Part shown: positions 1 through 64,000 of the stretch, piece by piece
Numbering within the stretch: the stretch's first letter is position 1
How the letters are laid out: each line of letters starts with the position of its first letter
NCBI GenBank assembly: GCA_020632715.1
Contig: JACKFA010000007.1
Coordinates: forward strand, 14,462 to 78,461
Reading direction: 5' to 3'
Source of the DNA: Deltaproteobacteria bacterium
Lineage (GTDB): Bacteria; Myxococcota_A; UBA9042; PHBI01
Length of the DNA stretch: 64,000 nucleotides
Position numbers and translations under genes: made by a program
The notes under the pieces: generated by a model
Seen by the model: only the letters and a program-made list of their open reading frames with translations
Told to the model about the DNA's origin: nothing
Database searches by the model: none

Positions 1-87
1 CCGCGCGACGACCTCGTCCGGCACTACGATGCCCATCGTGTCCTTCTCGCCACCGCGCACCACGCGCGCCCTGAACGCCTCGCTCAT
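1..87 (-). CDS. Partial CDS (N-terminal 29 aa: MSEAFRARVVRGGEKDTMGIVVPDEVVAR), DUF1905/YdeI-like; continues beyond the window start
   Basis: ATG at 87..85 overlaps the MarR TGA (ATGA). Translation resembles the N-terminus of DUF1905-type proteins. Only 29 codons are visible. Confidence 0.3.
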   Translation of the reverse strand, partial: MSEAFRARVVRGGEKDTMGIVVPDEVVAR

Positions 88-560
88 CCGCCGCCTCCCT
101 CGCCGTACGCCGGGTGGCTCCCCGGCAAGAGCCCCCGGCCCCGCGCCACCTCGCGCAGGAGCCGCTCCAACACCCCGCGATCGCTCGCCGACAGCCCGGC
201 GAGCAGCTCCTCGTCGAGCGCCGCGCTCACCGCCTCCACGGCCGCGAAGAGCCGCTCCCCGTCCGCCGTCGCGTGCAGGTGGTTGCTCCGCCGATCCGCC
301 GGGTTCGTGCGCCGCTCGATCGCCCCCATGGCCGCGAGCTCGTCGAGCCACCCGACGAGCCGGCTCGGCAGCACCCCGAGCCGCTCCCCGAGCGCCGCCT
401 GCGTCATCGGCGCCGCGCTCGTCGCCACGAGCCGCAGGATCCCGACCTGATGCACGCCGAGCCCGAGCGGCCTCACGCGCTCGGCGAACGCCGCCGCCGC
501 GTGATGCCCGAGCTGCGACAACAGATAGGCCGGTCCGACCTGGGGTCCCGATTCGTCCAC
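84..560 (-). CDS. MarR-family transcriptional regulator
   Basis: 158-aa ORF with a winged-HTH MarR-like core (..HQVGILRLVATSAAPMTQAALGERLGVLPSRLVGWLDELAAMGAIERRTNPADRR..). GTG start at 560. High GC3. Confidence 0.8.
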   Translation of the reverse strand: MDESGPQVGPAYLLSQLGHHAAAAFAERVRPLGLGVHQVGILRLVATSAAPMTQAALGERLGVLPSRLVGWLDELAAMGAIERRTNPADRRSNHLHATADGERLFAAVEAVSAALDEELLAGLSASDRGVLERLLREVARGRGLLPGSHPAYGEGGGG

Positions 561-600
561 GATCGTTCTCGCAAGAAACTATTCTCGACGTGAACGATCT
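561..600. promoter_or_regulatory. Inverted repeat GATCGTTC-N24-GAACGATC immediately upstream of the MarR start; candidate autoregulatory operator
   Basis: Read directly: gatcgttctcgcaagaaactattctcgacgtgaacgatc. AT-richer than the surroundings. Confidence 0.3.
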
Positions 601-701
601 AGCCGGGAAACGCCGGCGGCGCAACCCCGAGCAGCCCGGACGCGCGAAGGCGGCGACCGGGCCTCCCCGATCGCCGCCTCCGCCGACGCGCTCCTACCCC
701 G

Positions 702-3107
702 TCAGGTCCCGAACACCAGGTCGAGCGTGACCGTCGCCGGCGCCTTCCCGGCCGCGACCGCGGCGAGCGTCATCGTCCGCAGCCTCGCGATGAGCCCCGA
801 CATCGACGCGAGCGCGCTGACGCCGGTGGACTTCAACATCCGCGCGCTCAGCGCCCGCCCGTCCGCGCCGAAGCGGAGCTCGATCCGGATCGTCCCGGTC
901 GTCGCCTTCACGTTCGCCGCCCGGACCGTCGCGTCGAGCGACGCCTGGTTCGCGCGGATCCACGTCTTGGCCTCGGCGACCGCGCCCGCCGTGGTGCTCG
1001 TCACCTGGACCACCCGCACCGTCCGCAGCGTCCCCGCCGCCTTCCCGTCCGGCTTCTTCTCGACCGGCGCCTCGACCTCGGCCTCGTCCGCGTCCACGCT
1101 CGGCGCCGGCTCCCGCACCGCCATCTTCATCGGCCGTGGCGGGGCCGCCGACGGCGCCGCGCTGTAGCTGCGCGACCGCCCGAGCACCCCGCCGCCCGCC
1201 GAGCCGTACGCCATGCCGCCGACGGCGCTGTCCTCGACCCCCTCCGGCAGCGGCAGCGGCTGCTTCACGGTCGTCGACTTCCCGTCCTTGTTCCGGACCT
1301 CCTGATCGACCGCCACGAACGACGTGTACTCGGTCATCAGGTGGTAATCGAGCCCGAGCTGCGTGACCTCCTTCACGCGCGCGTCGTCCGCGCGCAGCCG
1401 GTTCAGGTCCGACAGCGCCGCGATCCGGTGCCGCGCCCACAGGTAGCGGAGCGCCTCGTTCCCCGCGCTCGGCTTCGAGTCCGCCACGTTCAGCGTCTTC
1501 TCGAACTTGCCCTCGCCCGAGAGCCCGCTCACCGTGATCGTCCCGCTCGCCTTCCCGCGGTACTTCCCGAACACGAGCACCGGCCGCGACGCGAACAGGT
1601 CGGGCACCGTCTTCGGCTCGACGTCGTACGCGTCGAACCCGCTGTACGTCACGCTGATGTTGGTCAGCGCCGGCGCGTCGATCATCGCCACGAGCTTCGC
1701 CGACTTCTCGGCCGCGTCGTCGTCGTGCATCACGATGAACGGCTCGCCCATCCCGACGCGCGCCATCCCCTCGATGAGGTAGCGGTTCACGCTCGACCCG
1801 ATGCCGAACGCGAAGAGGTTGGCGTTGCCGAGGTTGTCGCGGATGAGCTCGAACACCTCCGGCTCGACCGAGATGTAGCCGTCCGTCACCACCACGAACG
1901 TGCGCGAGAAGCTCTCCGGCGTCGGCAGCGACAGCGCCTTCTTCAGCGCCTCGAGGATCCGCGTCCCGCCGCCGCCCGTCGACGCCGCGAGCTGCGCCTC
2001 GGCCGCCTTGATGTTCGCCTCGGTCGCCGGGAGGCTCTCCGGCGAGAGCAGGCGCGGCGTGCTCTCGAACTCCATGATGTTGAAGCGGTCCGTCGGCTTC
2101 ATCCCCTTGAAGAGGCCGTACATCGCCTTCTTCGCGGTCTCGAGCGGGAAGCCGTGCATCGACCCCGACACGTCGAGGATGAAGATGTACTCGCGGCTCG
2201 GCATCTGCTTCGGCGCGACGCGCGCCGGCGGCTGCACCATCGTCATGAAGAACTTCTCGCCCTTGTCCTCGAAGAGCAGCACCCCCGACGCGATCTTGTC
2301 GCCCGCGAGCTGGTACTGCAGCACGAAGTCCTTCGTGCCCGCAGCACCCTTGTTCGGGAGCGTCACCGTCGCCGTGTCGCCGTTCGCGGAGAGCGTCGTC
2401 GAGATCGGGTGCGACGACGACGTCACACGCTTGATCGGCAGCCCCGCCGCGATCGTCGCCGTCACGTCCCAGCCGTACGACGGCTTCTCGCCGGCGTGCG
2501 TGTAGGGCGTCTCCGTGAAGCCCTCGGCCTTCCCGCTCTCGCCCGTGAAGCGCGGCCCCACGACCGCCGGGTAGACGAGCTCGTACACGCCCGCCTCGGG
2601 CACGAGGACCTCGGTGTAGTCGAGCTCCACCGTGATGCGGTCGCCCGGCAGGATGTTCGCGACGTTCATCGTGAAGACGTTCGGCCGGTCTTGCTCGAGC
2701 AGGCTCGCGCTCTTGCCCTCGGCCTTCGCGGCCTCGTAGAGCTTGCGCGCCTCCTCCTTCTTCTGGATCTCGGCCACGATGGTCCGCTCACCGATCGTCA
2801 TCCGCATCCCGAACACGGCCGACTTCGTCGACCCGGGGAACACGTAGATGGCCTCGAGCGTGTCCTTGCCGTCGTTCTTGTAGACCTGCGTCACCTTCAC
2901 GGAGGCGATGGTCCCCGCGATGTGGACGTCCGCCTTCGTCGACTCGAGCGGCATCGTGTCGGTGTCTCCGGAGCCTCCCTTCACGACGAAGTAGGGGGAG
3001 CCGGTGCGATCGAGGTCCTGCTTCTCCGGCGTCGCCCCCGCGGGTGCGGCGGCGGCGGCGGTGACGAGGAGCGTCGAGAAGAGCGCGAGAAGTGGGCGCA
3101 AGGTCAT
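702..3107 (-). CDS. Secreted VIT (vault/inter-alpha-trypsin) + von Willebrand factor A domain protein
   Basis: MIDAS motif in ..YIFILDVSGSM.. and a VIT-like N-terminal region. Signal peptide MTLRPLLALFSTLLVTAAAAA. ATG at 3107 is preceded by CCAGGAGGA. The upstream 20 codons of the tracked ORF are rejected. Confidence 0.8.
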   Translation of the reverse strand: MTLRPLLALFSTLLVTAAAAAPAGATPEKQDLDRTGSPYFVVKGGSGDTDTMPLESTKADVHIAGTIASVKVTQVYKNDGKDTLEAIYVFPGSTKSAVFGMRMTIGERTIVAEIQKKEEARKLYEAAKAEGKSASLLEQDRPNVFTMNVANILPGDRITVELDYTEVLVPEAGVYELVYPAVVGPRFTGESGKAEGFTETPYTHAGEKPSYGWDVTATIAAGLPIKRVTSSSHPISTTLSANGDTATVTLPNKGAAGTKDFVLQYQLAGDKIASGVLLFEDKGEKFFMTMVQPPARVAPKQMPSREYIFILDVSGSMHGFPLETAKKAMYGLFKGMKPTDRFNIMEFESTPRLLSPESLPATEANIKAAEAQLAASTGGGGTRILEALKKALSLPTPESFSRTFVVVTDGYISVEPEVFELIRDNLGNANLFAFGIGSSVNRYLIEGMARVGMGEPFIVMHDDDAAEKSAKLVAMIDAPALTNISVTYSGFDAYDVEPKTVPDLFASRPVLVFGKYRGKASGTITVSGLSGEGKFEKTLNVADSKPSAGNEALRYLWARHRIAALSDLNRLRADDARVKEVTQLGLDYHLMTEYTSFVAVDQEVRNKDGKSTTVKQPLPLPEGVEDSAVGGMAYGSAGGGVLGRSRSYSAAPSAAPPRPMKMAVREPAPSVDADEAEVEAPVEKKPDGKAAGTLRTVRVVQVTSTTAGAVAEAKTWIRANQASLDATVRAANVKATTGTIRIELRFGADGRALSARMLKSTGVSALASMSGLIARLRTMTLAAVAAGKAPATVTLDLVFGT

Positions 3108-3312
3108 TCCTCCTGGTGGTGACGCTGACAGAGGGCTTCGACGGCCGGTCCCCCGCTTGGGTCTCATTTTTCTCCCGCTCGCGACCCGCGCCGGAGCCCA
3201 GGCCGCTGGTGACGCCGCGCCCGTCCTGGTTTAGGGTCGTGCCCACGCGACGACGCCCTCGCGGCGCCGGCGCCCCGCCGACGACCGATCCGCCGCCGAC
3301 GACGAGGACCCC

Positions 3313-4263
3313 ATGAGTATCGACGAGACCGACCAGATCCTGGACCGCCTGGAGTTGATCGAGGACCGCTGCGAGCTCGCCGACGACGACGAGCGCGAGC
3401 TCGTGCTGGCGAGCCTCCGGTCCGACGACGAGGACGTGCGCGAGGCCGCCAAGGCCGCCGCCAACGCGGCCATCGACGACGCGCTCTGCGAGGCCCTCCT
3501 CGACCTGCTCGCCGACGGCGACGCCGATCCCGAGGCCCGGAGCGGCGCCGCCATCGCGCTCGGGCCGTCGCTCGAGCTCTGCGACGTCGACGGCTTCGAC
3601 GACGAGGACGCGACGCCGCCCATCAGCGAGGAGATGTTCACGCGGACGCGGGCCGCGCTGAAGGCGATCTATCGCGACGCCAAGGCGCCGACGATCGTGC
3701 GCCGGCGCGCCCTCGAGGCGGCCGTGCGCGCCCCCGAGGAGTGGCAGGAGGGCGCCGTGCGTGGCGCGTGGAAGTCGGGCGACCCCGAGTGGCGCGTGAC
3801 CGCCATCTTCTCGATGGGGATCCTCGGCGGCTTCGACGAGACCATCATCGAGGCCATGGACGACGCCGACGTCGACATCGCCTGCGAGGCCGTCTACGCG
3901 TCCATGGAGGCGAGTATCGAGTCGGCCGTGCCGAAGCTCATCGGCTTCGCGCGCAACGCCGACGCCGATCAGTCGCTGCGGCTCGCCGCCATCGAGACGC
4001 TCGGCGGGATCGGCGGGGATCTCGGCATCGCGGCGCTCGAGGAGCTCTCGGCCGACGACGACGACGAGATCGCCGCCGCCGCGGACGACGCGCTGGACAT
4101 GCAGGCCGCCATCACGGAGCTCGTCGGTGTCGGCCTCGACGACGACGACGACTACGAGTTCGAGGACGACGACGCCGACGACGAGGACGACGACGACGAC
4201 TACGAGTTCGAGGACGACGACGCCGATCCCGAGGACGACGAGGAGAAGGAGCCGCCGAACTGA
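3313..4263 (+). CDS. HEAT-repeat protein with a highly acidic C-terminal tail
   Basis: Repeated ..LRLAAIETLGGIGG.. and ..AAIALGP.. HEAT/PBS-lyase-like units. DDDDYEFEDDDAD is duplicated at the C-terminus. GAGGA lies 7 nt upstream of the ATG. Confidence 0.65.
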   Translation: MSIDETDQILDRLELIEDRCELADDDERELVLASLRSDDEDVREAAKAAANAAIDDALCEALLDLLADGDADPEARSGAAIALGPSLELCDVDGFDDEDATPPISEEMFTRTRAALKAIYRDAKAPTIVRRRALEAAVRAPEEWQEGAVRGAWKSGDPEWRVTAIFSMGILGGFDETIIEAMDDADVDIACEAVYASMEASIESAVPKLIGFARNADADQSLRLAAIETLGGIGGDLGIAALEELSADDDDEIAAAADDALDMQAAITELVGVGLDDDDDYEFEDDDADDEDDDDDYEFEDDDADPEDDEEKEPPN

Positions 4264-4293
4264 CGTCGGGCTCCGCCCTGGCTACGAGCCCGA
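4264..4293 (+). terminator. Perfect 9-bp stem hairpin (GTCGGGCTC-N12-GAGCCCGAC) directly after the HEAT gene stop
   Basis: Seen in the sequence. No T-tract, which is usual for a high-GC genome. Confidence 0.3.
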
Positions 4294-4539
4294 CGCTGCC
4301 GTGCTCGGCGCGCTGTGCTGGTCGACGTTGCCCGCGAGGGCGAGGAGGCCGCACTCGACGAGGTCGAGGAGGAGCCGCGCGTCGGTCGGCTCGAGCGGCT
4401 GGCTGGTCTGGACGCGCTGGCGGATGAGGGCGAGACGACGACGGATGGTCGGAGTTTCCATGAGGCGATTCTTCGGGCCGTCGGGAGCGACCCTTGAGCA
4501 GAATCGTCGGTCTGGTCAGCGCGCCGCGCTATGGGGCGA

Positions 4540-5994
4540 TCACGCAGGCCCCGGCGAGGTCGCTGGCGCGTCGGCCGTCACGGGCTTCCGCGCCGCGCGG
4601 ATGAAGTAGAGCATCGATCCGAGGAAGAACGCCGTGCAGAGGATCGAGGTCAGGTACGAGAACCCGCGGAAGAACGGGAGCCAGCCCACGTCGTGGCTCC
4701 CGAAGTCCTTGTAGAGCACGACGAAGACGTAGCCGAGGTAGCCCACGGCGTCGGTCACGTAGATCATGAAGCCGGCGGTCGCGACGATGCCGACGGCCGC
4801 GATGAGGCGGTCGAAGAGGACGCACCCGAAGGGCACGTAGGCGAGGTAGAGGCCGAGCCCGATGAGGATCATCCAGGTGACCGCGTCGATGGCGCCGGCG
4901 TCGAAGAGGGCCATCGACACGCCGACGAGCGCCGTCCCGGCGGCCATCAGGAGGTGCACGACCCAGAGGGCGCGGCGGTTGTTCCGCACGAGGAAGAGGA
5001 AGCCGAGGGCGATCATCACGCCGAACGCGATGGGGAGCTCGGTCCCGGTCATGAGCGCGGCCATCTCGTCGCCCTTCTTGCCGACGGCGTTCCAGATCTC
5101 CTTCGCGAAGTCGTCGCGCACCCCGCGGTACGCCGTGAGGAAGAAGTAGAGCGCCGTGAGCAGGAGGAGCCCGGGCCAGTACCGCTTCAAGAAGGCGCGC
5201 CGCTTCGCGCCGTCCATCGGCTCGCGCTTCGTGCGGAGCGCCTCGTCCTCGGCGGTCGGCGGCGGGAGCTGCGACAGGAGGAAGACCACGAGCAGGAGCG
5301 GCAGGACGAAGAAGGCGCCGGAGACGAAGGGCATCAGGTCCTCGGAGACGCCGAGGTCCTTGTGGACCCAGGTCCCGACGGACTTCATGATGCCGCTCGC
5401 GATGATGTACGAGGCGGAGAGGCCGGCGCCGAGGATCTCCGAGACCTTGCGCCCCTCGAGGTAGCCGAAGACGAGCCCCCAGATCATGCCGAGCGGGAGC
5501 CCGTTCACGAAGAGCCAGAGGGCGCTCCAGGGGTGCGGCGTCACGGCGAAGAGGCCGAGCGCGCCCTCGGCGACGCCGATGAGCAGCACGATGGCGAGCC
5601 CGCGGCGGGCGCCCGACATCTCGCTCACGATCTTGATGCCGGCGAACTTCGACAGCGTGTAGCCGAGCACCTGCGAGATGACGAAGAGCGACTTCAGCGC
5701 GAGCGGCGGGAGCGCCGCGATCGCGACCGACTCGCCCTCCCAGGAGCCGGCCGTGAACGGCTTCCGGAACCCGTACATGCACAGGTACGTCAGGAACGCC
5801 GCGGCGATCGCGTACGTCGAGAAGGCGGCCGAGTTCGTGCGGCTCAGCCAGCGGGTGATGGGCGACCGGGGGTGCTGCGCGACGACGGACACGGGCGCTC
5901 CAGGCACGGGAGGGAGTCCGGCGGACTGCACCACATCGCCGCCGGGCCCGCCACCGGGGCCGCGTGACAATTGCGTGACGGATCGGGCGCTCAC
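4540..5994 (-). CDS. Polytopic membrane protein (about 12 TM, DUF5690/MFS-like)
   Basis: Long hydrophobic segments and a ..CMYGFRKPFTAG.. motif. The N-terminus is low complexity, so the true start may be the GTG at 5892. Confidence 0.65.
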   Translation of the reverse strand: MSARSVTQLSRGPGGGPGGDVVQSAGLPPVPGAPVSVVAQHPRSPITRWLSRTNSAAFSTYAIAAAFLTYLCMYGFRKPFTAGSWEGESVAIAALPPLALKSLFVISQVLGYTLSKFAGIKIVSEMSGARRGLAIVLLIGVAEGALGLFAVTPHPWSALWLFVNGLPLGMIWGLVFGYLEGRKVSEILGAGLSASYIIASGIMKSVGTWVHKDLGVSEDLMPFVSGAFFVLPLLLVVFLLSQLPPPTAEDEALRTKREPMDGAKRRAFLKRYWPGLLLLTALYFFLTAYRGVRDDFAKEIWNAVGKKGDEMAALMTGTELPIAFGVMIALGFLFLVRNNRRALWVVHLLMAAGTALVGVSMALFDAGAIDAVTWMILIGLGLYLAYVPFGCVLFDRLIAAVGIVATAGFMIYVTDAVGYLGYVFVVLYKDFGSHDVGWLPFFRGFSYLTSILCTAFFLGSMLYFIRAARKPVTADAPATSPGPA

Positions 5995-6030
5995 CCAGCG
6001 CGCGCCGCGCTCATCGCGCGGGAGGCGGCG

Positions 6031-7059
6031 TCAGAAGCAGGCGTCCGCCTGCCGTACGCGGGCGATCTCGTCGAGGAGCTCGGGCGCGAGGACCAGGTCC
6101 TCGAGGACGTCGTCGTCGATCCCGAGGCTCGGCGTGTCGGCCGTGAGGTCGAGGAACATCCAGGCGCGCCCCCACACGGTGAGCACGAGCTCGCGCCAGC
6201 AGGCGTCGCCCGTGATGAAGGCGTAGACCTCGGGGGCCTCGAGGCGCGTGAGGTGGAGGTAGCGCTCCATGTACCAGAGGAACGTGAGGATCCCGTCGCG
6301 CGCGGTGATCGACGCGAAGCGCGGGATCTGGTCCTGGAAGGCGTAGTCCGTCGCGAGCGAGTTCACGTACTGGACGGCCTCCTCCATGAGCATGTTGAAG
6401 CCCTGCTCGCTGCCCGGGTCGACGAGGTAGGTCTGCTTGTAGAAGTCGTCGGGGAGGAGGGCGTCGTAGGCGTCGGCCGTGATGGCGCTCCGCGGGAGCG
6501 TGTTGCCGCCGCGCGCCGTGGTGTCGCCCTTCCGGCACGTGAGGATCGTGGCCTCGTCGATGACGTAGGTGTTCACGCCGAAGCCGCCGCGCGCGCCGTC
6601 GAGGAGGTGCCCGCACTCGTGCACGATGGTCGACAGGCGCTGCGCCATCGTCTCGGCCGAGCCCGTCGCGCCCTGCGCGAACGCGGTCACGCAGTTCGTG
6701 CGCGTGTACTCGGTGACGGCGTGCGTGACGAGGAAGGCGCCCGTCGGGTAGCGCGACGCGAGCGTGCTCGTCACGAAGCCGTCGTACGCCGCGGCCGAGT
6801 AGCCCGAGAGCGCCGACGTGATGTCCGCCGCGACGACCGGGAGCGCCTCGCTCCAGGTGCCGTCGGTGCAGCGCGGGTCGCGGATGGGCGTCTCGCCGGG
6901 CGCGACGAAGGTGTCCGCGCCGGTCGTCGTGTCACCGGAGACGGCGTCGCCGGAGACGGCGTCCGAGGTCGCGCCGCCGCCACCGCCGCCCGGGCTGTCG
7001 CACCCGCCCGCGGCCGCCGCCAGCGCGAGCGCCAGCATCGCCTCCCGTAGCCCTCGCAT
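6031..7059 (-). CDS. Lipoprotein with an HExxH zinc-metalloprotease motif
   Basis: Start MRGLREAMLALALAAAAGGC (lipobox) at 7059, then ..IVHECGHLLDG.. The upstream 79 codons of the tracked ORF are rejected. Confidence 0.6.
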   Translation of the reverse strand: MRGLREAMLALALAAAAGGCDSPGGGGGGATSDAVSGDAVSGDTTTGADTFVAPGETPIRDPRCTDGTWSEALPVVAADITSALSGYSAAAYDGFVTSTLASRYPTGAFLVTHAVTEYTRTNCVTAFAQGATGSAETMAQRLSTIVHECGHLLDGARGGFGVNTYVIDEATILTCRKGDTTARGGNTLPRSAITADAYDALLPDDFYKQTYLVDPGSEQGFNMLMEEAVQYVNSLATDYAFQDQIPRFASITARDGILTFLWYMERYLHLTRLEAPEVYAFITGDACWRELVLTVWGRAWMFLDLTADTPSLGIDDDVLEDLVLAPELLDEIARVRQADACF

Positions 7060-7346
7060 CGTGTCTCGCCTCCGTCCGTCGCGTCGTGTCGTGTCGTGTC
7101 GTGGCGCGCGTCTGCCCGCGCCGGCAGGGTAGACAACGTCGGCCCGGCGCGCCGTTCGAAAACCCGGCCCGCGGTCGATTGTAACTACCGGCATGGGCGC
7201 CGAAGCGCACGCGGAATGGACAAGAACGCCGTTTGTTCCTATGCGCTGCGCGATCGAGGCGCCCGCCGCTGGGGAGCGTGCCGGCGCCGAGACCACCCCG
7301 CACCTTCACCCGCGGGTCGCGCCTCTCCCGCTCCCATGGAGTGTCC

Positions 7347-8657
7347 ATGCCCGTCCCCGAGAACGAGCCCGGGTTCCGAGACCTCGACGACGTCGGCCCG
7401 AGCGAGCTCACCGAGACCGTCGTCCGCCGGGACGACGGCGACGACGGCCTCCTCGCCCGGAAGACGCCCCCCGGCTGGCTCTGGCTCACGGCCATCGCCG
7501 CCGCGGTCGGCGTCTACTTCGCCGCCGTGTCCGCGCACGACTTCATCCTCCACCTCGACGGGCAGGTGCACGCGATCACCTGCAGCGTCGCGCCCGGCTC
7601 CGACCCGGTCCTCGGCGCGTCGGGCTGCAAGGCGGCGATGCTCTCGCCCTACTCGTCGTTTTTCCGGCAGAGCTACTGGGGCGGGATCCCGGTCGCCGTG
7701 CTCGCGCTCGGGGTCTTCGCGTTCCTGACGGCGTTCGCCGCGTACCTCGCGCTCCGGCGCGGCACGAGCCGGAAGGACACGGGCTTCCTGTGGCTCGCGA
7801 CGCTGCTGCCGGTCGGCACGAGCGCCGTCTACTACTACCTCGCGACGAGCGAGGTCGGCGCCATCTGCCAGGTCTGCGCGGGGATCTACGTGGCCTCGGC
7901 GCTCACGTTCGTCCTCGCCGGGGTCGCCCACTGGCGCGCGGTGAGCGGCGGCCCGGGCGGGCTCCCGTGGGGGCGCTACGCGCTCTGGTTCGCGGAGGGC
8001 GTGGCGTTCGTCGGGCTCATGGTGCTCGTGTACGTGTCGGCCGCGCCGACGGAGCGCCACACGCTCTCGGGCTGCGGGCGGCTCGTCGAGACGAAGGCGG
8101 AGCCGGGGCTCCTCATCTCGCTCCCGCGCGCCCCGGAGGCGGACACGCCGGCGCTCGCGGTGCTGGATCCGCTGTGTCCGGCCTGCAAGGCGTTCGACCA
8201 GCGGGTCGCGCAGTCGGGGCTCGGCGGGCGGCTCGCGACGGACGTGCTGCTCTTCCCGCTCGACAAGCCGTGCAACTGGATGGTGAAGGAGTCGCTGCAC
8301 CCGGGCGCGTGCGCGGTGACGGAGGCCATCCACTGCGCTCCCGAGGACGCGCAGGCGATGCTCGACTACGCGTTCGCGCACCAGGAGGAGCTGCTCGCGC
8401 TCGGGCGCGAGGACGACGCGAAGCTGCGGGCGGAGCTCGAGCGGGTGTTCCCGAAGGTGCAGGGGTGCCTCGGGAGCGCGCGGGTGAAGGCCATCGTGAA
8501 CAAGAGCCTGCGCTGGGCGGTGCCGAACGCGCTCAACGTGCAGACGCCGCAGCTCTTCATCGAGGGGAAGCGGCTCTGCGACGAGGACACGGACCTCGGG
8601 CTCGACTACACGCTGAACCGGTTCCTGAACGGCCCGAAGGCGGAGGTGACGCCATGA
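7347..8657 (+). CDS. Vitamin K epoxide reductase (VKOR) membrane domain fused to a DsbA-like thioredoxin domain
   Basis: Four or five TM segments with Cys pairs (..ITCSVAPGSD..GASGCK.., ..CQVCAG..), then a periplasmic ..DPLCPACKAF.. CxxC thioredoxin fold. Confidence 0.75.
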   Translation: MPVPENEPGFRDLDDVGPSELTETVVRRDDGDDGLLARKTPPGWLWLTAIAAAVGVYFAAVSAHDFILHLDGQVHAITCSVAPGSDPVLGASGCKAAMLSPYSSFFRQSYWGGIPVAVLALGVFAFLTAFAAYLALRRGTSRKDTGFLWLATLLPVGTSAVYYYLATSEVGAICQVCAGIYVASALTFVLAGVAHWRAVSGGPGGLPWGRYALWFAEGVAFVGLMVLVYVSAAPTERHTLSGCGRLVETKAEPGLLISLPRAPEADTPALAVLDPLCPACKAFDQRVAQSGLGGRLATDVLLFPLDKPCNWMVKESLHPGACAVTEAIHCAPEDAQAMLDYAFAHQEELLALGREDDAKLRAELERVFPKVQGCLGSARVKAIVNKSLRWAVPNALNVQTPQLFIEGKRLCDEDTDLGLDYTLNRFLNGPKAEVTP

Positions 8658-9343
8658 GGATCGACGTGCGCCACATCGCGGCGCTGGTGGTCGGCGCGGC
8701 GGTGCCGGCGGTGATGTTGTCGTCGTGGCTCGGCGACGCGAGCGAGAGCCTGGCGGCGGCGGGGCCGTCGCCGCGGAAGGTGGCGGTGGCGAGCGTCGCG
8801 GAGGAGGGCTACTGCACGGCGAACCTGAAGCAGATCGTGCGGCGGGTGGCCGGGAGCTGTGGGCTCATCGACGCGAGCGGCGGCCGCGGCTGTCAGCCGG
8901 CGGACGCGGCGAAGGTGGCGTCGCTGTCGGGGGAGGACTTCAACGCGCTCTTCCTGCCGCTCGCGGACCGGGTGCGCATCATCCAGTTCGACCAGGCGAA
9001 GGCGGACCTCGACGAGGGGGCGGTGCGCGCGGTGGAGGAGGCGTGGGCGGACCGGGGAGGCGCGAGCTTCTTCTTCGTGGTGGCGCGGGCGAGCCCGGAG
9101 GGTTCTGTGGACAAGAACCGGGAGCTGTCGGAGAAACGCGCGAAGGCGGTGCTCGACCACCTCGAGGCGCGCTTCGGGGACCCGGACATCAAGCGCCAGG
9201 TGGGTCTCCTGTGGCTCGGTGAGGAGTTCGCCCAGCTCGACGAGACGTTCTGTCAGTGGAAGCGGAGCCGAGGAGATCAGGAGTGCGACGCGAAGCAGAT
9301 CAACCGCAGCGCCTTCATCGCGTGGATCGATTGCTCGATCTAG
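8654..9343 (+). CDS. OmpA/MotB C-terminal-like domain protein
   Basis: ATG overlaps the VKOR stop (ATGA). Contains ..FFFVVARASPEGSVDKNRELSEKRAKAVLDHL.., an OmpA-like peptidoglycan-binding signature. Confidence 0.55.
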   Translation: MRIDVRHIAALVVGAAVPAVMLSSWLGDASESLAAAGPSPRKVAVASVAEEGYCTANLKQIVRRVAGSCGLIDASGGRGCQPADAAKVASLSGEDFNALFLPLADRVRIIQFDQAKADLDEGAVRAVEEAWADRGGASFFFVVARASPEGSVDKNRELSEKRAKAVLDHLEARFGDPDIKRQVGLLWLGEEFAQLDETFCQWKRSRGDQECDAKQINRSAFIAWIDCSI

Positions 9344-9963
9344 CAGGCTTCATCGGGGTCGTCGCCGTGGTCGCGCTGACGACCGCGGCGTGCGGCGGGA
9401 AGAAGGGCGGCGACGGCGGCGCGGGGGCGGCGGCCGTGAAGCCGGCGCCGGTGCTCGCGCCGATGGACATGGAGGCGGCGAAGTCGTTCTGCGACCGCTC
9501 GTGGCCGGGCGAGGGGGCGGGGGCCGTGGACTGGGCGGCGCCTGCGCTGAAGGAGCTGCCGGGGACGCAGGCGGCGCCTGAGCCGAAGGCCGGGTGGCGC
9601 TGGATCAACTTCTGGGCGACGTGGTGCGCGCCGTGCCTCGAGGAGATGCCGCTGCTCGCGAAGTGGGCGGCGGCGCTCGGGGGCGAGGGGGCGCCGGTCG
9701 CGATCGAGCTCTGGAGCATGGACGAGGACCAGGGCAAGCTCGCGGCCTGGGTCCGGAAGAACGGGGCGACGGCGGCGGGGCCGGTGCGCTGGGTGGAGAG
9801 CACGGCGGCGCTGTCGGCGACGCTGACGAAGCTCGGGCTCGACCCGGACGCGTCGCTGCCGATCCACGCCCTCGTCGACGGGAACGGGAAGCTCCGCTGC
9901 GTGCGGATGGGCTTCGTCCACGCGAACGACTACGGCACGATCCGCCGCATCATCGGGCTCTGA
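9322..9963 (+). CDS. TlpA/ResA-like thiol-disulfide oxidoreductase lipoprotein
   Basis: ..WINFWATWCAPCLEEMP.. CxxC motif and an ..ALTTAACGG lipobox. The start is placed at the GTG at 9322 and is approximate. Confidence 0.7.
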   Translation: MDRLLDLAGFIGVVAVVALTTAACGGKKGGDGGAGAAAVKPAPVLAPMDMEAAKSFCDRSWPGEGAGAVDWAAPALKELPGTQAAPEPKAGWRWINFWATWCAPCLEEMPLLAKWAAALGGEGAPVAIELWSMDEDQGKLAAWVRKNGATAAGPVRWVESTAALSATLTKLGLDPDASLPIHALVDGNGKLRCVRMGFVHANDYGTIRRIIGL

Positions 9964-10112
9964 GGCAGGCGGGCGGCCACGAGGGCCGCCCCTACGTGGC
10001 GACGAGGTCGGCGGCGGCGCGAACGACTACGCGGCACGATCCGCCGCATCATCGGGCTCTGAGGCAGGCGGGCGGCTACGAGGGCCGCCCTTACGTGGCG
10101 ACGAGGTCGGCG
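9923..10112. repeat. Tandem duplication of about 97 bp covering the last 41 nt of the tlpA-like gene plus an embedded REP-like hairpin (GCGGGCGGCCACGAGGGCCGCCCCTACG)
   Basis: The two copies, 9923..10019 and 10020..10112, differ by a few substitutions. Confidence 0.55.
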
Positions 10113-10134
10113 TTCGGCGCGACCACTGCGGGCA

Positions 10135-10380
10135 CCGCCCGCGCGACCCCAGTCGACCCGGCGCGACCGCGGTCCGCCCTGCGCGACCCTGCGAGCGCGC
10201 GACCCCGCGGTCCGCCCCGACGCGACCCCGCGGTCCGCCCCGACGCGACCCTGCGGTCCGCCCCGACGCGACCCTGCGGTCCGCCCCGACGCGACCCTGC
10301 GGTCCGCCCCGCGCGACCCTGCGGTCCGCCCTGCGCGACCCGCGGTCCGCTCTGCGCGACCCTGCGGTCCGCTCCGACGC
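10135..10380. repeat. Tandem array of about 10 units of a 22-23-bp repeat, GACGCGACCC(C/T)GCGGTCCGCCCC
   Basis: Seen directly. The units degenerate toward both ends. Confidence 0.6.
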
Positions 10381-10386
10381 GCTTCA

Positions 10387-10416
10387 CCGTAGGGGCGGCC
10401 CTCGTGGCCGCCCGCT
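10387..10416. repeat. Inverted copy of the REP-like hairpin element (CGTAGGGGCGGCCCTCGTGGCCGCC)
   Basis: Reverse complement of the motif at 9968..9995, and of the array at 45901..46230. Confidence 0.6.
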
Positions 10417-10422
10417 GGCCGC

Positions 10423-12447
10423 TCAGCGCAGCCCGAGGAACGCCCTCATCGCCTGCCAGGTCACGGCGTGCCGCATCGCGGTCTTGCTGTCCCAGCTGTT
10501 GTGGAGCGCCACGACGTCGCCGTCGCGGTCGAACAGCGGGCTCCCGGAGTGGCCCCAGTACGTCCACGCGTCGTGCTTCGTGCGCCCGAGCGACTGATCG
10601 CCCAGCGGGTCGCCCACGAAGCCGCGGATCTTCCCGACCGACACGTGCCAGCGATCGTAGCCCGTCTCCTCGCCGTTCGGGGAGCGCGTCCCCGGCATCC
10701 CGATCACCACCACCCCGTCGCCGACGCGCGGCGCCCGCGGCGCCACGCGCGCCGTCGGCAGCCCGGCGCCCCCCTCGAGCGTCACGAGCGCGAGGTCGTG
10801 CTCGGCGTCGAGCTTCGTGCACACGCCCGCGAGCTGCGTCCCGTCCGGGAAGAGCACCGCGAACCGCTTCCCGACGTTGTCCGCGACGTGCGCGTTCGTG
10901 AGCACGAGCCCGCTCGCGAGCAGGTTCACCCCCGTCCCCCCGCCGATCTTCACGACCGCCGGCTGCACCCGCCGGATCGCCGCCCGCCACGCCGGGTCCT
11001 CGATCGCCGCGTCCACCTTCGCGAGGTGCGGGTTCTCCCGCGCCGCCGGCTCCGCGCGCGCGGAGGCCGGCGCCGTCGGCGCCACCTCCGCGAGCCCGTT
11101 CAGCGTCGCCCGCGCGATGGCGTCGGCGAGCTCCGGCGACGTCCCCCGCAGGGCGTCCGCCGCCGCGCGCTGGTACGCCACGAACGCCGCCTCCGTCTGC
11201 GCGCTCACGTCCCAGCGCGCCGCGATGTAGCGGTGGTAGCGCGCCACGAGCCGCAAGGCCTCGAGCTGCCCGGCCACGACGGCGTCCCCACCGCCCGCCC
11301 GGCGCGCGAGCGCCCCGAGGTTCTTCGCGTCCTCCGCGAAGCGCGACAGATCCGCCCGCAGCATCGTGTTGCCGCCGCCGCGGTAGTCCTTCCCGACCCA
11401 CACCGTGAACTGCGTGTCGCCGCGCTGCGGCTGCGTCCGCTGCCGGATGAGCGCCGGTGTCAGCTTCGCCGCGAGCGCCGCCACCTGCGCCGCCTGCGCC
11501 GCCGGCAGCGCGCCGTTCGCCCTCGCGTAGCGCGCGATGAGGTCCCGCGCCTCGGCCGCCCGCGCGTCGTCGAGCGGCCCCACCGCGAGCTCGCCGAGCC
11601 GCCCCTCGGGCGTCGCACGCTCGCGCCCGAGCGCCACGTGCACGAACCAGTCGACGCCCGGCCCGCCCTCGACCGCCTCGCCGTACGACGCCAGCACGTG
11701 CAGGATCCGCTGGCTCCCCGGGAGCTCCGGCCGCCGCGCCGCCTGGAGCAGCGCGTCCGGCAGCGCCGTCATCAGGTGCCGCGCCGTCTCCGCCTGGTCC
11801 TCGCCCGGGTTCTTCGCGCAGTAGTCGCCGACCGCGTCGCGGAGGACCCTGCCCGCGGCGCGCTTCTCGAGCGCCGCGAGGTCGCTCGCCGAGATCCGCG
11901 CGGCCGGGTAGGGGCGCTCCCCGCTGACGGCCGCCTCGAAGCGCGCGTCGTCGGAGGTGAAGTGGCGGCGGTGCGTCTCGCCGTCGGCCGTCCCGTCGAC
12001 CGCGTGGAAGACCTCGTGATGGAACGTCAGCGGCAGCTGCTGGGCGTTGTAGAACGCGGCGACGATGGTGTCCTCGCCGTTCCACTGCCCGAAGTAGACG
12101 TAGCCGCCGCGCTCCTCGTCGTAGGGGCGGAAGCCGTCGCCCTCGTCGTCGACGCAGGCCGCGAACACGGCGATGTGCTTGAGGCCGACCTTCGCGAGGT
12201 AGCCCGGCGGGTACTTCCGCGCCTCGTCGAGCAGGATCCGCGCGGCGTCCGCGCGCCGCTCGGCGTCGAGCGGCGGCATCCGGTCGTAGCCCGCGCCGGG
12301 CGGCAGGCCCTCCTGGACGAAGGTGAGCTCGACCCCGGTGAGCTGCTCGAAGGCGGCTTCAGCGCCGGTCGCGCGGGCGCTGGCCGCGGCGGGCAGGAGG
12401 ACGAGGGTCGAGAAGAGCGCGAGGGCGACGGGCACGTTGCGCGGCAT
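10423..12447 (-). CDS. Secreted chimeric protease with an N-terminal HExxH metalloprotease-like domain and a C-terminal trypsin-like (S1) serine peptidase domain
   Basis: Signal peptide MPRNVPVALALFSTLVLLPAAASA. ..TFHHEVFHAVDG.. (HExxH). C-terminal ..LVLTNAHVADN.., ..HDLALV.. and ..GHSGSPLF.. match the S1 His/Asp/Ser neighbourhoods. Confidence 0.7.
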   Translation of the reverse strand: MPRNVPVALALFSTLVLLPAAASARATGAEAAFEQLTGVELTFVQEGLPPGAGYDRMPPLDAERRADAARILLDEARKYPPGYLAKVGLKHIAVFAACVDDEGDGFRPYDEERGGYVYFGQWNGEDTIVAAFYNAQQLPLTFHHEVFHAVDGTADGETHRRHFTSDDARFEAAVSGERPYPAARISASDLAALEKRAAGRVLRDAVGDYCAKNPGEDQAETARHLMTALPDALLQAARRPELPGSQRILHVLASYGEAVEGGPGVDWFVHVALGRERATPEGRLGELAVGPLDDARAAEARDLIARYARANGALPAAQAAQVAALAAKLTPALIRQRTQPQRGDTQFTVWVGKDYRGGGNTMLRADLSRFAEDAKNLGALARRAGGGDAVVAGQLEALRLVARYHRYIAARWDVSAQTEAAFVAYQRAAADALRGTSPELADAIARATLNGLAEVAPTAPASARAEPAARENPHLAKVDAAIEDPAWRAAIRRVQPAVVKIGGGTGVNLLASGLVLTNAHVADNVGKRFAVLFPDGTQLAGVCTKLDAEHDLALVTLEGGAGLPTARVAPRAPRVGDGVVVIGMPGTRSPNGEETGYDRWHVSVGKIRGFVGDPLGDQSLGRTKHDAWTYWGHSGSPLFDRDGDVVALHNSWDSKTAMRHAVTWQAMRAFLGLR

Positions 12448-12604
12448 GGGCAGAGTCTCCGGGGGTGCCTGCGTGACGTTTTCCTTTCGAGGGTGTCGCC
12501 GCCGAGGGACGCGCGGCGCATGGAGCGTCTTACGCGCAAACGACCCGGAAGATTCTTCGCGAGGGCGGGTTTTACGCTCTCTTCACATGGAGCGAGGCGG
12601 TGCG

Positions 12605-12650
12605 GCGCCGGGCTCCGAAAAGACGAAGCGCCGACGGGCGCGAAGCCAGC
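12605..12650 (-). terminator. Hairpin (GAAGCGCCG...CGGCGCTTC) followed by GTCTTTTCGG on the minus strand, downstream of the small membrane protein gene
   Basis: Seen directly. The loop is long, so the call is weak. Confidence 0.3.
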
Positions 12651-12680
12651 CGGCGCTTCTCCTTCGGTTACAGCCGCGCG

Positions 12681-13319
12681 TCAGCCGCGGGCGCCGATCA
12701 TGCTCACACCCGACAGGATGTGGCCCACGCCGAGCCCGCCCAGGCCGCCGTAGAAGGCCGCCTGCAGGAGCCCGGTCGAGTCGAACATCTTGGCGATGAT
12801 GAGGACGAGCATCAGCGCCGCGCCGATGCCACCGATGAGGAGGACGGCGCCCGCCGCCTTGTCGAGGCCGCCGCTCGGCTTCGACGGGTCCCGATCCGCG
12901 CCCGAGAGGTGGGCGATGCCGCCGAGGATGCCGTTGAGCGCCGCCGTGCCGAAGAGCGCGTACAGCGTGATCTCGCCGAGCGTCAGGGACTTGGCGAGCC
13001 CGGCCACCACGACGAGCACGAGGGAGACCGTCACGAGGAGGGAGAACGTCCCGGCGAGCGCGCTGGTGCTGCCGCGCACCTTGCCATAGCCGAACCAGCC
13101 GATGCCGTTGCAGATGCCGCCCGCGAGCAGGAGCACGAACGCGAGCAGGAGCAAGCCGCCGCCGGCCTCATCCGACATCCCGACGCGGCCAGCGCCCGAC
13201 AGCGCCATGATGACCCCGACGCCGATGACGAAGAGGACGATGAGATAGGCCGCGCCGTTGAGGAAGCCGCCGACCGCGCCGGTCATGAGCGAGCCGTTGG
13301 GCCGATCGCTGTTGGCCAT
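12681..13319 (-). CDS. Glycine-rich small integral membrane protein (212 aa), function unknown
   Basis: Start MANSDRPNGS at 13319. Four or five TM segments rich in G/A/L. The upstream part of tracked ORF 12681..14189 is rejected. Confidence 0.5.
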   Translation of the reverse strand: MANSDRPNGSLMTGAVGGFLNGAAYLIVLFVIGVGVIMALSGAGRVGMSDEAGGGLLLLAFVLLLAGGICNGIGWFGYGKVRGSTSALAGTFSLLVTVSLVLVVVAGLAKSLTLGEITLYALFGTAALNGILGGIAHLSGADRDPSKPSGGLDKAAGAVLLIGGIGAALMLVLIIAKMFDSTGLLQAAFYGGLGGLGVGHILSGVSMIGARG

Positions 13320-13532
13320 GGAAAAACTCCGTATTTCTAGATGGTTGGATGGTGTCCCGGGACTGGGCCGCACGCTACCACGAGCGTTGCGGCCGTCAAG
13401 TGACCCCTCGCGCCCCCAGCGGGGGCAACGATCCTCGCGAACGGCGCTCACGCCCACGTCTGCGGCGTCCGAGCCGGTCTTCGAAGCGCTCATCCGTTGT
13501 GACAGCCGGGGTCCCGCGGCTACCATGGGCGC

Positions 13533-15377
13533 ATGTCTGCCACCGACCGTCGCCACGCGCTCGCCGTCCAGCACTACGAAGCCGCCGAGGAGCTCCTCGA
13601 GTACGCCAAGCCCGAGCTCGCCCTCGCGAACTACCGGCAGGCCGCCGAGGCCCTCGAGGGGCTCGCCGACCCGCCGCTCGAGGCGCGCTGCTGGACCCGC
13701 GCAGGCGCCGTCGCGCTCGACCTCGGCGACGTCGCCGCCGCGCGCGCGCACCTCGCCGACGCCGTCGCCGTCGAGCGCGCCGCCGGGCGCGACCGCGAGC
13801 TCACCGCGACGCTCGCGCTCGCCGCCGCCGCGCACCGCCGCGCGGGCGCCCCGGGGGAGGCCGCCGCGGCCCTCCGGGAGTCGCTCGAGATCGGGGAGCG
13901 CCTGGGCGACGACCTCGTCATCGGCGCGATGGCGGGCGAGCTCGGCGAGCTCGAGCTCAACCGCGGCGCGGTCGCCGAGGCGCGCGGCCTCCTCGAGCGC
14001 GCGGTGGGCGCCTTCGGCCGCGCCGGCCGCGTGGACGCGCAGGCGAGCGCGGCGATGACCCTCGGCGACGTCGCGCGCGCGAGCGGCGACGTCGCGGCCG
14101 CGGAGAACGCCTACCGCGAGGCGCTCCACGTCTTCGGCCACGCCCGCGACCCCATCGGCAACGCCCGCGCGCTCGCGTCGCTCGGCCACCTCTCGCGCGA
14201 CGCCGGCAAGCTCGGCGACGCCGAGCAGCTCTATGACGCGTCGCTCTCGATGGCGAGCTTCGTCGGCGACCGCGAGGGCATCGCGTGCGCCGTCCAGAAC
14301 CTCGGGAACCTCGCCGCCTCGCGCGGCGACCTCCCGCTCGCGCGCGACCAGTACGAGTCGGCGCTCGAGCTGTACGAGGAGCTCGACGACGCCCAGGCCA
14401 TCGCGGGCCTGCGCGTGAACCTCGCGAACCTGCTCGCGACCGAGGGGCAGCTCGAGGGCGCGCTCGGGGCCTACGAGGCCGCCATCGGCGCGCTCGAGCG
14501 GGTGCGCGCGGCGCGCGCGGTCGTCGACGTGCGCTGCCTCATCGGGCAGCTCGAGGCGCGCCTCGGGCGGCTCGACCGCGCGGAGGCGGCGTTCCGCGAG
14601 GCCCGCCGTCAGGCCGACGCGCTCGGCTACCGCCCGGCGCAGGCGCGGCTCGGCGTGAACCTCGCGGCCATCGGCTACGCGCGCGGCGACATCCAGGCGG
14701 GGGTCGCCGGCTTCGGCGCAGGCGCCGCCGACCTCGAGCGCCTCGACCGCCCCGCCGACGCGGCGACGACCTGGCTCGTCGCGGCGGACGCCCTGCTCGC
14801 CGCCGGGCGCGACGACGACGCGAGCGACGCGGTCGCGCGGGCGCGGGCGCTCCTCGGCGGTGACGCGGAGGGGCAGCGCGAGCAGCTCGACTGCGACTGG
14901 CTCGCCGCCCGGGTCGCCTTCTCGCGGGCGCCGTCGACCGAGACGCGCGAGGACCTGCTCGCCCTCGCCGACCGGCTGACGCTCGGCGGGCGCGAGGCGG
15001 ACGCGCTGTCGGCGCGGCTCGCCGTCATCGACCGCGCGCTCGCGCCGGAGCTCGATCAGCCGCTCGCGGACGCGGTCACGCGCGCCGCCCTCGCGCTCGA
15101 GGTGGGGCCCCTCGCGATGGACGCGGAGTCGGCGGCGCTCGCGCTCGAGGCGTCGCCGACCGACGCGGACGTCGCGCGCGCGAGAGCCATCGTGGCGAGC
15201 GCGGCGGAGGCGGGGCTCGCGCTCTTGCGTCTCCGCGCGGAGCGGCGGCTCGCGCAGGTGCTCGCGCGCGCTGGGCGCGACGCGGAGGCGGCGGCCGTGA
15301 GGGACGCGGCGCTCGCGCGGGCGCGCTCGATGGGGGCCGTGGCGGAGGCCGCGCGGCTCGGCGAAGGCGCCGCCTGA
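13533..15377 (+). CDS. Tetratricopeptide (TPR) repeat protein
   Basis: At least ten degenerate 34-aa A/L/G-rich TPR-like units (..ALASLGHLSRDAGKLGDAEQLYDASL.. and similar). Confidence 0.7.
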   Translation: MSATDRRHALAVQHYEAAEELLEYAKPELALANYRQAAEALEGLADPPLEARCWTRAGAVALDLGDVAAARAHLADAVAVERAAGRDRELTATLALAAAAHRRAGAPGEAAAALRESLEIGERLGDDLVIGAMAGELGELELNRGAVAEARGLLERAVGAFGRAGRVDAQASAAMTLGDVARASGDVAAAENAYREALHVFGHARDPIGNARALASLGHLSRDAGKLGDAEQLYDASLSMASFVGDREGIACAVQNLGNLAASRGDLPLARDQYESALELYEELDDAQAIAGLRVNLANLLATEGQLEGALGAYEAAIGALERVRAARAVVDVRCLIGQLEARLGRLDRAEAAFREARRQADALGYRPAQARLGVNLAAIGYARGDIQAGVAGFGAGAADLERLDRPADAATTWLVAADALLAAGRDDDASDAVARARALLGGDAEGQREQLDCDWLAARVAFSRAPSTETREDLLALADRLTLGGREADALSARLAVIDRALAPELDQPLADAVTRAALALEVGPLAMDAESAALALEASPTDADVARARAIVASAAEAGLALLRLRAERRLAQVLARAGRDAEAAAVRDAALARARSMGAVAEAARLGEGAA

Positions 15378-15379
15378 GG

Positions 15380-16672
15380 ATGCGCCGACCCAGCGCGGGG
15401 AGCGCGCGCGGCGCCAGGGGCGTTGTGCAGTGCAGCATGATCTTGGCGCTCGTGCTCGCTCTTGGCGGGTCCGGGCCTGGGTGCAGTGCGGAAGGAGGCG
15501 CCCCGACGGGTGACGCGGACGCCGCCGCCGACACGGCCACGGACACGGACACGGTCGCGGACGCCGAAACGGACACGGCCGCGGACACGGCCCCCGACTC
15601 CGACCCCGACACGGTCGCGGACACCGACCCCGACACGGACACGGACCCCGACACGGACACGGCCACGGACACGGCCGAGCCCCTCACCGAGTTCGAGCAG
15701 GTCGTCGCGCGCTACGACCTCCTCACGACCGCCGCCGGCACGGGCCTCATCACCGACAAGTCCGTCAGCGGCTGGCTCCCGACCTACGAGGGCGGCCCGG
15801 CCTCGGCCGCCGAGCTCTCGCGCCCGCACATGGCGCAGGCCGACGACGCCGGCGTCATCTACATCGCCGACAAGGACGCCCACGCGGTGCGCGCCGTCTG
15901 GACCGACGGCACCATCCACACCGTCGCCGGCACGGGCGCCCCGGGCGACGACGGCGACACCCCCGCCGTCGCGACGACCGTGCGCCTCGACGAGCCGAAC
16001 GGCCTCCAGGTCCAGGGCGACGGCACCCTCTACATCCTCGACCTCGGGAACGAGGCGATCCGCAAGGTCACGCCGGGCGGCGTCATGACGACCCTCTTCC
16101 GCGTCGAGCTCGGCCTCGCGACCGGCCGCGGCCTCTGGGTCGCGCCCGACGAGTCCTCGGCCTTCGTCGCCTCGGGCACCTGGATCGCGCGCTGGACGCC
16201 CTCGGGCGGCGCGTCCGTCTTCGCGACCGGCTTCACCGACCTCGGGAACCTCGTCGTCGACCCGGGCGGCGACCTCGTCGTCACCGACCGCGGCGCGAAC
16301 CGCGTCTACCGCGTGCTCGCCGACGGCACGAAGACCGCCATCGCCGGCAGCGGCGCCACCGCCGGCGGCGGCTCCGGCTCGCGCGCGCTCGAGAGCGGCC
16401 TCTACGGGGTGCGGGGGATCTGGTTCCTCGACACCGGCGGCTACCTGCTCGCGACCCACGAGGGCAGCCAGGTCTGGTACGTCGACACCGACGGGATCCT
16501 CCACCTCTTCCTGGCCGGCCAGAAGGGCGCCCACGCCGGCGACGGCCAGTACTTCCGGAACCCCGGCGCCAAGGTGTCCGAGGTCCGCGCCGTCACCGTC
16601 GCGCCGAGCGGCGACGTCCTCGTCACCGAGCACGACGGCGGCTTCGTCCGCGTCGTCCACCGCCGCCCCTGA
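15380..16672 (+). CDS. NHL-repeat beta-propeller lipoprotein with an Asp/Thr-rich linker
   Basis: Start overlaps the TPR gene stop; the ATG at 15437 is an alternative. ..LALGGSGPGC lipobox-like. Repeated ..G.LY..D.GN..IR.. NHL-like blades. Confidence 0.6.
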   Translation: MRRPSAGSARGARGVVQCSMILALVLALGGSGPGCSAEGGAPTGDADAAADTATDTDTVADAETDTAADTAPDSDPDTVADTDPDTDTDPDTDTATDTAEPLTEFEQVVARYDLLTTAAGTGLITDKSVSGWLPTYEGGPASAAELSRPHMAQADDAGVIYIADKDAHAVRAVWTDGTIHTVAGTGAPGDDGDTPAVATTVRLDEPNGLQVQGDGTLYILDLGNEAIRKVTPGGVMTTLFRVELGLATGRGLWVAPDESSAFVASGTWIARWTPSGGASVFATGFTDLGNLVVDPGGDLVVTDRGANRVYRVLADGTKTAIAGSGATAGGGSGSRALESGLYGVRGIWFLDTGGYLLATHEGSQVWYVDTDGILHLFLAGQKGAHAGDGQYFRNPGAKVSEVRAVTVAPSGDVLVTEHDGGFVRVVHRRP

Positions 16673-16714
16673 AGGCCGGTGGACTCACCCCCACACCTCG
16701 CGCGTTCCCCGCCC

Positions 16715-18103
16715 ATGCGCCACACCGCCCTCGCCGCCCTCGCCCTGCTCGCGCTCGTCACAGCACCTCGCGCCCGCGCCGACCTCCCGCCCGGGCCGCT
16801 CCCGCGCGTCGAGCCCGCGCCCGCCTGCGTCCCCGGGAGCACGGTGCGCGGCGAGCTCGCCGCCGGCACGCCCCGCGCCTACCGCGCGCTCGACGCCTGG
16901 GAGCGCGCCTGGAGCCCCGACGCCCTCGACCGCGTCCTGCTCGACGCGAGCGACATCGCGCGCTTGAACGGCCGCAACATGGACCGCCCCGAGACGTGGC
17001 AGGACGTCATCGCCGCCGACCGCGACCTCGGGCGCGTCGAGGCCGAGCTCGGCGACCGCTTCGCGCACCTCCGCGAGGCGTTCGTCGGCGGCGGGCTCGT
17101 CGAGGACGTCGTCGGCTCCTTCGGCGCCTCGCAGACCCTCGCGCGCGCGGCCACGCCCGTCGACGAGCTGCGGGTCGTCGTGCACCCCGTCGACCTCCGC
17201 TGCGTCCCGTCCCACGGCGGCTTCTTCCGCCGCCCCATCGACCGCGACTTCGACCGGAACCAGTGCGCGGAGCTCCACCCCGGCGAGCTCGTGCGCGTGG
17301 CCCTCGTCTCGCCCGACGGGCGCTGGCAGTACGTCCACGCCGGGCACGCCGTCGGCTGGCTCGAGGACGCGACGCTGACACCGCCGCTCTCGCCCGCCGC
17401 GGCCCGCGCCTACCGCGACGACGGCGCCCGCGCCGTGGTCGTCGACGACTGGGTCGAGACGGCCGCGCCCGACCTCTACCTCCGCCTCGGGACGGACCTC
17501 CCGCTCCTCGGGCGCGACGACGACGTCGGCGGCGCCTGGGTCCTCGCCCCGTCGGCCCTCGGGCTCGAGCCGCTCTGGGTGCCGGACGCGAGCGGGCTCC
17601 ACGAGGGCTTCCTGCCGCTCACGCGGCGCAACGCGCTCGCGCTCGTGACCGCGCGGATGGGCGATCCCTACGGCTGGGGCGGCGTCGGCGGCGGGCGCGA
17701 CTGCTCGCGGCTCCTGCTCGACGTGATGGCCACCTTCGGCGTGCGCCTCGGGCGGCACTCCTCGGTGCAGGCGGGCAGCGGGGCGCTCACGCGGGACGTG
17801 GCGGGGCTCTCGGACGAGGCGAAGCTCGCCGCCATCCACCAGGCCGGGCAGCTCGGGGTCGTGTTTCTGTACATGCCCGGCCACATCATGTTGTATCTCG
17901 GCGAGCTCGACGGCCGCCCGTGGGCCGCCTCGGCCATCAGCGAGTACCTCGTGCCGTGCGCGGGCGGGGGGCGCGAGACCGTCCGGCTCGACAAGGTGGA
18001 GGTGACGACGCTCGAGCTCGGGCGGGGGACGGAGCGCACGGCCTTCATCGAGCGGATCGCGACCCTCGCCGTGTTCGGAACCGGACCTGGACCCTCGCCA
18101 TGA
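16715..18103 (+). CDS. NlpC/P60 (C40) family cell-wall peptidase with N-terminal SH3-like region
   Basis: ..MGDPYGWGGVGGGRDCSRLLLDV.. catalytic Cys and a downstream ..GHIMLYLG.. His. Signal peptide MRHTALAALALLALVTAPRARA. Confidence 0.7.
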   Translation: MRHTALAALALLALVTAPRARADLPPGPLPRVEPAPACVPGSTVRGELAAGTPRAYRALDAWERAWSPDALDRVLLDASDIARLNGRNMDRPETWQDVIAADRDLGRVEAELGDRFAHLREAFVGGGLVEDVVGSFGASQTLARAATPVDELRVVVHPVDLRCVPSHGGFFRRPIDRDFDRNQCAELHPGELVRVALVSPDGRWQYVHAGHAVGWLEDATLTPPLSPAAARAYRDDGARAVVVDDWVETAAPDLYLRLGTDLPLLGRDDDVGGAWVLAPSALGLEPLWVPDASGLHEGFLPLTRRNALALVTARMGDPYGWGGVGGGRDCSRLLLDVMATFGVRLGRHSSVQAGSGALTRDVAGLSDEAKLAAIHQAGQLGVVFLYMPGHIMLYLGELDGRPWAASAISEYLVPCAGGGRETVRLDKVEVTTLELGRGTERTAFIERIATLAVFGTGPGPSP

Positions 18104-19941
18104 TCGCCCTCCTCACCCACCTCGTCCTCGCCCAGCTCGGCGCCGCCACGGCCCCGACGGGCCCAGGCGGCGTCGACGTCGCCGCGCTCGCGTCGTGCGA
18201 GGACAGCCTCGACGTCGCCATCTTCCAGTCGCCGCGCCGCCCGGACGCGCGCGCGCCGATGCGCGTGATGATCGTGAGCGACCAGGACCTCGGCGCGGGG
18301 GTGACCGTCGTCGAGGTCGCCCCCGACGGCGCGCAGCGCGAGGTCGCGGCCGAGGCGTTCGGCGGGCCGCCCTGGGGCTGGGTGGTCATCGACGCCAAGC
18401 CCACGGTCGGGACGCACCGCTACGCGCTGGTCGCGGGCGGCGCCGTCCGCGCCTGCCAGGACGTCGAGGTGCGGAAGTCGGCCGGCGGCGGGCGCGCGCA
18501 CACGCCGGGCGAGGCGGCGTGGGACGACTACATCAAGTGGGAGCGCGACACGGAGAACCTGTACAGCCTCTGGGTGGAGCGCCTCTTCCTCGCGCCGCTC
18601 GAGGAGGACATCAGCTGGAACCCGCTCCACGACGTGCTGCGCGACCCGTCGCGGAACCTGCTCTACGACCACCTCGGGCTCGACGAGGACGCGGGCGGCA
18701 AGAAGGGGCTCAAGCTCGCGCCCGACTGCGCGGACTTCCCCTACTTCCTGCGCGCCTACTTCGCCTGGAAGATGGGGCTCCCGATGGCGTTCCGGCCGTG
18801 CCGGCGCGGGAACCGCGAGCGCGCGCCGACCTGCGGCGACATCGTCACGAACGAGCTCACGAGCGACGCGGACACGCGCGTCGGGGCGTTCAAGGACTTC
18901 GTGCGGAAGCTGCAGGGGACGGTCCACAGCTCGAGCCTGCGCGGCGTGCCGGAGGACGAGGACAGCGACTTCTACCCGGTGAAGCTGAACCGGCGCGGGC
19001 TGCGGCCGGGGACGATCTATACCGATCCGTATGGTCACACGATGATGGTGGGCCGCTGGTACCCGCAGGAGGCGGGGAAGCCGGGCGTGCTGATGGCCAT
19101 CGACGCGCAGCCGGACGGGACGATCGGGCGGCGGATCTTCTGGAAGGGCTCGTTCATGTTCCCGGAGGACGACGCGCTCAAGGGGGCGGGCTGGAAGCGG
19201 TTCCGTCCGGTGCGGCGCGCGCGCGGCGGGCACGAGGAGCTCGGCAACGAGGCGATCGGCGAGAGCGTCGACTACGGGGACTTCTCGGTGGAGCAGTGGT
19301 CGCGCGGGCAGGAGGGCTTCTACGAGCTCATGGACGAGGTCATCAACCCGGAGCCGCTGCCGCCGGAGCTCGCGCTGATGATGACGATCGACGCGCTCGA
19401 GCAGCAGGTGGCGCGGCGGGTCGAGAGCATCGACACGGGCGAGCAGTACGTGCGGTCGCACCCGGGGAAGCCGGTGAAGATGCCGGACGGGCCGGCGATC
19501 TTCGTGACGGCGGGGCCGTGGGAGGACTACTCGACGCCGGCGCGGGACCTCCGGATCCTCATCGCCATCGACACGGTGAAGGCCTTCCCGGACCGCGTGC
19601 GGCGCTACCCGTCGCGCTTCGAGCTCGCGGCAGGGGCCGACATGGACGCGGTCGTGGCGGGGCTCCGCGAGAAGCTCGCGGCGGAGACGGGGCGGCGGTC
19701 GATCACCTACACGCGGACGGATGGGTCGAAGCAGACGCTGACGCTCGCCGAGGTGATGGCGCGGTCGAAGGCGCTCGAGATGGCGTACAACCCGAACGAC
19801 TGCGTGGAGTGGCGCTGGGGGGCCCCGGAGGGGTCGGACGAGGCGTCGACGTGCAAGCGGCGGGCGCCCGAGGGGCAGCGCGACAAGATGGAGCGCGAGT
19901 ACCGGGGCTGGTTCGAGCGGCGCTACCGGCCGGTCGAGTAG
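18100..19941 (+). CDS. Secreted hypothetical protein (613 aa), possible transglutaminase-like papain-fold domain
   Basis: ATG overlaps the NlpC/P60 stop (ATGA). Signal peptide MIALLTHLVLAQLGAATA. ..APDCADFPYFLRAYFAWKMGLP.. (Cys) and ..YTDPYGHTMMVGRW.. (His) are spaced like a transglutaminase-core Cys/His/Asp triad. No strong family match by eye. Confidence 0.5.
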   Translation: MIALLTHLVLAQLGAATAPTGPGGVDVAALASCEDSLDVAIFQSPRRPDARAPMRVMIVSDQDLGAGVTVVEVAPDGAQREVAAEAFGGPPWGWVVIDAKPTVGTHRYALVAGGAVRACQDVEVRKSAGGGRAHTPGEAAWDDYIKWERDTENLYSLWVERLFLAPLEEDISWNPLHDVLRDPSRNLLYDHLGLDEDAGGKKGLKLAPDCADFPYFLRAYFAWKMGLPMAFRPCRRGNRERAPTCGDIVTNELTSDADTRVGAFKDFVRKLQGTVHSSSLRGVPEDEDSDFYPVKLNRRGLRPGTIYTDPYGHTMMVGRWYPQEAGKPGVLMAIDAQPDGTIGRRIFWKGSFMFPEDDALKGAGWKRFRPVRRARGGHEELGNEAIGESVDYGDFSVEQWSRGQEGFYELMDEVINPEPLPPELALMMTIDALEQQVARRVESIDTGEQYVRSHPGKPVKMPDGPAIFVTAGPWEDYSTPARDLRILIAIDTVKAFPDRVRRYPSRFELAAGADMDAVVAGLREKLAAETGRRSITYTRTDGSKQTLTLAEVMARSKALEMAYNPNDCVEWRWGAPEGSDEASTCKRRAPEGQRDKMEREYRGWFERRYRPVE

Positions 19942-19964
19942 GCGGCGCCTGCGTCGTCGCTACA

Positions 19965-20153
19965 AGGAGCCTGTAGCGCATTAGGGCTTCGAGCGGATTC
20001 GAGGCGTTCTCGGAGCGGATCGGCGAGGCGACGCGAAGCGTCGCCGGTTCCAAAACCCGAGGCGAACCAGCAGGTTCGCCGCAGTGGTTTTGGAACGCCG
20101 AGACGCCCGAGAACGCCCGAAGACGCCGAAGCATCTATGCGCTACAGGCTCCT
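19965..20153. mobile_element. 189-bp MITE-like element, copy 1, with perfect 17-bp terminal inverted repeats AGGAGCCTGTAGCGCAT / ATGCGCTACAGGCTCCT
   Basis: Near-identical to 23998..24186. There is an internal palindrome (GGTTCCAAAACC...GGTTTTGGAACG). Its terminal CTAG supplies the TAG stop of the UbiA gene. Confidence 0.7.
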
Positions 20154-21051
20154 AGAGGAACACGTTGGCGACGAGGCCGGCGCGGGCCCAGAGGGCGGTG
20201 CCGACGAGGAAGATCGCGAGGAGTGCCGTGCCGAGGTGCGTCAGCAGGATGCAGTCGCGGGTCGTGAGGCCGCGGCGGAGGCGCGGGCGGTAGAAGGCGA
20301 GCTGGATCCCGGGGGCGAGGAGCATCAGGAGCTCGCGGAGGCCGACGGCGCCGGTGAGGAAGGCGGCGAGGAGCACCACGGCCGAGGTCGCGAGGAGGGC
20401 GTCGATGATCTGGCGCGCGCGCTCGGGGCCGTGGACGACGGGGTAGGTGGGGACGTTGGCGAGGCGGTCGCCGTCGAGGTCGCGGAGGTCGTAGAGGATC
20501 TCGTAGGTGATCTCGAAGGCGACGAAGAAGACCGCGAGCCAGGCGACGGCGGCGGGGCCGCCGGGGTAGACGAGGCGCCAGTCGGCGGCGACGAGCGGGT
20601 AGATGAAGACGGTCAGGACGAAGAGGACCGCCGACATGAAGTTCTTGAAGAAGTACAGGTCCTTGAAGCGCCGTAGCCCGCTCGGGGTGGGGACGAGGCG
20701 CCAGCTGTAGCCCATGCCGATGAGCTGGACGACGACGCGCCAGGGGGTGAGGGCGGGCAGGAGCGCGACGGTGACGGCGAAGGAGCCGACGAAGACGGCG
20801 ACCCACGCGACGAGCACGGCGCGCTGGGCGCGGGCGACGCGCTCGGTGCCGCGGATCCCGTTGGCGAGGTCCTCCTTCAGGTCGGTGACGCGGTTCAGGA
20901 GGTTGATGAGGAGCCAGTCGACGCCGCCGATGAGGGCGACCGCCCACGGGTAGACCCCCGTGAGGACCCAGCCGAAGACGACGGCGGCGGTCATCGCGAT
21001 GAGGATGATGTGGATCCGCAGGATGGAGGCGGCGTCGGCGAGCCAGGACAT
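20152..21051 (-). CDS. UbiA-family aromatic prenyltransferase (membrane)
   Basis: Start MSWLADAASIL at 21051. Eight or nine TM segments and Asp-rich motifs (..NRVTDLKEDLANG.., ..YDLRDLDGD..). The upstream 114 codons of the tracked ORF are rejected. Confidence 0.75.
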   Translation of the reverse strand: MSWLADAASILRIHIILIAMTAAVVFGWVLTGVYPWAVALIGGVDWLLINLLNRVTDLKEDLANGIRGTERVARAQRAVLVAWVAVFVGSFAVTVALLPALTPWRVVVQLIGMGYSWRLVPTPSGLRRFKDLYFFKNFMSAVLFVLTVFIYPLVAADWRLVYPGGPAAVAWLAVFFVAFEITYEILYDLRDLDGDRLANVPTYPVVHGPERARQIIDALLATSAVVLLAAFLTGAVGLRELLMLLAPGIQLAFYRPRLRRGLTTRDCILLTHLGTALLAIFLVGTALWARAGLVANVFL

Positions 21052-21139
21052 GCGCGGGCGTTTACCGCAGCGGGCGGGCAGCGGGCAACTGCCGTCGGTG
21101 TGTGGCTGCCGGGTGGCTCGGGGACCGGCCGAACGTGAC

Positions 21140-21545
21140 CACGGAGACACGGAGACACGGAGGGAGGAGGGAGAGGAGAGAGGCGTGGTACCGGTTGGGC
21201 GGTGGGAGTCGCGCTGTTGGGGGCCCTCGGGGCTCCGCGGGAGGGAACCACGGAGGCACGGAGGCACGGAGGGAGCAGTGATCTCCGGGGCTTCCGTCTC
21301 CGATAGGCGCTCGTGGTCTTCGGAGGGAGAGGAGGGCTCTCCCTCTCCTCCCACGCGCCCGCGGGGGTTCGACCCGGCCGCCAGGCAGGTCACCCCCCCG
21401 AACCCTCCGTGTCTCCGTGTCTCCGTGGTGAAGAAACGGAGTACTATCAGGCACTAAGCGCCGGAAGAGGGCGCGAGGTCCGAAGAGCCTCCCCTCCGTC
21501 CTCTCCCTCCTCCCTCCGTGTCTCCGTGTCTCCGTGGTTGAAAGT
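21140..21545. repeat. About 400-bp nested inverted-repeat element built on (CACGGAG)3-type arms (GACCACGGAGACACGGAGACACGGAGGGAGG ... CCTCCCTCCGTGTCTCCGTGTCTCCGTGGTTGAAAG)
   Basis: Outer arms lie at about 21142 and 21503, inner arms at about 21236 and 21393. The same arm motif recurs at 43168..43400. Confidence 0.5.
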
Positions 21546-21589
21546 CCCGCAACACCAGGGTGTTGCGACTTCGCCCCCCCGCCCGGCGG

Positions 21590-22072
21590 TCAGACCTGCT
21601 TCACGTACGTGATCAGGTCGTCGCCCGACTTATAAAAATCGGTGATGCGTCCGACCTCGACCATGTCGATTCGGTGATAGAACGCCTGGGTCGCGCCGTA
21701 GCTCTCGGTCGACGACGTCTCGATGCGCACGAGCTTCCCGCCCACCTCGCGCACCCTCGCCGCGCACGCCGCCCAGAGCTTCTTCCCGACCCCGAGCCCG
21801 CGCGCCTCCGGCGACACGACGATCCAGTACAGGTCGTACGTGTGCTCCGTCATCGGCGTCGCCCCGAAGCACACGTAGCCCAGCACCTCGCCCCCGCGCT
21901 CGGCCACCTCGACCCGGTACGTCGTCGCGTCCGGGCCGAGGAGCGCCTCGTCGATGAGCTCGAGCGCCACCACCACCTCGTCGGACGCGAAGTTCTCCGT
22001 CCGCTCCAGGATCGCCGCCAGCGCGAAGCGATCCCGCGCCTCGAGCGGCCTCACCACGATGTCTGCCGTCAC
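21590..22072 (-). CDS. GNAT-family N-acetyltransferase
   Basis: GTG start overlaps the ATP-grasp stop (GTGA). ..LYWIVVSPEARGLGVGKKL.. acetyl-CoA binding motif. The upstream 200 codons of tracked ORF 21590..22681 are rejected as low complexity. Confidence 0.75.
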   Translation of the reverse strand: MTADIVVRPLEARDRFALAAILERTENFASDEVVVALELIDEALLGPDATTYRVEVAERGGEVLGYVCFGATPMTEHTYDLYWIVVSPEARGLGVGKKLWAACAARVREVGGKLVRIETSSTESYGATQAFYHRIDMVEVGRITDFYKSGDDLITYVKQV

Positions 22073-23184
22073 ACCTGCACCCACAGGAGGTCTTCTCGCC
22101 CCGCGACGAGTCGCCCGGGCCGCCCGGCCCGGCGCTCCTTCAAGCTCGCGTCGTCGAGCAGCATCTCCGCGAGCCGCTCCCACGCGACCCCGCGGCTCTT
22201 CGCCGCGAGGCAGAACCCCGCCTCCGGATGCACGTCCGGGTTCGGGTTGATGTCGATGACACACGGCCGCCCCGCCGCGTCGAGCCGCATGTCGACCCGC
22301 CCGTAGCTCGTCCCGCGGATCGCCTCGAACGCCCGCCGCGCCACCTGCACCACCGCCCGGTGCAGCTCCGCGCCCAGCGTCTCCGCCGTCGCCGGCTTCG
22401 AGAACGCCGTCGACTCCGGACAGTCCGGCGTCCACTTGCAGTCGTACGTCACGATCGGCGCGTAGTCCGTCGGGTAGCCCGTGAAGTCGATCTCCGTGAT
22501 CGCGAAGAACCCCGTCAGCGGGTTCGGGCAGATCGCCACGTTGATCTCCCGCCCCGGCAGGTACGCCTCGACCAGATACGGCCCCGGGATCCGCTCCGCC
22601 AGCCACGCGAGCCGCTCCTCGAGCGCCGCGCGGTCGCGCACGAGCGACCCCTGGTCCACCCCGACCGACCCGTCCGCGCACGCCGGCTTCACGAACAGCG
22701 GGAACGGCAGCGTCGCCGCCGCCCGCCGCGCCTCCTCCGGCCCGTCCACGACCAGCCCCGGCGCCACCGGCACCCCACGCCGCTCGAGCAGCGTGCGCGC
22801 CACGTGCTTCGCCTGCGCCGCGAGCAGCGCCCGCGGCCCGTTCCCCGTGTACGGCACCCCGGCGACCTCGAGCAGCGCCGGCACCTCGTGCTCGCGGCTC
22901 CCGTCGCCCCCGAGCGACTCCACCAGGTTCACCACCCGCCCGGCCCCCGCCTGGACGATGTCCTCGACCAGCGCCTCCGGATCGTCGTCCACCGACATCA
23001 TCACGACGTCGTGGCCCGCCGCGGCGAGGTGCTCGCCGAACAGCCGCGCCACGTCCGCGGACTCCTCGCCGGCCTCGCAGCCGATCGCGTCGGCGGCGCT
23101 CCCGCCGGGCAGGTAGTCGCGGTTGTAGGCGATGACGACAGGGCCGGGCCGGCCCGAGGGAGGCTCCTCTTCGCGCTTCTGCAT
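22069..23184 (-). CDS. ATP-grasp enzyme of the D-alanine--D-alanine ligase family
   Basis: Ddl-like N-domain (..VVIAYNRDYLPGGSAADAI..) and ATP-grasp C-domain (..LFVKPACADGSVGV.., ..CVIDINPNPDVHPEAGF..). Start is at MQKREEEPP (23184). Confidence 0.75.
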   Translation of the reverse strand: MQKREEEPPSGRPGPVVIAYNRDYLPGGSAADAIGCEAGEESADVARLFGEHLAAAGHDVVMMSVDDDPEALVEDIVQAGAGRVVNLVESLGGDGSREHEVPALLEVAGVPYTGNGPRALLAAQAKHVARTLLERRGVPVAPGLVVDGPEEARRAAATLPFPLFVKPACADGSVGVDQGSLVRDRAALEERLAWLAERIPGPYLVEAYLPGREINVAICPNPLTGFFAITEIDFTGYPTDYAPIVTYDCKWTPDCPESTAFSKPATAETLGAELHRAVVQVARRAFEAIRGTSYGRVDMRLDAAGRPCVIDINPNPDVHPEAGFCLAAKSRGVAWERLAEMLLDDASLKERRAGRPGRLVAGREDLLWVQV

Positions 23185-23490
23185 CTTCAGTGGCTCCTCG
23201 GCGAGATCGCGTGCGATTGACGCCGGCGCGCCCCCCGCGACGTGGCTCTCACGTCGCGCGGCGTCCGGCTCTCGGTTCCGAGCTTCCCGACCCTGACGCA
23301 GACCCGCGCCAGGCATCCCCGGGAGCCACCTCGGAGCACCCCCGTTGGTGCGAACGGGTAACGACTTTGAAGCCGCGCGTCAAGCGGCGGGACGCAGTGT
23401 TTGCAACATCGGCGCGGCCGCCTGGGCAGCGGCTCTCCGCGGGTAACCGCGACGCCCCGCGAGGCTTCTCGCGACCGGAGCGCCCCCGGT

Positions 23491-24009
23491 ATGTTCCGAG
23501 CCGGAGAGGAGGGCTCCGTGAACGCGAGACAGGCCGCGATCCTGGCCGGCGTCGTGGCGATCGTCGCCGCGGGCGTCACGTGCGACGACGACGGTGGCCC
23601 GCGGCGGATCATCGACAACTTCTGCGCCACCGACCTCGACTGCGGCGCGCTCCTCTGTGTCGGCAGCGCCTGCGCCGATCCGGAGGGGGATCTCGACGGC
23701 GACGGCGTCGTGAACGGCGTCGAGCGCCGGATCGGCACCGACCTCACCCGCCCCGACACCGACGGCGACGGCAAGGGCGACTACGACGAGACGAGCGGCG
23801 GCTCCCTCACCCCGCCCGACCGCGACGGCGACGGCGCCATCGACGCCCTCGAGCGCGCCGACGTCGACACCGACGGCGACTGCCTCCCCGACGAGGCCGA
23901 CCCCGACGACGACGTCGTCGACCCCGACGCCTGCGGCCCCGACGCCTTCTGCGACGGCGACCTCGCCTGCGCCCCGCGCCGCGCCGACGGCGACCCGAGG
24001 AGCCTGTAG
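23491..24009 (+). pseudogene. 5' portion of a secreted Asp-rich (calcium-binding-repeat-like, DxDxDG) Cys-rich protein gene, interrupted by a MITE
   Basis: Signal-like ..AAILAGVVAIVAAGVTC.. and repeated ..DTDGDGKGDYDET.., ..DRDGDGAIDALE.. motifs. The frame ends on a TAG created inside the element terminus. Confidence 0.45.
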
Positions 24010-24186
24010 CGCATTAGGGCTTCGAGCGGATTCGAGGCGTTCTCGGAGCGGATCGGCGAGGCGACGCGAAGCGGCGTCGGTTCCAAAACCCGAGGCGAAC
24101 CAGCAGGTTCGCCGCAGCGGTTTTGGAACGCCGAGACGCCCGAGAACGCCCGAAGACAGCGAAGCATCTATGCGCTACAGGCTCCT
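23998..24186. mobile_element. 189-bp MITE-like element, copy 2, inserted within a coding region
   Basis: Same 17-bp TIRs as copy 1 and about 98% identical over its whole length. Confidence 0.7.
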
Positions 24187-25036
24187 AGCGACGACCCCGG
24201 GCAGTGCGCCTCGGGGGTCTGCTACGCGGGCCTCTGCGGCGCCACCTGAGTGTCCCGACGACGCCGGGTGCGACGGCCTCCTCTGCCAACCGAAGGGCCT
24301 CGGCGGCGCCGCGTGCGACGAGCCGCGCGAGTGCCTCTCCAACATGTGCGAGGCCGGCCTCTGCACCGGCTGCGCGGCCGACGCCGACTGCGACGACGGC
24401 GAGCCCTGCACCGACGACCGCTGCGACGACGCCGTCTGCGTGCAGGTCCCGAACACCGCCGCCTGCGACGACGGCGACGCCTGCACCTTCGCCGACGCCT
24501 GCGCCGGCGGCGCTTGCGCCGGCACCGCGGTCGTCTGCCAGGACGACCCCGGCCCCTGCGGCGCGAACCGCGCCTGCAACGGCACCGCCGCCTGCACCGT
24601 CACCTACCCGGGGAGCGGCACGGGCTGCAACGACGGCAACGCCTGCACCGTCGGCGACCACTGCAACGGCGGCGGCGCCTGCGTCGGCGGGGGGGCCGCG
24701 ACCAACGGCACCGGCTGCGGCGCGGCCGCCTCCCGGCGCTGCTGCGGCGGCACGTGCGTCGACACGAGCGCGGACGCCAGCAACTGCGGCGGCTGCGGGA
24801 TCGTCTGCGGCGCGGGCCTCGCCTGCGAGGATCCCGGCGTCACCACCGGCTGCGGCACCGCCGACTCCTCCGGGCGCTGCCGCTGCACCGGCGCGAACGC
24901 GCAGTGCCCGGGGTCGCAGATCTGCCGCACCTTCACCCCGTGGAACAACCGCTGCGCCCCCGTCGACGCCGGCAGCTGCGCCCCCGGGCAGCACGTCGTC
25001 GCGCTCTCGAGCTGCCCCGACCTCTGCAGCTATTGA
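24170..25036 (+). CDS. Cysteine-rich repeat protein (Myxococcus-type C-x-DGD-x-C-T-x-D-x-C-x-GG-x-C repeats); its first ATG lies inside the MITE
   Basis: At least nine Cys-rich units (..CDDGDACTFADACAGGACAGT.. and similar). No signal peptide from this start. Likely the 3' part of the disrupted gene, possibly still expressed. Confidence 0.45.
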   Translation: MRYRLLATTPGSAPRGSATRASAAPPECPDDAGCDGLLCQPKGLGGAACDEPRECLSNMCEAGLCTGCAADADCDDGEPCTDDRCDDAVCVQVPNTAACDDGDACTFADACAGGACAGTAVVCQDDPGPCGANRACNGTAACTVTYPGSGTGCNDGNACTVGDHCNGGGACVGGGAATNGTGCGAAASRRCCGGTCVDTSADASNCGGCGIVCGAGLACEDPGVTTGCGTADSSGRCRCTGANAQCPGSQICRTFTPWNNRCAPVDAGSCAPGQHVVALSSCPDLCSY

Positions 25037-25103
25037 GCGCCGACGCGCGGCCCCCAGCGACGTCGCGGTTGCCAAAAGCCCCCGTTCGCGCTTCCTTCCA
25101 GGC

Positions 25104-27335
25104 ATGCCCGCCCCCCGGAAGCCGCTGCTCGCCACGCTCAAGGACGCCCTCTCCGTCCCTGAGCGGCGCCTCAAGGCGTGGCTCGTCATCGCGCTCATCG
25201 CCGGCGCCTACCTCTTCGGCGTGGGCGTCCGCCTCGCCTGGGTCCCGAAGGTCGAGGCCAACCCGCAGGCCGTCTGGGCCGGCCACGTCACGCTCACCGC
25301 GACCGACGGCTACTTCTTCGCGAGCGCCGTGCAGCACGCCGTCGAGGGCGGCGAGCCCACGAACATGCGCCTCCCGCCGTGGGAGAAGCACGCGATCACC
25401 ACGATCGCCACGGCCGCCGTGCACGTCCTCGACGCCGCCCCCCTCGAGGTCACCTTCTACCTCCCGGTCTTCCTCGCGCCGCTCCTCGCCGTGCCCCTCG
25501 TGCTCCTCGGGCGCCTCGTCGGCGCGCCCCTCTTCGGCTTCGCCGCCGGCGCCTTCGCGGTCGTCGGGCTCAGCTACTTCAACCGCTCCCTGCCCGGCTA
25601 CTTCGACACCGACATGGTGTCCGTCACCTTCCCGATGGTGCTCGTCTGGCTCCTCGCGAGCGCCGTCATGGCGCGCGACGGCGACGGCGGCCCCGACGAG
25701 CCCCGCGCCCTCCGCTACGCCATCGCCGCCGCCTTCTGGACCGCCTCGGGCACCTTCTTCTACAACCGCATCGCCCCGGTGCTCCTCGCCTTCTCCTTCG
25801 GCTTCATCCTCTACGCCCTCATCTTCCACCGCCGCGAGCGCTGGGTGTGGGTCGCGGCGCCGCTGCTCCTCGTCGCCGTCTGGGGGATCCCCTGGTGGGC
25901 CCGCGTCCTCGCCCTCGTCCCGCTCGCCGTCGTCGCGACGCGCGTCCGCCTCTCGCGCAACGCCCTCATCGCCGCCGGCGCCGTCGCGCTCGTCGTCTTC
26001 TTCCTGACGAGCCCCGGCCTCGACCTCGTGATGAACCCGATCGAGCGCTTCTCCGACCGCGCCGGGAGCACCGGCGAGGGCGGCATCAAGTTCGTCTCCA
26101 CGACCTCCCTCATCCGCGAGACCGCGAAGCTCCCCTTCGACCGCCTCGCCCAGCGCTTCGCCGGCTCGACCCTCGCCTTCGTCATGGGCGTCGTCGGCTA
26201 CCTCCTCCTCTGCGCCCGCCACCGCGCCTTCCTGCTCGCGCTGCCCGTCGTCGCCCTCGGCGCCTTCAGCCTCGACGGCGGGCTCCGCTTCACCATCTTC
26301 GGCGTGCCCATCGCCGCCCTCGGCGCCACCTGGCTCATCTTCCTCGCGCTCGGCTGGCTCGTCCGCGCCGCGCGCGCCCTCGCCTCGCGCCGCGCCGTCC
26401 TCGCGATGCACGTCGTGGGCGTCCTCGCCGCCGTCCCGCTCATCGCGCCGAACGTCGAGGCCGACCTCGCGCGCACCCCCGCGACCGCGCTCCCGGCCGG
26501 CGAGGCCGAGCTCATGCGCGATCTCCGCGCCATCCGGAAGCCCGGCGACTACGCCGTCGCCTGGTGGGACTACGGCTACCCGCTCTGGTACTTCGCGGGC
26601 GTGAACACCCTCGTCGACGGCAGCAAGCACGCCGCCGACACGCTCGCCGTCTCGCAGATCCTCTTCTCCGACTCCCAGCTCCAGGCCGCGAACCTCGCGC
26701 GCGCCGCGGTCGAGCTCTACGCGACGACCAAGCTCCCGAACGCCCCCGCGCTCCCGCGCCTGTTCCGGCGGGCGCGGAAGGAGGGCAAGACCCCGCGGCA
26801 GCTCCTCGCCGAGATGGCGACGCCGGCCTACGAGCCGCCGCCGAAGACGCGCGAGATCTACCTCTACGTGCCGCAGCGGATCCTGCCGCTCATGATCTCC
26901 ATCGAGAAGTTCTCGCAGGACGCGCGCCGCCCCGAGGGCGTCGCCGAGCCGCACCAGCCCTTCTCCGTGTTCTCACCGGCCGTCAAGGAGCTCCCGGGCG
27001 GCGTCGTCGAGCTCCAGGGCGGCTATCGCGTCGATCCGCAGCGCGGCGTCGTCCTGCGCACGCGCAACGGCCGCGAGGAGAGCATGCCCATCGCGACCCT
27101 CTGGGAGGTGGGCGTCAACAAGTCCTTCGAGCCCATCTCGCGCGCGCTCAAGACCTACGCCCCGACCGGCGCGCACGTGCTCCTCATGCGCTCCTACGGC
27201 TCGGCGCTCATCCTCGACGAGGCGCTCCTGCGCTCGAACCTCGTGCAGATGTACCTCTTCGGCAACGTCGACAAGGACCTCTTCGAGCCCGTCCTCCGCA
27301 CCGCCTTCGGCACCGTCTACCGCGTCATCCGATGA
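25104..27335 (+). CDS. pglB: PglB/STT3-type oligosaccharyltransferase (N-glycosylation OST, 743 aa)
   Basis: 13 predicted TM helices plus a C-terminal periplasmic domain. The hallmark WWDYGYPLWYFAGVNTLVDGSKH compares with C. lari PglB WWDYGYP...TLVDGGKH. N-terminal ..TATDGYFFAS.. gives the Asp, ..YFDTDMV.. the DxD and ..TSLIRE.. the TIxE-like motif. The upstream 300 codons of tracked ORF 24204.. are rejected. Confidence 0.8.
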   Translation: MPAPRKPLLATLKDALSVPERRLKAWLVIALIAGAYLFGVGVRLAWVPKVEANPQAVWAGHVTLTATDGYFFASAVQHAVEGGEPTNMRLPPWEKHAITTIATAAVHVLDAAPLEVTFYLPVFLAPLLAVPLVLLGRLVGAPLFGFAAGAFAVVGLSYFNRSLPGYFDTDMVSVTFPMVLVWLLASAVMARDGDGGPDEPRALRYAIAAAFWTASGTFFYNRIAPVLLAFSFGFILYALIFHRRERWVWVAAPLLLVAVWGIPWWARVLALVPLAVVATRVRLSRNALIAAGAVALVVFFLTSPGLDLVMNPIERFSDRAGSTGEGGIKFVSTTSLIRETAKLPFDRLAQRFAGSTLAFVMGVVGYLLLCARHRAFLLALPVVALGAFSLDGGLRFTIFGVPIAALGATWLIFLALGWLVRAARALASRRAVLAMHVVGVLAAVPLIAPNVEADLARTPATALPAGEAELMRDLRAIRKPGDYAVAWWDYGYPLWYFAGVNTLVDGSKHAADTLAVSQILFSDSQLQAANLARAAVELYATTKLPNAPALPRLFRRARKEGKTPRQLLAEMATPAYEPPPKTREIYLYVPQRILPLMISIEKFSQDARRPEGVAEPHQPFSVFSPAVKELPGGVVELQGGYRVDPQRGVVLRTRNGREESMPIATLWEVGVNKSFEPISRALKTYAPTGAHVLLMRSYGSALILDEALLRSNLVQMYLFGNVDKDLFEPVLRTAFGTVYRVIR

Positions 27336-28449
27336 GCCGGTAGAGGGCCGCCGTCCGCGCCGCGATGGGGCCCCACGCGAGCGCCCCGCGGGCGAAGGCG
27401 CGCCCCCGCTCCGCGCAGGCGGCGCGCGCGTCGTCGTCGGTCAGGAGGGCGACGATCGCGTCGGCGAGGGCGTCCGCGTCCCCCGGCGGGGCGAGGAGGC
27501 CGCAGCCGGCAGCGCGCACGAGCTCCCCGAGCCCGCCCACGTCGCTCGCCACGATGGCCCGCCCGCGGGTCGCCGCGAGGACGGCCACACCGCTCTGCGA
27601 GATCTCACGGTACGGCAGCACGACGAGGCGCGCCGCGTCGAAGAGCGAGGGCAGGGCGCCGTCGGGGACGAAGCGCTCGTCGAGCTCGGCGCGGCCTTCG
27701 CGCGCGAGGGCCCGGACGCGCGCGAGCACCTCGCCGACGTCGCCGCGCGGCCGGCCGACCACGCGGAGGTGCACGTCGGGGACCGCGCGCCGCACGCGCG
27801 GGAGCGCGTCGAGCAGCACGTCGAGGCCCTTGTAGGGGCCGATGAAGCCGAACGCGAGGAGGTCTGTCGGCGGCGCGGGCGGCGCCGGGTGCGCGTCGAG
27901 GTAGGCGAAGTTCCCGTGCGGGAGGCGGTGGACCCGCTCGGCGGGGACGCCGAAGGTGGTCGTGAGCGCGCCCGCTGTCGCCGCGTCGTGGGCGACGATC
28001 GCGCGCGGCGCGCGGTAGATGGCGCGCCAGAGCGCCGTCTGCGCCGGGGTCGGCGGGGCGTCGTGGGGCGTCGCGTTGTGCGCCGTGTAGACGAGCGGGC
28101 GCAGGCGCGCGAGCGCGTGGAGCGGGGCGACGTCGACCTCGGGGACCGGCAGCCACTGCACGTGGACGACGTCGTGACGCCGCGCGAGGCCGAGGGCCCG
28201 CGCCATGCCGGCCGCGTGCTCGGCGAGGCGCGCCACGCGGGCGGCGCGGCCGAAGAGGCCGGCGGCGCGCGAGGCGGCGAGCGTGCGCCGGTAGAACGAT
28301 GGGTCTACCGTGTAGGACGGGGCCGGCAGGCCGGCGAGCTCGCGCGCCCAGGCGCCGCAGGTCAAGAGCGTCACGCGCGCGCCGTCGGCCGTGAGCGCCT
28401 CGCAGAGCGGGTGCACGTAGCCGAAGGCGGACCCCGATGGGTTGAGCAT
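27325..28449 (-). CDS. Glycosyltransferase family 4 (GT-B, group 1)
   Basis: ..AFGFIGPYKGLDVLLDA.. and ..GVAVLAATRGRAIVASDVGGLGELV.. with the EX7E-like region. Convergent with pglB, overlapping it by 11 nt. Confidence 0.75.
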   Translation of the reverse strand: MLNPSGSAFGYVHPLCEALTADGARVTLLTCGAWARELAGLPAPSYTVDPSFYRRTLAASRAAGLFGRAARVARLAEHAAGMARALGLARRHDVVHVQWLPVPEVDVAPLHALARLRPLVYTAHNATPHDAPPTPAQTALWRAIYRAPRAIVAHDAATAGALTTTFGVPAERVHRLPHGNFAYLDAHPAPPAPPTDLLAFGFIGPYKGLDVLLDALPRVRRAVPDVHLRVVGRPRGDVGEVLARVRALAREGRAELDERFVPDGALPSLFDAARLVVLPYREISQSGVAVLAATRGRAIVASDVGGLGELVRAAGCGLLAPPGDADALADAIVALLTDDDARAACAERGRAFARGALAWGPIAARTAALYRLIG

Positions 28450-28537
28450 GAGGACGTCCAGGGGGCCTCCGGGCGCGGCGGCGGCGCGGGCGTTTGGTTT
28501 TGTCGCGCCGCGCGAAATGCTTCACTCTCCACGGCGC

Positions 28538-29569
28538 ATGATACACGACGAGCCCGCCGGCGACGCCCCCGGCGCCGCCTGGCCGGCGGTGAGCGTGGTC
28601 GTGCCGATGCGGAACGAGGCGGGCTTCGCGCGGCGCTGCCTCGACGCGCTGCGCGGGCAGGACTACGCAGGCGAGCTCGAGATCGTCTGCGTCGACGGCC
28701 TGTCGGACGACGGCACCCGCGACGCGCTCGCCGCCATCGCGGCCGAGGATCCGCGCGTCCGCGTGGTCGACAACCCGGCGCGCACGACGCCCGCGGCGAT
28801 GAACGTCGGGATCCGCGCGGCGCGGCACGCGCTCGTCCTGCGCATGGACGGGCACGCCCTCGCCGACCCAGACTACGTGCGCGAGAGCGTCGCGGCCATG
28901 CGCGAGACGGGGGCCGATCAGGTCGGCGGGCGCTGGCTCATCGAGGGGGAGGGCCTCGTCGCGGGCGCCATCGCCGCCGCGATGGGCTCGCCGTTCGCCG
29001 TCGGCACGGCGCGCTGGCGCTCGAGCGACGCGCCGGGCTGGGTCGACACCGTGCCCTACGGGCTCTGGCGGCGGGAGCGGCTGCTCGCGCTCGGCGGCTT
29101 CGACGAGCGGCTCGTGCGGAACCAGGACTACGAGCTCGCGTACCGGCTGCGCGCCGCGGGGGGGCGGATCTGGTACACGCCGGCCGTGCGCTCGCGCTAC
29201 TACGCGCGCCGCGACCTGCGCGCGCTGTGGCGCCAGTACTGGCAGTACGGCGTCTGGAAGGCGCGCGTCGTGAAGCTCCACCCGCGGTCGCTCGAGCCGC
29301 GGCATCTCGTGGCGCCGCTCTTCGTCGCGGGCGTCGTGCTCGGGCTCCCGCTCGCGCTGCTCCTCGGCGGGGTCGTGGCGTGGCTCTACCTCGGCGCGCT
29401 CGCGGTCTACGGGGCGCTCGCGGGGTTCGCGGCGGCGCGGGTCGCGGCGCGCACGCGGTGGCGCTACGTGTGGCTCCTGCCGGCGATCTTCGCGCTCCTG
29501 CACGTCGCGTGGGGGGCCGGCTTCTGGGTCGGGCTCGGGAGCCGCGGCGGCCTTGCGGAGGAGGGCTGA
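28538..29569 (+). CDS. Glycosyltransferase family 2 with a C-terminal membrane anchor
   Basis: ..VSVVVPMRNEAGF.. and ..LRMDGHALADPDY.. (DxD/DxH region), then about three TM helices. Start is placed at the ATG at 28538; the upstream TTG or ATG starts overlap the divergent GT4 start. Confidence 0.7.
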   Translation: MIHDEPAGDAPGAAWPAVSVVVPMRNEAGFARRCLDALRGQDYAGELEIVCVDGLSDDGTRDALAAIAAEDPRVRVVDNPARTTPAAMNVGIRAARHALVLRMDGHALADPDYVRESVAAMRETGADQVGGRWLIEGEGLVAGAIAAAMGSPFAVGTARWRSSDAPGWVDTVPYGLWRRERLLALGGFDERLVRNQDYELAYRLRAAGGRIWYTPAVRSRYYARRDLRALWRQYWQYGVWKARVVKLHPRSLEPRHLVAPLFVAGVVLGLPLALLLGGVVAWLYLGALAVYGALAGFAAARVAARTRWRYVWLLPAIFALLHVAWGAGFWVGLGSRGGLAEEG

Positions 29570-29601
29570 CGGGGGGAGACTCGCGGCGGAGGTGTTCCGA
29601 T

Positions 29602-31260
29602 ATGAGGCTCCGCGCGACCGTCGTCCTGCCCCTCGTCCTCGTGCTCGCCGCGTGCGGCAAGAGCGCGCCTGCGCCTGCGCCTGACGCCGCGGCGCCTCCG
29701 CCCACGGAGACGCAGGCCCCGCCGACGTCGGCGCCCCCCGAGGCGGCGGCGGACGCGGCGCCTTCGGAGTCGCCGGAGGACGCGGGGGCGGCGACGACCG
29801 CGGCGGCAGACGAGGACGCGGCGGCGACCGCGGCGGCGAATGAGGACGCGACGGCGGCGGCGCCGAAGGGGGACGCGATGCTCTGGGCGGGGGCGGTCAC
29901 GGCGCCAGGCGGGATGGAGCTCGGGATCGAGGTCGCGCTCGCGAAGAACGCGGACGGGGCGTGGTCGGGGACCATCAGCATCCCGATGCAGAACGTGAAG
30001 GACCACGTCCTCGACGGGGTCGCGGCGGACGACCACGCGCTCGCCTTCACGCTGAAGCTGCCGGGCATGCCCGAGGCGGCCTGGGCGAAGTTCACGGCGA
30101 CGCTCGCCGAGGACGGGAAGACCGCCGCCGGCACGCTCCACCAGGGCGGGCTCGATCTGCCGCTGAAGCTCGAGCGCACGACGGCGGAGGCGCTGGCCGC
30201 GAGCGCGCCGAAGCGCCCGCAGATGCCGGCGCCGCCGTTCCCGTACACGGTGCGCGAGGTGTCCTTCAAGCACCCGACCACGGGGGCGACGCTGGCCGGC
30301 ACGATCACGGCGCCCGCGGACGACGCGAAGCACGCCGCCGCCGTGCTGATCACGGGCTCGGGCCTCCAGGACCGCGACGAGACCATCTTCGGGCACAAGC
30401 CGTTCCTCGTGCTGGCCGACTGGCTGACGCGCCACGGGGTCGTGGTGCTGCGCGTCGACGACCGCGGCGTGGGCGGCTCGACCGGAGACGCGGAGTCGGC
30501 GACCGTGCTCGACAACGCGACGGACGTCGAGGCGGCCTTCCGCTTCCTGCGCGAGCAGCCCGAGGTGGACCCGGCGAAGGTCGGGCTCATCGGCCACTCG
30601 GAGGGCGGGATCATCGCGCCGGTCGTGGCGTCGCGCGTGCCCGAGGTGGCGTTCGTCGTGGCGCTCGCGGGGACCGGGATGACCGGCGAGGAGCTGATCC
30701 CGCTCCAGTACGCGCTCATGGCGAAGGCGGAGGGGGTCGCGGACACGGCCGTCGCGGCGACGCTCGCGCTCGAGAAGGCGGCCATCGCGGCGGCGGCGAA
30801 GGGGGAGCCGCGCGACGTCGTGAAGACGGCGGTGAAGGCGCTGGTCGCGGCGCAGTCGCCGGAGATCGCCGGGGTGTCGAAGGAGGAGCTCGAGAGCGAC
30901 GCGTTCCTCGAACGCGCGGTCGATCAGCTGCTCGGCGTCTGGTTCCTCTCGTTCCTGCGCCTCGACCCGAAGGCGTACTGGAAGCAGGTGAAGTGCCCGG
31001 TGCTCGCGGTCGGCGGGAGCCTCGACATGCAGGTGCCGGCCGAGGAGAACCTGGCGCTCATCGCGGCCGCCGTGAAGGAGGGCGGCAACGAGGACGTGAC
31101 CACGATGACGCTGCCGTCGTTGAACCACCTCTTCCAGACGGCGACGACGGGCGGGCTCTCGGAGTACGCGACCATCGAGGAGACCTTCGCGCCGACGGCG
31201 CTCGAGCTCCTGAGCACGTGGATCGCGGGGAAGACGGGGGGCGCCGCGCCGGAGAAGTAG
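29602..31260 (+). CDS. Alpha/beta-hydrolase fold lipoprotein (S9/dienelactone-hydrolase-like)
   Basis: MRLRATVVLPLVLVLAACG lipobox and an A/P/D-rich linker. ..VGLIGHSEGGIIAP.. GxSxG nucleophile elbow. The upstream 600 codons of the tracked ORF are rejected. Confidence 0.75.
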   Translation: MRLRATVVLPLVLVLAACGKSAPAPAPDAAAPPPTETQAPPTSAPPEAAADAAPSESPEDAGAATTAAADEDAAATAAANEDATAAAPKGDAMLWAGAVTAPGGMELGIEVALAKNADGAWSGTISIPMQNVKDHVLDGVAADDHALAFTLKLPGMPEAAWAKFTATLAEDGKTAAGTLHQGGLDLPLKLERTTAEALAASAPKRPQMPAPPFPYTVREVSFKHPTTGATLAGTITAPADDAKHAAAVLITGSGLQDRDETIFGHKPFLVLADWLTRHGVVVLRVDDRGVGGSTGDAESATVLDNATDVEAAFRFLREQPEVDPAKVGLIGHSEGGIIAPVVASRVPEVAFVVALAGTGMTGEELIPLQYALMAKAEGVADTAVAATLALEKAAIAAAAKGEPRDVVKTAVKALVAAQSPEIAGVSKEELESDAFLERAVDQLLGVWFLSFLRLDPKAYWKQVKCPVLAVGGSLDMQVPAEENLALIAAAVKEGGNEDVTTMTLPSLNHLFQTATTGGLSEYATIEETFAPTALELLSTWIAGKTGGAAPEK

Positions 31261-31284
31261 GCGGGGGCGAGGTCTCCGGCGGGG

Positions 31285-32811
31285 TCAGGCCCCGCGGCCG
31301 CCGAGCACGACGCCGACGGTGCGGAGCAGCACGCGCGCGTCGAAGGTCAGCGAGGCGTGCTTGATGTAGTAGACGTCGTACTCGAGCTTGGCGATGGCGT
31401 CGTCGACGGACGAGCCGTAGGGGAAGCAGACCTGCGCCCAGCCGGTGACGCCCGGCTTCACGAGGTGGCGGAGGTCGTAGTAGGGGATGAGCTGCTCGAG
31501 CTCGGCGGTGAACTCGGGGCGCTCGGGGCGGGGCCCGACGAGGGACATCTGCCCGACGAGGACGTTCCAGAGCTGCGGGAGCTCGTCGAGGCGGGTGCGG
31601 CGCATGAAGCGGCCGAGCGGGGTCACGCGGGGGTCGTTGGCGCTCGCCCAGCGCGCGGCGCCGTCGGACTCGGCGTCGGCGCGCATGGTGCGGAGCTTCA
31701 GGAGGGTGAAGGGGCGCTTCCAGCGGCCGACGCGGACCTGGCGGTAGAGCACGGGGCCGCGGCTCGTGGTCTTGACGAGGACGGCGAGGACGAGGAGCAC
31801 GGGGGCGGCGAGGAGGAGGCCGACGAGGGCGCCGCCGATGTCGATGGCGCGCTTGGCGCTGGCGTACCAGAGGGAGGCGCCGCCGTGGAGCTGCTCGTCG
31901 TGGAGGAACCAGCCGTGGTCGTCGGCGGAGAGGGGGATGCGCTCCTGGACGTCCTCGATGAGCTGGCTCGGGGTGAGGACGGGGACGTTCTTGATCCGGT
32001 AGTGGATGAGGTCGGCGAGGGTCTCGCGGGGGAGGGCGTCGGCGGGGGTGGCGAGGACGACGGCGCGGACGGCCCCCTGCATCTGGGCGTCGAGGGCGGA
32101 CAGCGGGAGGGGGCCGCCGGCGCCGGCGGTGGGGGCCGGGGTGTCGGCGGCGAGGGCGGGGTCGAACCAGACGACGCCGTGTTGTTGGCCGCCGGTGGCG
32201 AGGCGCTCGGCGAGGGCGGCGGCGGCGGGTTGGCTGCCGATGACGAGGACGCGGGCGCGGGCCTCGGCGCGGCGGAGGGCCCAGGCGAGGGCGGCGCGGG
32301 AGAGGACGACCCAGAGGGCGAGGAGGAGGGCGAGGCCGACCATGCCTTGGGAGGCGGGGGGAGAGAGGGCGCGGATGGCGGCCTTCTTGGAGAGGTACTT
32401 GAGGATGATCCAGGCGACGGCGAGGCCGCCGGCGGTGCCGAGGGCGGTGACGCGGGAGACGCGGCCGCGCTCGGCGCGGTAGCCGCCGGCGAGGAAGGTG
32501 CCGAGGAGGGCGCCGGCGACGAGGAGCCAGCTGACGGGGCCGGAGCTCGGGACGTCCCAGGCGAGGAAGGGGAGGCCGATGACGTAGAGCCAGGCGACGA
32601 GGGCGTCGGCGAGCAAGAGGGCGAGGGCGACGCTGCGGCGCGAGCGGGCGCCCCGGTTCGGCACGACGACCTTGCGAGCGGCGCGCTCGAGCTCGATACG
32701 CCGGTCGGTGCGCGCGCGGTCGGAGACGAGGGCGGCGCGGCCGACCGGCGCGTGAGGCGCGGTCCGTGGTGACTCCTGTGACGTGGCGACCAGCCCTCCG
32801 TCGAGCGGCAC
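31285..32811 (-). CDS. WbaP/ExoY-type polyprenyl-phosphate hexose-1-phosphate transferase (initiating phosphoglycosyltransferase)
   Basis: C-terminal bacterial sugar transferase domain (..[15 protein letters not shown].., ..LLKLRTMR.., ..[22 protein letters not shown]..). The start is uncertain. The GTG at 32811 is chosen because the 5' 88 codons of the tracked ORF run through palindromic repeats. Confidence 0.65.
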
Positions 32812-32902
32812 GCGGCCGAGGATGACGGAGCCGAGGCCGCCTGGCAATGAGCGCGACAGGACCGGCCCGTTGTCGAACCCAGAACGTGAACGCCGTTCAC
32901 GC

Positions 32903-32978
32903 GACAGTCCCCGGGGACTGTCATGTAAAGCAACGTAATCGACCCCGACCGGGGGACGGCGACAGTCCCCGGGGACTG
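32903..32978. promoter_or_regulatory. Two copies of the palindrome GACAGTCCCCGGGGACTGT(C), spaced 58 bp apart within a 54-bp direct repeat, upstream of the sugar-transferase gene
   Basis: Sites at 32903..32922 (perfect 20-bp palindrome) and 32961..32978. Each is followed by ATGTAAAGCAA(C/T)GTAA. Confidence 0.45.
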
Positions 32979-33080
32979 CGATGTAAAGCAATGTAAGCGA
33001 AGCGACTCGGGGGCGACCGCCCGGAGCCGGAGAAGACCAGGAAACCAGGCACGCGAGGCCAAACGCAAGGAGCACCCCGG

Positions 33081-33240
33081 GGAGAACCAGCAGCCGCAGG
33101 CGCCGTGGAGATGTGGGAAACCTCGGGCCCGGCTGGCCGCAGGCCGGCCGGGTCCGAGGTTTTCAAAGGCGATGGGCAACTCGGTCGTTCCCGCCGGCGG
33201 CGGGGAACGCCGAGTTGTCCAGGGGGGTGGGCGGCCTCGG
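33081..33240. repeat. Left arm of a roughly 160-bp inverted repeat pair flanking the HNH-endonuclease pseudogene
   Basis: Reverse-complement match to 34795..34940, including the CAACTCG...CGAGTTG and GAAACCTCGG...CCGAGGTTTTC sub-hairpins. Confidence 0.55.
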
Positions 33241-33613
33241 GGCGGGCCGGAGGTCGCGGGGGCGGAGCCCCTGCGACCGCAGGGCTGTCCCCAGGCCGTC
33301 CACGCCCCCGTCATCGCCGGCATCTCCACGGCGCGCACGGGGCTCCGCGGCCACCCCAAAGATTCTAGAATCACGTCACTTTCTGCTTGACGGGTTCTGG
33401 GCGAGCACACCTCGCCAAAGGCCCGGACGACGGCCAGGAATCGCCAGGTTGGCGCCTCCCAGCCCGTCCACCGCGCTGATCAGGGCCAAGCCACCGCGAG
33501 AGGTGGACGAGGTGCCGTTCGTTGAACCTGGAGCGTCCTGGAGGGGCTCGGCCGGCCCTGAAAGCCCCGTGCTATAAGGGAAATCAAGCCGAGACGCCAC
33601 GGAGCACGGACCC

Positions 33614-34700
33614 ATGAACCCCTCGCACGCCCAGTCACGACGCCCCCGACGAAGCCCGGAGCCACGCAGCCCCGAGCGCTCCTCGCCGAGCTCGCGCGCC
33701 ACGCCGCTTCGTCGTTCGAGAAGACGGCCGACGTCCTGCGCCTCCTCGGCGAGGTCGACCGCACCGGCGCCTGGTCCGAGAAGCCCTATGGCTCCCTCTT
33801 CGCGTACTGCCTCGGTGAGCTGAACTGGTCCGAGGGAGAGGCCGCGAAGAAGATCCAGGCCGCGCGGGCGGCGCGGCGCTTCCCGATCCTGCTCCAGCGC
33901 GTCCGCGCAGGGCGGCTGCACCTCGCCGGCGTCGTGCTCCTCGCGGCGAAGCTCAACGACGACAACGCGCGGGAGCTCATCGACGCCGCCTGCGGCAAGT
34001 CGAAGCGCGACGTCGAGGCGCTCCTCGCGGCGCGGTTCCCGCGGCCGGACGTGGCGCCGTCGATCCGCAGGCTGCCTGCGCCATCGCGCCGGGTGGAGGC
34101 GGCGACGCCGTCGCTGCCGATGTCATCGACGCCTTCCGTCGTGCCGGCGGTGCCTGCGCGCCGGGAAGACCTCGGCTCACGCTCTCTCCGTGGGCGGCCG
34201 CCGCGCCGACGTCGCGCCGCTCTCCGCCGAGCGCCACAAGCTGACCGTCACCATCAGCAGCGCCACGCGCGACCGCCTCGCCCGGCTCGCCGCGCTCACG
34301 AGCCACCGGAGCGCCGAGGCGCGCTCCGTCGAGGGCTGCTCGACGCCGCCCTCGAGCTCCTCGAGGCGAAGCTCGTCAAGGAGCGCTTCGGCGTCGGGGC
34401 GAAGCCGCGGAAGGTCGAGGCCCCGAAGAAGTCGGCGCGAGCGTTCTCGAAGGCCGACAGGCGCGCGATCGTGGCGCGCGACGGGCTCCAGTGCTCGCAC
34501 GTCGACGCCGCGACCGGCGTCCGGTGCAGCGAGACGCGCTGGCTGACGCTCGACCACGTGGAGCCCTGGGCTCACGGCGGGGAGAGCGTGGCGGAGAATG
34601 GGCGGGTGCTTTGCAACGCCCACAACCAGGCTGCGGCGCGCCGGGTGCTCGGAGAAGAGCTCGTCCGGAGCCGGGTCGCGGAGCGGCGCGGAGGCGACGT
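33614..34700 (+). pseudogene. DUF222-type HNH endonuclease gene (REP13E12-like) carrying at least two frameshifts
   Basis: Frame 1 has ..LLGEVDRTGAWSEKPYGSLFAYCLGELNWSEGEAAKK.. and the HNH core ..RDGLQCSHVDAATGVRCSETRWLTLDHVEPWAHGGESVAENGRVLCNAHN. The middle segment (..RHKLTVTISSATRDRLARLAALTS..) reads in another frame. Confidence 0.55.
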
Positions 34701-34794
34701 CGGCGGTGAGGGCGGGGTGCTACCGGCGAAGGGGCGCTCCCGCGCCGTGGAGATGCCGGCGATGCCGGGGGCGTGGACGGCCTGTGGACGGCCG

Positions 34795-34940
34795 CTGCGC
34801 GGCCCGCCCACGAGTCCGCCCACACCTTTGGACAACTCGTGACTCCGCGCCCCGCGGGCGCGGAGCCCCGAGTTGCCCACATCGCCTTGGAAAACCTCGG
34901 ACCCGGCCGGCCTGCGGCCAGCCGAACCCGGGTTTCCACA
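34795..34940. repeat. Right arm of the inverted repeat pair, partner of 33081..33240
   Basis: See the left arm. Confidence 0.55.
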
Positions 34941-34986
34941 TCTCCACGGCGCCTGCTGCGGCTGCTTTTCCTCGGGGAGGTCTCCG

Positions 34987-35164
34987 GACAGTCCCCGGGG
35001 ACTGTTGGTCTGGGGTGACCGGGGACTTCGTGTCGGCCGTGGCCCATCCGCACCCGTGGGGAACAGTCCCCGGGGACTGTTGGTCTGGGGTGACCGGGGA
35101 CTTCGTGCCGGCCGTGGCCCATCTCAGTCCGCACGCGAGGGGGGCGACAGTCCCCGGGGACTGT
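34987..35164. promoter_or_regulatory. Three further copies of the ACAGTCCCCGGGGACTGT palindrome; the first two sit in a 66-bp tandem repeat
   Basis: Sites at 34987..35005, 35063..35080 and 35146..35164. The last lies 60 bp upstream of the AI-2E transporter ATG. Confidence 0.45.
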
Positions 35165-35224
35165 TCGCCCGGGGGGGCTTCGTGCCCAATTGTGGGCGGG
35201 GGATTCCTCGGGCATGGTCTCTTC

Positions 35225-36301
35225 ATGGTTGAGCCCGAGAAACCGCGTACGCCGACGCAGACCTACTTCCTCGGCTTCATCGCCTTCGTGGTGCTCGCGG
35301 CCGTCCTGTATTACGCGCGGCCGGTGGTGCTGCCCGTCGTGGTGGCCTTGTTCCTCGCCGTGCTCGTGCGGCCGCTGCATCGGCGCCTGAAGCGCGTGGT
35401 GCCGAGCTCCGTCAGCCTGGCCCTCGTCAGCCTCGCCGTGGGGCTCTTGCTCGTCGCCATCCCGGCCGCCTTCGCCGCCAACATCGACGCCATCCTCGCC
35501 AAGCTCCCCGACTACGCCCCTCGCATCCACGCCATCGTCGAGGACGTCCACGACTTCGCCCTCCGCCTCGGCGTCGACATCGCCCAGCTCGACCTCGACC
35601 CCGTCGCCTCCCTCAAGGACTTCGGCCTCGACGCGCTCACGAGCGGCGTCACCTTCTTCGGCAACGTCGTCCTCATCCTCTTCACCATGCTCTTCATCCT
35701 CTCCGAGGCCGAGATCTTCCGCGACAAGCTCGCCGTCGCCTTCAACCCCTCCAACGAGGCGCGCCTCATCGCCTCCGTCGTCTCCGTCCGCGCCCTCATC
35801 ACGCAGTACGTCGCCACGAAGACCCTCATCGCCTTCCTCTCCGGGCTCGCCGCCGGCGCCGTCACGCTCGCCCTCGGCGTGGACTTCCCCTTCGTCTGGG
35901 GCGTCCTCACCTTCATGCTCTACTACATCCCCAACGTCGGCTCGATGCTGGCCGTGATCCCGCCCTTCCTGCTCGCGATCATCCAGTTCGACGGCCCGAC
36001 CCGCGCGCTCGTGCTCCTCGCCGTCCTCATCGTCGTCTTCAACCTCGTCGGCAACGTGCTCGAGCCGCGCCTCATGGGGCGCACCCTCTCCCTCTCGCCC
36101 CTCATCGTCTTCGTGTCCCTCATCTTCTGGGGCTGGTTCTGGGGCTTCGTCGGCGTCGTCCTCGCCGTCCCCCTCACCGTCGTCACGAAGATCCTCTGCG
36201 AGCACATCGAGGTGCTCCGCCCCGTCGCCGTGCTCATGAGCAACAGCGTCGACGACCACCGCGGCGGACCACCCCCGCCGGCCGCCCCGCCGCGCCGCTG
36301 A
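35225..36301 (+). CDS. AI-2E family (PerM/UPF0118) transporter
   Basis: Eight TM helices with the family's characteristic C-terminal ..FWGWFWGFVGVVLAVPLT.. region. The upstream 209 codons of the tracked ORF are rejected. Confidence 0.75.
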   Translation: MVEPEKPRTPTQTYFLGFIAFVVLAAVLYYARPVVLPVVVALFLAVLVRPLHRRLKRVVPSSVSLALVSLAVGLLLVAIPAAFAANIDAILAKLPDYAPRIHAIVEDVHDFALRLGVDIAQLDLDPVASLKDFGLDALTSGVTFFGNVVLILFTMLFILSEAEIFRDKLAVAFNPSNEARLIASVVSVRALITQYVATKTLIAFLSGLAAGAVTLALGVDFPFVWGVLTFMLYYIPNVGSMLAVIPPFLLAIIQFDGPTRALVLLAVLIVVFNLVGNVLEPRLMGRTLSLSPLIVFVSLIFWGWFWGFVGVVLAVPLTVVTKILCEHIEVLRPVAVLMSNSVDDHRGGPPPPAAPPRR

Positions 36302-36323
36302 CGTCCGCGCCGCCTCTCGCCCG

Positions 36324-36824
36324 TCAGTTGTCGGGCGCCCCGGCCGTGATCCACTCGCGCAGCTTCGCGATGCCGCAGTTCACGCTGATCGGCTCCTCGG
36401 CGCCGTTCGGCATGAGCACGCCCTCGTCCGTCTCCATCGTGTCGGAGACCTTCTGCACCATGAAGCTCGCGTCCGGGTCGTTCGGCACCACGAGCAGCTT
36501 CCCGCGCGCCGACGCCTTCTCGTCTTCCGCCAGCACGTTCACGAGCCGCCCGTGGAGCCCCGCCACCGTCTCGAGGTCGAGGTCCGTGTCGCTCGAGCCC
36601 TTCTCGTGGCACGCCGAGAACACGCACGACCGCGCGAAGTAGTTCTCCTGCAGCGACGAGAGCGTCGCCTCCGTCTTGCAGACGGGCGTCGTCTCCCCAG
36701 GCGCCGAGTCGCACGCCGCCGCCCCGAGCGACCCCATCATCACGAGCCCGACCAGCACCGCCGAGAATCCCCTCACGTCCCGCTCCTCTCCGGAATCGTT
36801 CGCCTTCCTCACCGCGCCGCGCAT
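36324..36824 (-). CDS. Lipoprotein with a PSCyt1-like (planctomycete cytochrome c-like) domain in which CxxCH is replaced by C-x4-CH
   Basis: ..GLVMMGSLGAAAC lipobox. ..ENYFARSCVFSACHEKG...LVVPNDPDASFMVQKV...LMP...IAKLREWITAGA.. parallels the PSCyt1 consensus. Heme binding is doubtful. Confidence 0.45.
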   Translation of the reverse strand: MRGAVRKANDSGEERDVRGFSAVLVGLVMMGSLGAAACDSAPGETTPVCKTEATLSSLQENYFARSCVFSACHEKGSSDTDLDLETVAGLHGRLVNVLAEDEKASARGKLLVVPNDPDASFMVQKVSDTMETDEGVLMPNGAEEPISVNCGIAKLREWITAGAPDN

Positions 36825-36977
36825 CCCGCATCGCAACAAGGGCTCAGCGCCGCACCGTATCGGCCCGCGCGCCTCGACTCAATCTGAAATCTTCGCACTT
36901 GCACAATGCCCCGGCCGCCGCGCGCGCCGACCGACGCGTGACGGCGCGCCGAGGGTCGGCGCCCCCGAGCCCGCTCT

Positions 36978-38204
36978 TCAGAGGAACTGGTTCAGGTAGT
37001 CGCACACCCAGTGGCCCGGGCAGCACACCTGGTCGCCCGCGACGCCGTTGCCGATGTTCCCCGGGCTCACGCAGAGCCGGTAGCCCTGCGACGGGTAGTA
37101 GTAGGCCCAGAAGAAGCACATCTCGGCGTTCGCGCTCTCACCGAAGCGCACCGTGTGGTTCGACGTGTTCTCCCACGTGCACCGGTAGCGGAAGCCCTGC
37201 CCCTCGCTGAACGTGAGCGGCGGGTCGTAGGTCGACACGGGCGGCTCCTCCCAGTCGAACTTCACGCCCTCGTCGGGGTAGACGGAGGTGCCCTCGTCCT
37301 CGGCGTCGGTCGCGTAGGAGACCTCGACGTTCTTGCCGTACGCGTGCTCGTGGCCCGTCAGGGCGAAGACCTTGCTCCCGGCCGGCACGTCGAGGAAGCG
37401 CCACGGCGTCGTGAGCGTCTGCCCGGCCGGGATCTCGAAGTCGGGGTTGCCGTAGAAGAGGAGGTTCGCCTCGTCGGTCACGCGGTCGGCGGCGATGGCG
37501 TCGAAGTGGATGTCGCCGTGGGCCGTGATGCTCTCGGGGAAGTAGTTCAGGTAGTGCGCCTCGATGCGGATCATCTGGTGCGGCGCGAACTTGAAGGCGA
37601 CCCCCGGCGGGAACGTGAGCGTCTCCTCGCGGATCTGCGTGATCATGAGCGGGTACGTCGTGCCCTTCAGCGTCGAGACGAACGGGTCGCAGTTGAACGG
37701 CGTCGTCCGCTCCTCGGTCTCGTCCGACACGTAGATGATCATGTGGTGCGAGCCCTTGGCGAGCTCGGTGCGGATCTGCGAGACCCAGAGGTCGTCCTCG
37801 TTGTCGAGGCGGCGCACCACGCACTTCGTGACCTCGCGCCCCGGGTCCATCTGCCAGTCGCCGATGAACGTCGACGAGGTGCCCACGATCGGCGGCGGCT
37901 CGAGCGGCGTCGTGTCGACCGGCGTCGCCGTGTCCTCGGGCGTCGTCGTGGTCGCGTCCTCCGGGCTCGTCGTGGTCGCGTCCTCCGGCGGGGCCGTGGT
38001 CGTCGCGTCCTCGGGGGCCGTCGTCGTGCCGGTGGCGTCGTCCCCCGGGGTCGTCGTCGTCGCGACGTCGTCGCCGGTCGCGTCGTCGCCGCCGACCGCG
38101 TCGACCGCGCCGGTCGCGCCGTCTTGGGTGCCGCTCCCGCCGCTGTCGCAAGCGCCGAAGGAGACCAGGGACAAGACCATGAGCGGGGCCAGAACACGTG
38201 TCAT
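36978..38204 (-). CDS. Secreted lipoprotein with a PHM/DBH-like copper type II ascorbate-dependent monooxygenase fold
   Basis: Lipobox ..LVSFGAC and a T/D/P-rich linker. ..KGSHHMIIYVSDE.. gives the CuH HHM motif. ..LTGHEHAYGKN.. (HxH) and ..NAEMCFFWAYYYP.. give the CuM site with its Met. Confidence 0.55.
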   Translation of the reverse strand: MTRVLAPLMVLSLVSFGACDSGGSGTQDGATGAVDAVGGDDATGDDVATTTTPGDDATGTTTAPEDATTTAPPEDATTTSPEDATTTTPEDTATPVDTTPLEPPPIVGTSSTFIGDWQMDPGREVTKCVVRRLDNEDDLWVSQIRTELAKGSHHMIIYVSDETEERTTPFNCDPFVSTLKGTTYPLMITQIREETLTFPPGVAFKFAPHQMIRIEAHYLNYFPESITAHGDIHFDAIAADRVTDEANLLFYGNPDFEIPAGQTLTTPWRFLDVPAGSKVFALTGHEHAYGKNVEVSYATDAEDEGTSVYPDEGVKFDWEEPPVSTYDPPLTFSEGQGFRYRCTWENTSNHTVRFGESANAEMCFFWAYYYPSQGYRLCVSPGNIGNGVAGDQVCCPGHWVCDYLNQFL

Positions 38205-38331
38205 GGCCGGCACTTTGGCATAGGCCAAACCCCCGCTTCAAGCGCCAAAGCGGCGCCAGCGGTTCTCGCTTCGAAACTCCGGACGAGGCATAGTAGCGCG
38301 GCCCCTGCCCCGCCGAAGGAGTCCGTGCCCG

Positions 38332-41300
38332 ATGTGTCGCCGCGCTCGCCTGGCCGTCTTCGCGCCCCTCGCCCTGCTCTCGCTCCTGCTCGTCCCGGCC
38401 TGCGCCGACGACGCCACCACCGGCGGCGTGGACGTCGCCGACGGGATCCTCGAGCCCGACACCCTCGTCGTCGACACGAGCGTCCCCGCGGACACGATCG
38501 TCGTCATCGACACGAGCGCCGACACCGCGGGGCCGGTCGACACGGGCGGCGGGAGCGACGTCGAGGGCGGCTTCGGCGCGCCCTGCCAGGGCAACGTCGA
38601 CTGCCTCGACGGCTTCTGCGTCGAGGGGGAGGAGGGCTTCTTCTGCACGAAGATCTGCGAGGAGAGCTGCCCCGACGGCATGGACTGCAAGTCGGTCCTC
38701 ACGGCGGGCGCCGACCCGGTCTTCCTGTGCCTGCCGCGCCTCGCGAAGGTGTGCGTGCCCTGCAAGAGCGACTTCCAGTGCACGGGCGGCGCGTGCCTCG
38801 AGATCGACGGCGCGGGGCAGTGCGCGATCAGCTGCGAGGGCGCCGGCGACTGCCCGACCGGCTACGACTGCGCCGCCGACCCGGCGGGCGTCCGGAGCGG
38901 CGACTTCTGCCAGCCGCGCTCCGGGAGCTGCGACTGCACGCCGGAGCTCGACGGCGCGCAGCGCACGTGCGTCGTAGCGAACGACGTCGGCACCTGCTAC
39001 GGCGTCGAGACGTGCGACGCCGAGACGGGCTGGGGCGGCTGCAACGCGCGCACGCCGGCCGAGGACCTGTGCGACGGGCTCGACAACGACTGCAACGGCC
39101 TCGTCGACGACGGCGTCGAGGACGGCGGCGCCTGCAACAAGACGATCGCGGGCGTCGGCACCTGTCACGGCGTCGAGGTCTGCCTCGGGCCGCAGGGGCT
39201 CGTCTGCAGCGCGCCGACCCCGGAGGCGGAGACCTGCGACTTCAAGGACAACGACTGCGATGGCGGCGTCGACGAGGACTTCAAGGACGCCTCGGGCGAG
39301 TGGACGACGACCGCCAACTGCGGCACGTGCGGCAACGACTGCAGCACCAAGATCCCGCACGGCGTGGGCCGCTGCGAGGCCGTCGGGCAGGGGTCGCCGG
39401 TGTGCGTGGTCGACCACTGCGACGCCGACTACGTCGCCATCAACCAGTTCCAGTGCTCGCTCCCGCCCGACGTCTCGTGCCAGCCGTGCGCCGGCGACGA
39501 CGACTGCTTCGGCGGCTCCTGCGTGGACCTCGACGGGCAGCGCGTGTGCGTCTCGCCGTGCGGCGGGGCGGCGCGCTCCTGCGGCGACGGCTACGCGTGT
39601 CAGGCGGTCGGGAGCGGCGGGGAGCGCTGCCTGCCGGTGACGGGCTCGTGCGTGTGCAACGCGACGACGGACGGGCAGGCGCGGGCGTGCGTGCGGACGA
39701 ACGCGGCGGGGACGTGCTTCGGGCAGGAGGTCTGCGACGCGATGTCCGGCTGGAGCGGGTGCAACGCGCGGGAGCCGGCGGCCGAGGTGTGCGACGGGGT
39801 CGACAACGACTGCAACGGCGTCGCGGACGACGGCGTCGTGCCGCCGACGGAGCCGTGCGAGAACGCGGTCGCGGGCGTCGGGACCTGCACGGGGACGTGG
39901 TTCTGCGCGAGCAATGGCGCGGGCGGGGTGGCCTGGACCTGCAACGCGGCGACGCCGGAGCCCGAGGTGTGCGACTTCCGCGACAACGACTGCGACGGGC
40001 AGGTCGACGAGGGCTACAAGGACCAGGCGACGGGCGTCTACGGCGCCGACGACGCCTGCGGCTCGTGCGGGGTCTCGTGCGACACGGCCGTGCCGCACGC
40101 GAGCGCGGGGTGCCTCGTGGGCGCGGGCGTCGCGCGCTGCGAGGTGCTCGAGTGCGACCCGGGCTACTACCAGGCGGGGCCGCTCACGTGCCTGCCGGTG
40201 ACGGAGGACCTGTGCACGCCGTGCGCGACGGACGCGCAGTGCCCGACGCCGGGGGACCGCTGCCTCGACCTCGACGGCGGGCGCTTCTGCGGGCGCGACT
40301 GCGGCGCGACGAACCTGCACGGGACGGCGGCGGGCGTGTGCCCGAGCGGGTTCGCGTGCCAGGCCGTCCTCGGCGGGGCGGACCAGTGCGTGCCGGCGAC
40401 GGGGAGCTGCAGCTGCCTCGCGGGGGACGTGGGGGAGCAGCGGACGTGCATCCGGTCGAATGCGCTCGGGACGTGCTACGGGCAGGAGACGTGCGCGGCG
40501 GGCGGGTGGTCGAGCTGCACCGTGACGGCGCCGGTCGCGGAGGTGTGCAACGGCAGGGACGACGACTGCAACAGCGCGATCGACGACGTGGCCGGCCGCG
40601 GGCAGGCGTGCAGCATCACGAACGCGAACGGGACGTGCCCGGGGGTGAAGGACTGCCCGGCGAGCGGGGCGGCGCTCGTGTGCGTCGGGAAGACGCCGGC
40701 CGCGGAGAGCTGCAACTACGCGGACGACGACTGCAACGGCGTCGCCGACGACCCGTGGGCGGCGACGCTGTTCCAGTCGTGCTCGAAGGGGCAGGGGGTG
40801 TGTCAGCGGTTCGGCTTCATGGCGTGCAAGGCCGACGGGAGCGGCGTCGAGTGCAACGCGCAGCCGGGGCCGCAGGGGGAGGAGATCTGCGACGGCCTCG
40901 ACAACGACTGCGACGGGGAGACCGACGAGGGCCCGTGGGATGAGAAGGGGCAGCCGTGCACGGCGGGGCTCGGCGTGTGCCAGGTGACGGGCGTCAAGGT
41001 GTGCAGCCCCGACGGGGCGACGCTCGTGTGCTCGGCGACGCCGCCGGCGCCTGGCACGAGCGACCCGTGCGATGGGCTCGACAACGACTGCAACGGCGTC
41101 GTCGACGACGCGTTCGCCGCGCAGAAGGGGGCGGTCTGCTCGAACGGGCAGGGCGTGTGCAAGGCGTTCGGCAACCTCGTGTGCGGGAACGGGGGCGCGA
41201 GCTTGGTCTGCAACGCCACGGAGGGCACGGGGACGCCCGAGGTGTGCGATCTCGTCGACAACGACTGCGACGGCGCGACGGACAACGGCTTCCAGGTCGG

Positions 41301-43137
41301 CGGGCGCTACGTGAGCCCGACGGCGTGCGGCAACTGCTTCACGAACTGCGAGGCGATCTTCGGCGTCGGCGGCGGCTACGGGACGTGCAACACGACGCCG
41401 CCGCTGCCGGTGTGCGCGCTGAAGTGCTGCCGCGCGGGGGACACGAGCCATGGGTGCGACGGCGGCAACTACTTCGACCTGAACGGCGTGCCGGGCGACG
41501 GGTGCGAGTTCGTGGTCGACACGACGGCGGTCTACGTGGCGACGACGGACTCGGGGGCGGTCGACGACGGGACGTGCGGGCTCGCGCCGACGGTGACGGG
41601 GCTCGGGCACCCGTGCAAGAGCATCACGAAGGGGATCGCGCGGGCGGCGGCGCTGTCGCGGGGGAAGGTGCTGGTCGCGAGCGGGCAGTACACGGAGACG
41701 GTGACGGTGGTGGACGGCGTGTCGCTCTACGGCGGCTACAGCGCGCAGACGTGGCAGCGGGCGACGGACCTGTTCCTGACGGCGGTGACGGGGAACACGG
41801 CGAGCGGGCACCGCGTGACGCTCAACGCGACCGACATCACGACGAAGAACACGGTGGTCGACGGCTTCACGATCTACGGGCAGACGGCCACGGGCGTGGC
41901 CGAGAACAGCTACGCGGTGCTCGCGCGGCGCTCGAACCAGCGGCTCACGCTCACGCACAACGTGGTGTGGGCGGGGGCGGGCGGCCCGGGCGACAGCGGG
42001 ACGCGCGGCGGGGACGGCACGAACGGCGGCGGCGGCGGCGCGGGGCACGTGGCGTTCGAGGCGGTCGGCTCGGGCTCCCCGTACTACTGCTGGCGGACGT
42101 GCAACGCGGCCGGCGCCTCGAACGCGGGCGGCAACGGCGGCACGAACGGCTCGTGCAGCGCCGCGAACGGCGGCAAGGGCGGGACGGGCGACTGCCCGGA
42201 CTACAACAACAGCGTCGACACCTGCATCAACTGGACGTTGACGTCCTTGCAGACGCAGACCACCAAGGGCGTCAACGGGCAGGGCGCGAGCCCGGGCGCG
42301 GGCGGTGTGGGCGGCTGTGATAGCCTCATCGACCCCTACGCCCTCGACGGCACGTGCGACTGCAAGCCGGCGGAGTTCGACGCGGCGCAGTGCCCGAACG
42401 GCACGTTCTCGGCGGCGGGCACCGACGGCGGCAAGGGCTCGTCGGGCTCGGCGGGGACGCGCTGCAGCACGCCGGCGGGGCAGCTCGTGAGCGGGCACTG
42501 GCAGGGCAACGCGGGGAGCGTCGGCGGGGCGGGCGGCGCGGGCTCGGGCGGCGGTGGCGGTGGTGCCGGCGGCGGCGTCGAGCAGTACAACGACGGCTCG
42601 TGCACGACGGGCGGGTCGGACTTCGGCGGCTCGGGCGGCGGCGGCGGGGCCGGCGGGTGCGGTGGCGGCGGCGGGACGGCCGGGAAGGCCGGCGGCGGGG
42701 CGTTCGGGATCTTCGTGGTGTTCGAGACGAACCCGGGGACGGCGGTACCGGCGATCCGCGACAACACGATCCACACGGGCTACGGCGGCGTCGGCGGGCG
42801 CGGCGGCGAGGCCGGGACGCCGGGGACGGGCGGCTCGGGCGGCGGCGGCGGCGGCGGCGGCGTGTCGGGGACGAACTACTGGTGCGCGAGCCCGGGGTCG
42901 AAGGGCGGCGAGGGCGGCGACGGCGGCCCGGGCGGCGGCGGCGGCGGCGGGTGTGGCGGCGCGAGCTACGGCGTGTGGGTCGGCGGCCCGTACACGGCGT
43001 CGAACCTGAGCGGCTGGACGAACGCGGTGACGCTCGACGGCGCGGGTGGCGCGGGCGGCCCCGGCGGGCAGACGACGGCGGGCGGCAACAAGGGCCAGGA
43101 CGGCCTCGCGGGGACGCACGCGCTGAAGAACTACTGA
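38332..43137 (+). CDS. Giant lipoprotein (1601 aa) with at least nine MopE-type putative metal-binding C-DG-x-DNDC-DG-x-DE repeats, a central beta-helix-like region and a Gly-rich C-terminus
   Basis: MCRRARLAVFAPLALLSLLLVPAC lipobox. Repeats such as LCDGLDNDCNGLVDDG, ICDGLDNDCDGETDEG and VCDLVDNDCDGATDNG. The antisense and other-frame ORFs across this span are rejected. Confidence 0.8.
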   Translation: MCRRARLAVFAPLALLSLLLVPACADDATTGGVDVADGILEPDTLVVDTSVPADTIVVIDTSADTAGPVDTGGGSDVEGGFGAPCQGNVDCLDGFCVEGEEGFFCTKICEESCPDGMDCKSVLTAGADPVFLCLPRLAKVCVPCKSDFQCTGGACLEIDGAGQCAISCEGAGDCPTGYDCAADPAGVRSGDFCQPRSGSCDCTPELDGAQRTCVVANDVGTCYGVETCDAETGWGGCNARTPAEDLCDGLDNDCNGLVDDGVEDGGACNKTIAGVGTCHGVEVCLGPQGLVCSAPTPEAETCDFKDNDCDGGVDEDFKDASGEWTTTANCGTCGNDCSTKIPHGVGRCEAVGQGSPVCVVDHCDADYVAINQFQCSLPPDVSCQPCAGDDDCFGGSCVDLDGQRVCVSPCGGAARSCGDGYACQAVGSGGERCLPVTGSCVCNATTDGQARACVRTNAAGTCFGQEVCDAMSGWSGCNAREPAAEVCDGVDNDCNGVADDGVVPPTEPCENAVAGVGTCTGTWFCASNGAGGVAWTCNAATPEPEVCDFRDNDCDGQVDEGYKDQATGVYGADDACGSCGVSCDTAVPHASAGCLVGAGVARCEVLECDPGYYQAGPLTCLPVTEDLCTPCATDAQCPTPGDRCLDLDGGRFCGRDCGATNLHGTAAGVCPSGFACQAVLGGADQCVPATGSCSCLAGDVGEQRTCIRSNALGTCYGQETCAAGGWSSCTVTAPVAEVCNGRDDDCNSAIDDVAGRGQACSITNANGTCPGVKDCPASGAALVCVGKTPAAESCNYADDDCNGVADDPWAATLFQSCSKGQGVCQRFGFMACKADGSGVECNAQPGPQGEEICDGLDNDCDGETDEGPWDEKGQPCTAGLGVCQVTGVKVCSPDGATLVCSATPPAPGTSDPCDGLDNDCNGVVDDAFAAQKGAVCSNGQGVCKAFGNLVCGNGGASLVCNATEGTGTPEVCDLVDNDCDGATDNGFQVGGRYVSPTACGNCFTNCEAIFGVGGGYGTCNTTPPLPVCALKCCRAGDTSHGCDGGNYFDLNGVPGDGCEFVVDTTAVYVATTDSGAVDDGTCGLAPTVTGLGHPCKSITKGIARAAALSRGKVLVASGQYTETVTVVDGVSLYGGYSAQTWQRATDLFLTAVTGNTASGHRVTLNATDITTKNTVVDGFTIYGQTATGVAENSYAVLARRSNQRLTLTHNVVWAGAGGPGDSGTRGGDGTNGGGGGAGHVAFEAVGSGSPYYCWRTCNAAGASNAGGNGGTNGSCSAANGGKGGTGDCPDYNNSVDTCINWTLTSLQTQTTKGVNGQGASPGAGGVGGCDSLIDPYALDGTCDCKPAEFDAAQCPNGTFSAAGTDGGKGSSGSAGTRCSTPAGQLVSGHWQGNAGSVGGAGGAGSGGGGGGAGGGVEQYNDGSCTTGGSDFGGSGGGGGAGGCGGGGGTAGKAGGGAFGIFVVFETNPGTAVPAIRDNTIHTGYGGVGGRGGEAGTPGTGGSGGGGGGGGVSGTNYWCASPGSKGGEGGDGGPGGGGGGGCGGASYGVWVGGPYTASNLSGWTNAVTLDGAGGAGGPGGQTTAGGNKGQDGLAGTHALKNY

Positions 43138-43167
43138 GCGGGGGATTGGTATCTAAGTCTCTGTGGT

Positions 43168-43400
43168 GGATAGGTTTTCAACCACGGAGCACGGAGGCAC
43201 GGAGGGTCCGGTGGAGCGACCGGGTCCCTGCCGCGGTCGCACGGCCGGTCCAGTGGGAGACGGTGGGGAGGAAGGGAGGACGATTGCCTCCTCCCCTCCT
43301 CCCCGCCCCGAGCACCACGGAGCGCGAGCCGGAGGCATAAGTCTCCGAATCCACTGGACCCTCCGTGCCTCCGTGCCTCCGTGGTTTCCCTCCACGGACT
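43168..43400. repeat. Second copy of the (CACGGAG)n hairpin element (TTTTCAACCACGGAGCACGGAGGCACGGAGGG ... CCCTCCGTGCCTCCGTGCCTCCGTGGTTTCC)
   Basis: Inverted arms about 170 bp apart. Related to 21140..21545. Confidence 0.45.
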
Positions 43401-43558
43401 TCGCCACGACCCCACAGCGTGTCCTCCGGCCGCGCGGCCACGATGCCGCACGACCCCGGATCGGCACCGCCTCCCGGAATTCGCCCCCGCCCACCTCGTC
43501 GCGATCCACCCGCCCGTGATAATCGTAGAGCACTCACACACGGAGAGAGGAGCTCGCG

Positions 43559-44872
43559 ATGACCACGGACGCGCTGCCGCTGCCGCCCGGATCGGGTGGT
43601 ATGCCCTTGCTCGGTGAGACCCTGCCCATGCTGAAGGACGGCTACGCCTTCGTGCGTGAGCGCGTCGAGCGGCACGGGCCCGTCTTCCGCACGAACGTCC
43701 TCTTCAAGAAGACCGCCGTGCTGGTGGGGCCCGACGCGCTCGGCGCCTTCCTCGACCCGGCGAACGTGACGCGCGTCGGGGGTCTGCCGCCGCACATCGC
43801 CGACCTCTTCGGCAAGGGCGCGATCAACCAGATCGACGGCCCGGTGCACACCGCGCGGAAGACCATCATCCTCGCCGCGCTCGACCGCGCCGCGCTCGAG
43901 TCCTACACGGCGGACGTCGTCGCCATCACGCGCGACCACCTCACGCGCTGGCGCGCGCGCGGCGAGGAGCGCGTCGCCGACGCCGGGAAGCGCCTCGCCA
44001 TCGCGCTCGTCGGCAAGAACATCTTCGATCTCGCCGAGGGGCCCGATCTCGACGCCCTCTACGACGACGTCCAGCTCATCGGCGGCGGCTTCTCGGGGCT
44101 CCCGGTGAACCTCCCGGGCACGGCGTTCAACAAGGCGCTCAAGGCGAAGAAGCGCCTCTTCGCGCGCTACGCGGCCATCGTCGCCGACCACCGCGCGCGG
44201 CCGCGCGAGGACGGGCTCTCGCGCATGCTCGCCGCCGAGGTCGACGGCACGCGCCTCGACGACGAGGCCGTCGTGCGCGAGCTCCACCACCTCCTCCTCG
44301 CCGGCTACATCGTGTGGGGGATGTTCATCGCGGGCCTCCTGCGCCTCGGCGCGGAGCCCGCCCTGGCCGACGCGCTCCGCGCCGAGGTCGGCGCCCTCCC
44401 GGAGGCCCCCGACGCGAGGGCCCTCCTCCACCTCCCAGGGCTCGCCGCGTTCGCGCAGGAGGTGAAGCGGACGACCCCGATGATCCCCATCTTCTTCGGG
44501 GTCGCCGCGCGCGACTTCGAGGTCGCGGGGCACCGGGTCCCGGCTGGTTGGCGCGTGCTCTGGGCGATCCACGCGAGCAACAACAGCGGCGTCTCCGCGT
44601 TCTCCGACCCCTCCCGCTTCGATCCGGCGCGCTTCGGCGAGGCGCGCCGCGAGGACGCCCGCCACCCGCACGCGCTGTCGCCGCAGGGGTCGGGGCCGCC
44701 GACCGGCCACCGGTGCGCAGGCGTGGAGTACTCGACCCTGCTCCTGCACGCGTTCTTCGCCGAGCTCCTGCGCGTCGGGCGCTTCACCGTGCCGGAGCAG
44801 GATCTGCGCACCAACGCCGCCACGATCCCGCCCGAGTACCCGGGCGGGGTGCGCGTGCGCTTCGAAGGGTGA
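43559..44872 (+). CDS. Cytochrome P450
   Basis: Heme-thiolate loop ..FSDPSRFDPARF...LSPQGSGPPTGHRCAGVEY.. and an I-helix ..LLAGYIVWGMF.. The RBS GAGAGAGGAG is directly upstream. Confidence 0.85.
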   Translation: MTTDALPLPPGSGGMPLLGETLPMLKDGYAFVRERVERHGPVFRTNVLFKKTAVLVGPDALGAFLDPANVTRVGGLPPHIADLFGKGAINQIDGPVHTARKTIILAALDRAALESYTADVVAITRDHLTRWRARGEERVADAGKRLAIALVGKNIFDLAEGPDLDALYDDVQLIGGGFSGLPVNLPGTAFNKALKAKKRLFARYAAIVADHRARPREDGLSRMLAAEVDGTRLDDEAVVRELHHLLLAGYIVWGMFIAGLLRLGAEPALADALRAEVGALPEAPDARALLHLPGLAAFAQEVKRTTPMIPIFFGVAARDFEVAGHRVPAGWRVLWAIHASNNSGVSAFSDPSRFDPARFGEARREDARHPHALSPQGSGPPTGHRCAGVEYSTLLLHAFFAELLRVGRFTVPEQDLRTNAATIPPEYPGGVRVRFEG

Positions 44873-44881
44873 CCTCGGGCG

Positions 44882-44910
44882 TGGGGCGGGGAGGGGCGTT
44901 CCGCCCCACC
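44882..44910 (+). terminator. Hairpin GTGGGGCGG-N11-CCGCCCCAC, 10 nt after the P450 stop
   Basis: Seen directly. No T-tract. Confidence 0.3.
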
Positions 44911-44965
44911 TCCTGGCACGGTGCGCTGGTCAAGAGGCGCCTCTCGGCCTTATGCTGGGCGTTGC

Positions 44966-45889
44966 ATGACGACGACGACCCTCCCGTGCTCCCAGGCCTC
45001 CCTCGACGTCGGCGAGCCGATCTACGCGACCGCGGCGGAGAAGACGGACGTCTGGCTCCTCCTCGAGCATGACGGGCAGTGGGCGCCGAAGGTGCTCGAG
45101 AGCCCCGGCCTCGCGCCGCGCACGCGCGCCTGGCTCGAGGAGTTCCTCGCCGACAACCCGACGGCGCGCGTGCAGCTCATCCGGAGAGGGCCGTCGCCGA
45201 ATCGGGATGACAAGCAGCGCTTCTTCTTCGCCACGACGGGCGAGGACAACGCGGCGATGTGGTCTTTCGGGTACACGGACCCCGCCGAGCTCGAGAAGAT
45301 CGACCTCTACGCCCTCCTCGAGAGCCCGCGGGCGCTGCCGGAGAGCCGGCGCTTCCGGCCGCTGTTCCTCGTCTGCACGCATGGTAAGCGCGACGCCTGC
45401 TGCGCGCGGCTCGGGCCGGCGATCTACCAGGCGCTCCAGCCGGAGTGGGAGGACGAGGTCTGGCAGACCTCGCACATCGGCGGTCACCGCTTCGCGGCGA
45501 CGATGCTCTGCTTCCCGCACGGCCACTGCTTCGGGCGGCTCGACGCGGCGGTCGCGAGGCGCGTGGCGAGCGGGTACGCGGCGCGGCGGCTGACGGATCT
45601 GCTGCACTACCGCGGGCGGTCGACCTACGCGCGCCCCGTGCAGGCTGCGGAGTACTTCCTGCGGCAGGCGACGGGATCGTACGCGATCGACGCGCTGCAC
45701 TACTCGCGCGGCGAGCTGCTCGACCCGGACCGGTGGCGGATCTGCTTCTTCGACAAGGCGTCCGGCGAGACGCACGAGCTGACGATCGCGCGGGTCGTGG
45801 GCCCGGACCGGGCGCCGGCGAGCTGCGGCGAGGCGCCGAAGCCGGTCGACAGGCTCGTCCTCGAGAGCCACCGGCAGCTGACGTCGTAG
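44966..45889 (+). CDS. Sucrase/ferredoxin-like (thioredoxin-fold) family protein
   Basis: ..LFLVCTHGKRDACCARLGP.. and ..HIGGHRFAATMLCFPHGHCFG.. are typical of the Suc_Fer-like family. Start is at MTTTTL (44966). Confidence 0.65.
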   Translation: MTTTTLPCSQASLDVGEPIYATAAEKTDVWLLLEHDGQWAPKVLESPGLAPRTRAWLEEFLADNPTARVQLIRRGPSPNRDDKQRFFFATTGEDNAAMWSFGYTDPAELEKIDLYALLESPRALPESRRFRPLFLVCTHGKRDACCARLGPAIYQALQPEWEDEVWQTSHIGGHRFAATMLCFPHGHCFGRLDAAVARRVASGYAARRLTDLLHYRGRSTYARPVQAAEYFLRQATGSYAIDALHYSRGELLDPDRWRICFFDKASGETHELTIARVVGPDRAPASCGEAPKPVDRLVLESHRQLTS

Positions 45890-45900
45890 CGGGCTCGGTC

Positions 45901-46230
45901 GCGGGCGGCCACGAGGGCCGCCCCTACGGGGATCGGCCGGACGCGGGCGGCCACGAGGGCCGCCCCTACGGTGATGGGCTGGACGCGGGCGGCCACGAGG
46001 GCCGCCCCTACGGTGATGGGCTGGACGAGTGCCGCCCCTACGGTGGGGGCCGCGTGGCGCGGGCGGCCACGAGGGACGGCCGTAGGGTGGGGCTTCACGC
46101 GGGCGGCCACGAGGGCCGCCCCTACGGTGAGGCTTCACGCGGGCGGCCACGAGGGCCGGCCATACGGTGGGGGCTGGCGGCCACTAGCCAGGGGCGTGAG
46201 CATCGGTAGGGGCGGCCCTCGTGGCCGCCC
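45901..46230. repeat. REP-like array: about seven direct copies of a 43-bp unit (GCGGGCGGCCACGAGGGCCGCCCCTACGG + 13-14 nt), closed by one inverted copy
   Basis: The hairpin core GGCGGCC-ACGAG-GGCCGCC is self-complementary. The same unit is found at 9968, 10069 and 10387. Confidence 0.7.
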
Positions 46231-46365
46231 TCAGGCACCCCACCGTCGACGCCCGATCGCCTTGACGTAAGCCTCGGGAGCCCTGCGACTCCGGCCCCCC
46301 GAGTCGGCCGCTGCGCGGCCTTGGTCGGGGGCCTCCGTCTCCGGTCTCCCGAGGCCCGATCGCAG

Positions 46366-47325
46366 CTACTTCGCGGCCGCCTTCGCCTTCTTCGTGAGCT
46401 CGGCCGCCCGCTCCGGCGCCGCCTCGGCCGCCGCCGCGTAGAGCTTCGGGAGCGTCGTCTTCACGCTCACGAGCCCCACCTGGAGCTTCAGCGACTGGCC
46501 CTCCTGCGTGATCGCCCGCACCGCGAGCGCCTTCGCGCCCGGCGCCACCTGCGCCGGCTGCGCGAGGACCGTCAGCGGCTGATCCGTGTCGGCGCTCGCC
46601 TTGCCCGTCAGCGTCGCGATCGGCACCCGCGCCCGCGTCGTGACCTCCTCGAGGTAGTACTCCACGCCCACCACCGTGCCGCCCTCGACCTTCGCGGCCC
46701 AGGTCACCACGACGTCGTCCCACGGCCACGCCGCGGAGGCGTCGGTCACGCCGAGCTTCTTCACGGTCTTCGCCACCGTCTTGTCAGACAGGATGCTCAT
46801 CGGCAGATCGGGGTTCTGGTCGTCCATCCCGCCCGCCGCCGTCACCGTCGCGCCCGGCTTCCCCGTCGGCACCGCGAGCGGCGTGCACGCGCCCTCACCC
46901 GCGCACAGGAAGTAGGTGCGCCCGTCCTTCGAGAAACCGCCGGCGATGGCCCACGTCGCGTGCGACACACCCGCCCAGCCGTCGATCTCCGCGCACGGCG
47001 CCGGCCACGTCGCGAGCGCGCCGTCCTCGCCGGCGGGCGCCGGACCCTCGCCCCGCGGGGCGTCCTCCCCAGCGACCAGCACCTGATCGCAGCCCTCGTA
47101 CCCCATCGCCTCGAGCGGGCGCTTCGGCGGCTCCGGCGCCGGCGGCTCGGGCTCCGGCGCGACGACCGGCGGCGGATCCGCGGGCTTCTCCTGCTCGCGG
47201 ATGGTGGTACAGGCGCTCGCCCCGAGAAGGGACGGGAGGGCGAGGGAGGCGAGCCAGACACGACGAGACCGAAGGGACAGCTTCACGCGCAGCTCCGAAG
47301 GCGAAGGATGGCGCACGCCGGTCAT
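46366..47325 (-). CDS. Lipoprotein with a Pro/Glu-rich linker, function unknown
   Basis: ..LASLALPSLLGASAC lipobox. High GC3. The GTG at 47286 is an alternative start. Confidence 0.5.
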   Translation of the reverse strand: MTGVRHPSPSELRVKLSLRSRRVWLASLALPSLLGASACTTIREQEKPADPPPVVAPEPEPPAPEPPKRPLEAMGYEGCDQVLVAGEDAPRGEGPAPAGEDGALATWPAPCAEIDGWAGVSHATWAIAGGFSKDGRTYFLCAGEGACTPLAVPTGKPGATVTAAGGMDDQNPDLPMSILSDKTVAKTVKKLGVTDASAAWPWDDVVVTWAAKVEGGTVVGVEYYLEEVTTRARVPIATLTGKASADTDQPLTVLAQPAQVAPGAKALAVRAITQEGQSLKLQVGLVSVKTTLPKLYAAAAEAAPERAAELTKKAKAAAK

Positions 47326-47476
47326 CCGGCGAGCGGGCGAATACTTGAACCCAAACCCAGGGCTTGTATACGGCGAATCGTCGTCGATCCCCGCGCGACG
47401 GCCCAGGGCGCGCCTCGCCCCGCGCTCGCACGCGTCGCGCCACGAAGTGAACGTCGTTCACGCCGCCGCGGCCCGC

Positions 47477-49381
47477 TCAGGCGGTGGTCGCCTCGCGCTC
47501 TCGCGGCATCGCCCGCGCGATGATCTCCGCCATCGTCGCGAGCCGGTACGGCTTGTGGAGGAGCCCCTGCGCGCCCGCGTCCATGAGCCCGCGCACGGCC
47601 TCGTCGTTGCCGAAGCCCGTGCAGAGCACGACGCGCACGTCCCGATCGAGCTCCCTCAGCGCGTGGAAGCAGCTCTCGCCGTCCATCTCGGGCATCACGA
47701 GGTCGAGGAGCACCAGATCGAACGGCGGGTGCGCGTGCTCGAACACCGCGATCGCCTGGATCCCGTCGTTCGCGGTGACCGCGGTGTAGCCGAGGCTCTC
47801 GAGCATCCGCGCCGCCACGCGCCGCGCGACCTCCTCGTCGTCGACGACCAGGATCCGCCCCCCCGACGCCGGCGTCGCGGCGCGCGTGAGCGCCGCCCGC
47901 GGCACCTCGTCGCACGCCGGCAGCAGCACCGAGAAGGTCGTCCCCTTCCCGCGCTCCGTCTCCACCGTGATGGCGCCGCCGTGGTTCCGCACGATGCCGT
48001 ACGCCATCGCGAGCCCCATCCCGGTGCCGCGCGTGCCCTCGCGCGTGGTCACGAACGGCTCGAACAGCTTGTCGCGCACCTCGTCCGGGATTCCGACCCC
48101 CTCGTCGATAACGTCGACGAGGACGTGCTCGGCGCCCGGGACGCCGTCCGCGGCGACGTGACGCACGCGGAAGGTGAGCGTCCCACCGTCGGGCATCGCG
48201 TCGCGCGCGTTCAGCGCCATGTTGAAGAACACGAGCTGGAGCTGGTTCGGATCGCCCATGACGACGGGCGTCTTCTCGGCGCGCTCGTGCACGACGCGGA
48301 GCCGCTTGTCGAGGCTGTGCTGGAGCAGCTCGATCAGCTCGTCGACGAGGTCGTCGAGCTGGACCGGGCGCGTCTCGTACTTGCCCTGGCGCGCGAAGCC
48401 GAGCAGCTGCCGCGTGAGGTTCCCCGCCTGCTGCGCGGTCTCGATGATCGTCTGCGTCAGGCTCTTGGCCTCGTCCGGGAGGCGCGCGTCGAGCAGCAGC
48501 AGCTCCGCCGAGCCGAGGATCCCGACGAGGAGGTTGTTGAAGTCGTGCGCGACCCCGCCCGCGACGCGGCCTATCGCCTGCATCTTGCGCGCCTGGAACG
48601 CCTTCTCGTCGACCCGCTTCCGGTCGGTGATGTCGACGAACGTGACGAGCGCCCCGAGGAACTCGCCCGTCAGCGGCCCGCGCACCGGGACCGCGGTGAA
48701 GATGGCCCACGCCATGGTGCCGTCCGGTCGGCGGACGCCGATCGTCAGCGGCGGCTGCGGGCGCTGCGTCCCGAGGCAGCGCGCGACGGGGTAGTCTTCC
48801 ACGGGGCAGGGCTCGCCGTTCTCGTAGAACGTGGCGGGAGCGAAGTCCTCGATGTAGCGCCGCGTGAGGACGTCGTAGCTGAGCCCGAGGAGCTCGCGCG
48901 CGACCGTGTTCGCGACGCGCACGGCGCCCGCGGTGTCGACGAAGACGACGCCGCCAGGGACGTTGTCGATGATGGTGCGCTTGAGCTGGCTGTCCGCGTC
49001 GAGCTGGTGCTCGGCGAGGTCGGGCACGTCGATGGGCGTGAGGAAGCCGGTGACGACGGCCTGGCCGTCGGCAGAGGGCACCACGCGCCCCTGGTCGGTG
49101 ACCCAGCGCACGTCGCCGTCGTGCCCGATCCACCGGTACTGCAGCGCGAAGCGATCGCGATCCGGTCCGAGCGATGACAGCCGCTCGAGCACCAGCGGGC
49201 GGTCGTCGTGGTGGATGTACGACGCGAACGACGCGCGCGGGCCGTCGGGCTCGAGGCCGAGGCGGCCGACGTCGCCCACGAGCGCGTCGAAGGCCGCGTC
49301 GAAGGAGGCTGGCCGACGGTACACGAGCCCGGGCAGTCCAACAGAATCCGGCGCGGCGGCTGGCGTGTCCCACAGGCCCAT
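47477..49381 (-). CDS. Hybrid sensor histidine kinase/response regulator (PAS-PAS-HisKA-HATPase_c-REC)
   Basis: H-box ..VAHDFNNLLVGILGSAELL.. ATPase N, G1 and G2 boxes (..FFNMALNARDAM.., ..DEGVGIP.., ..GTGMGLAM..). Receiver ..ILVVDDEEV...LVLLDLVMPEMDG... The alternative start at 49435 adds 18 aa. Confidence 0.8.
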   Translation of the reverse strand: MGLWDTPAAAPDSVGLPGLVYRRPASFDAAFDALVGDVGRLGLEPDGPRASFASYIHHDDRPLVLERLSSLGPDRDRFALQYRWIGHDGDVRWVTDQGRVVPSADGQAVVTGFLTPIDVPDLAEHQLDADSQLKRTIIDNVPGGVVFVDTAGAVRVANTVARELLGLSYDVLTRRYIEDFAPATFYENGEPCPVEDYPVARCLGTQRPQPPLTIGVRRPDGTMAWAIFTAVPVRGPLTGEFLGALVTFVDITDRKRVDEKAFQARKMQAIGRVAGGVAHDFNNLLVGILGSAELLLLDARLPDEAKSLTQTIIETAQQAGNLTRQLLGFARQGKYETRPVQLDDLVDELIELLQHSLDKRLRVVHERAEKTPVVMGDPNQLQLVFFNMALNARDAMPDGGTLTFRVRHVAADGVPGAEHVLVDVIDEGVGIPDEVRDKLFEPFVTTREGTRGTGMGLAMAYGIVRNHGGAITVETERGKGTTFSVLLPACDEVPRAALTRAATPASGGRILVVDDEEVARRVAARMLESLGYTAVTANDGIQAIAVFEHAHPPFDLVLLDLVMPEMDGESCFHALRELDRDVRVVLCTGFGNDEAVRGLMDAGAQGLLHKPYRLATMAEIIARAMPREREATTA

Positions 49382-49702
49382 ACAGTTTTTTTTGTAACAG
49401 ACGTCCGACGCGGAGTCACGCGCCCGTCGTGCCATCGTGAACGGGACCCCGCCGCGAACGGGGCGGATCTCCGGCGCTGTGTGAAATGACCCAGCGGCGA
49501 GCGCAAACCGTGAACGGAGTTCACGTCAGCCGCCAGGAGCGCGCCTGCGCGTCGTCTGCGCGTCACCGCGCCCGCCGAGGCCGCGGCACGGGGTGAGCAC
49601 GCTTTGAGCAGTCATCCGTCGACCGTGGCGGCGGGCGCCGTGGTTCACTCCAGCGTGGCGCCGCGCTCGCCCGCGCCGGCGCACGTCGCGCAGGGAGACA
49701 CC

Positions 49703-52700
49703 ATGAGAGCTGCATTGACGCGTCCCCGCTGGGTCGTCGCCGTCTGCGCCATCCTGGTCGCGGGGCCGGCTTGCGGTGACAGCGAGACCGCCGGGGTCGA
49801 CGCCTCCGCGGCGGACAGCGTCGCGACCGACATCGTCACGGACACGACCAGCGAGGAGCTCGACAGCGGCGACACACCGCCTGACGCCGTCGCGGACGGC
49901 GACGGTCCCGAGGACACCGACCGCGCCGACGTCGAGGAGGTCGCGGAGGACGTCGACGTGGCCGACGGCCACAGCCCCGACGCCGACGTGGACCCGACGG
50001 ACAGCGGCGCGGCGGACGCCGACGCCGACGACGCCGCCGACGCCGACACGGACGTCGCCCTCGACGCCGACGCCGGCGCCGACGCCTCCGGCGAGGACGT
50101 GGCCCCCGACGCCGACGAGGACGCCGGCGACGCCGTCGCGGACGGTGACGACGGCGGCGACACCGCCGTGGCCATCGACTGCGCAGAGCAGGACACCGCG
50201 TGCGTCCGCTTCGTGCGCGACGGCGCGAGCGGCGTCTGCGTCCCGATCGATCGGCCCCCCGGCACGGTCTGCGACGATGGCGACGGCTGCACGCTGAACG
50301 ACACCTGCGCGAGCGGCGTCTGCGTGCCCGGGACCGCCCTCGCGTGCCGCCCGCCCGGCCCCTGCGAGGGCCCCGGCGTGTGCGCGCCCGCGACGGGCAC
50401 GTGCGCCTTCCCGACCCTCGACGACGGCGTGACCTGCGGCGACGGGGATCCGTGCACGACCGACGACGTCTGCACGGGCGGGATCTGCGCCGGCACGGCC
50501 CGGGACTGCGACGACAACGTCGCCTGCACCCTCGACGCCTGCGATCCGGGCGCCGGCTCCTGCGTCCACGACCCCGCGCCGTGCGAGTGCCAGAGCGACG
50601 ACGACTGCGACGACCACGACGATTGCACGGGTGACGAGACGTGCGACCCGGACCTCGGGACCTGCGTCGCCGGCACGCGCGTCGATTGCTCGCAGTTCGA
50701 CACGGCCTGCCTCCGCGGGACATGCGACCAGGACGTCCTCGGCTTCTGCACCGCGGTGCCGCGCGACGACGGCCTCCTCTGCGATGACGGCAGCGGCTGC
50801 ACCGTGGATGACGCGTGCCACGACGGGATCTGCTGGGGCGTGCCGCGGAGCTGCCCCGCGGGCGGCCCGTGCGGCGCCCCGGGGTTCTGCGACCTGGACA
50901 GCGGGGTCTGCGCCGCCGCGCCCGCCGAGGGCAGCACGTGCAGCGACGGCGACGCCTGCACGACGGTCGACACGTGTCAGGGCGGGGCGTGCGTCGGCGA
51001 GGGCGCGAAGGTCTGCCCCGCCGGTGACGCCTGCCGCTTCCCCGCGACCTGCAACCCCGTGTCCGGCGCCTGCAGCCAGACGAACCGGGCCGACGCGACC
51101 CCCTGCGACGACGGCGACGCGTGCAGCGTCGGCGACGCGTGCTCCGGCGGCGTGTGCGCCCCGGGCGCGCCGATGGCCTGCCTCGAGGGCGGTCCCTGCG
51201 CGGTCGACGCGCCAGGCGCCTGTGAGGATGGCGTCTGCCAGTACGAGCACCGGGCCCAGGGCTCGCGCTGCGACGACGGCGATCCCTGCACCCTCCGCGA
51301 CGCGTGCGACGCCACCGGCGGCTGCGTCGGCGCTCCCGTCACGTGCACCACGCCGGGGGCAGCCTGCCGCGTCCCGGTCGGGGTCTGCGGGGCGACCGGC
51401 GCGTGCGAGTACGCGGCGGCCGATGACGGCACCGGCTGCGACGACGGCGACGCCTGCACCGACGACAGCTGCCACGGCGGGGTCTGCGTCGGCGCGCCGG
51501 TCGTCTGTGACAACGACGATCCCGACTGCACCGTCGTCGCCTGCGTCGCCGCCACGGGCTGCGTCCCGAGCCCGCGCTACGACAACGCCCGCGGCGACTT
51601 CGCGCGCGTCCTCGCGGCGAGCACCGCCACGACGGCCACCCACACGCGCCTCGACGACGGCACCATCGCCATCGTCGGGACCCTCACCGGCGCCACCCAG
51701 TTCGCGCCGACCCTCGTCCTCGCGACCGGCGGCGCGGCGCAAGGCCTCTACCGCGTCGACCTGCCCCCCGGCGGGAGCGTCGCGACCCGCGGCGTCGTGT
51801 TCGCCGAGGGCGCGGTGCTCGCGGCCGACGTGGTGCTCCCCCAATCGGACGCGGGCCTCATCGTGGCCGGGTCGTTCAACGGCGCGGTCCGGTTCGGGAC
51901 GGGCGAGACCGGCGTGGACGCGGCTACGAGCGGGACCGTCGAGAGCTTCGTCGCGCGCTTCGACGCCGATGGGCACGCGCTCTGGGTGCGCCTCATCCGC
52001 GGCGGCATCCTCACGGGCGTGACGAGCGGCAGCGTCCACGGCGCGAACGGCAACGTGGCGTTCGCCGGGATCAGCGCCCTCGCCCCCACCTTCGACGGTG
52101 TCGAGCCCCCGACGACGCTCGCCGGCGGCGGCACCTGGGTCGCGGTGTACGGGGCCGACGGTACGCTCATGATGGCGACGCGAGCGGCCTCCGTGGCGAT
52201 GGCGCGGTCCGTGGTGAGCTACGTCACCGGGACCCGGGTCCGCCTCGTCGGCGTGTGGGACGCCGCCTCGGTCGTCGTCGGCTCGGGCCCGACCGCGACG
52301 ACGATCTCGCGGTCTCCGAACTTCGGCGGGGCGAAGGAGGGGCTCCTCGCGGTCTTCGAGCTCGACGGCGCGGTCGCGTACGCGCGCTCCGTGTTCGGTG
52401 ACGTGGGGGCCGGCCGCCTCGCGTATCTCGGGACGGACAGCGCGGTGGGGGTCGCGGCGTTCACCGTGGGCGCCGTCGGAGCGGCGACCCAGGGGCTCCC
52501 GTTCGCGGTCGGCGGCACCGACGACGTCGCGCTCTACACGTTCAACGACGCCGGCTCGCCGCTGAAGCAGGTGGTCATCGGCGGGAGCGGCCAGCAGGAG
52601 CTCCTCGGGCTCACGAGCGCCGGCGGCTCCGAGCTCGTCGCGCTCGTGCGGAGCACCGGGGAGCTCGCGATCTGGGCGCAGGCGTCGCACGGCCCGGGCG

Positions 52701-53017
52701 CCCCGACGACGGCGCCGACGTTCACCGCGTCGTCGGCGTCCGACGAGGTCTTCATCCTGAAGTGCCGTGCCGACGGGAGCCTCGTCTGGGCTCACTCCCT
52801 CGGGCTCTCGGGGGCTGGGCTCCTCGCGACCGCCGCGTCCCAGCTCACCCTCGACGAGGACGACGGCGCGGCCTTCGTCCTCACGGGGCACCTGACCGGC
52901 GCGACGACGGCGCTGGCCTCGTCGCCCTGGCCGCTCGCCCCGAACGGGACCGCGGCGACCACCTTCGTGATGCGCGTGGACTCCGAGGACGCCTGGGAGC
53001 AGTGCGTGGCAGACTGA
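49703..53017 (+). CDS. Large lipoprotein with at least 12 Myxococcus-type cysteine-rich repeats (C-x-DGD-x-C-T-x-D-x-C-x-G-x-C) and a C-terminal region of about 480 aa, possibly a beta-propeller
   Basis: MRAALTRPRWVVAVCAILVAGPAC lipobox and an acidic D/A/E-rich spacer. Repeats such as CDDGDGCTLNDTCASGVCVPG and CDDGDPCTLRDACDATGGCVGAP. Confidence 0.75.
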   Translation: MRAALTRPRWVVAVCAILVAGPACGDSETAGVDASAADSVATDIVTDTTSEELDSGDTPPDAVADGDGPEDTDRADVEEVAEDVDVADGHSPDADVDPTDSGAADADADDAADADTDVALDADAGADASGEDVAPDADEDAGDAVADGDDGGDTAVAIDCAEQDTACVRFVRDGASGVCVPIDRPPGTVCDDGDGCTLNDTCASGVCVPGTALACRPPGPCEGPGVCAPATGTCAFPTLDDGVTCGDGDPCTTDDVCTGGICAGTARDCDDNVACTLDACDPGAGSCVHDPAPCECQSDDDCDDHDDCTGDETCDPDLGTCVAGTRVDCSQFDTACLRGTCDQDVLGFCTAVPRDDGLLCDDGSGCTVDDACHDGICWGVPRSCPAGGPCGAPGFCDLDSGVCAAAPAEGSTCSDGDACTTVDTCQGGACVGEGAKVCPAGDACRFPATCNPVSGACSQTNRADATPCDDGDACSVGDACSGGVCAPGAPMACLEGGPCAVDAPGACEDGVCQYEHRAQGSRCDDGDPCTLRDACDATGGCVGAPVTCTTPGAACRVPVGVCGATGACEYAAADDGTGCDDGDACTDDSCHGGVCVGAPVVCDNDDPDCTVVACVAATGCVPSPRYDNARGDFARVLAASTATTATHTRLDDGTIAIVGTLTGATQFAPTLVLATGGAAQGLYRVDLPPGGSVATRGVVFAEGAVLAADVVLPQSDAGLIVAGSFNGAVRFGTGETGVDAATSGTVESFVARFDADGHALWVRLIRGGILTGVTSGSVHGANGNVAFAGISALAPTFDGVEPPTTLAGGGTWVAVYGADGTLMMATRAASVAMARSVVSYVTGTRVRLVGVWDAASVVVGSGPTATTISRSPNFGGAKEGLLAVFELDGAVAYARSVFGDVGAGRLAYLGTDSAVGVAAFTVGAVGAATQGLPFAVGGTDDVALYTFNDAGSPLKQVVIGGSGQQELLGLTSAGGSELVALVRSTGELAIWAQASHGPGAPTTAPTFTASSASDEVFILKCRADGSLVWAHSLGLSGAGLLATAASQLTLDEDDGAAFVLTGHLTGATTALASSPWPLAPNGTAATTFVMRVDSEDAWEQCVAD

Positions 53018-53032
53018 CGCGCAGCGCGCCGC

Positions 53033-55006
53033 TCAAGGCCCGGTGGCGAGGGAGCACGCGAGCTCCGCGAGCCAGAGCGCTTCGGTGACCGCCGCGACGC
53101 CGGCCGCGAGCGCGCGACGGTACGTGGCGAACGAGAGGCCGAGCTCCGCCGCCGCGGCGAGCTGCTTTGGAGCCGGGGTCACGTAGGTGCGGTGCATCAC
53201 GCCGCGCACGCGCTCGTCTGCGGCGGTGACCTCGGCGATGGTGTCCTCGAGCAGCGCGCGCAGCGCGGCGCCGATCGCCTCCGAGGGCGTCGCCACCAGC
53301 TCCCGCAGGGTGACGGCGCGCACGGCGACCGGCGTCCGCGCGAGCCGGGTCCCGGCGAGGCGCTGTGGGTCGCTCATGACGCGCAGCGCGTCGCGCACGG
53401 CGAGCGTGAACTCGTCGCGATCGAGCGCCTCGATCGCGGGCGGGAGCGCCATCGCGACCGGGAAGAGCTGCGCGTGGAACCACCCCGCGATGTCGCGGAC
53501 CCGCAGGTCCTGGAGGACGACGTAGAAGTCCATGTCACCGACGCGGACCACCTCGAACAGGCCGAGCCCCTGGGTGTGCTCGATCATGGGCCGCCACAGC
53601 TCGACCGGCCCCACGGTCGAGCAGATGCCCGCGAGCCCGCCGCGCCCGAGCCCCATGGCGAGGGCCATCATCATGATGCGCATGTTGCCGGCCGCCGACG
53701 CGAAGCCCTCGCGCGCGCTGACGGCGAGCCGCGAGAACATGAGGCTCGCCTCGGGTCGGTAGCCGAGCCGGGCCACGAGCGCGCGCGCGGCGGCGACGAC
53801 CGGGTCGTCGACCGGGGTGTCCTCGAAGAGGAGCGCCGTGTCGAGGACGCACGCGACCTCGCTCGGCTCGCCGTCCTCGCCCTCGAGGACGTGCACGGTC
53901 GCGCGCCCTCGCTCGATCCACGCGGCCGCGTGCTCGAGGTTCTCGCGCGAGACCACCTCGGAGAGCAGGCCTCGAAACGCCGCGACGTCCTCGAGGACGC
54001 GCTGCGGCCCGGGTACGATGGCGCCGCGGTGCGCGGCGATGCGGCAATAGACCGGGTGGTCTATCAGGAGGTGACCCGCGTCGGGGAGCGCCGGCGCCCC
54101 GTGCTCGCGGAGCCGCGCGACCACGCGCTCGGCCACCGCCGCGAAGAGGCGCTCGTAGCGGGCGCGGTCGCGCCACTTCGCGTCGGCCCGGAGGGCGTCG
54201 CGGATGAGGTCGTGCGGGTAGACCCCGTCCCGGTCACGGTGGGCCCAGCCCTGCTCGACCATGGCGGACAGCGCGGCGGAGAGCCGCTCCGGCGGGACCT
54301 TCGGGAACAGTTCCCAGAGGAGCGCGTCGGTCGTGCGCCGCGCGATGCTGCAGACGGTGTTGACGTCCCGCGTCAGCGCGGCGTCGCGCGCGAGCCCTGC
54401 GCTCGTGACGAGCGCGACCACGAGCTCCGGGGAGGCGTCGAGGCCATCGTTCACGAAGGCGTCGAGGTCGGTGACGCGCGAGGCGAGGACCAACGCGAGC
54501 GGGTGACCGTGGCAGAGCTCGGAGACGACGTCGTGCGCGACCTCGGGCACCCCCCAGTGGCTCAGGAGCGCGGCCGCGGCTTCGGGGGACAGGCGGTCGA
54601 GGCCCAGGGCGAGGAAGCCGCCGGGGCCGAGCTCCGCGGCCCATCTCGGGTCCGGGGGCTCGCGTGACGCCACGATCAGCCGCGCGCCCGAAGGGAGGCG
54701 CGGGAGGACCTGGCGCCGGATGAGCTCGGAGAGGCCGGGGCGCTGCTCGAGCCCGTCGATGACGGTGAGCTCGGCGGCCCGCACGCGGGCGACCAGCTCG
54801 CTGAGATCCGACGGCAGCGCCGTGCTGTCGACCTCGTCGGTGGCGAGCGTGGGGTGCGCGGCGAGGAACGCGCGGACGAGCGTCGACTTCCCGATGCCGC
54901 CCACGCCCCAGACGTAGGCGACGCGCGGGCCGGCGCCGTCGAGGACCGGCAGGAGCGCGTCGAGCTCGGCCTCGCGGCCGAACAGGTGGGGGGGGATCGC
55001 TACCAT
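53033..55006 (-). CDS. STAND-type P-loop NTPase (NB-ARC-like) with a C-terminal HTH-like segment; putative signal-transducing regulator
   Basis: Walker A ..VWGVGGIGKSTLVRAF.., Walker B-like ..RLIVASRE.. and a GxP motif ..CHGHPLALVLA... C-terminal ..LGLSFATYRRALAAGV.. is HTH-like. The MGRP start at 55069 is an alternative. Confidence 0.6.
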   Translation of the reverse strand: MVAIPPHLFGREAELDALLPVLDGAGPRVAYVWGVGGIGKSTLVRAFLAAHPTLATDEVDSTALPSDLSELVARVRAAELTVIDGLEQRPGLSELIRRQVLPRLPSGARLIVASREPPDPRWAAELGPGGFLALGLDRLSPEAAAALLSHWGVPEVAHDVVSELCHGHPLALVLASRVTDLDAFVNDGLDASPELVVALVTSAGLARDAALTRDVNTVCSIARRTTDALLWELFPKVPPERLSAALSAMVEQGWAHRDRDGVYPHDLIRDALRADAKWRDRARYERLFAAVAERVVARLREHGAPALPDAGHLLIDHPVYCRIAAHRGAIVPGPQRVLEDVAAFRGLLSEVVSRENLEHAAAWIERGRATVHVLEGEDGEPSEVACVLDTALLFEDTPVDDPVVAAARALVARLGYRPEASLMFSRLAVSAREGFASAAGNMRIMMMALAMGLGRGGLAGICSTVGPVELWRPMIEHTQGLGLFEVVRVGDMDFYVVLQDLRVRDIAGWFHAQLFPVAMALPPAIEALDRDEFTLAVRDALRVMSDPQRLAGTRLARTPVAVRAVTLRELVATPSEAIGAALRALLEDTIAEVTAADERVRGVMHRTYVTPAPKQLAAAAELGLSFATYRRALAAGVAAVTEALWLAELACSLATGP

Positions 55007-55087
55007 GACGGAATCGTCCGAACGATTAGCACGCGCGCGCCGACCGCGCCATTCGGTGGGCCGCCCCACCGGCGGCCGACACCTCGA

Positions 55088-56416
55088 TCAAGCGCTGCCG
55101 GCGGCGTCGGCGCGCGCGGGCACCTCGCGCCGCGGCTCGAGCCCGCCGGCGCCCTGCGCGCGGGCGGCGGCGGCGAGGAGCACGGGGATCGCCATGCGCA
55201 CGACGTCGAGGCTCGGATCGAGCTGCTTCCCGAGCCCCTCGGCCACCACGAGCGCGATGTTCACCACCGTGAACGACGGGTCGATGGTCACGCGGAAGCG
55301 CCGCAGGATGTTCATGACGCCGCCCACGATCTCGCTGATCTCGACCTCGCCGAGCGCGCGCCCGTGGAAGCGGTCGAAGTGCTCGACGAGCGCGCGCTCG
55401 TACGCGGCGTAGTCGATCTTCCCGACCGACGGCGCGTAGACGTAGAGGAGGCGCGCCACCTCGGCCCCGTCCTGCTGCCCGAGGGCGAGGAAGGTGGCCG
55501 TCCACGGGCGCATCATCGCGCGGTCGATCGTCGCGACGAGCCCGAGGTCGATGAAGATCACGCGCCCGTCGTCGGTGAGGATGATGTTGCCCGGGTGGAG
55601 GTCGGCGTGGACGAAGCCGTCGACGAAGACCATCTTGAGGATCGCCTCCGCGCCGAGGCGCGCGAGGCGCGCGCGGTCCCCGCCGACCTCGTCCGGCTGG
55701 CTCCCCTTCACCCCCTTCACGAGCTCCATCGCGAGCACGCGCGACGTCGTCAGCTCCGGGTAGAGGCGCGGCACGCCGAAGTCCGGGAACGCGGCGAACA
55801 TCTCGGCGAAGCGCAGGTTGTTCGCGGCCTCGACGCGGAAGTCGAGCTGCCCCTCGAGCGCGTCGGTGAAGCGCTTCACGGAGCCCGGCAGCGAGAGCGG
55901 CTTCAGGCTCGGGATCACGTGCAGCGCGCGCGCCCAGAAGCCGAGGATGGCGGCGTCGCCGCGGATCCGCCGGTCGACCCCGGGGCGCTGGATCTTGAGC
56001 GCGAGCTCCTCCCCCGTGTCGAGGACCGCGCGGTGCACCTGCGCGACCGAGGCCGCCGCGATGGGCGTCTCGTCGACGTGCGCGAGGCGCGCGCGGGCCG
56101 CGGGCGCGAGCTCGCGGTCGAGGACCGCCTGGATGGCCGGCCAGCGCTCGGGGGCGACCTGGTCCTGGAGGCGCGAGAGCGGCTCGATGTAGCCCGGGCC
56201 GAGGAGATCGGGGCGCGTCGAGAGGATCTGCCCGAACTTGATGAAGGTCGCGCCGAGCCGCTCGCAGGTGGTCGCCATGACCTGCCCGCGCAGCCGCTCC
56301 TTCGCGGCCGGCGCGAGGCGCCAGCGCACGGCCCGCCGCGCGCCGTACGAGACGAACGCCCAGAGCACGACCAGCGAGATCCAGATGGCGCGGGGGACGA
56401 GCCAGAGGCGGCGCAT
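55088..56416 (-). CDS. ABC1/UbiB-family atypical protein kinase
   Basis: ..IAAASVAQVHRAVL...LALKIQRPGV.. and ..FVHADLHPGNIIL..IDLG.. ATG overlaps the hisD stop (ATGA). Confidence 0.8.
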   Translation of the reverse strand: MRRLWLVPRAIWISLVVLWAFVSYGARRAVRWRLAPAAKERLRGQVMATTCERLGATFIKFGQILSTRPDLLGPGYIEPLSRLQDQVAPERWPAIQAVLDRELAPAARARLAHVDETPIAAASVAQVHRAVLDTGEELALKIQRPGVDRRIRGDAAILGFWARALHVIPSLKPLSLPGSVKRFTDALEGQLDFRVEAANNLRFAEMFAAFPDFGVPRLYPELTTSRVLAMELVKGVKGSQPDEVGGDRARLARLGAEAILKMVFVDGFVHADLHPGNIILTDDGRVIFIDLGLVATIDRAMMRPWTATFLALGQQDGAEVARLLYVYAPSVGKIDYAAYERALVEHFDRFHGRALGEVEISEIVGGVMNILRRFRVTIDPSFTVVNIALVVAEGLGKQLDPSLDVVRMAIPVLLAAAARAQGAGGLEPRREVPARADAAGSA

Positions 56417-57693
56417 CAGCTCTCCTCGACCCCCCGGTGGCGCGCGAGGGCCGCGCGCGCGTGCGCCTCGAGCCCCTCGTGGCGCGCGAGGTCGGCGGCG
56501 TCGGCGACGAGCCCCGCCGCGCCCGCGGCGTCGTCGATGGCGAGCCACGTGCGCACCCGCAGGAAGTCGAAGACCGAGAGGCCGCCCGAGAGGCGCGCCG
56601 TGCCGCCCGTCGGCAGCACGTGGTTCGGGCCGGCGCCGTAGTCGCCGAAGACCTCGGCCGCGCCGGCGCCGACGAAGAGCCCGCCATAGTGGCGGAGGCG
56701 CCCGGCGAGCGTGTCGGCGTTGGCGGTCATCACCTCGAGGTGCTCGGGCGCGAGCTGATCGCAGACGCGCACCGCCTCGTCGAGGTCGAGCGCCACGACG
56801 CAGAAGCCGTTCTCGACCGCCGCGCGCGCCGTCTCCGCCGTCGGGAGCGTCGCGAGCTGCCGCACGAGCGCGTCGTTCACGCGCTCGGCGAGGCCGGCGT
56901 CCGTCGTGACCAGCACGGGGACGGCGTCGGGATCGTGCTCCGCCTGGCCGAGGAGGTCGGCCGCGACGACGTCGGCGTCGGCCGTGTGGTCCGCGAGCAC
57001 GACGAGCTCCGAGGGGCCGGCGAGCATGTCGATGCGCACGCGGCCGCTGACGATCTGCTTCGCCGCGGTCACGTAGCGGTTGCCGGGGCCGACGATCACG
57101 TCGCACGCGGGCACCGGCCCCGCCCCGTACGCGAGCGCCGCGATGGCCTGCGCCCCGCCGCACGCGAGGAGCGCGTCGGCGCCGGCGACCGCGGCCGCCG
57201 CGAGCGTCATCGCGGTCGGCTTCGGCGACGCCACCCACACGAGCTCGACCCCCGCCGCGCGCGCCGTCACGGCCGTCATCAGGACCGACGACGGCAGCGG
57301 GAAGCGCCCGCCCGGCGCGTAGCAGCCCGCGCGCTCGACCGGCGCCACGGTGTGGCCCGCGCGCCCGCCGGGGATGGCGACGGTGACGTCGCCGAGGGCG
57401 CCGCGCTGCGCCTCGGCGAAGGCCCGGATCCGCGCCGCCGTGCGCTCGAGGAGCGCGCGATCCGCGGCCGGCAGCGCCGCGAGCGCCGCGTCGAGCTCGG
57501 GGCGCGCGATGACGAGCGGCGCGCCCTCGGCGATGTCCCCGAAGCGCTCGGCGTGGTAGCGGAGCGCGCTCTCGCCGCGCTCGGCGACGTCCGTCACGAT
57601 GGGGCGCGTGGCGTCGACCGTCGCGAGCGAGACGGGGTCGCGCCGGAGATCGGGCAGCGCCTTGGCGGACACGCGGCGGAGGACGGTCGTCAC
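56416..57693 (-). CDS. hisD: Histidinol dehydrogenase
   Basis: ..GGAQAIAALAYG.., ..IVGPGNRYVTAAK.., ..MLAGPSELVVLAD.. and ..LLGQAEHDPD... GTG start overlaps the hisA::IE stop. The upstream 370 codons of the tracked ORF are rejected. Confidence 0.85.
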   Translation of the reverse strand: MTTVLRRVSAKALPDLRRDPVSLATVDATRPIVTDVAERGESALRYHAERFGDIAEGAPLVIARPELDAALAALPAADRALLERTAARIRAFAEAQRGALGDVTVAIPGGRAGHTVAPVERAGCYAPGGRFPLPSSVLMTAVTARAAGVELVWVASPKPTAMTLAAAAVAGADALLACGGAQAIAALAYGAGPVPACDVIVGPGNRYVTAAKQIVSGRVRIDMLAGPSELVVLADHTADADVVAADLLGQAEHDPDAVPVLVTTDAGLAERVNDALVRQLATLPTAETARAAVENGFCVVALDLDEAVRVCDQLAPEHLEVMTANADTLAGRLRHYGGLFVGAGAAEVFGDYGAGPNHVLPTGGTARLSGGLSVFDFLRVRTWLAIDDAAGAAGLVADAADLARHEGLEAHARAALARHRGVEES

Positions 57694-59012
57694 GGCGCGT
57701 CCTCCTCGGAGCCGGACTCCGAGGCGGGCGAGGACGCAGGCGCCGCCTCGGCCTCGGGCTTGGCGTCCCCCTTCCGCCGCGTGATCGCCAGCGCCCGCCG
57801 GTCGAGCTCGGCCTCCACGCGCGCGAGCGACACCCCGGCCCGCGTCGCCGCGACGAGCGCGAAGTAGAGCACGTCGGCCGTCTCCCAGGCGACGTCGTCC
57901 TGCCCCTGCGCGGCCGCGAGCTCGCCGGCCTCCTCGAGGAGCTTCTTCCGGAGGAGCTCCGGGTCCTGGAAGAGGCGCCGCGTGTAGCTCCCGTCGGGGG
58001 CCTGCTGCGCGCGCTCGGCGAGCTTCCGCGCGAGCCCGGCGACGCCCTGGTCGGCGCCCCAGCAGGTCCAGGTGCCCTCGTGGCAGAAGCCGGAGCCGTC
58101 CTGGCGCACGGTGAAGCGGAGCGCGTCGCGGTCGCAGTCGAGGTCGATGGCGAGCAGCTCCTGCACGGCGCCCGACGACTCCCCCTTCACCCATAGGCTC
58201 TGCCGCGAGCGCGACCAGTAGACGCCGCGCCGCGTGCGCACGGCCTCGCGCACGCTCTCGGCGCTCGAGTACACGAGCCCGAGCGCGCGCCCCTGCTCGT
58301 CGACGACGACCGTCGGCCAGAGGCCGTCCGCGCGGTCCGTGCGGAGCGGGGCGGCGATGGCGTCGCCGAGGTCCATGCGGCCGCTGTAGAGGGCCATCCC
58401 GACCTGCGCGTCGGCGCCGAGCCGGTCGAGCTGCGCGATGTCCTCGGGCGTCGTCACGCCGCCCGCGATCGTCACGCGCGCGCTCCCGGCGGCCGCGACG
58501 AGGTCCTTCACCTGGTCCATGTTCGTGCCGCCGAGGCGCCCCTCGCGCTCGACGAACGTGACGAGGTAGCCGCCGACGAGCCCGTCGAGCTCGCGCATGC
58601 GCTCGTGGATCCCGCGCCCCGTGCGGCGCTGCCAGCCCTCGACCACGACCTCGCCGTCGCGCGCGTCGAGCGCCGCGATGACGCGGTCCTTCGGGAGCTG
58701 CGAGAGGATCTCCGGGGTCGCCGCGGTGCCGAGGATGACCTTCCGCGCGCCCGCGTCGAGCCAGCGGAGCGCCGTCTCGGCGTCGCGGATCCCGCCGCCC
58801 ACGCGGCACGGCGCCTCGCGCACGAGCCGCTCGATCGTCGCGCGGTTCGAGCCCTTGCCCATGGCGGCGTCGAGGTCGATGACCGCGATCTCCCCGGCGA
58901 GGCGGAAGCGGCGCGCGATGGGGACCGGGTCGCCCGCGTCGATGGCGAGGCGCTCGCCGCCGACGAGCTGCACGGCGGCGCCCCCCTGGAGGTCGATGCT
59001 CGGGACGATCAC
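57690..59012 (-). CDS. hisA: Fused HisA (ProFAR isomerase), HisI (PR-AMP cyclohydrolase) and HisE (PR-ATP pyrophosphatase)
   Basis: N-terminus ..VIVPSIDLQGGAAVQLVGGE.. (HisA). Middle ..YWSRSRQSLWVKGESSGAVQELL..DCDRDALRFTV.. (HisI). C-terminal ..LLEEAGELAAA...DVLYFALVAA.. (HisE). One uninterrupted frame. GTG start overlaps the hisF stop. Confidence 0.75.
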   Translation of the reverse strand: MIVPSIDLQGGAAVQLVGGERLAIDAGDPVPIARRFRLAGEIAVIDLDAAMGKGSNRATIERLVREAPCRVGGGIRDAETALRWLDAGARKVILGTAATPEILSQLPKDRVIAALDARDGEVVVEGWQRRTGRGIHERMRELDGLVGGYLVTFVEREGRLGGTNMDQVKDLVAAAGSARVTIAGGVTTPEDIAQLDRLGADAQVGMALYSGRMDLGDAIAAPLRTDRADGLWPTVVVDEQGRALGLVYSSAESVREAVRTRRGVYWSRSRQSLWVKGESSGAVQELLAIDLDCDRDALRFTVRQDGSGFCHEGTWTCWGADQGVAGLARKLAERAQQAPDGSYTRRLFQDPELLRKKLLEEAGELAAAQGQDDVAWETADVLYFALVAATRAGVSLARVEAELDRRALAITRRKGDAKPEAEAAPASSPASESGSEEDAP

Positions 59013-59770
59013 GGGCGCACCTCGAAGCCGGCCTCCGCGATGGCCTCCTTCACGGAGGCGATGTCGTGGACGCCGTCGTGGAAGATCGACGCCGCGAGGA
59101 CCGCGCTCGCGCCGGCCTCGAGCGCCTCGACGAGGTGCTCCGGCCCGGCGGCACCGCCCGACGCGATGACCGGGATCCGGACGGCCGAGCACACGGCGCG
59201 CAGGAGCTCGAGGTCGTAGCCCTCGCCGGTGCCGTCCTTGTCCCACGAGGTCAGGAGGAGCTCGCCCGCGCCGCGCTTCTCGCACTCGCGCGCCCACGCG
59301 ATGGCGTCGATCCCCGTGCGCTCCTTGCCCGAGCTCACGACGACCTCCCAGCCCTTCTTCCCGTCGTGGCGCCGCGCCGCGTCCACCGCGACGACCGTGC
59401 ACTGGCTCCCGAACTCCTCGGCGAGCCGCGTCACGAGCGACGGGTCGCGCACGGCCGCCGTGTTCACGCCGACCTTGTCCGCGCCTGCGTCGAGGAGGGC
59501 CTGCGCGTCGGCGAGCGTGCGCACGCCGCCGCCCACGGTCAGCGGCACCGCGAGGACCTCGCGCACGCGCCGCACCGTCTCGAGCGCGTTCCCGCGCCCC
59601 TCGGGGGTCGCCGAGACGTCGAGCAGCACGAGCTCGTCGGCGCCCGTCTCGGCGTAGTGGCGCGCGCGCTCGGCGGGGTCGCCGGCGTCGCGGAGGCCCT
59701 GGAACTTCACGCCCTTGACGATGCGCCCGTCGCGCGTGTCGAGGCAGGGGATGACGCGGTGCGTGAGCAT
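59009..59770 (-). CDS. hisF: Imidazole glycerol phosphate synthase cyclase subunit
   Basis: MLTHRVIPCLDTRDGRIVKGVKF...ADELVLLDVSA... and ..VIASGGAG.. Confidence 0.9.
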   Translation of the reverse strand: MLTHRVIPCLDTRDGRIVKGVKFQGLRDAGDPAERARHYAETGADELVLLDVSATPEGRGNALETVRRVREVLAVPLTVGGGVRTLADAQALLDAGADKVGVNTAAVRDPSLVTRLAEEFGSQCTVVAVDAARRHDGKKGWEVVVSSGKERTGIDAIAWARECEKRGAGELLLTSWDKDGTGEGYDLELLRAVCSAVRIPVIASGGAAGPEHLVEALEAGASAVLAASIFHDGVHDIASVKEAIAEAGFEVRP

Positions 59771-60393
59771 CAGGTGGTCTCCTCGGCCGCGCGCGCGAGC
59801 CAGCGCACGAGCAGCTCGTTCCCCCAGGGCCCCGAGAGCTCGGGGTGGAACTGGCACGCGAGGAGCGCGCCCTTCTCCATGGCCGCGACGAAGACGCCGC
59901 CGTGGTCGGCCGACGCCGCGAGCCAGCCGGCGGGCGGGCGGTCGAGGCGGTAGCTGTTCGCGAAGTAGGCGAAGCCGGGGCGCAAAAAGCGCATGCCAGG
60001 GGTCGGGGTCACGCGGTTCCAACCGAGCTGCGGGACCTTCACCTTCCCGGAGAAGCGGCTCGCCTTCGCCTCCACGATCCCGAGGCCCGCGACGCCCGGC
60101 GTCTCCGCGCTCTCGGCGCCGAGGAGCTGGAGCCCGAGGCACACCGAGAGCAGCGGGCGCCCGGCGGCAGCGCGGGCGCGCAGCGGCTCGACGAGGCCGT
60201 GCTCGGTGAGCGCGCGCATGCCGGCCCCGAAGGCGCCGACCCCCGGGAGGACCACGGCGGGAGCGCGCTCGACGTCGGCCGGGTCGACCGTCACGAAGGG
60301 CGCGGCGCCCGCGCGGCGGAGCCCGGCGAGGACCGACGCGAGGTTCGCGACGCCCGTGCGGAGCACGGCCACCGGCAGCGGCGCGGCGGCCAC
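59770..60393 (-). CDS. hisH: Imidazole glycerol phosphate synthase glutamine amidotransferase subunit
   Basis: ..VVLPGVGAFG.., ..LLSVCLGLQLL.. (catalytic Cys) and ..QFHPE... GTG start. Confidence 0.85.
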   Translation of the reverse strand: MAAAPLPVAVLRTGVANLASVLAGLRRAGAAPFVTVDPADVERAPAVVLPGVGAFGAGMRALTEHGLVEPLRARAAAGRPLLSVCLGLQLLGAESAETPGVAGLGIVEAKASRFSGKVKVPQLGWNRVTPTPGMRFLRPGFAYFANSYRLDRPPAGWLAASADHGGVFVAAMEKGALLACQFHPELSGPWGNELLVRWLARAAEETT

Positions 60394-60995
60394 TAGAGGA
60401 CCCCCTTGGTCGAGGCGACGTCGTCGCGGTGATCGGGGTCGAGCGCGACCGCGTGGCGGAGCGCCACCGCGACCGCCTTGAAGGCGGCCTCGGCGCGGTG
60501 GTGGTCGTTCTCGCCCTTCAGCACGTCGACGTGGAGCGTCGTGCGCGAGGCGAAGGCGAGGGAGGCGAGCACGTGGCCGATGTTCTCGCAGGCGAGCCCG
60601 CCGAGGGCCTCACGCCGGAGGTCGAGGGCGATGACGGCGTAGGGGCGGCCGGAGAGATCGACCACGGCGCGCGCGAGGGCCTCGTCGAGGGGCGCGTAGG
60701 CGTGGCCGAAGCGGAAGACGCCGCGGCGGTCGCCGAGGGCCGAGTCCAGCGCCTGCCCGAGGGCGAGGGCGCAGTCCTCGGCGGTGTGGTGGTCGTCGAT
60801 GTGGAGGTCGCCCGCGCAGCGCAGCGTGAGGTCGAAGCGAGCGTGCTTCGCGAGCGCGGTCAGCAGGTGGTCGAGGAAGCCGATCCCCGTCTGGACGTCG
60901 GCCTCGCCGCGCCCGTCGAGCACGAGGCCCACGGTGATGTCGGTCTCCTTCGTCTTCCGGGCGACGTCGGCCCTCCGGGGAGCGGCGGCGGTCAC
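60393..60995 (-). CDS. hisB: Imidazoleglycerol-phosphate dehydratase (monofunctional, 200 aa)
   Basis: ..[12 protein letters not shown].., ..[13 protein letters not shown].. and ..[14 protein letters not shown]... GTG start overlaps the hisC stop. Confidence 0.85.
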
Positions 60996-62281
60996 GGGAG
61001 CACCTCCTCGAGCGCGTCGGGGTGGGGGACGACCCGCGCGGACGCGGACTGGAGCGCCGCAGGCGCGCTCTCCGGGGCGGGGTCGAGGGCGATCGGCACG
61101 GCGCCCATCGCGCGCGCCGCGGCGAGCGCGGCCGGGTCGGCCGAGAAGAACCAGGCGGCGGCGCCGTCGACGGCCTCGAGCGCGAAGAGGTCGTCGACGA
61201 TGAGCGCGGTCGGCGCGAGCGCGGCGCGGACGGCGCGCAGCACGCGGTCGAGGGCGGCGGCGTCCCCGGGGCACGTGACGCGCACGGCGTCCTCGAGGTG
61301 CGGCTCGCCCGGGAAGGCGCGCACGCCGATGCCGAGGGCGGCGAGGGCGTCGCGCAGCCAGAGCGCGCGCGCGGGCGCGCGGAAGCGCGCGAGCACGAAG
61401 TTGCCCTGCGACTCGGGGCAGTCGACGCCGAGGTCGACGAGGAGCCCGCGGAGCGCCCCGCGCTCGGCGCGAACGCGGTCGCAGTAGCGCGCCATCTGCG
61501 GCTCGCCGCTCGCGAGGTGGGCCAGCGCGAGCGCGGCGGAGGGCGCCGACACGCTGTACGGGTTCCCGGCCGCGCGCAGCACGGCGACGAGGGGCTCGGG
61601 GCCGACGACGTAGCCCACGCGCGCGCCGGCGAGCCCCCACGCCTTCGAGAGCGTGCGGAACACGAGGGCATTGTCGAGCTCGAGCGCGACCGCGGTGAGG
61701 TCCTCGTCGGCGAACTCGGCGTAGGCGAGGTCGCAGAGGATCGCGGCGCCCGGGGCGGCGGCGGCGAGCTCGCGGAGCGCCGCGCCCGTGATGACGGCGC
61801 CCGTCGGGTTGTTCGGGCTCACGACGGCGACGGCGCCGGTGTCCGGGCCGATCGCGGCGAGCGCCGCGTCGAGCGGCCACGGGCCGCCGGGCCAGGGGAT
61901 GGTCCGCACGGTCGCGCCCGCGAGGCGCGCGTAGCGCTCGAGCATGACGAAGGTCGGCACGGGCAGCACGACCTCGCGCCCGGGCCACAGGAAGGCGCGG
62001 AAGGCGCGGTCGAGCGCGTCGTCGCCGCCGGCGGTGACGAGCACGCGGGTGGGGGCGACGCCGAGCCGCTCGGCGAGCGCGGCCTCGACGGCGGCGGTGC
62101 CGGCCGGGTAGCGCTGCAGGAGCTCGGGGCCCCGCGCGGCGAGCGCGTCGTAGAGCGCCGCGGGCGGCGGCGGGCCCTCGTTCGCGTGGAGCCACAGGTC
62201 GATGGGCGCCGGGTGGCGGGGGACCTTGTAGGGCCGCTCGCCGCGGAGCGCCGGGGCCGGCGTGGGGCCCGTCGTCGTCAC
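60992..62281 (-). CDS. hisC: Histidinol-phosphate aminotransferase with an extra C-terminal extension of about 75 aa
   Basis: ..[11 protein letters not shown].., ..VVSPNNPTG.. and ..[17 protein letters not shown].. (PLP lysine). GTG start at 62281 overlaps the hisG stop. Confidence 0.8.
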
Positions 62282-63141
62282 GGCACGATCTGGGCGAGCG
62301 TCGACACGACGATGTCGCTCCCGCCGCACGCCTTGAGCTCGGGGATGAGGGTCGGCAGCGCCTTCCGCGGGACGGCCGCCTTCACGGCGTAGGCGTTCTC
62401 GGCGTGGAGCGGCGAGATGGTCGGGTGGCGCATGCAGGGGAGGGCGGCGCAGAGGCGCTCGAGGTCGGCGGCGCCGACGTTCACCTCGAGCATGACGCGC
62501 TGCCGCGCGTCGAGGACCGAGCGCACGAGGAGCACGAGGTGGTCGATGCGATCGCGCTTCTCGGGGTCGTCGAGGGCACGCGGCGACGCGAAGAGGCGCG
62601 TGGAGCTCGTCATGACGACGTCGACGACCGACAGGCCGTTCGCGCGGAGCGTGGAGCCGGTGGCGCTGTTGTCGACGATGACGTCGGCGTCCTCGGGCGG
62701 GAAGACCTCGGTCGCGCCGTAGCTCCTGACGACCGTGGCGTCGACGCCGCTCGCGGCGATCCAGCCGGCCGTGAGGCGGGCGTACTCCGAGGCGACGACC
62801 AGGTGGCGCGCGGGGAGCTTCCCGGCCTCGAGGAGGGCCGTGGGGGCGGCGACCACGATCTGCACGGGGTCGAGGGCGGTGTCGAGGAGCTCGACGAGGT
62901 CGGCGTCGAGCTCGGCGACCCAGTCGGCGCCGGCGAAGCCGACGTCGCGCGAGCCGAGGTGCAGCATCTCGACGATGTTCTGCGGCTTCAGGATCTTCGT
63001 CTCGAAGCCCGGGAGCGAGACCTGCGGGCGGTAGCCGCGCTCGTCGACGGTCACGCGGATCCCGGCGTCGTGCAGGAGCTGCATGACCGAGGCCTGCATG
63101 CGCCCCTTCGGGAGGGCGAGGCGGAGGGAGGAGGCGGTCAT
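62278..63141 (-). CDS. hisG: ATP phosphoribosyltransferase (long form)
   Basis: [16 protein letters not shown].., ..[15 protein letters not shown].., and a C-terminal regulatory domain. The upstream 152 codons of the tracked ORF are rejected. Confidence 0.85.
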
Positions 63142-63367
63142 CGGGCGGGCTCCGTTCGGGCGGCTCCGTGGGTGGCTCCGGAGGGGGCCGGCGCCGTCGT
63201 CGGCGCGCGAGGCGAAGCCCGATTTGTAGTTTAGAAGCGGCGCGAATCCAAGCTCGTAGACGGCTCGGGGCCGCGGCTGCGGCTTGCCAACGCCGCGGCG
63301 GTCCCTAGAATGACGAGCGTTCGACCAACTCGAACCGCGACACTCCCTTGCCGACGTTGGAGGCGAC

Positions 63368-63613
63368 ATGTTCTGGGGCATCGTGCTCGGTGGCTGCGCA
63401 GTCGCCGCCATCATCGCCTTCCTGAAGGGGCAGAACCCGCTGTTCTGGGGCCTCTCGAGCGTCCCGGGGGCGCTCCTGCTCGGCGTCATCCCGCCCGCGA
63501 AGGGCGGCGCGCTCGGCGAGCAGAAGCGCGCGCGGCGCGAGGTCGGCGACAAGCTCGGCCTGATGACCTCGGGCGTGATGCTGGTCATCATGATCATCTA
63601 CGGGATCCTGTAG
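63368..63613 (+). CDS. Small membrane protein (81 aa, 2-3 TM)
   Basis: GGAGG lies 7 nt upstream of the ATG. High GC3 and hydrophobic segments. Confidence 0.5.
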   Translation: MFWGIVLGGCAVAAIIAFLKGQNPLFWGLSSVPGALLLGVIPPAKGGALGEQKRARREVGDKLGLMTSGVMLVIMIIYGIL

Positions 63614-63717
63614 GCTTTCTGACCGACCACCTTCCCGAGGACGACCTCTTCCGCCCGCGCGGCGGCCGCGACCGCCGCGAGCCGCCCGACGAGGCCGAGA
63701 TCCGCCGCGTCGCCGAG

Positions 63718-64000
63718 ATGTTCGGGAACCGCCTGAAGAAGCGCGCCCGCCACCTCGGGAAGTGGGCGAAGCGCGAGGGCGTCACGTGCTTCCGGGTCTA
63801 CGAGAAGGACATCCCCGAGATCCCCCTCATCGTCGACCGCTACGACCACGCCGTGTGCGTGTCGGAGTTCGCCCGGCGCGACGACAGCCGCGGCGGCGCC
63901 TGGGTCGACGCCATGGCGGCCGCCATCGAGGGCGCCCTCGAGGTCGACAGCGAGGCGATCTACTGGAAGCAGCGCGCGCGCCAGCGCGGGAGCGCCCAAT
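63718..64000 (+). CDS. Partial CDS at the window end: class I SAM-dependent rRNA methyltransferase, RlmK/RlmL C-domain-like
   Basis: MFGNRLKKRARHLGKWAKREGVTCFRVYEKDIPEIPLIVDRYDHAV.. parallels the FANRL..[23 protein letters not shown].. signature. Runs off the window end. Confidence 0.6.
   Translation, partial: MFGNRLKKRARHLGKWAKREGVTCFRVYEKDIPEIPLIVDRYDHAVCVSEFARRDDSRGGAWVDAMAAAIEGALEVDSEAIYWKQRARQRGSAQ

Follow-up and report, generated by a model that had tools for sequence, protein, structure and literature searches.

Background

MITEs that derive from the IS1182 family are known from Methanosarcina acetivorans, in which the ISMac2-related MITEs are 160 and 169 bp long and are associated with a direct repeat of either 4 or 0 bp (PMC3852290). 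IS1272, an IS1182-family element of Staphylococcus, is reported to insert without target-site duplication and to replace inverted-repeat targets, and the target of IS630 is given as NTAN (both PMC5678879). A search of the literature on myxobacteria and MITEs found no account of an element like the one analysed here. Target-site duplication is usual for DDE elements. The IS630/Tc1-mariner and IS5 types classically have CTAG or YTAR targets, with CTAG preferred by IS630 and YTAR by IS5, and produce duplications of TA or of 4 bp. To our knowledge, the mechanism of integration of the IS1182 family has not been worked out biochemically.

The window, that is, the whole 64-kb stretch of DNA that was analysed, contains two copies of a 189-bp unit. 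With a probability of roughly 0.85, these are MITE copies with the ends of an IS1182 subgroup, inserted at C-Y^R-G (^ marks the junction of flank and element or the point of insertion) without a classical repeat by an IS1182-type DDE transposase supplied from elsewhere.

Repeat units and their termini

The two units lie about 4 kb apart, at the positions given in the preliminary description of this DNA, and are bounded by the terminal inverted repeats (TIRs) listed here:

19965..20153: MITE copy 1, 189 bp, between two convergent genes
19965..19981, + strand: left TIR of copy 1, AGGAGCCTGTAGCGCAT
20046..20097: central GC-rich palindrome of copy 1, GGTTCCAAAACC...GGTTTTGGAAC, at the tip of a full-length hairpin
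20137..20153, - strand: right TIR of copy 1, whose final two bases are the AG of the UbiA TAG stop
23998..24186: MITE copy 2, 189 bp, in the same orientation as copy 1, within a lipoprotein coding frame
23998..24014, + strand: left TIR of copy 2, in which CTG TAG closes a truncated ORF (...DGDP-RSL-stop)
24170..24186, - strand: right TIR of copy 2, read as ATGCGC... on the + strand, with an outward-facing ATG

The copies are identical at 184 of 189 positions, or at 186 of 191 (97.4%) if the common 3' AG is counted, a fair match to the figure of about 98% given previously; a difference of 2.6% makes no case for recent activity. The perfect 17-bp TIRs that had been described are present, with 17/17 matches at all four ends: AGGAGCCTGTAGCGCAT occurs exactly four times in the window, solely at the four element ends, where shuffled sequences give a chance expectation of 0.11. 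Sensitive BLASTN with the 189-bp unit detected no further copy in the window. The G+C content of the unit is 64%, versus 73.8% for the window. One frame is open through the unit, yet third-position G+C (GC3) drops to background inside it, and a six-frame concatenated peptide query gave no protein matches, a weak negative because arginine-rich words may crowd the candidates; these results are in keeping with the lack of coding capacity noted earlier.

Candidate autonomous partners of the IS1182 family

No IS1182 transposase was found within the 64-kb window, and the unit itself shows no similarity to transposases. A 21-base pattern specific to the unit has no match in a collection of species-representative genomes, from which this exact MITE family is therefore absent; in metagenomes, the pattern matches two short contigs only, both carrying other MITE families with the same TIR. 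The bare 17-nt TIR was located at 98 loci, many of which are lone, chance-like hits in unrelated taxa, while several MAGs have multiple hits. A scan of viral contigs produced one lone TIR-like match, without a mate or a transposase.

The preliminary description proposed that the cognate transposase be sought through a matching TIR, and this route leads to full-length elements that encode IS1182-family transposases. The complete Longimicrobiales chromosome OZ241892 possesses five identical copies of a 1748-bp IS with a 17/17 match at the left TIR. The 569-aa product of its ORF, with the domains DUF772, DDE_Tnp_1 and DDE_Tnp_1_6, scores 352.6 bits on NF033551 (the NCBIfam model for the IS1182 family, cutoff 270) and 61 bits on the IS5 model, against a cutoff of 140. 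A Rhizobacter IS has an exact 17/17 TIR at one end and a transposase 47.5% identical to that of Longimicrobiales, which in a protein search has 7717 relatives at E <= 1e-30; two of these relatives from Myxococcota MAGs, P0176 and P0208, belong to the IS1182 family by NCBI name. These two lie in a Myxococcota IS of 1732 bp (L105), which ends in AGGAGCCTGTACCGCAT, a 16/17 match to the TIR, and in a Myxococcales IS of 2327 bp (L106 84-2410, MAG GCA_045803045.1), which has the related ends AGGAGCCCGTAGGGCAT. The latter also contains a passenger gene between its left end and its transposase gene, encoding a four-helix-bundle protein of the Pfam family 23S_rRNA_IVP.

ISMno38, which was found among annotated plasmids and is the closest IS named in the style of ISfinder, and a Roseomonas IS both have ends that read AGGAGCCCGT... 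after a flanking CT, with the first ten bases and the CT...AG flanks in common. Ends of the form AGGAGCCYGT with CT...AG flanks are common to the Longimicrobiales IS, the Rhizobacter IS, the two Myxococcota IS and ISMno38, and CT...AG flanks were present at all 14 of the 14 observable full-length IS ends that were tallied. Judged by sequence, the 17-nt TIR belongs to a subgroup of the IS1182 family whose closest named relative is ISMno38.

Related MITE families

The same TIR pairs bound at least 40 elements of 160-435 bp, hosted by Myxococcota, Bradymonadia, Thermoanaerobaculales and unclassified MAGs, with up to about 17 loci per MAG. Two elements of 433-435 bp (L034 45-479 and L080 2138-2570) have the same TIRs and retain a remnant of the C-terminus of an IS1182 transposase; they are internal-deletion intermediates between IS and MITE, and the transposase remnant in the 435-bp element provides a direct link between the two. 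The interior of the window MITE, past its first 19-21 nt or so, matches no IS interior, and so no IS that was found can have given rise to it by simple deletion.

MITE families to which part of the interior is similar occur in the Myxococcota MAG JBNJGB01. One of its elements, roughly 185 bp long (L097 3703-3892), has CTAG on both sides; the core shows 80% identity with positions 26-145 of the window MITE, whereas the termini, CAGCGTCCGGGAAAA / CAGTGTCCGGGGAAA, are unlike the window TIR. This element abuts an AGGAGCC-type MITE, and a second copy of it is present in L029. As the same core is found with a different TIR, MITE bodies appear to swap termini between transposase specificities. In a metagenome contig (VAOZ01034305.1, L001 85-468), a C-terminal fragment of an IS1182-type transposase is cut by a same-TIR MITE; the fragment ends RSL-stop, like the interrupted lipoprotein gene of the window.

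Copy 1 at a convergent gene junction

Copy 1 fills the 210-nt gap between the stops of two convergent genes:

18100..19941, + strand: convergent gene with no Pfam hit; its TAG at 19939-19941 lies 23 nt before copy 1
20152..21051, - strand: UbiA-family prenyltransferase gene, 299 aa (PF01040); its stop spans the MITE boundary

The position at the convergent junction, and the contribution of the element to the UbiA stop, had both been recognized in the preliminary description. The stop (20154-20152) is composite: its T is flank base 20154, and its AG consists of TIR bases 20153 and 20152. The insertion point is 4 nt upstream of the former UbiA stop. Without the 189 nt, UbiA would end ...TTC CTC TTG TAG, one codon longer, and the new TAG due to copy 1 shortens the protein by this codon, from ...FLL to ...FL. 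The UbiA protein is identical to MCB9735878.1 from a MAG labelled 'Deltaproteobacteria bacterium'.

An orthologous locus (L101) is empty at the copy 1 site. In the relative, whose UbiA is 88% identical, only 33 nt and no element lie between both stops; this gap is the empty site for copy 1. The relative keeps the neighbours ddl, a GNAT acetyltransferase gene, UbiA and the convergent gene. A composite transposon formed by the two copies was considered and rejected: ddl, the GNAT gene, UbiA and the genes beyond copy 1 are syntenic with this MITE-free relative, and the genes between the copies are therefore residents rather than cargo. The empty site at copy 1, the identity of the TIRs to IS1182-family ends and the hallmarks of a MITE uphold the earlier view of the unit as a non-autonomous transposable element.

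Copy 2 within a lipoprotein gene

The position of copy 2 inside a coding frame escaped the preliminary description. The frame is carried by three segments:

23491..24009, + strand: 5' part of the interrupted lipoprotein gene, with a lipobox and aspartate-rich DxDxDG repeats of calcium-binding type, ending in the MITE
24187..24249, + strand: displaced continuation of the lipoprotein gene, 20 codons (SDDPGQCASGVCYAGLCGAT-stop), with G or C at 20 of 20 third positions
24248..25036, + strand: Cys-rich remainder of the lipoprotein gene in the +1 frame, without a start codon of its own

A single coding frame, recognized by its GC3, runs up to the left TIR of copy 2 from approximately 23490, and the coding frame defined in this way is identical before and directly after the copy. 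Deleting the 189 nt joins ...DGDP to SDDPGQCASGVCYAGLC. Because 189 is 63 x 3, removal of the unit restores the lipoprotein frame, which shows the net gain from the insertion of copy 2 to be exactly 189 nt. The insertion disrupts a secreted-lipoprotein gene of about 450 codons, splitting it at approximately codon 170 and leaving a left product of 172 aa that ends RSL-stop. The homologues of the lipoprotein, usually several hundred to thousands of residues long, align only up to about residue 149, short of the insertion point, and so the restored junction is predicted from reading frame and GC3 composition.

The sole ATG ahead of the Cys-rich remainder is the one in the right TIR of the MITE, which is in frame with this downstream segment. 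The change of lipoprotein frame near 24247 (within 24230-24260), about 60 nt past copy 2, is either a frameshift that makes the gene a pseudogene or an assembly indel; dropping one C in GCCACC would yield ...GLCGAPECPDDAGC at this point. The Cys-rich remainder is followed by an STT3/PglB-like oligosaccharyltransferase gene at 25104. In the relative, the STT3/PglB-like gene adjoins ddl, which marks the lipoprotein gene as accessory.

A scaffold of 1.3 kb from the ENA (L109, WANG18-1_SAMN08389186_METAG-scaffold_78388) is 99.3% identical to positions 23081-24187 of the window, through the left junction of copy 2. Its MITE has three private substitutions and is copy-1-like at four of the five sites that separate the window copies, and its right flank, absent from the window, is the 3' end of a gene ending ...KGKAKEE-stop. 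These features hint at a third copy, either joined by the assembler or present in a rearranged strain. The scaffold is unrelated to the window at both of its ends (1-138 and 1246-1312), a mosaic that may indicate a chimeric assembly; its assembly probably ran across repeats. An annotated 172-aa protein ending RSL comes from this scaffold.

Insertion site and target duplication

Insertion sites were compared at 74 non-redundant ends, read from flank into element. Flank position -2 is C in 89% of these ends, and position -1 is T in 73% and C in 20%; positions beyond -2 are at background, and TIR positions 1-5 are essentially invariant. The resulting flank signature is C-Y-element-R-G. About half of the elements have CTAG on both sides, and the rest deviate in the outer two bases but never in the inner AG...CT. 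In the window, the left junctions of the two copies read CA^AG and CG^AG, and both right junctions read CT^AG. A direct repeat outside the element was found for two of 45 elements at k=2, which is the chance level, and there is no excess of palindromic targets (2.93 versus 2.94 complementary positions). One outlier, L044 3040-3206, is a MITE that lies in the middle of a perfect 16-bp palindrome, AGTCTGCT^AGCAGACT.

As only the outer flank bases vary, TA, AG and CTAG do not behave as true duplications. The target-site duplication suspected in the preliminary description, possibly AG or TA, is thus not demonstrable, and the right-hand AG is half of the CT^AG target preference. Of the features that define a MITE, target-site duplication is absent from the unit. 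On the simplest reading, AG...CT are the element's own termini and insertion splits C-Y^R-G at its Y-R step without net duplication, which fits the frame-preserving insert of 189 nt, the report on IS1272 and the 0- or 4-bp repeats of the Methanosarcina MITEs. CTAG is very rare in the window, with nine sites (two of them made by MITE ends) versus about 150 expected from base composition, and this rarity may explain the non-canonical sites of both copies. TTAA is absent from the window.

The proposed sequence of events is that an IS1182-type DDE transposase, made elsewhere, would recognise the AGGAGCCTGTAGCGCAT ends, with the 17-nt termini as putative binding and cleavage ends for a transposase of the IS1182 subgroup, and would place the 189-bp unit at the Y-R step of C-Y^R-G, canonically CT^AG, yielding no classical direct repeat. 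Movement of the unit in trans, the chemical course of its insertion and a possible influence of the hairpin on transcripts are matters that we infer. A further, speculative proposal, which we think rather unlikely, is that the IS1182 subgroup and its MITEs integrate by an unusual blunt or otherwise duplication-free reaction at the centre of C-Y^R-G, in which the AG...CT termini are kept.

The CTAG on both sides of about half of the elements could also be read as a duplication of TA or of CTAG, as would follow if the MITE were moved by a transposase of the IS630/Tc1-mariner or IS5 type. This is very improbable: all the full-length elements found that have such ends code for proteins of the IS1182 family, and the IS5 score is below the cutoff; the inner A...T and AG...CT are constant while only the outer flank bases vary, so that neither TA nor CTAG behaves as a duplication; and at the window copies the left junction is CAAG or CGAG, against CTAG at the right, with AA or GA in place of the left 'TA'.

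Hairpin structure and other repeats

The internal palindrome reported previously, which corresponds to the central palindrome at 20046..20097, is the tip of a larger structure: the entire unit is an imperfect palindrome that folds end to end into a single hairpin, with a minimum free energy (MFE) of -147 kcal/mol (z = -16) and a nearly equal value for the opposite strand. That both strands fold alike is the behaviour of a DNA palindrome, unlike a strand-specific RNA. The MFE of the two copies is -147 versus -135, and the five differences between them are not compensatory. Among the MITE families compared, that of the window is the most self-complementary and hairpin-like. Rfam covariance models have no match at E <= 1 in positions 19700-24500, and a promoter/terminator scan detected no promoter-like or terminator-like sites within the units.

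The great stability of this hairpin, its self-complementarity and the convergent intergenic position of copy 1 would suit a structured repeat maintained by the host, such as a REP/ERIC-like hairpin that ends transcription or stabilises mRNA, or a gene for a small RNA, with an incidental likeness to IS ends. The likelihood of such a repeat is slight, considering the absence of Rfam matches and of terminator-like or promoter-like sites, the equal folding of both strands, the lack of compensatory differences, the intragenic location of copy 2, the empty copy 1 site in the relative and the 17/17 match of the termini to IS ends. MITE copies with IS1182-subgroup ends remain the preferred interpretation.

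The window also contains a second family of small repeats, whose 41-nt unit encloses the hairpin GCGGGCGGCC-ACGA-GGGCCGCCC; two copies are present near 10 kb (9960-10000 and 10059-10099) and six form a cluster with a spacing of 40-74 nt in a convergent intergenic region (45892-46170). This cluster looks like a REP/BIME-type array. An 81-nt stretch that includes an apparent gene 3' end is duplicated 99 nt apart with 98% identity (9933-10112), and is followed by a 23-bp tandem repeat (10198-10312) with at least four overlapping copies in a 46-nt register.

Segmental duplication of a 189-bp stretch without transposition, the contrary case named in the preliminary description, would agree with there being just two copies in the window, which share their orientation and are separated by 4 kb, but is refuted by comparison of the flanks to a near certainty: when each copy is aligned together with the adjoining 50 nt on either side, identity starts at AGGAGCC and stops at GGCTCCTAG, precisely where the TIRs end; the flanks show no alignment to each other, being different as had been claimed; in many genomes this TIR encloses unrelated cores; and L109 has yet another flank.

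Stop codons at gene ends

The gene context of element ends was called by a codon-position test, a classifier based on GC3 only having been dropped because it is blind to strand. Among 68 unique ends, in the window as well as in other genomes, there are 20 at which a coding-like ORF extends into the element, and at 14 of these 20 the stop of the ORF is a TAG composed of the flank T and the element AG. Since the element starts with AG, insertion into a stop codon at C-T^AG rebuilds TAG. Insertions in the other two frames break genes and presumably do not persist. Copy 1 shows a variant of the pattern: here the site is non-canonical, and the new UbiA stop precedes the old one by one codon. If the pattern is true, rebuilt stops would let IS1182-type elements accumulate exactly at gene ends.

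Significance and comparison with known systems

The element of the window is of an ordinary kind, from a little-studied group of bacteria, and its insertion signature is modestly interesting. It adds a MITE family and an IS1182 subgroup to the mobile elements of uncultured high-GC Myxococcota, in which such elements are barely described. Short-read assemblies are probably disrupted by these repeats of 160-435 bp, to judge from the mosaic scaffold L109. These MITEs also truncate annotated genes, the 172-aa 'protein' ending RSL being an artefact of insertion, and they create or rebuild TAG stop codons. The absence of a duplication, together with the CT^AG signature, is a small, testable clue to how the IS1182 family integrates.

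IS630-type elements and the Correia-like and Stowaway-like MITEs resemble the present family in their CTAG-like target and in that small hairpin MITEs are often located at gene ends, whereas here the partners belong to the IS1182 family and TA does not act as a duplication. The ISMno38-like subgroup of IS1182, represented by ISMno38 of Methylobacterium nodulans, has the same AGGAGCC(T/C)GT... end, but the window element is 189 bp long, has no transposase gene and has an interior without a match; only about the first 10 nt of the end are common to ISMno38 and the window element. IS1272 is alike in its transposase family and in the lack of a classical duplication; it differs in that there is no palindromic target here beyond CT^AG, and the insert adds exactly its own length. 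The ISMac2-related MITEs of Methanosarcina are likewise small, of similar length, TIR-bounded, non-coding and present in more than one copy, with the same ambiguity of a 4-bp or 0-bp repeat. Host phylum, TIR and core are different, and the unit of the window is distinguished by an unusually complete hairpin that extends over its full length.

Follow-up and report, generated by a model that had tools for sequence, protein, structure and literature searches.

In the 64,000-nt stretch of DNA analysed here (the window), which comes from a myxobacterium-like MAG of an uncultured organism, a gene for a Cys-rich protein is interrupted by a 187-nt MITE, and its reading frame switches shortly beyond the element. 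We consider it probable (about 0.82) that this locus is a pseudogene carrying two lesions, an insertion and a frameshift, and that it was once one secreted Cys-rich lipoprotein gene; an ordinary young pseudogene is the most likely reading, ahead of a split of the gene into two functional halves. The ancestral gene would have encoded a single secreted lipoprotein of about 440 aa, in the order signal peptide with a lipobox Cys, TSP3-like calcium-binding repeats, Cys-rich repeats, and a conserved C-terminal Cys domain. The first lesion would be the insertion of the non-autonomous element into the TA of a CTAG spanning the codons CCT-AGC (Pro-Ser), with duplication of the TA and a TAG brought into frame after three codons, and the second, presumably later, a 1-nt frameshift downstream of the element. 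The features of the locus, and the second copy of the element in the window, are as follows.

19966-20152, no strand assigned: MITE copy 1, of the same family as copy 2, with perfect TIRs at 19966-19981 and 20137-20152.
23518-23996, + strand: N-terminal remnant of the gene, frame 1, annotated as H6745_25115 (MCB9735881.1), a 163-aa hypothetical protein (exact NCBI match).
23997-23998, no strand assigned: left-hand target duplication, which reads GA today and was probably once TA, with C 23996 before it.
23999-24185, no strand assigned: MITE copy 2, 187 nt, with perfect 16-nt TIRs at 23999-24014 and 24170-24185 and a largely palindromic body.
24007-24009, + strand: TAG in the left repeat, which ends the upstream ORF after three element codons (R-S-L).
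24170-24172, + strand: ATG of the right repeat, facing outward, at which a 288-codon ORF formally starts (24170-25036, frame 2, MRYRLL...).
24186-24187, no strand assigned: right-hand TA of the target duplication, with G 24188 next to it, giving the CTAG context.
24187-24249, + strand: twenty orphaned frame-1 codons (SDDPGQCASGVCYAGLCGAT) and then a premature TGA at 24247-24249, recognised by GC3 and by alignment with the homologue P0170.
24238-24250, + strand: frameshift interval, bounded by TGC 24235-24237, the last Cys codon in frame 1, and TGT 24251-24253, the first in frame 2.
24248-25036, + strand: C-terminal remnant, frame 2, with Cys-rich repeats and, at the C-terminus, a conserved domain (RRCCGG...CPDLCSY).
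24344-25036, + strand: GenBank call in the downstream half, H6745_25120 (MCB9735882.1), a 230-aa hypothetical protein (exact look-up).

The 16-nt terminal repeat of the element, GGAGCCTGTAGCGCAT, has four exact matches in the window (23999-24014 on the + strand, 24170-24185 on the - strand, 19966-19981, and 20137-20152); 0 of 100 shuffles gave five matches at up to three mismatches. The window thus holds two near-identical copies in 64 kb, which agree at 182 of 187 bases and differ at five; copy 1 sits between convergent genes, with its right end adjoining the stop codon of a UbiA-family gene, and a third copy is implied by the right flank of L004, a chimeric contig. The whole 187-nt element forms a single long hairpin, with predicted folds of -81.6 kcal/mol as DNA (z = -11) and -136.8 kcal/mol as RNA (z = -12). 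Stop codons interrupt five of its six frames, and the open frame, 63 low-complexity codons, leaves no room for a transposase. An Rfam search with both copies, covering TIR and body, returned no match. Both terminal repeats of the family carry an inward-reading stop and an outward-reading ATG, and the outward ATG with the MRYRLL start is present at both ends of both copies.

The upstream remnant has a lipoprotein-type signal (MNARQAAILAGVVAIVAAGVTC), one C-x4-C-x4-C motif and four DxDGDG repeats, with a GC3 of 155/160. The first-pass annotation had started this ORF at ATG 23491, an in-frame alternative; the likelier true start is GTG 23518, which has GGAGAGGAGG 5–9 nt upstream and is the start used by NCBI. 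The same annotation had the ORF ending on a TAG inside the element, as we also found, with a C-terminus of ...ADGDPRSL* within the left repeat. It had further described a signal peptide and DxDxDG repeats resembling calcium-binding ones. The signal is present and the repeats can be recognised on inspection, and some of the weaker protein matches carry PF18884, but the score of the repeats themselves against Pfam TSP3_bac (PF18884) was 13.8 bits (E = 0.052), below the gathering threshold of 25 bits. The 163-aa stub is probably still produced, as its promoter, Shine-Dalgarno sequence and signal peptide have all remained intact.

Since the flanks of related elements (C-TA...TA-G) suggest that TA is duplicated inside a CTAG target, 189 nt (187 + 2) were removed to reconstruct the junction. 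The result reads ...DGDPSDDPGQCASGVCYAGLCGAT*, with TGA 24247-24249 as the stop, and it bears out the earlier proposal that removal of the element restores a Cys motif: the excision is the one predicted by TA duplication, and the restored frame is backed by GC3 and by P0170. This frame continues into ...ECPDDAGCDG... once a single base is skipped between 24238 and 24247. In the stretch directly after the element, GC3 is 20/20 in frame 1 versus 13/20 in frame 2, the frame of the element ATG; GC3 elsewhere in the gene is 0.97–0.98, and the probability of 13/20 or less in the true frame is 2.5e-7. Because of this difference and of the continuity with P0170, frame 1 is taken as the real coding frame after the element. 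The frame plot switched near 24250, and the frameshift interval (GGCGCCACCTGAG), 51–63 nt (about 55) beyond the right end of the element, has at present a surplus of one base or a deficit of two. On these data, the second lesion reads as a 1-nt frameshift separate from the MITE insertion. That such a shift is needed about 50 nt past the junction had been seen correctly in the first reading; the homopolymer sequencing error suspected near 24230-24250 is ruled out, as the longest homopolymer in the interval is 2 and the same bases occur in an independent MAG (L002). Set against the continuous chain of P0170, the locus shows the stop codons TAG 24007 and TGA 24247 and the frame switch at 24238-24250. 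The predicted element-free junction would read GACCCTAGCGAC, or GACCCGAGCGAC.

We also considered a single lesion, in which no target duplication accompanied the insertion (removal of 187 or 190 nt), the ancestor read ...DGDP(I)ATTPGSAPRGSATRASAAPPECPDD... through a low-complexity linker, and no frameshift took place. Removal of either length does leave one uninterrupted ORF, and the window has GA in place of TA on the left flank. However, the linker would then be the 13/20 frame in a gene with GC3 of 0.97–0.98, the frame-1 peptide fits a motif of P0170 and its repair scores 15 bits higher in alignment with that protein (217 bits, versus 202 bits for the frame-2 reading), and the flanks across the family are TA. 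We regard a single lesion as highly improbable and retain the two-lesion pseudogene.

The best full-length homologue of the repaired protein was P0170, a single chain of 727 aa at 41–47% identity. Its first HSP extends from the signal peptide over the junction and on into the Cys repeats, and the second covers the C-terminal domain. The junction peptide aligns with DCNSGVCHAGRC of P0170, with the conserved motif C-x-SGVC-x-AG-x-C; the motif C-x-SG-L/V-C-x4-C also occurs in P0025 and P0130-P0133. The N-terminal module is common to P0025, P0130-P0133 and P0170, and both modules are fused in P0025 as well; homologues of the C-terminal remnant were P0001-P0003, P0157 and P0170. From this homologue at 41–47% identity and from the base composition, we infer an ancestral continuous gene, and the split of a secreted Cys-rich gene by the MITE, as first proposed, is thereby upheld. 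A search for a close intact orthologue (>55% identity) or an empty-site allele gave none in any collection searched. Synteny through the adjacent STT3/PglB-like gene led to nearest relatives 46–48% identical with unrelated upstream genes, and thus to no orthologous empty site, and the P0170 locus (L132) is not syntenic with that of the window.

At E <= 0.001, the repaired protein matched 6817 proteins, and its domain order is the same throughout as in P0170. In both respects it resembles the Cys-rich repeat surface proteins of Myxococcota and related MAGs (PF00526, some with TSP3_bac); in contrast to them, the window protein lies under all Pfam and NCBIfam thresholds, no domain being assigned to it above threshold, and it is split. 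Most homologues carry a precomputed PF00526 annotation; hmmscan of the repaired protein against Pfam Dicty_CTDC (PF00526) and the NCBIfam Cys-repeat models gave no match at E <= 10. The label "Myxococcus-type" that had been given to the Cys repeats was accordingly not confirmed, as no Pfam or NCBIfam cysteine-repeat model matched.

GenBank lists two hypothetical proteins here, and the closest C-terminal homologues (P0001-P0003) are without the TSP3-like N-terminal module, as would be expected of two naturally separate genes with the element inserted into the gap or at the end of the upstream gene. Against such an arrangement, in the pre-insertion sequence the 345 nt preceding the first Cys repeat contain no ATG, GTG or TTG in the downstream frame, whose first start is ATG 24344, inside a Cys motif. 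About 30 codons of coding-grade GC3 would go untranslated, the frame-1 stretch is coding and matches a P0170 motif that runs straight into Cys repeats, and the downstream product would be without a signal peptide. Orthologues occurring as two separate genes, named in the first-pass annotation as evidence against a split gene, were not seen; the downstream part has no natural start, and P0170, the best homologue over the full length, is one continuous chain. We consider two original genes extremely improbable.

The left junction of the element is identical in four other assemblies (L004, L005, L006 and L133), and the right junction together with the frameshift interval is base-for-base identical in L002 (GCA_020430565.1), which differs from the window by 9 SNPs in 3.2 kb and thus represents an independent MAG from a different population. 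Each of the five related contigs extending to the site (L002, L004-L006 and L133) carries the element. Both lesions are common to different strains. An assembly or sequencing artefact, with the element misplaced or the extra base a long-read indel error in a gene that is really intact, would agree with the breaking of short-read contigs at this site (L001-L006 and L133 end in or near the element) and with the chimeric course of L004 across the element. Yet the left and right junctions recur in assemblies from different samples, and the frameshift interval is the same in L002 and holds no homopolymer longer than 2, which makes an artefact scarcely credible. Between strains, the downstream half had 6 SNPs in 850 nt and the STT3 gene next to it 2 in 2232 nt (Fisher p = 0.007; small counts), a density about 8-fold higher in the former on these small counts. 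Few strain variants were available for the codon comparison, in which the variable codons were 7 non-synonymous versus 1 synonymous across the broken gene and 3 versus 1 in its downstream half. One strain variant abolishes the first Cys of the junction motif. Together, these few variants may point to relaxed constraint on the broken gene.

As the window copies are flanked by GA...TA (copy 2) and AA...TA (copy 1), with TA on the left of neither, the target-duplication model for them rests on related elements elsewhere. Loci with the same TIR were collected by a scan of a genome collection with the 15-mer GAGCCTGTAGCGCAT; among the matches listed, most were chance matches in unrelated phyla. The informative loci were L014, L030, L037, L059, L060, L070, L073, L098, L106 and L123, titled Myxococcota, Myxococcales, Deltaproteobacteria or Kofleriaceae, and L027 and L050, both the unclassified "bacterium isolate 5_bin.26". 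A metagenome scan with a 22-base pattern gave two short contigs only (L130 and L131), both informative for the element boundaries. Among the matches listed in Myxococcota MAGs, the left ends bore TA in 10 of 16 cases and a preceding C in 15 of 16, and the right ends TA in 11 of 19 and a following G in 16 of 19, so that the consensus among these matches is C-TA|element|TA-G. In L131, two abutting elements have one TA in common. The same 16-nt ends occur on several unrelated bodies of 165–189 nt in different Myxococcota MAGs. The left GA of copy 2 is probably a mutated TA, and the change involved, CCT to CCG, is synonymous.

IS630 and ISY100 duplicate TA on insertion (PMC2170065), and the target preference of IS630 is given there, with reference to the Tenzen papers, as CTAG. 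CTAG sites, the apparent targets of these MITEs, are very rare in this 73% G+C genome; those hit were a rare CCT-AGC codon pair (copy 2) and a TAG stop codon (copy 1). In a comparison with the criteria for REP/REPIN sequences, which are mobilised by RAYT, the repeat contains GTAG and the whole element is one long hairpin; the conserved TA/CTAG flanks point instead to DDE-type cut-and-paste. The element would have moved in trans, by cut-and-paste, through a transposase recognising the 16-nt terminal repeats. Among the loci retrieved, no TIR pair 0.8–3 kb apart was able to bound a transposase gene as a parent IS.

By analogy, the element appears to behave like MITEs mobilised by IS630/Tc1-mariner transposases, such as Nezha of cyanobacteria, RUP of Streptococcus pneumoniae and Correia of Neisseria (PMC3184786), which are likewise small and multicopy, with perfect TIRs and a long hairpin. 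The flanks here also fit a TA duplication in the C-TA-G context as for IS630 (PMC2170065). It differs from them in that GGAGCCTGTAGCGCAT and the body have no Rfam match and no parent IS was found, in the use of one 16-nt end on several bodies, and in the mutated left TA of both window copies. To all appearances, a MITE set in uncultured Myxococcota with one 16-nt terminal repeat and differing bodies has not been described before.

The remaining question concerns the downstream half, whose GC3 is 257/262 (0.98) and which has no further stop or frameshift over 262 codons. This undecayed state fits a very recent inactivation and would fit continued use too. The first-pass annotation had rightly reported a long ORF beginning at an ATG inside the MITE, and had offered two readings, a freshly disrupted pseudogene and a gene fission with a MITE-provided start. 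The former stands. In the latter, a compensating +1 frameshift would have been selected, and the locus would make a shortened lipoprotein and, from the ATG of the right repeat, a new protein of 288 aa. The ORF is indeed open for 288 codons, the frameshift does bring the element ATG into register with the Cys-rich part, and no further decay is seen. However, no Shine-Dalgarno sequence was found upstream of ATG 24170 (GAAGACAGCGAAGCATCT), and a sigma-70 promoter and terminator scan at the locus gave no promoter-like site and no terminator. In the predicted RNA hairpin the AUG is base-paired within the terminal stem, where it would be locked whenever the whole element is transcribed. The N-terminus of the ORF (MRYRLLATTPGSAPRGSATRASAAPPE) is without a hydrophobic signal segment, although the protein has about 50 cysteines in disulfide-type repeats. 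A random 1-nt indel gives the needed register about half the time, and the excess of non-synonymous downstream variants and the high SNP density relative to the neighbouring gene, both from few variants, also speak against fission. The element ATG was passed over by the NCBI gene caller, and the 288-aa ORF was absent from the protein collection in an exact look-up, which implies that no gene caller reported ORF 24170-25036. A look-up of contigs encoding the 230-aa NCBI product gave none on record. Functional gene fission is thus unlikely, and nothing in the sequences analysed suggests that the downstream ORF is translated; its C-terminal 260 codons are most likely untranslated, and the ORF from the element ATG is most likely a by-product of the outward ATG in every terminal repeat and of a frameshift that put one such ATG in register. 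Very unlikely, in our view, is the broader proposal that the frameshift was selected after the insertion, coupling the Cys-rich half to the element ATG as a new, independently translated gene, and that the family is a portable gene-splitting module which regenerates two CTAG targets per insertion. If the downstream ORF were translated, the locus would be a clear natural case of a broken gene that acquired a start codon from the end of a transposon.

[quoted passage not shown] The present element is similar to these in lying within a coding sequence, with stop and start codons at its ends that create chimeric ORFs on both sides, and in that element plus duplication amount to 189 nt (63 codons) with one of six frames open throughout. 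It differs in that the stop after three codons causes truncation and not an in-frame addition, and, from REP2, in that its ATG has no ribosome-binding site or promoter. As for the annotation, H6745_25115 and H6745_25120 should be one pseudogene in GenBank, the second of the two calls starting at a methionine inside a Cys motif.

The 16-mer GGAGCCTGTAGCGCAT has four exact matches in the window, which comes from a MAG of 73% G+C, and these form two inverted pairs. In a shuffle test, its five matches at no more than 3 mismatches were reached by 0 of 100 shuffles.

19966–19981 and 20137–20152, inverted pair: terminal repeats of MITE copy 1, exact 16-mer matches
23999–24014 and 24170–24185, inverted pair: terminal repeats of MITE copy 2, exact 16-mer matches

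Each pair encloses an element of 187 nt, with 5 of 187 positions differing between the copies. The element body is also mostly palindromic, and a single long hairpin was predicted for the element, both as DNA (−81.6 kcal/mol, z = −11) and as RNA (−136.8 kcal/mol, z = −12); an Rfam search with the element gave no matches. Judged by its repeats and fold, the element has the anatomy of a bacterial MITE.

Scans of sequence collections with the terminal repeat returned, among the matches listed, small elements with the same repeat and different bodies in a few other MAGs, mostly labelled Myxococcota, Myxococcales, Deltaproteobacteria or Kofleriaceae. Among the listed matches, 16 left and 19 right ends were tallied: the left flank was TA in 10/16, preceded by C in 15/16, and the right flank was TA in 11/19, followed by G in 16/19. 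The non-TA flanks were mostly TG or CA, exceptions that are expected from AT-to-GC drift, and on contig L131 two abutting elements have one TA in common (GGCTCC-TA-GGAGCC). Read from these flanks and L131, the pattern bears the signature of an element that enters CTAG at its TA and duplicates the TA. IS630 inserts into CTAG with TA duplication, which is general for IS630/Tc1-mariner elements (PMC2170065), and the elements here are flanked C-TA...TA-G like that target. No parent transposase with matching ends was found among the loci with same-repeat elements, and assignment to the IS630 group thus comes from target-site behaviour alone. In the window the left flanks are GA at copy 2 (23997–23998) and AA at copy 1 (19964–19965), not TA; we infer from the related elements a TA duplication that is no longer intact here. 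Copy 2 would have entered the CTAG inside GAC-CCT-AGC-GAC, and the left TA would later have been altered to GA at copy 2 (synonymous, CCT to CCG) and to AA at copy 1. Loss of T from the left TA in both window copies, with the right TA intact in both, may be chance (n = 2).

This 16-nt terminal repeat flanks bodies of 165–189 nt that are of several unrelated kinds (contigs L014, L027, L030, L037, L050, L059, L070, L098, L106 and L131) in different MAGs, mostly labelled Myxococcota or Myxococcales, which suggests one transposase lineage moving many MITE families. With G as its first base and C as its last, the element would rebuild two CTAG targets whenever it inserts into C-TA-G. Element plus duplication make up 63 codons (23997–24187 and 19964–20154), and one of the six frames is open end to end (GACSALGLRADS...EASMRYRLL), so that an element placed in this frame and orientation would extend a host protein by 63 in-frame residues instead of truncating it.

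Copy 2 lies between two reading frames.

23518–24009, frame 1: upstream half of the broken gene, GTG-start version (NCBI MCB9735881.1)
24170–25036, frame 2: downstream ORF of 288 codons, its ATG at the inner end of the right terminal repeat

The product of the upstream ORF has a signal of lipoprotein type (MNARQAAILAGVVAIVAAGVTC), together with a C-x4-C-x4-C motif and four DxDGDG repeats. The ORF enters the element and ends at TAG 24007–24009 after three element-derived codons (R-S-L). The first-pass annotation had started it at ATG 23491; GTG 23518, preceded by GGAGAGGAGG and used by NCBI, is the likelier start. The downstream ORF goes on into Cys-rich repeats, whose earlier label "Myxococcus-type" was not confirmed, as no Cys-repeat model in Pfam or NCBIfam matched, and a conserved C-terminal domain. 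The repaired protein was assigned to no Pfam or NCBIfam family at threshold (TSP3_bac, 13.8 bits vs a cut-off of 25).

The length excised sets the frame outcome, so the element boundaries decide the interpretation. The TA-duplication model gives 187 + 2 = 189 nt, which keeps frame 1 (...DGDPSDDPGQCASGVCYAGLCGAT*) and requires a further frameshift, while 187 or 190 nt would leave a single intact ORF, with ...DGDP(I)ATTPGSAPRGSATRASAAPPECPDD... as a linker, and call for no second lesion. The upstream half has a GC3 of 155/160 and the downstream half one of 257/262; over 24187–24247, frame 1 gives 20/20 and the frame set by the element's ATG 13/20 (probability of 13/20 or fewer in a true coding frame, 2.5e-7), and in a sliding plot frame 2 takes over from frame 1 near 24250. 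Among the matches of an exhaustive HMMER search with the repaired protein is P0170, one polypeptide of 727 aa with the same part order: lipoprotein signal; Cys motif; TSP3-like repeats; '...GDPCESDADCNSGVCHAGRCTGVCGDRDDC...'; Cys repeats; C-terminal RRCCGG...CPDFCYY domain. One BLASTP alignment to P0170 spans the junction (residues 1–345) and a second covers the C-terminal domain. With 217 bits for the frame-1 repair against 202 bits for the version with the frame-2 linker, the alignment scores, like GC3, speak against the linker version. By two independent lines, composition and homology, the 20 codons past the element (24187–24246) read as frame 1, and the additional 1-nt frameshift noted in the first-pass annotation is real: on this reading the second lesion lies between TGC 24235–24237 and TGT 24251–24253, with one base extra or two missing.

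By the same two lines, the ancestral gene was continuous, as first proposed. Other proteins homologous to the N-terminal module also contain the C-x-SG-L/V-C-x4-C motif, and in P0025, too, the N- and C-terminal modules stand in one chain. The best full-length relative is 41–47% identical and without synteny, and neither an empty-site allele nor a close intact orthologue appeared in protein searches or related loci; even the nearest STT3 relatives do not exceed 48% identity, and the genes beside them are unrelated. GenBank lists the halves as independent hypothetical proteins, MCB9735881.1 (23518–24009) and MCB9735882.1 (24344–25036), with no pseudogene flag. They are not two naturally separate genes: in the reconstructed pre-insertion downstream frame, the 345 nt that precede the first Cys repeat contain no ATG, GTG or TTG, and the earliest start codon of this frame, ATG 24344 within CLSNMCEAGLC, is the NCBI start of H6745_25120 (MCB9735882.1), a Met inside a Cys motif. 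Nor is the structure an assembly or sequencing artefact. The left junction of copy 2 recurs in contigs of four other assemblies (L004–L006, L133), and L002, from another MAG (GCA_020430565.1; 9 SNPs in 3.2 kb), shares the right junction and matches every base of the frameshift interval (GGCGCCACCTGAG); this interval contains no homopolymer, which answers the earlier concern over a homopolymer error. L004 (ENA contig, 1057–1312) joins this left junction and copy 1-like body variants to a right flank that is unrelated, GGCTCC-TA-CTCTTCC. The contig was probably joined chimerically at the repeat during assembly, and it shows the right flank of a third copy.

The first-pass annotation described the element, the TAG within it, the ATG in its right repeat and the 189-nt excision frame correctly, and weighed a fresh pseudogene against gene fission with a MITE-provided start. 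Nothing supports translation of the downstream half from that ATG. An outward-facing ATG (MRYRLL) occurs in every terminal repeat of every copy, so it belongs to the element and not to this locus; the 18 nt before it (GAAGACAGCGAAGCATCT) lack a Shine-Dalgarno sequence, and a scan found no sigma-70-like promoter. If a transcript spanned the whole element, the left repeat would base-pair with the AUG and hold it in the terminal stem of a hairpin of −137 kcal/mol. The predicted N-terminus lacks a hydrophobic signal segment, although the protein is built of Cys repeats of the disulfide type and signal peptides are present in all its homologues. About half of 1-nt indels would bring the ATG into register by chance. 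Window and L002 differ at 6 of 850 nt in the downstream half vs 2 of 2232 nt in the adjacent STT3 gene (Fisher p = 0.007), and all strain sequences of the broken gene give 7 non-synonymous vs 1 synonymous codon changes, one replacing the junction motif's first Cys; these variants, small in number, point to relaxed constraint. No other damage is seen in the downstream part, in keeping with a recent event. The donated ATG is thus formally present and very probably not used, and the locus is most likely, on sequence evidence, a young pseudogene that GenBank wrongly lists as two hypothetical proteins. Many cases of MITE insertion in genes and of ORF fusions derived from repeats are on record (PMC3184786), and the broken gene is a further one of this kind.

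At window 24205 (L002 position 42), T is G in the other MAG, turning the first Cys of the orphaned frame-1 QCASGVC into Gly, which fits lost constraint on that stretch. The Cys-rich repeat unit (24560–24720) holds a conserved N-G-T sequon, CNGTAACTVTYPG, with CNGTASCTVSFPG and similar in homologues P0170, P0184 and P0004. An STT3/PglB-type oligosaccharyltransferase gene (25104–27335) begins 67 nt downstream of the broken gene and is followed by glycosyltransferase genes (contig L001), and the lipoprotein may once have been an N-glycosylation substrate of this neighbour.

Copy 1 (here 19966–20155) sits exactly on the stop codon (20152–20154) of a convergent UbiA-family gene on the minus strand, whose present TAG consists of the TA duplication and the element's last base. 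The inferred CTAG target held the original TAG, and insertion would thus have regenerated the stop. At 73% G+C, CTAG sites may be largely limited to stop codons and rare codon pairs.

Follow-up and report, generated by a model that had tools for sequence, protein, structure and literature searches.

A probable PglB-type N-glycosylation locus from an uncultured Myxococcota-like bacterium of high GC content

The stretch of DNA analyzed here (64,000 nucleotides; referred to as the window) probably carries a PglB-dependent N-linked protein glycosylation locus of an uncultured high-GC Myxococcota-like bacterium. The gene for a predicted single-subunit N-oligosaccharyltransferase (OST) of the PglB/STT3 family (743 amino acids [aa]) is located at positions 25104 to 27335 of the plus strand. 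A GT4 glycosyltransferase gene (27325 to 28449, minus strand, 374 aa) converges on it with an 11-bp overlap. Diverging from the GT4 gene is an ExoA-like GT2 glycosyltransferase gene (28517 to 29569, plus strand), which encodes 343 to 375 aa depending on the start; the candidates are 28442, 28517, and 28538, the last being the NCBI call of 343 aa. A lipoprotein alpha/beta-hydrolase gene (29602 to 31260, plus strand, 552 aa) lies 32 bp past the GT2 end, and the two are probably cotranscribed. A phosphoglycosyltransferase (PGT) gene of the Bac_transf type (31285 to about 32811, minus strand, about 500 aa; start candidates 32790, 32811, and 32847) converges on the hydrolase gene. The frames were chosen by GC content at the third codon position (GC3), which left one frame per gene in this window of 74% GC, and the resulting gene calls confirmed the places and orientations reported for the five genes in a first-pass annotation of the same DNA. 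The five genes form at least four transcription units and not a single operon. The "myxobacterial-type" assignment comes from the labels of the MAG submitters (Myxococcales or Deltaproteobacteria bacterium) and from the relatives of the HisD protein of the window, which showed 67 to 72% identity.

The OST is a genuine STT3/PglB relative. Pfam matches, the alignment with Campylobacter lari PglB (ClPglB; 5ogl), and the translation agreed on a full-length protein with the hallmark motifs, as had been proposed. The 743-aa protein fell inside the STT3/PglB family, with scores of 103.5 bits against PF21436 (cutoff, 23; E = 1.6e-29) and 73.5 bits against PF02516 (cutoff, 24.5; E = 3.2e-20). The NCBIfam model ProtGlycPglB was covered at positions 13 to 711 of 713 but scored 294.8 bits, below its equivalog cutoff of 1300; on this profile score, the OST is therefore classed as a distant homologue and not an equivalog of Campylobacter PglB. 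The nearest solved structure by both sequence and fold was 5ogl, which phmmer aligned with residues 28 to 741 (E = 2.8e-81); identity to ClPglB is only about 25 to 28%. In a Foldseek search, the AF2 model of the OST (pLDDT, 85.5; pTM, 0.85) gave TM scores of 0.86/0.91 to 5ogl and about 0.5 to AglB/STT3, and its periplasmic domain was included in the superposition on PglB (TM, 0.91). The predicted topology consists of about 13 transmembrane helices (residues 1 to 456) followed by the periplasmic domain (residues 457 to 743); hydropathy gave at least 11 hydrophobic segments. Two other assignments were rejected: the TM score to ArnT was only 0.33 to 0.34, and no O-antigen ligase appeared among the structural matches listed (best 50 of 416, E ≤ 10).

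In a crude tree, the OST was placed on a deep branch apart from the characterized PglBs, within a coherent group of about 10 sequences that share 80 invariant columns. By these comparisons, its PglB subclade is deep, rare, and high in GC, and NCBI annotates the members only as "hypothetical protein." The C-terminal Pfam model PF18527 was matched by Campylobacterota-type relatives and not by this subclade. The known bacterial PglB system is thereby extended into an uncultured high-GC lineage, with OST activity as a prediction. The OST gene had a GC3 of 0.99, on par with its neighbors, and no tRNA was found within the 64-kb window, thereby indicating that it is a resident gene and not a recent import. 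Gene calling in three independent assemblies gave exactly this 743-aa protein, and the frame was open at full length in four.

The motifs TDGY, GYFDTDM, LIRE, WWDYGYP, and TLVDGSKH were legible in the OST translation. In a sequence alignment, which maps residues and not the three-dimensional geometry of the site, D68, R161, D168, and D170 of the OST corresponded to D56, R147, D154, and D156 of ClPglB. Likewise, E339 (within LIRE), R351, and R395 corresponded to E319, R331, and R375, the WWDYGY at 487 to 492 to that at 463 to 468, and D505, K508, and H509 to D481, K484, and H485. In ClPglB, D56 belongs to EL1, D154/D156 to the DxD of EL2, and E319 to the TIxE motif of EL5. The catalytic acidic residues and WWDYG, which the first-pass annotation had read, were thus all present in this alignment, as was the R375 equivalent. 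All computational checks that the first-pass annotation had offered as possible refutations were carried out, and none overturned its reading. Across 16 aligned sequences, only two of the mapped residues varied: Y490, which alternates with F, and K508, which is conserved at 90% or more. The alignment of the 10-sequence subclade likewise showed no variation in the core catalytic set, and this set is intact in the orthologue from the closely related locus L105; the W, W, D, and G of WWDYG and R351 were invariant in both alignments. Two motifs deviated from ClPglB: DGGK is D505-G-S-K508, with G at the variant position in the L105 orthologue, and the MI motif M-L-R-I (569 to 572; MxxI in the bacterial PglB subfamily) is I-L-P-L (593 to 596), with M-x-x-L as the subclade consensus. 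Both are conservative variants.

The families of the GT4, GT2, and hydrolase genes were also borne out, with Pfam matches far beyond chance. The GT4 protein matched PF13692, PF00534, and PF13439, belongs to the GT-B fold class, and lacks a transmembrane segment. Its best solved relatives were PimA-type mannosyltransferases (E = 1e-12), the match to PglA being weak (E = 1.6e-6), and its role is presumed to be cytoplasmic extension of the lipid-linked glycan. The GT2 protein matched PF00535 (E = 3.5e-23) and PF13641 and has a GT-A domain followed by at least two hydrophobic segments at the C-terminal end. Many of its homologues (43 to 61% identity) bear the automatic JGI name "succinoglycan biosynthesis protein ExoA," and the term ExoA-like used here reflects these names and the architecture, not a curated ExoA model. 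The hydrolase has a lipobox read as VLAAC and a linker rich in Ala, Pro, Asp, and Glu, together with two domains, one N-terminal and the other a hydrolase domain that contains GHSEG. It matched several alpha/beta-hydrolase models, including PF02129, PF00326, and PF12146, and the esterase EstD in part, and its solved relatives are esterases. We know of no role of such a hydrolase in such glycosylation pathways; it is a conserved neighbor whose participation is at most putative.

The PGT matched PF02397 (Bac_transf) with an E value of 1.2e-64, and its catalytic domain matched both WbaP (E = 5.6e-33) and PglC (E = 1.4e-28). The earlier label "WbaP-type" holds for the architecture, which is that of the large WbaP/WcaJ PGTs, but is not borne out by the family model: the score against the WbaP model TIGR03022 was 178.4 bits (cutoff, 403), the WcaJ cutoff was likewise missed, and only the generic EPS_sugtrans model TIGR03025 was passed (334.8 against 295.55). 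We presume that this large polytopic PGT initiates the glycan by loading undecaprenyl phosphate with sugar-1-phosphate. Characterized large EPS-type PGTs mostly load hexose-1-phosphate. In contrast, the reducing-end sugar preferred by C. jejuni PglB is of the 2-acetamido type (PMC6494827), and this mismatch counts against the N-glycosylation reading.

In the proposed pathway, the PGT would act at the cytoplasmic face of the inner membrane, transferring sugar-1-phosphate to undecaprenyl phosphate, and the ExoA-like GT2 and the GT4 would then build a short undecaprenyl-diphosphate-linked oligosaccharide. A flippase or ABC exporter encoded outside the window would move it to the periplasmic face, where the PglB-type OST would attach the preassembled glycan as a unit to the Asn side-chain amide of N-x-S/T sequons in exported proteins. 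In this reaction, D68, D168/D170, and E339 would coordinate a divalent cation, and WWD would bind the +2 Ser/Thr. The glycan, the identity of its sugars, the order of assembly, the acceptors, the sequon preference, the translocation, and the activity are all what we infer. The first-pass annotation had described the genes as a minimal parts list, which holds for the OST, PGT, GT2, and GT4 but not for the remaining parts: no flippase, exporter, or nucleotide-sugar biosynthesis gene was found in the 64-kb window. In tblastn searches of the window, no homologue of PglE or PglF was detected, nor any of Wzm, Wzt, or Wzx, so the window offers no alternative exporter. Pfam also gave no ABC transporter domain across nearly all called open reading frames (ORFs). 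Exporter genes do adjoin the OST in relatives, namely, a Wzx-like gene in locus L012, Wzm/Wzt in L021 and L001, and Wzm in L103, whose contig ends shortly beyond. A doubtful but conceivable version of the pathway is that the donor is started by a large hexose-type PGT and the ExoA-like GT2 and, in relatives, delivered by Wzm/Wzt. If so, the OST would be a natural N-OST accepting glycans whose reducing-end sugar is not of the 2-acetamido type and whose chains may be long, and the conserved periplasmic lipoprotein hydrolase would be a new accessory factor.

The neighborhood was compared among related genomes. L105 (83% nucleotide identity) has the same order, OST-GT4-GT2-hydrolase-PGT, and the dN/dS values against it for the OST, GT4, GT2, and hydrolase genes were 0.23 to 0.51, all below 1 (0.47 for the OST and 0.26 for the GT4), which shows purifying selection on the four comparable genes. 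The kept order and the values below 1 in all four indicate that the five-gene grouping is not due to chance. GT4 orthologues were found at the same position in L105 (82% identity) and right after the GT2 gene in L109 (56%), and GT2 orthologues in L105 (85%) and near the OST in L021 (55%). Hydrolase orthologues occurred right after the GT2 gene in L105 and L106 (about 70%) and also in L021 (46%), 7.5 kb away from the OST gene. PGT orthologues were present in L105 and L106 (90 to 94%) and in L109 (67%), and those in L102 and L103 (51 to 55%) abut the OST. Among 71 loci with enough flanking sequence, a Bac_transf PGT gene was located just downstream of pglB in 38, and a homologue of the window GT2 (27 to 38% identity) just upstream of pglB in 13, all low-GC. 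The order GT2-pglB-PGT was seen in many low-GC pgl-type operons, and 1 of the 13 loci, L039, is a pgl-type operon with PglC/E/F-like genes. The association of the OST with glycan-assembly genes, as first suggested from the window, thus recurs in related genomes, including more distant members of the OST subclade that carry a PGT, GT2, or hydrolase orthologue next to their OST.

These comparisons also bear on an unlikely alternative, in which the OST is real but the PGT, GT2, and GT4 serve a pathway unrelated to it (exopolysaccharide, capsule, or O-antigen) and adjoin it only through shared gene-order ancestry. The pass of the PGT under a generic EPS model only, the spread of ExoA-like GT2s in phyla without any PglB seen, and the division of the genes among several transcription units fit such a pathway. 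So do L109, where the PGT, GT2, and GT4 orthologues are clustered with no OST within 10 kb, and the subclade members L013 and L019, in which the surroundings of the OST are free of glycan genes. However, none of the components that an exopolysaccharide or O-antigen cluster would require (polymerase, chain-length regulator, outer-membrane exporter, and ligase) was found in the window, and a PGT gene again adjoins the OST gene in L102 and L103 despite only 37 to 39% identity of their OSTs to the window OST. Shared gene-order ancestry fails as an explanation because GT2 and OST genes are also neighbors in L021 and in the 13 low-GC pgl-type loci of a different lineage.

It is also improbable that the OST mainly hydrolyzes lipid-linked oligosaccharide to free periplasmic oligosaccharides, for example, for osmoprotection, with glycosylation minor or absent. 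Release of free oligosaccharide, besides protein glycosylation, is known for C. jejuni PglB. The proteome is Asn-poor and high-GC, with rare sequons, and no acceptor protein was identified, which would suit such release. The exported proteins encoded nearby had been suggested as substrates, a suggestion left unsupported: their D/E-x-N-x-S/T sequons were at chance level, in numbers too few to test. Against mainly hydrolytic activity, all the elements that serve peptide binding are kept, namely, WWD, the Arg equivalent to R331, and the hydrophobic MI-motif residues, and an enzyme limited to hydrolysis would have no reason to retain them. Very unlikely is a PglB-fold GT-C enzyme with an altered acceptor, either another residue or a nonprotein molecule; the deep branch, the DGSK and I-x-x-L variants, and the unmatched PF18527 could be read in this way, but the WWDYG clamp for the +2 Ser/Thr and the D/D/E constellation that activates the Asn amide are unchanged, and the fold superposes on PglB, periplasmic domain included. 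Finally, the "hypothetical protein" annotation, the missed equivalog cutoff, and a dN/dS above that of the glycosyltransferases might suggest an acquired pglB that has become inactive or is decaying, but this is extremely improbable given the open frame in four assemblies, the intact catalytic residues (L105 included), a dN/dS below 1 although the extreme GC3 bias should lower dS, a codon composition that fits the host, and the coherence of the subclade.

N-linked glycosylation by a PglB-type OST, the favored reading, was compared with known systems. Length, domain order, and single-subunit nature are common to the window OST and Campylobacter PglB (3RCE, 5OGL, and 6GXC), as are D56, R147, D154/D156, E319, R331, R375, WWDYGY, and, in the variant form DGSK, a DGGK-type motif. 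The Campylobacter pgl locus likewise clusters a Bac_transf initiator and GT4/GT2 genes with the OST. However, its initiator is the small monotopic PglC, its diNAcBac genes PglD/E/F and the PglK ABC flippase have no counterparts in the 64-kb window, and, unlike it, the window has genes scattered on both strands and the lipoprotein hydrolase as an extra conserved neighbor. Low-GC Campylobacterota-like pgl-type operons from vent metagenomes, such as L039, also combine these genes: pglB is immediately preceded by a gene for an ExoA-like GT2 with C-terminal transmembrane helices and is adjoined by a Bac_transf PGT gene. In contrast to the window, they are compact, lie on one strand, and encode a small PglC with PglE/PglF-like proteins; their OSTs show about 30% identity to the window OST and group on the second main branch of the crude tree. 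Functional PglB-type OSTs are known from Desulfovibrio (D. alaskensis, D. gigas, and D. vulgaris; formerly "Deltaproteobacteria") (PMC4894442, PMC12229607). They share only 15 to 20% identity with C. jejuni PglB (PMC4894442), and by this published figure the window OST is closer to the Campylobacter type. In ClPglB, R331 reads the acidic −2 residue of D/E-x-N-x-S/T. Because the minus-two rule cannot be predicted from the presence of an R331-type Arg alone (PMC4894442), the relaxed −2 preference of Desulfovibrio is not transferable to the window OST. WbaP/WcaJ, and the Sinorhizobium meliloti ExoA whose name the GT2 homologues carry, serve polysaccharide pathways and not protein glycosylation.

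Two further genes lie upstream of the OST. An ORF for a Cys-rich repeat protein (24170 to 25036, plus strand, 288 aa) stops 67 bp upstream of the OST. No signal peptide was found in this ORF as called, and it contains two N-G-T sites, neither with D/E at −2. Cys-rich repeat proteins are encoded upstream of the OST in L021 and L013 also; since such proteins are common in the window, the adjacency may be due to chance, and membership of this ORF in the module is uncertain. A UbiA-family prenyltransferase gene (20152 to 21051, minus strand, 299 aa; PF01040) gave weak NCBIfam matches and is not claimed here as part of the pathway. It is a possible conserved neighbor of the OST, with orthologues (66 to 70% identity) divergent from and next to the OST gene in L018 and L104.

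The window has a GC content of about 74%, and plain ORF lists were full of spurious frames. Gene frames were chosen by GC content at the third codon position (GC3), which gave one clear frame per gene and reproduced exactly the gene map of the first-pass annotation, whose quoted motifs were readable in the translation. The 743-aa PglB/STT3-type oligosaccharyltransferase (OST), 25104-27335(+), is convergent with a GT4 glycosyltransferase gene, 27325-28449(-), and overlaps it by 11 bp. An ExoA-like GT2 glycosyltransferase gene with three possible starts, 28442/28517/28538-29569(+), diverges from GT4 and is followed after 32 bp by a lipoprotein hydrolase gene, 29602-31260(+), with the N-terminus MRLRATVVLPLVLVLAAC. 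The last gene, 31285 to ~32811(-), is convergent with the hydrolase gene and encodes a large Bac_transf phosphoglycosyltransferase (PGT). Together, the five genes make up four or more transcription units. Pfam assigned them to STT3 and STT3-PglB_core, GT4, GT2, alpha/beta-hydrolase, and Bac_transf with E values of 1e-12 to 1e-64, in agreement with the families proposed earlier.

Next, we examined the family and fold of the OST. The NCBIfam PglB model aligned over profile positions 13-711 of 713 but scored 294.8 bits against an equivalog cut-off of 1300, which places the OST below the strict PglB equivalog. The closest solved structures were three C. lari PglB entries (E about 3e-81; residues 28-741 aligned to 18-710); the periplasmic domain of C. 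jejuni PglB ranked next. An AlphaFold2 model built from 16 homologues had a mean pLDDT of 85.5, and Foldseek searches with this model returned 5ogl, 6gxc, and 3rce on top, with TM-scores of 0.83-0.86 by query and 0.90-0.91 by target. For archaeal AglB and eukaryotic STT3, the TM-scores were ~0.5, and for AftA, DPY19, and ArnT 0.33-0.41. Two other assignments were rejected: an ArnT-like GT-C enzyme by its TM-scores (0.33-0.34 for ArnT versus 0.86-0.91 for PglB), and an O-antigen ligase by the absence of any ligase among the best 50 of 416 Foldseek matches with E <= 10.

In the sequence alignment with C. lari PglB, D56 corresponded to D68 of the OST, R147 to R161, D154 and D156 to D168 and D170, T316-I-M-E319 to L336-I-R-E339, R331 to R351, R375 to R395, WWDYGY at 463-468 to 487-492, D481-G-G-K-H to D505-G-S-K-H, and MLRI at 569-572 to ILPL at 593-596. 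The catalytic and peptide-binding positions were invariant in both homologue alignments and were also kept in the orthologue from the related locus L105. Thus, the catalytic acidic residues (D68, D168/D170, and E339) are present, and the protein falls inside the STT3/PglB/AglB family, on which the Pfam, PglB-model, and C. lari PglB matches agree; both points had been left to be checked by the first-pass annotation. The R331-type arginine (R351) is kept, but published work shows that its presence is no guide to the minus-two rule (PMC4894442). In the precomputed Pfam annotation, PF18527 was listed for Campylobacterota-type relatives and was absent from the listing for the high-GC relatives of the OST (the subclade), yet in the Foldseek comparison of the model the C-terminal domain keeps its fold. 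At the family level, the OST groups with PglB and would be expected to act in the same mode.

We consider PglB-dependent N-glycosylation, with activity as a prediction, the probable function of this locus. The PGT would prime undecaprenyl phosphate, the ExoA-like GT2 and GT4 would lengthen the glycan at the cytoplasmic face, an exporter encoded elsewhere would flip it to the periplasmic face, and the OST would move it onto the asparagine of N-x-S/T sequons in exported proteins. The putative transfer step is supported by homology, predicted fold, and residue conservation, and the predicted priming and extension steps by family assignment and the conserved neighborhood; we infer the flipping step and all specificities.

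The neighborhood was compared with that of related loci. L105 (1-5926) matched window 25600-31586 with 83% nucleotide identity and kept the order OST-GT4-GT2-hydrolase-PGT, with amino acid identities of 72, 82, 85, 69, and about 90-94%, respectively. Each OST of loci L102 and L103, 37-39% identical to the window OST, has as its direct neighbor a large Bac_transf PGT that shares 51-55% identity with the window PGT. At L021, with an OST ~40% identical, GT2 (55%) and the hydrolase (46%) lie 2-8 kb from the OST. Outside the subclade as well, among the 71 pglB loci with enough flank, a Bac_transf PGT was found just downstream of pglB in 38 and a homologue of the window GT2 just upstream in 13 (27-38% identity; E down to 1e-45). 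Low-GC loci with GT2 directly upstream of pglB were L039 (8946-9959), L025, L028, L032, L043, L047, L048, L058, L076, L079, L080, L085, and L101. The compact pgl-type operon of L039 comprises GT4, a truncated GT-like ORF, GT4, AsnB-like, acetyltransferase, GT2 (337 aa, with C-terminal transmembrane helices), PglB, PglC-like, PglE-like, and PglF-like genes. In these Campylobacterota-like operons, the upstream gene encodes a GT2 of the ExoA-like type whose C terminus carries transmembrane helices; its homology to the window GT2 suggests that the GT2-PglB partnership is old. Taken together, these comparisons therefore show PGT and GT2 as recurrent pglB partners in two distant lineages. Several independent comparisons agree, and the five-gene grouping is meaningful.

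In this group, the linkage may not be uniform. L109 (210-12219) holds orthologues of PGT (67%), GT2 (68%), and GT4 (56%) within ~12 kb, with GT4 directly after GT2, and no OST was found within 10 kb of them. A subclade OST (P0005) also occurs in the sequencing run of L109, SRR5579849, where it lies on a different contig that carries no glycan genes; thus, OST and glycan assembly may be unlinked in some genomes. A corresponding reading of the window, in which PGT, GT2, and GT4 belong to a polysaccharide cluster unrelated to the OST, is improbable beside the recurrence of PGT and GT2 next to pglB. Among the models compared, only the generic one for EPS enzymes gave the window PGT a score above its cut-off, and the PGT shares homology with WbaP and PglC in the catalytic domain only.

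For the proposed N-glycosylation, we examined acceptor sites in 43 window proteins by comparing the numbers of N-x-S/T and D/E-x-N-x-S/T sequons with those in shuffles. In neighboring proteins, the numbers matched chance expectation and were too small to be informative, and they therefore lend no support to the earlier suggestion that exported proteins encoded nearby are the substrates. Only two extended sequons were found in the window, one of them inside a 1601-aa lipoprotein, 38332-43137(+), which carries repeated MopE-type metal-binding motifs; its divergent neighbor, 36978-38213(-), is a lipoprotein with a copper type II monooxygenase C-terminal domain. That the OST mainly releases free oligosaccharide is unlikely, and a changed acceptor is very unlikely, in an enzyme with PglB-like catalytic and peptide-binding positions. 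Decay of the OST gene is the least credible alternative. Between L105 and the window, dN/dS values were 0.47 for OST, 0.26 for GT4, 0.23 for GT2, and 0.51 for the hydrolase across the first four genes, with OST and hydrolase evolving ~2 times faster than GT4 and GT2.

The five genes had also been described as the minimal parts list for building and transferring a lipid-linked oligosaccharide. OST, PGT, GT2, and GT4 are present; a flippase or exporter and nucleotide-sugar genes were not found in the 64 kb. Pfam annotation of nearly all called ORFs gave no Wzx, Wzm/Wzt, PglK, or nucleotide-sugar genes, and tblastn of the window with Wzm, Wzt, Wzx, epimerase, and PglE/PglF from related loci gave no matches. 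The translocation step is presumably encoded elsewhere in this genome. In related loci, a Wzx-like gene adjoins the OST (L012), Wzm and Wzt with a Wzt_C domain follow it in the same operon (L021, 5266-7385), Wzm follows it shortly before the contig end (L103, 4787-5853), or Wzt and Wzm lie beside a GT4-OST pair (L001, 6332-8471). To our knowledge, no PglB-type OST has been described as naturally paired with Wzm/Wzt. The hydrolase is predicted to be a periplasmic, esterase-like lipoprotein, without a known role in such pathways. In contrast to the C. jejuni-type pgl pathway, from which it is set apart for this reason, the window locus has no small PglC, PglDEF, or PglK. With regard to the first sugar, the reducing-end residue favored by C. 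jejuni PglB is a 2-acetamido sugar, although exceptions are known (PMC6494827).

The identical OST in NCBI is annotated as 'MAG: hypothetical protein KC635_04620 [Myxococcales bacterium]' and is also present in two other assemblies. The window HisD and GT2 are identical to proteins from a 'Deltaproteobacteria bacterium' MAG. The closest named HisD relatives (67-72% identity) come from MAGs labeled Deltaproteobacteria, Myxococcota, Myxococcales, and Bradymonadaceae; therefore, the label 'myxobacterial-type', which rests on MAG labels, is reasonable. HisD belongs to a histidine biosynthesis operon, 56416-63489(-), of hisG, hisC-like, hisB, hisH, hisA, hisF/IE fusion, and hisD genes, preceded by an ABC1/UbiB-type kinase gene. 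Among 1.84 billion cluster representatives, 263 OST relatives were found at E <= 1e-30, with only about six clusters at >= 39% identity. Relatives in the GTDB representative set showed 32% identity or less, and a JGI metagenome scan returned almost only low-GC relatives at ~30% identity, which served the neighborhood statistics, and added no close ones. In a crude NJ tree, the subclade OSTs, all from DNA of 67-75% GC, formed one clade. Its sister comprised the OST of L001, another high-GC 'Deltaproteobacteria' MAG, and the homologue P0041; Verrucomicrobiota OSTs came next, and all of these were apart from the low-GC cluster holding C. lari PglB. The window showed no tRNA, compositional anomaly, or promoter or terminator consensus match as a sign of mobile elements or horizontal transfer. 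Because its GC3 (0.99) is the same as that of the neighbor genes and no tRNA is nearby, the OST is a resident gene and not a recent import.

Characterized PglB-type N-glycosylation is known mainly from Campylobacterota and a few Desulfovibrio, with homologues in only a few dozen species; published homologues are mostly from epsilonproteobacteria, and Desulfovibrio, Geobacter, and Aquificae contribute a few (PMC4894442, PMC12229607). In the literature searched, neither PglB nor an OST was described for myxobacteria or Myxococcota. The window locus extends a known system with no new mechanism, and its OST clade is rare and unannotated; it bears on the phyletic spread of bacterial N-glycosylation and on OST bioprospecting. 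If active, the system would bring N-glycosylation of exported proteins to a further major lineage, rich in secreted, disulfide-rich surface proteins, and would offer an additional divergent enzyme for bacterial glycoengineering, where the practical limits are set by the range of acceptor sequons and by the tolerance for reducing-end sugars (PMC6494827).

Other genes of the window were noted as well. A UbiA-family prenyltransferase gene, 20152-21051(-), lies 3.7 kb upstream of the OST and gave only weak generic prenyltransferase matches in NCBIfam. In L018 (4163-5065) and L104 (45-947), the two nearest relatives for which upstream flank is available, its orthologues (66-70% identity) directly adjoin the OST in divergent orientation; this proximity could be plain synteny or a lipid-carrier link. 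Just upstream of the OST is a Cys-rich repeat ORF, 24170-25036(+); as called, it lacks both a signal peptide and a hydrophobic N-terminus, and in its second half, GC3 equally fits the opposite-strand ORF 24604-25029. Cys-rich repeat proteins are likewise encoded upstream of the OST in L021 and L013. Between the PGT and an AI-2E-family transporter (34598-36301), the region 33562-34842(+) has a GC3 signal that changes frame several times and only a weak HNH match; it is possibly a gene that has decayed or undergone a frameshift. In addition, the window encodes a VKOR-thioredoxin fusion, 7278-8657(+), in line with a system that would form disulfide bonds in the periplasm for the numerous exported proteins rich in cysteine.

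Follow-up and report, generated by a model that had tools for sequence, protein, structure and literature searches.

Anatomy of a probable relic of a multi-copy HNH nuclease cassette, flanked by inverted structured modules and palindrome arrays, in a Myxococcota-like genome

The DNA analysed was a single stretch of 64 kb (the window) from a Myxococcota-like MAG. Two divergent genes frame the locus and lie outside the cassette described here. A bacterial sugar transferase gene (Pfam Bac_transf, E 1e-64) is located at 31285..32769 on the minus strand, and a gene for an AI-2E family transporter (Pfam PF01594, 100% identical to P0122) at 35225..36301 on the plus strand. Between them lie, from left to right, a palindrome array, an inverted-repeat module, a non-coding leader, an HNH nuclease pseudogene, a second module in the opposite orientation and a second palindrome array. 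The whole block that is missing from the homologous site of a related organism, likely the full cassette, was placed at 32856..35186 (no strand assigned), with an uncertain right edge at 35165-35186.

The pseudogene occupies 33614..34842 on the plus strand, with its ATG at 33614 and its stop codon at 34840-34842. The conserved end of the protein is reached at about 34700, and the open frame then continues into the right module up to the stop. Three-frame translation and a GC3 frame plot agreed on switches of the coding frame at about 33640, 34141 and 34321. The frame was reconstructed by alignment to L001, an intact, 91%-identical copy that served as reference for all indels. Relative to this copy, 7 nt are missing after 33634, 1 nt is added in GCGCGCC at 34156-34162 and 1 nt is missing at about 34335, between GAGGG and CTG. 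The first-pass annotation had reported a broken HNH gene with at least two frameshifts, and the three frame-breaking indels bear this out. In the NCBI entry the locus is a protein and not a pseudogene, namely a 302-aa ORF at 33934-34842 (P0005, MCB9735888). That entry would suit an intact gene in which the three indels were assembly or polishing artefacts, produced by cross-mapped reads of paralogous copies. At least five paralogues share long identical stretches, which is where consensus polishing goes wrong, and two of the indels are single-base and mutually compensating (+1, -1). Such an artefact is nevertheless improbable: a deletion of 7 nt is untypical of sequencing error, the added base does not lie in a homopolymer, and no in-gene frame switch was found in the other genes of the 64 kb (about 55 kb of coding sequence, including genes of 4.8 kb and 3.3 kb). 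Moreover, the start of the annotated 302-aa product falls inside the protein, and a strongly conserved segment is read in the wrong frame.

Three domains make up the encoded protein. The N-terminal one is helical and DUF222-like, followed by a small beta-alpha-alpha domain, and the C-terminal one is a zinc-bound HNH nuclease domain. In the window copy the HNH motif lies at 34490-34630, where the conserved Cys/His zinc ligands and the catalytic His/Asn are still present. Two alignments, with 60 and 65 relatives, show C, C, H and C as invariant and H and N as near-invariant. The reconstructed window protein matches Pfam HNH (PF01844) marginally (20.9 bits with a cut-off of 21.4, E 4e-4), and this profile is matched by 43 of 60 relatives at E<=0.01. 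The membership of the DUF222 family initially assigned to the gene could not be upheld in this form. No match to DUF222 (PF02720) was obtained for the window protein at E<=1 or for P0001 at 0.01, and only 6 of the 60 relatives match (best E 6e-7), which makes the kinship distant and confined to the family level. Pfam and NCBIfam searches gave HNH only, plus a weak IscB-HNH similarity, and no recognised transposase (DDE, HUH, serine or tyrosine recombinase). The AlphaFold model was confident (pLDDT 83.9, >90 over the C-terminal domain). Its best Foldseek match was the Gme HNH nicking endonuclease (4h9d, prob 0.98, E 0.066); the further matches ScoMcrA, EcoKMcrA and Cas9 HNH are likewise consistent with the HNH fold, all with E > 0.001. 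The N-terminal domain shows a weak structural likeness (E > 0.001) to ParB/Noc DNA-binding domains, which bind palindromes, and it probably binds DNA. The protein family is large and chromosomal: 8,123 clusters (50% identity) were obtained at E<=1e-10, and no homologues were found in phage and plasmid collections.

The gene is preceded by a non-coding leader and promoter region (33338..33613, plus strand), which has no coding GC3 signal and is 99% identical to L001. A locally AT-richer, promoter-like stretch with three motifs had been noted here. Its GC content is indeed 0.67 vs 0.74 for the window, and all three motifs are in place: the palindrome GATTCTAGAATC at 33361-33372, TTGACG at 33387, where the box TTGACGGGTTCTGG occupies 33387-33400, and TATAAG within TGCTATAAG at 33570-33578. 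The palindrome GATTCTAGAATC is not conserved in homologues of 49-57% identity. Conserved in such homologues (L007, L011 and L033) are TTGAC..GGTTCTGG and TGnTATAAGGGRAATCA. The extended -10-like TGCTATAAG is located 35 nt upstream of the ATG, and a scan for consensus sigma-70 promoters found nothing. Examined as a structured RNA, the leader gave no significant single-sequence fold (z -0.86) and a weak alifold consensus (-30.7 kcal/mol), in which the 'compensatory' pairs derive from effectively two lineages.

Leader and gene are enclosed by two inverted-repeat modules. The left module (33070..33337, plus strand) consists of a closing stem, in which GCGCCGTGGAGATG at 33100-33113 pairs with CATCTCCACGGCGC at 33321-33334, and three palindromic units with GTGG-type heads. 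The right module (34741..34982, minus strand) is the reverse complement of the left and contains the same three units, headed by TGTGGAAAC, TGTGGGCAAC and TGTGGGCGGAC. The heads as a whole are of the REP-like form (T)GTGG(G/A). Only the left arm contains a further hairpin, some 28 nt long, at roughly 33250-33282, and overall arm-to-arm identity is about 81%. Inverted repeats of about 150 bp had been described at 33081..33240 and 34795..34940; they are real, but the arms are longer, at about 240-268 nt. The sub-hairpins reported within them were confirmed, each arm folding alone (left, -216.9 kcal/mol, z -13.9; right, -173.8 kcal/mol, z -10.8). Pairing is conserved in three copies, with 93% of cells paired and 13 double-change (compensatory) pairs vs 5.5 in shuffles. 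In a blastn comparison with the whole window the left arm matched itself and the right arm only (E 3e-55), and pattern, BLAST and nhmmer searches revealed no further module copies in the 64 kb. An Rfam E-value scan of 32700-35300 yielded a chance miRNA match only. The modules were also considered as DnaA-box clusters or origin-like elements. Just two 9-mers within one mismatch of TTGTCCACA are present, both in the right arm; a loose DnaA-box pattern is mildly enriched (6 per 500 nt) with no dnaA context, and the reading as REP-like heads was preferred.

Outside the arms, an 18-bp perfect palindrome, ACAGTCCCCGGGGACTGT, is present in five copies at 32904, 32962 (one mismatch), 34988, 35063 and 35147, and nowhere else in the 64 kb (pattern scan, 5 hits, 0 expected by chance). 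The left array (32901..33013, no strand assigned) comprises two units of 55-58 nt (repeat family D3), which begin with the palindrome at 32904-32921 and 32962-32979 and continue with (C/G)ATGTAAAGCAA. The right array (34985..35207, no strand assigned) comprises three units of 75-84 nt (repeat family D1), which begin with the three right-hand palindromes and continue with the half-site CCGGGGACT. The palindrome also stands beside homologues, at L001:1844, L007:1176 and L011:431. The arrays were absent from the first-pass annotation.

The proposed multi-copy nature of the gene was supported by four intact paralogues (MCB9731020, MCB9731908, MCB9733387 and MCB9733675), whose NCBI accessions are near-consecutive with that of the window copy. 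The five proteins from MCB9731020 to MCB9735888 sit on contigs of 1.87, 1.24 and 0.48 Mb. In P0001, P0002, P0003 and P0121 the read-through tail is a translation of the right module plus the palindrome, and the short tail of P0004 reaches just the start of the right module. From the accession numbering and these tails we infer that one genome contains at least five copies, all with the right module behind them and four with the palindrome as well. A search for spurious ORFs translated from right module and palindromes gave no match. The copies are mosaic: the window copy equals P0001 in the N-terminal segment (56/56), but is nearest to P0002 (37/38) in segment 262-300, and P0001 equals P0121 from about residue 130 onward. 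L001 itself may be two paralogues fused by the assembly. The paralogous proteins are 76-87% identical; a protein-level difference of 14-24% between copies gives no sign of a recent burst of movement.

The P0002 tail bears on whether the core could be an invertible segment, flipped by homologous or site-specific recombination between the 250-nt arms with altered transcription into the neighbours. Long inverted repeats recombine readily, and the tail back-translates to the reverse complement of a left-type palindrome unit downstream of the right arm, as if the core had been flipped relative to the outer arrays. This evidence, however, comes from back-translating the spurious tail of a protein, and the divergence of the arms argues against frequent exchange. 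There is no invertase gene nearby, and because the nuclease gene's promoter lies within the segment, inversion could not serve as a switch for it. Inversion was consequently given very little weight.

Among distant homologues, no long inverted repeats were found around L007, L011, L032 and L033. The leader is kept in homologues of 49-57% identity, and one palindrome is kept at the two loci of 56-57% identity, L007 and L011. Since the latter lack the long inverted modules, these are not essential to the gene family. The short L033 contig contains neither palindrome nor long inverted modules. DDE transposases adjoin distant homologues.

The extent of the cassette was derived from L027, a contig of a related organism in which, between the same two flanking genes, about 25 nt take the place of about 2.3 kb of the window. 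Positions 1-325 of L027 align with window positions 32535-32855, 350-375 with 35188-35216 and 434-1382 with 35315-36263. Because the sugar-transferase and AI-2E genes are joined in L027 without 32856-35186, the indel spans palindromes, modules and gene. Its edges (~32856; 35165-35186) lie about 215 nt outside each inverted-repeat arm and take in the palindrome arrays; the view that the inverted repeats bound the element was therefore abandoned. At the indel edges no target-site duplication or direct repeat was seen between window and L027, and the L027 junction shows no recognisable target sequence and no evident palindrome-like site. No transposase or movement mechanism was found for the cassette. 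L027 is fairly distant (79-87% nucleotide identity) and is the sole empty-site comparison. The earlier statement that the element is inserted between the two genes agrees with the absence of the block at this homologous junction, and its mobility is suggested by this one presence/absence comparison together with paralogy.

The L027 junction is itself rearranged: 62 nt from the 5' end of the AI-2E gene are inverted, and the stretch with the start codon is gone, as after an imprecise deletion, and with this unexplained inversion directly at the junction a deletion in the L027 lineage is possible. The block would then be an old, immobile resident, the paralogues would stem from ancient duplication, and the modules, as bidirectional transcription terminators, insulators or protein-binding sites, would surround a regulated nuclease gene that plays a role in the cell. 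The paralogues are too divergent to be recent copies, the large, chromosomal protein family has no matches among phages or plasmids, and the extremely stable, GC-rich hairpins at either end would block read-through from one divergent neighbour to the other. A terminator scan, however, detected no U-tract terminators, and the distant AI-2E loci L028 and L030 likewise have short upstream spacers and no HNH gene. The DDE transposases beside distant homologues also speak against residence, and the gene is dead while modules, palindromes and leader are intact, which fits a dispensable selfish element better. A resident block was accordingly rated as quite unlikely.

In REP/RAYT systems (REPtrons), inverted palindromic units headed by GT(A/G)G enclose a gene (PMC2817692). 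The window locus likewise has a single nuclease-type gene flanked by inverted palindromic units with GT(A/G)G-like heads, and it shares with RAYT/REPtrons and BIMEs compensatory changes that keep pairing and units combined into mosaic modules (PMC2817692). The modules might hence be REP/BIME-type elements moved in trans by a RAYT (REP-associated tyrosine transposase, an IS200-like Y1 enzyme) encoded elsewhere in the genome, with the HNH gene as a passenger or as an insertion into a REP doublet. In favour of this, the base of hairpin 2 (TGGGCAACTCG..CGAGTTGTCCA) is present in 19 loci of unrelated taxa, and the module profile built for nhmmer finds a full-length match in L022 (E 5e-14) and partial ones at several other loci. 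An IS200-like gene adjoins the hairpin in five of these loci: that of L024 matches Pfam Y1_Tnp, those of L013, L014 and L020 are close homologues, and that of L019 is a 45%-identical homologue without a Pfam match of its own. Other hairpin loci adjoin IS3, IS481, IS110 or IS1634-like transposases, from families known to target REPs. On the other hand, tblastn with a Y1_Tnp protein found no Y1_Tnp gene in the window, and the 64 kb hold no extra module, whereas REPs typically exceed 100 copies per genome and are scattered genome-wide. All module copies that could be traced (window, L001 and the tails of P0002, P0003, P0004 and P0121) are attached to an HNH paralogue, and the indel relative to L027 takes in the gene and the outer palindromes, not merely a module. 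Mobilisation by a RAYT was therefore considered unlikely. The REPtron gene is, in addition, an HUH Y1 transposase and the gene here an HNH (beta-beta-alpha-metal) nuclease, and the modules (~250 nt, three units plus closing stem) are much longer than a REP, so the likeness would be one of layout.

In our judgement the window probably contains an inactivated copy of a dispersed, multi-copy, insertion-polymorphic HNH cassette of about 2.3 kb in a Myxococcota-like genome, for which homing-like spread is proposed. The cassette is apparently selfish. The original description as a non-functional selfish mobile relic is matched by the decayed gene, the multiple copies and the absence of the block from L027, and its mobility is putative. 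The cassette is composed of one gene with its own conserved promoter and leader between mirror-image modules of ~250 nt, with the palindrome arrays outside. Intact copies would produce a putative site- or structure-specific nicking or cutting enzyme, predicted to recognise the cassette's own palindromes or hairpin modules. Recombination or repair initiated by the nuclease might then account for spread and homogenisation, through homing-like copying and through gene conversion among copies; the proposal does not involve classical transposition. The window copy would be unable to make the enzyme and would persist as a relic that could still serve as a substrate in trans.

With free-standing HNH homing endonuclease genes the cassette shares an HNH gene as its sole gene, presence/absence at a conserved chromosomal junction (the single comparison with the rearranged L027) and mosaic copies. 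It differs in that it is not located in a phage, intron or intein and has no phage matches, in that no recognition site is evident at the empty L027 junction, and in that long inverted repeats and palindromes, absent from homing genes, enclose it. IS, MITE and foldback elements also have inverted repeats around a short segment, multiple copies and insertion polymorphism, but the cassette has no recognised transposase or target-site duplication, and its inverted repeats are not at the indel ends.

The term 'REP13E12-like' used at first is best taken as an analogy to a multi-copy HNH repeat. The REP13E12 repeats of Mycobacterium tuberculosis (13E12 family, DUF222 + HNH ORFs) resemble the cassette as multi-copy chromosomal repeats of ~1.4-2.3 kb with one HNH gene and a helical N-terminal domain; in both, some copies are broken and there are signs of exchange between copies (PMC10589994, PMC13061034). 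REP13E12 loci have been described as gene-conversion and recombination hotspots with no defined biological function (PMC13061034). They belong to Actinomycetota, whereas the cassette comes from a Myxococcota-like MAG and its protein falls below the Pfam DUF222 model, like all but six of its 60 relatives. A phiRv1-type phage attachment site is associated with REP13E12 and none is known for the cassette. In a limited literature search, we came across no account of REP13E12 that describes structured inverted modules of 250 nt or an array of an 18-bp palindrome.

As a bolder and rather doubtful extension of the homing-like reading, the locus could represent an unrecognised class of autonomous element, an 'HNH-REPtron', in which an HNH nicking enzyme and not an HUH tyrosine transposase would recognise the folded units and the 18-bp palindrome and drive copying. 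If true, this would give the large, functionally blank DUF222/HNH (REP13E12-type) family its first testable mechanism. Multi-copy genes of the HNH/DUF222 type, REP13E12 repeats of M. tuberculosis included, are very common, and the anatomy reported here is useful, not revolutionary. The locus is an unusually legible cassette, with outer limits set by an empty site, conservation of promoter and leader, a palindrome that is a candidate for protein binding, and REP-like modules arranged as around RAYT transposases, and with it spread and nuclease recognition become directly testable by binding and cleavage. Locally, the window copy, an ordinary dead relic, sets two divergent genes 2.3 kb apart.

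A 2.45-kb spacer separates a minus-strand sugar-transferase gene (31285-32769; Pfam Bac_transf, E 1e-64) from an AI-2E transporter gene (35225-36301). It contains what is well supported as one decayed copy of an HNH cassette that is dispersed and insertion-polymorphic and carries palindrome arrays as well as structured inverted modules. The G+C content over the window is 73.8%. Three-frame translation and a GC3 frame plot revealed a single coding region in the spacer, starting at ATG 33614, with frame switches at about 33640, 34141 and 34321. Indels were determined against L001, a 1.86-kb ENA contig 91% identical to the window copy, which encodes an intact protein of 477 aa (P0001). Relative to L001, 7 nt are deleted immediately after 33634, one base is added in GCGCGCC (34156-34162) and one base is lost at the GAGGG/CTG junction (~34335). 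The HNH gene with at least two frameshifts of the first-pass annotation was thereby confirmed, with three frame-breaking indels. Reading from ATG 33614 meets a stop after 69 codons. The 302-aa ORF 33934-34842, which is identical to NCBI protein MCB9735888 (P0005), begins mid-protein, and a highly conserved segment is read out of frame. No in-gene frame switch was found in any other window gene, genes of 4.8 and 3.3 kb being uninterrupted, so that a general assembly error is an unlikely cause. Mis-polishing of a repeated gene as the source of the frameshifts has a low probability.

The window protein matched Pfam HNH marginally (20.9 bits, cut-off 21.4) and gave no Pfam DUF222 match, so that the proposed membership in the DUF222 family is not supported for this protein. 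Among 60 relatives, 43 matched HNH and 6 DUF222; in NCBIfam the only similarity, a weak one, was to IscB in its HNH part. In the alignment, the catalytic His and Asn and the zinc ligands are invariant or nearly so in relatives. Structure was taken from a confident AlphaFold model (m1c676dcb1442, pLDDT 83.9) of a 57%-identical relative, P0006, in which a helical N-terminal domain (1-131), a disordered linker, a middle domain, a second linker and the HNH domain follow each other. The middle domain (197-257) is modelled as a beta-hairpin plus two helices, reminiscent of ribbon-helix-helix proteins, and in a PDB profile search weakly matched the 80-aa plasmid protein 3no7, below significance. With Foldseek, the HNH domain matched Gme nicking endonuclease, McrA enzymes and Cas9, and the N-terminal domain weakly matched ParB/Noc-like DNA-binding domains (all E > 0.001). 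ParB/Noc domains bind palindromes of 14-16 bp. The family comprises 14,828, 8,123 and 1,495 clusters at E<=1e-3, 1e-10 and 1e-30, respectively; no homologues were found in phage and plasmid collections.

The nuclease gene is enclosed by two inverted arms at 33070-33337 (left, with an extra hairpin of ~28 nt) and 34741-34982 (right, ~81% identical to the left arm). A BLAST search of the left arm against the entire window returned, besides the self-match, the right arm alone (E 3e-55). The inverted copies noticed previously are thus real, but larger than the ~150 bp assigned to them, and the sub-hairpins described within them were recovered by folding. Each arm is a closed self-complementary module, with a 14-nt closing stem (GCGCCGTGGAGATG...CATCTCCACGGCGC) around three long hairpins; predicted fold energies are -216.9 and -173.8 kcal/mol (z-scores -13.9 and -10.8 versus dinucleotide shuffles). 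Pairing was compared in three module DNA copies, namely both window arms and the L001 right arm. Standard pairs made up 93% of pair cells, and both-sided changes that keep pairing were found in 13 pairs, versus 5.5 +/- 1.6 in column shuffles and 0-2 double-change pairs in a control with slid partners. For these three sequences only, the pattern is suggestive of module hairpins being maintained. The outermost part of each arm carries a degenerate palindrome core (33075-33084 and 34968-34977; CCCCGGGGAG, CCTCGGGGAG).

Outside the arms, the perfect 18-bp palindrome ACAGTCCCCGGGGACTGT occurs at 32904 and 32962 (one mismatch) on the left and at 34988, 35063 and 35147 on the right, i.e. five copies where none is expected by chance, and nowhere else in the window. 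The copies stand at the head of short repeated units (families D3 and D1). For the outer limits, the locus was aligned with L027, a Logan contig encoding an 87%-identical relative of the AI-2E protein. L027 1-325 aligns with window 32535-32855, 350-375 with 35188-35216 and 434-1382 with 35315-36263, and window 32856-35186 is replaced by only ~25 nt. From these alignment limits, the block missing in L027 takes in the gene with its leader, the two modules and the arrays of palindromes. The inverted repeats had been regarded as the bounds of the element; since the indel reaches past the arms, they are internal repeats rather than ends. The left indel edge is GCGACAGGACCGG, which resembles the half-palindrome GCGACAGTCCCCGG.

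Beside the indel, L027 366-427 is the reverse complement of window 35261-35322 (62 nt; AI-2E 5' end, first transmembrane segment), and the start-codon stretch of the AI-2E gene lacks a counterpart (L027:318-452 versus window 35217-35322). By sequence comparison, this would reflect either rearrangement of the L027 locus (micro-inversion or deletion) or a Logan assembly artefact. Deletion of the block in the L027 lineage is possible; a non-mobile resident segment lost in this way is quite unlikely, the rearranged L027 junction being one point in its favour. The more distant AI-2E loci L028 and L030 have no HNH gene, short spacers and different upstream neighbours.

The closest proteins, P0002 (MCB9733675) and P0121 (MCB9733387) on a 1.24 Mb contig and P0003 (MCB9731020) and P0004 (MCB9731908) on a 1.87 Mb contig, are annotated, like P0005 on a 0.48 Mb contig, as 'MAG: HNH endonuclease [Deltaproteobacteria bacterium]'. 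Because of the accession numbering, we infer that one assembly holds five or more copies at dispersed sites, of which four are intact. Pairwise protein identity among the five is 71-87%. The annotated C-terminal tails of the paralogues arise from translation running on into the right module and, for P0002, P0003 and P0121, also into the palindrome (e.g. GFPHLHGA, RVAHIALENL, TVPGDC, QSPGTV); the P0004 tail is short and extends only to the start of the right module. The right-hand architecture is therefore common to the copies. In its first 56 comparable residues the window copy is identical to P0001, and in segment 262-300 it is nearest P0002 (37/38); from about residue 130 on, P0001 equals P0121. 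Such mosaic identities suggest exchange or gene conversion between paralogues; alternatively, L001/P0001 could be a chimeric short-read contig.

Back-translated, the P0002 tail gives the left-flank unit 32959-32990 (palindrome plus ATGTAAAGCA) in reverse complement, placed in that copy downstream of the right module. Relative to its outer arrays, the core of P0002 may be inverted, as an invertible segment would be, an interpretation of the cassette considered very improbable. For the dispersed cassette, an intact protein would nick or cut, site- or structure-specifically, at palindromes or modules, and recombination-dependent copying would then account for spread and homogenisation. The copy in the window is itself a relic; how such repeats spread is a question that the anatomy of the family makes testable.

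The closest named analogue is REP13E12, a family of HNH/DUF222 loci that occur in multiple copies, often undergo gene conversion and have no defined function (PMC10589994, PMC13061034). The cassette would be analogous in its apparently multi-copy HNH gene and mosaic copies; its protein lacks a DUF222 match. In the literature searched, no HNH gene was described as lying within 250-nt REP-like inverted modules together with an array of an 18-bp palindrome. All three units per window module begin (T)GTGG(G/A), and a GT(A/G)G head is a defining feature of REPs (PMC2817692). The layout also resembles a REPtron in which an HNH gene occupies the RAYT position. Mobilisation of REP-like modules in trans by a RAYT, to which unit heads and layout would point, is nevertheless unlikely: the window contains no Y1 transposase, its 64 kb hold no additional module copy, and all traceable module copies are attached to an HNH paralogue.

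The hairpin-2 base, TGGGCAACTCG N20-40 CGAGTTGTCCA (11+11 nt), served as the pattern for scanning public collections and hit 5 loci in genomes and 14 in metagenomes, spread over unrelated taxa (chance estimate one to three). These loci (L002-L006, L013-L026; e.g. L024:3117-3176, L022:728-945, L006:3199-3245) belong to Polyangiales, Kutzneria, Planctomycetota, Comamonadaceae and anonymous metagenome contigs, and CTGTGGGCA-type boxes often flank the hairpins. A three-copy module profile matched L022 at full length (E 5e-14) and several other loci partially. The hairpins nearly always adjoin transposases (IS200-like, IS481, IS3-type, IS110, IS1634-like). The neighbour is IS200-like in five loci: L024 matches Pfam Y1_Tnp, L013, L014 and L020 encode close homologues, and L019 encodes a homologue of 45% identity that itself has no Pfam match. 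From sequence, these hairpins look like a cross-phylum REP-like motif family.

For the non-coding leader of the nuclease gene, window 33338-33613 was compared with L001:60-338, L007:1165-1458, L011:420-749 and L033:1-206. It is 99% identical between window and L001, versus ~85% in the 3' half of the gene. The more distant homologue loci L007-L012 (56-57% identity) have one 18-bp palindrome, which precedes the start codon by ~280-320 nt; L033 (49%; contig of 2,058 nt) has none within its 206 nt of upstream sequence. Leader motifs persist at each of these loci. TGnTATAAGGGRAATCA, extended -10-like, lies ~35-45 nt before the ATG in L007, L011 and L033, and a TTGAC..GGTTCTGG box is kept in L007 and L011; these boxes probably form a promoter with extended -10. 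No long inverted modules were found near L007-L012 and L033 within the available sequence. Since distant homologues keep palindrome, leader and gene without modules, these three make up the core unit of the clade, and modules and palindrome arrays are additions in the window's sub-clade. The neighbours of distant homologues are DDE transposases, IS5/IS4-type genes lying directly downstream of the 56-57% HNH homologues (L007:3070-4398). In L011, the terminal repeat CTAGAGCRCCGAWCAGGTAA occurs three times (163-194, 3507-3527, 5276-5296), once upstream of the HNH gene, which may lie inside a composite IS arrangement.
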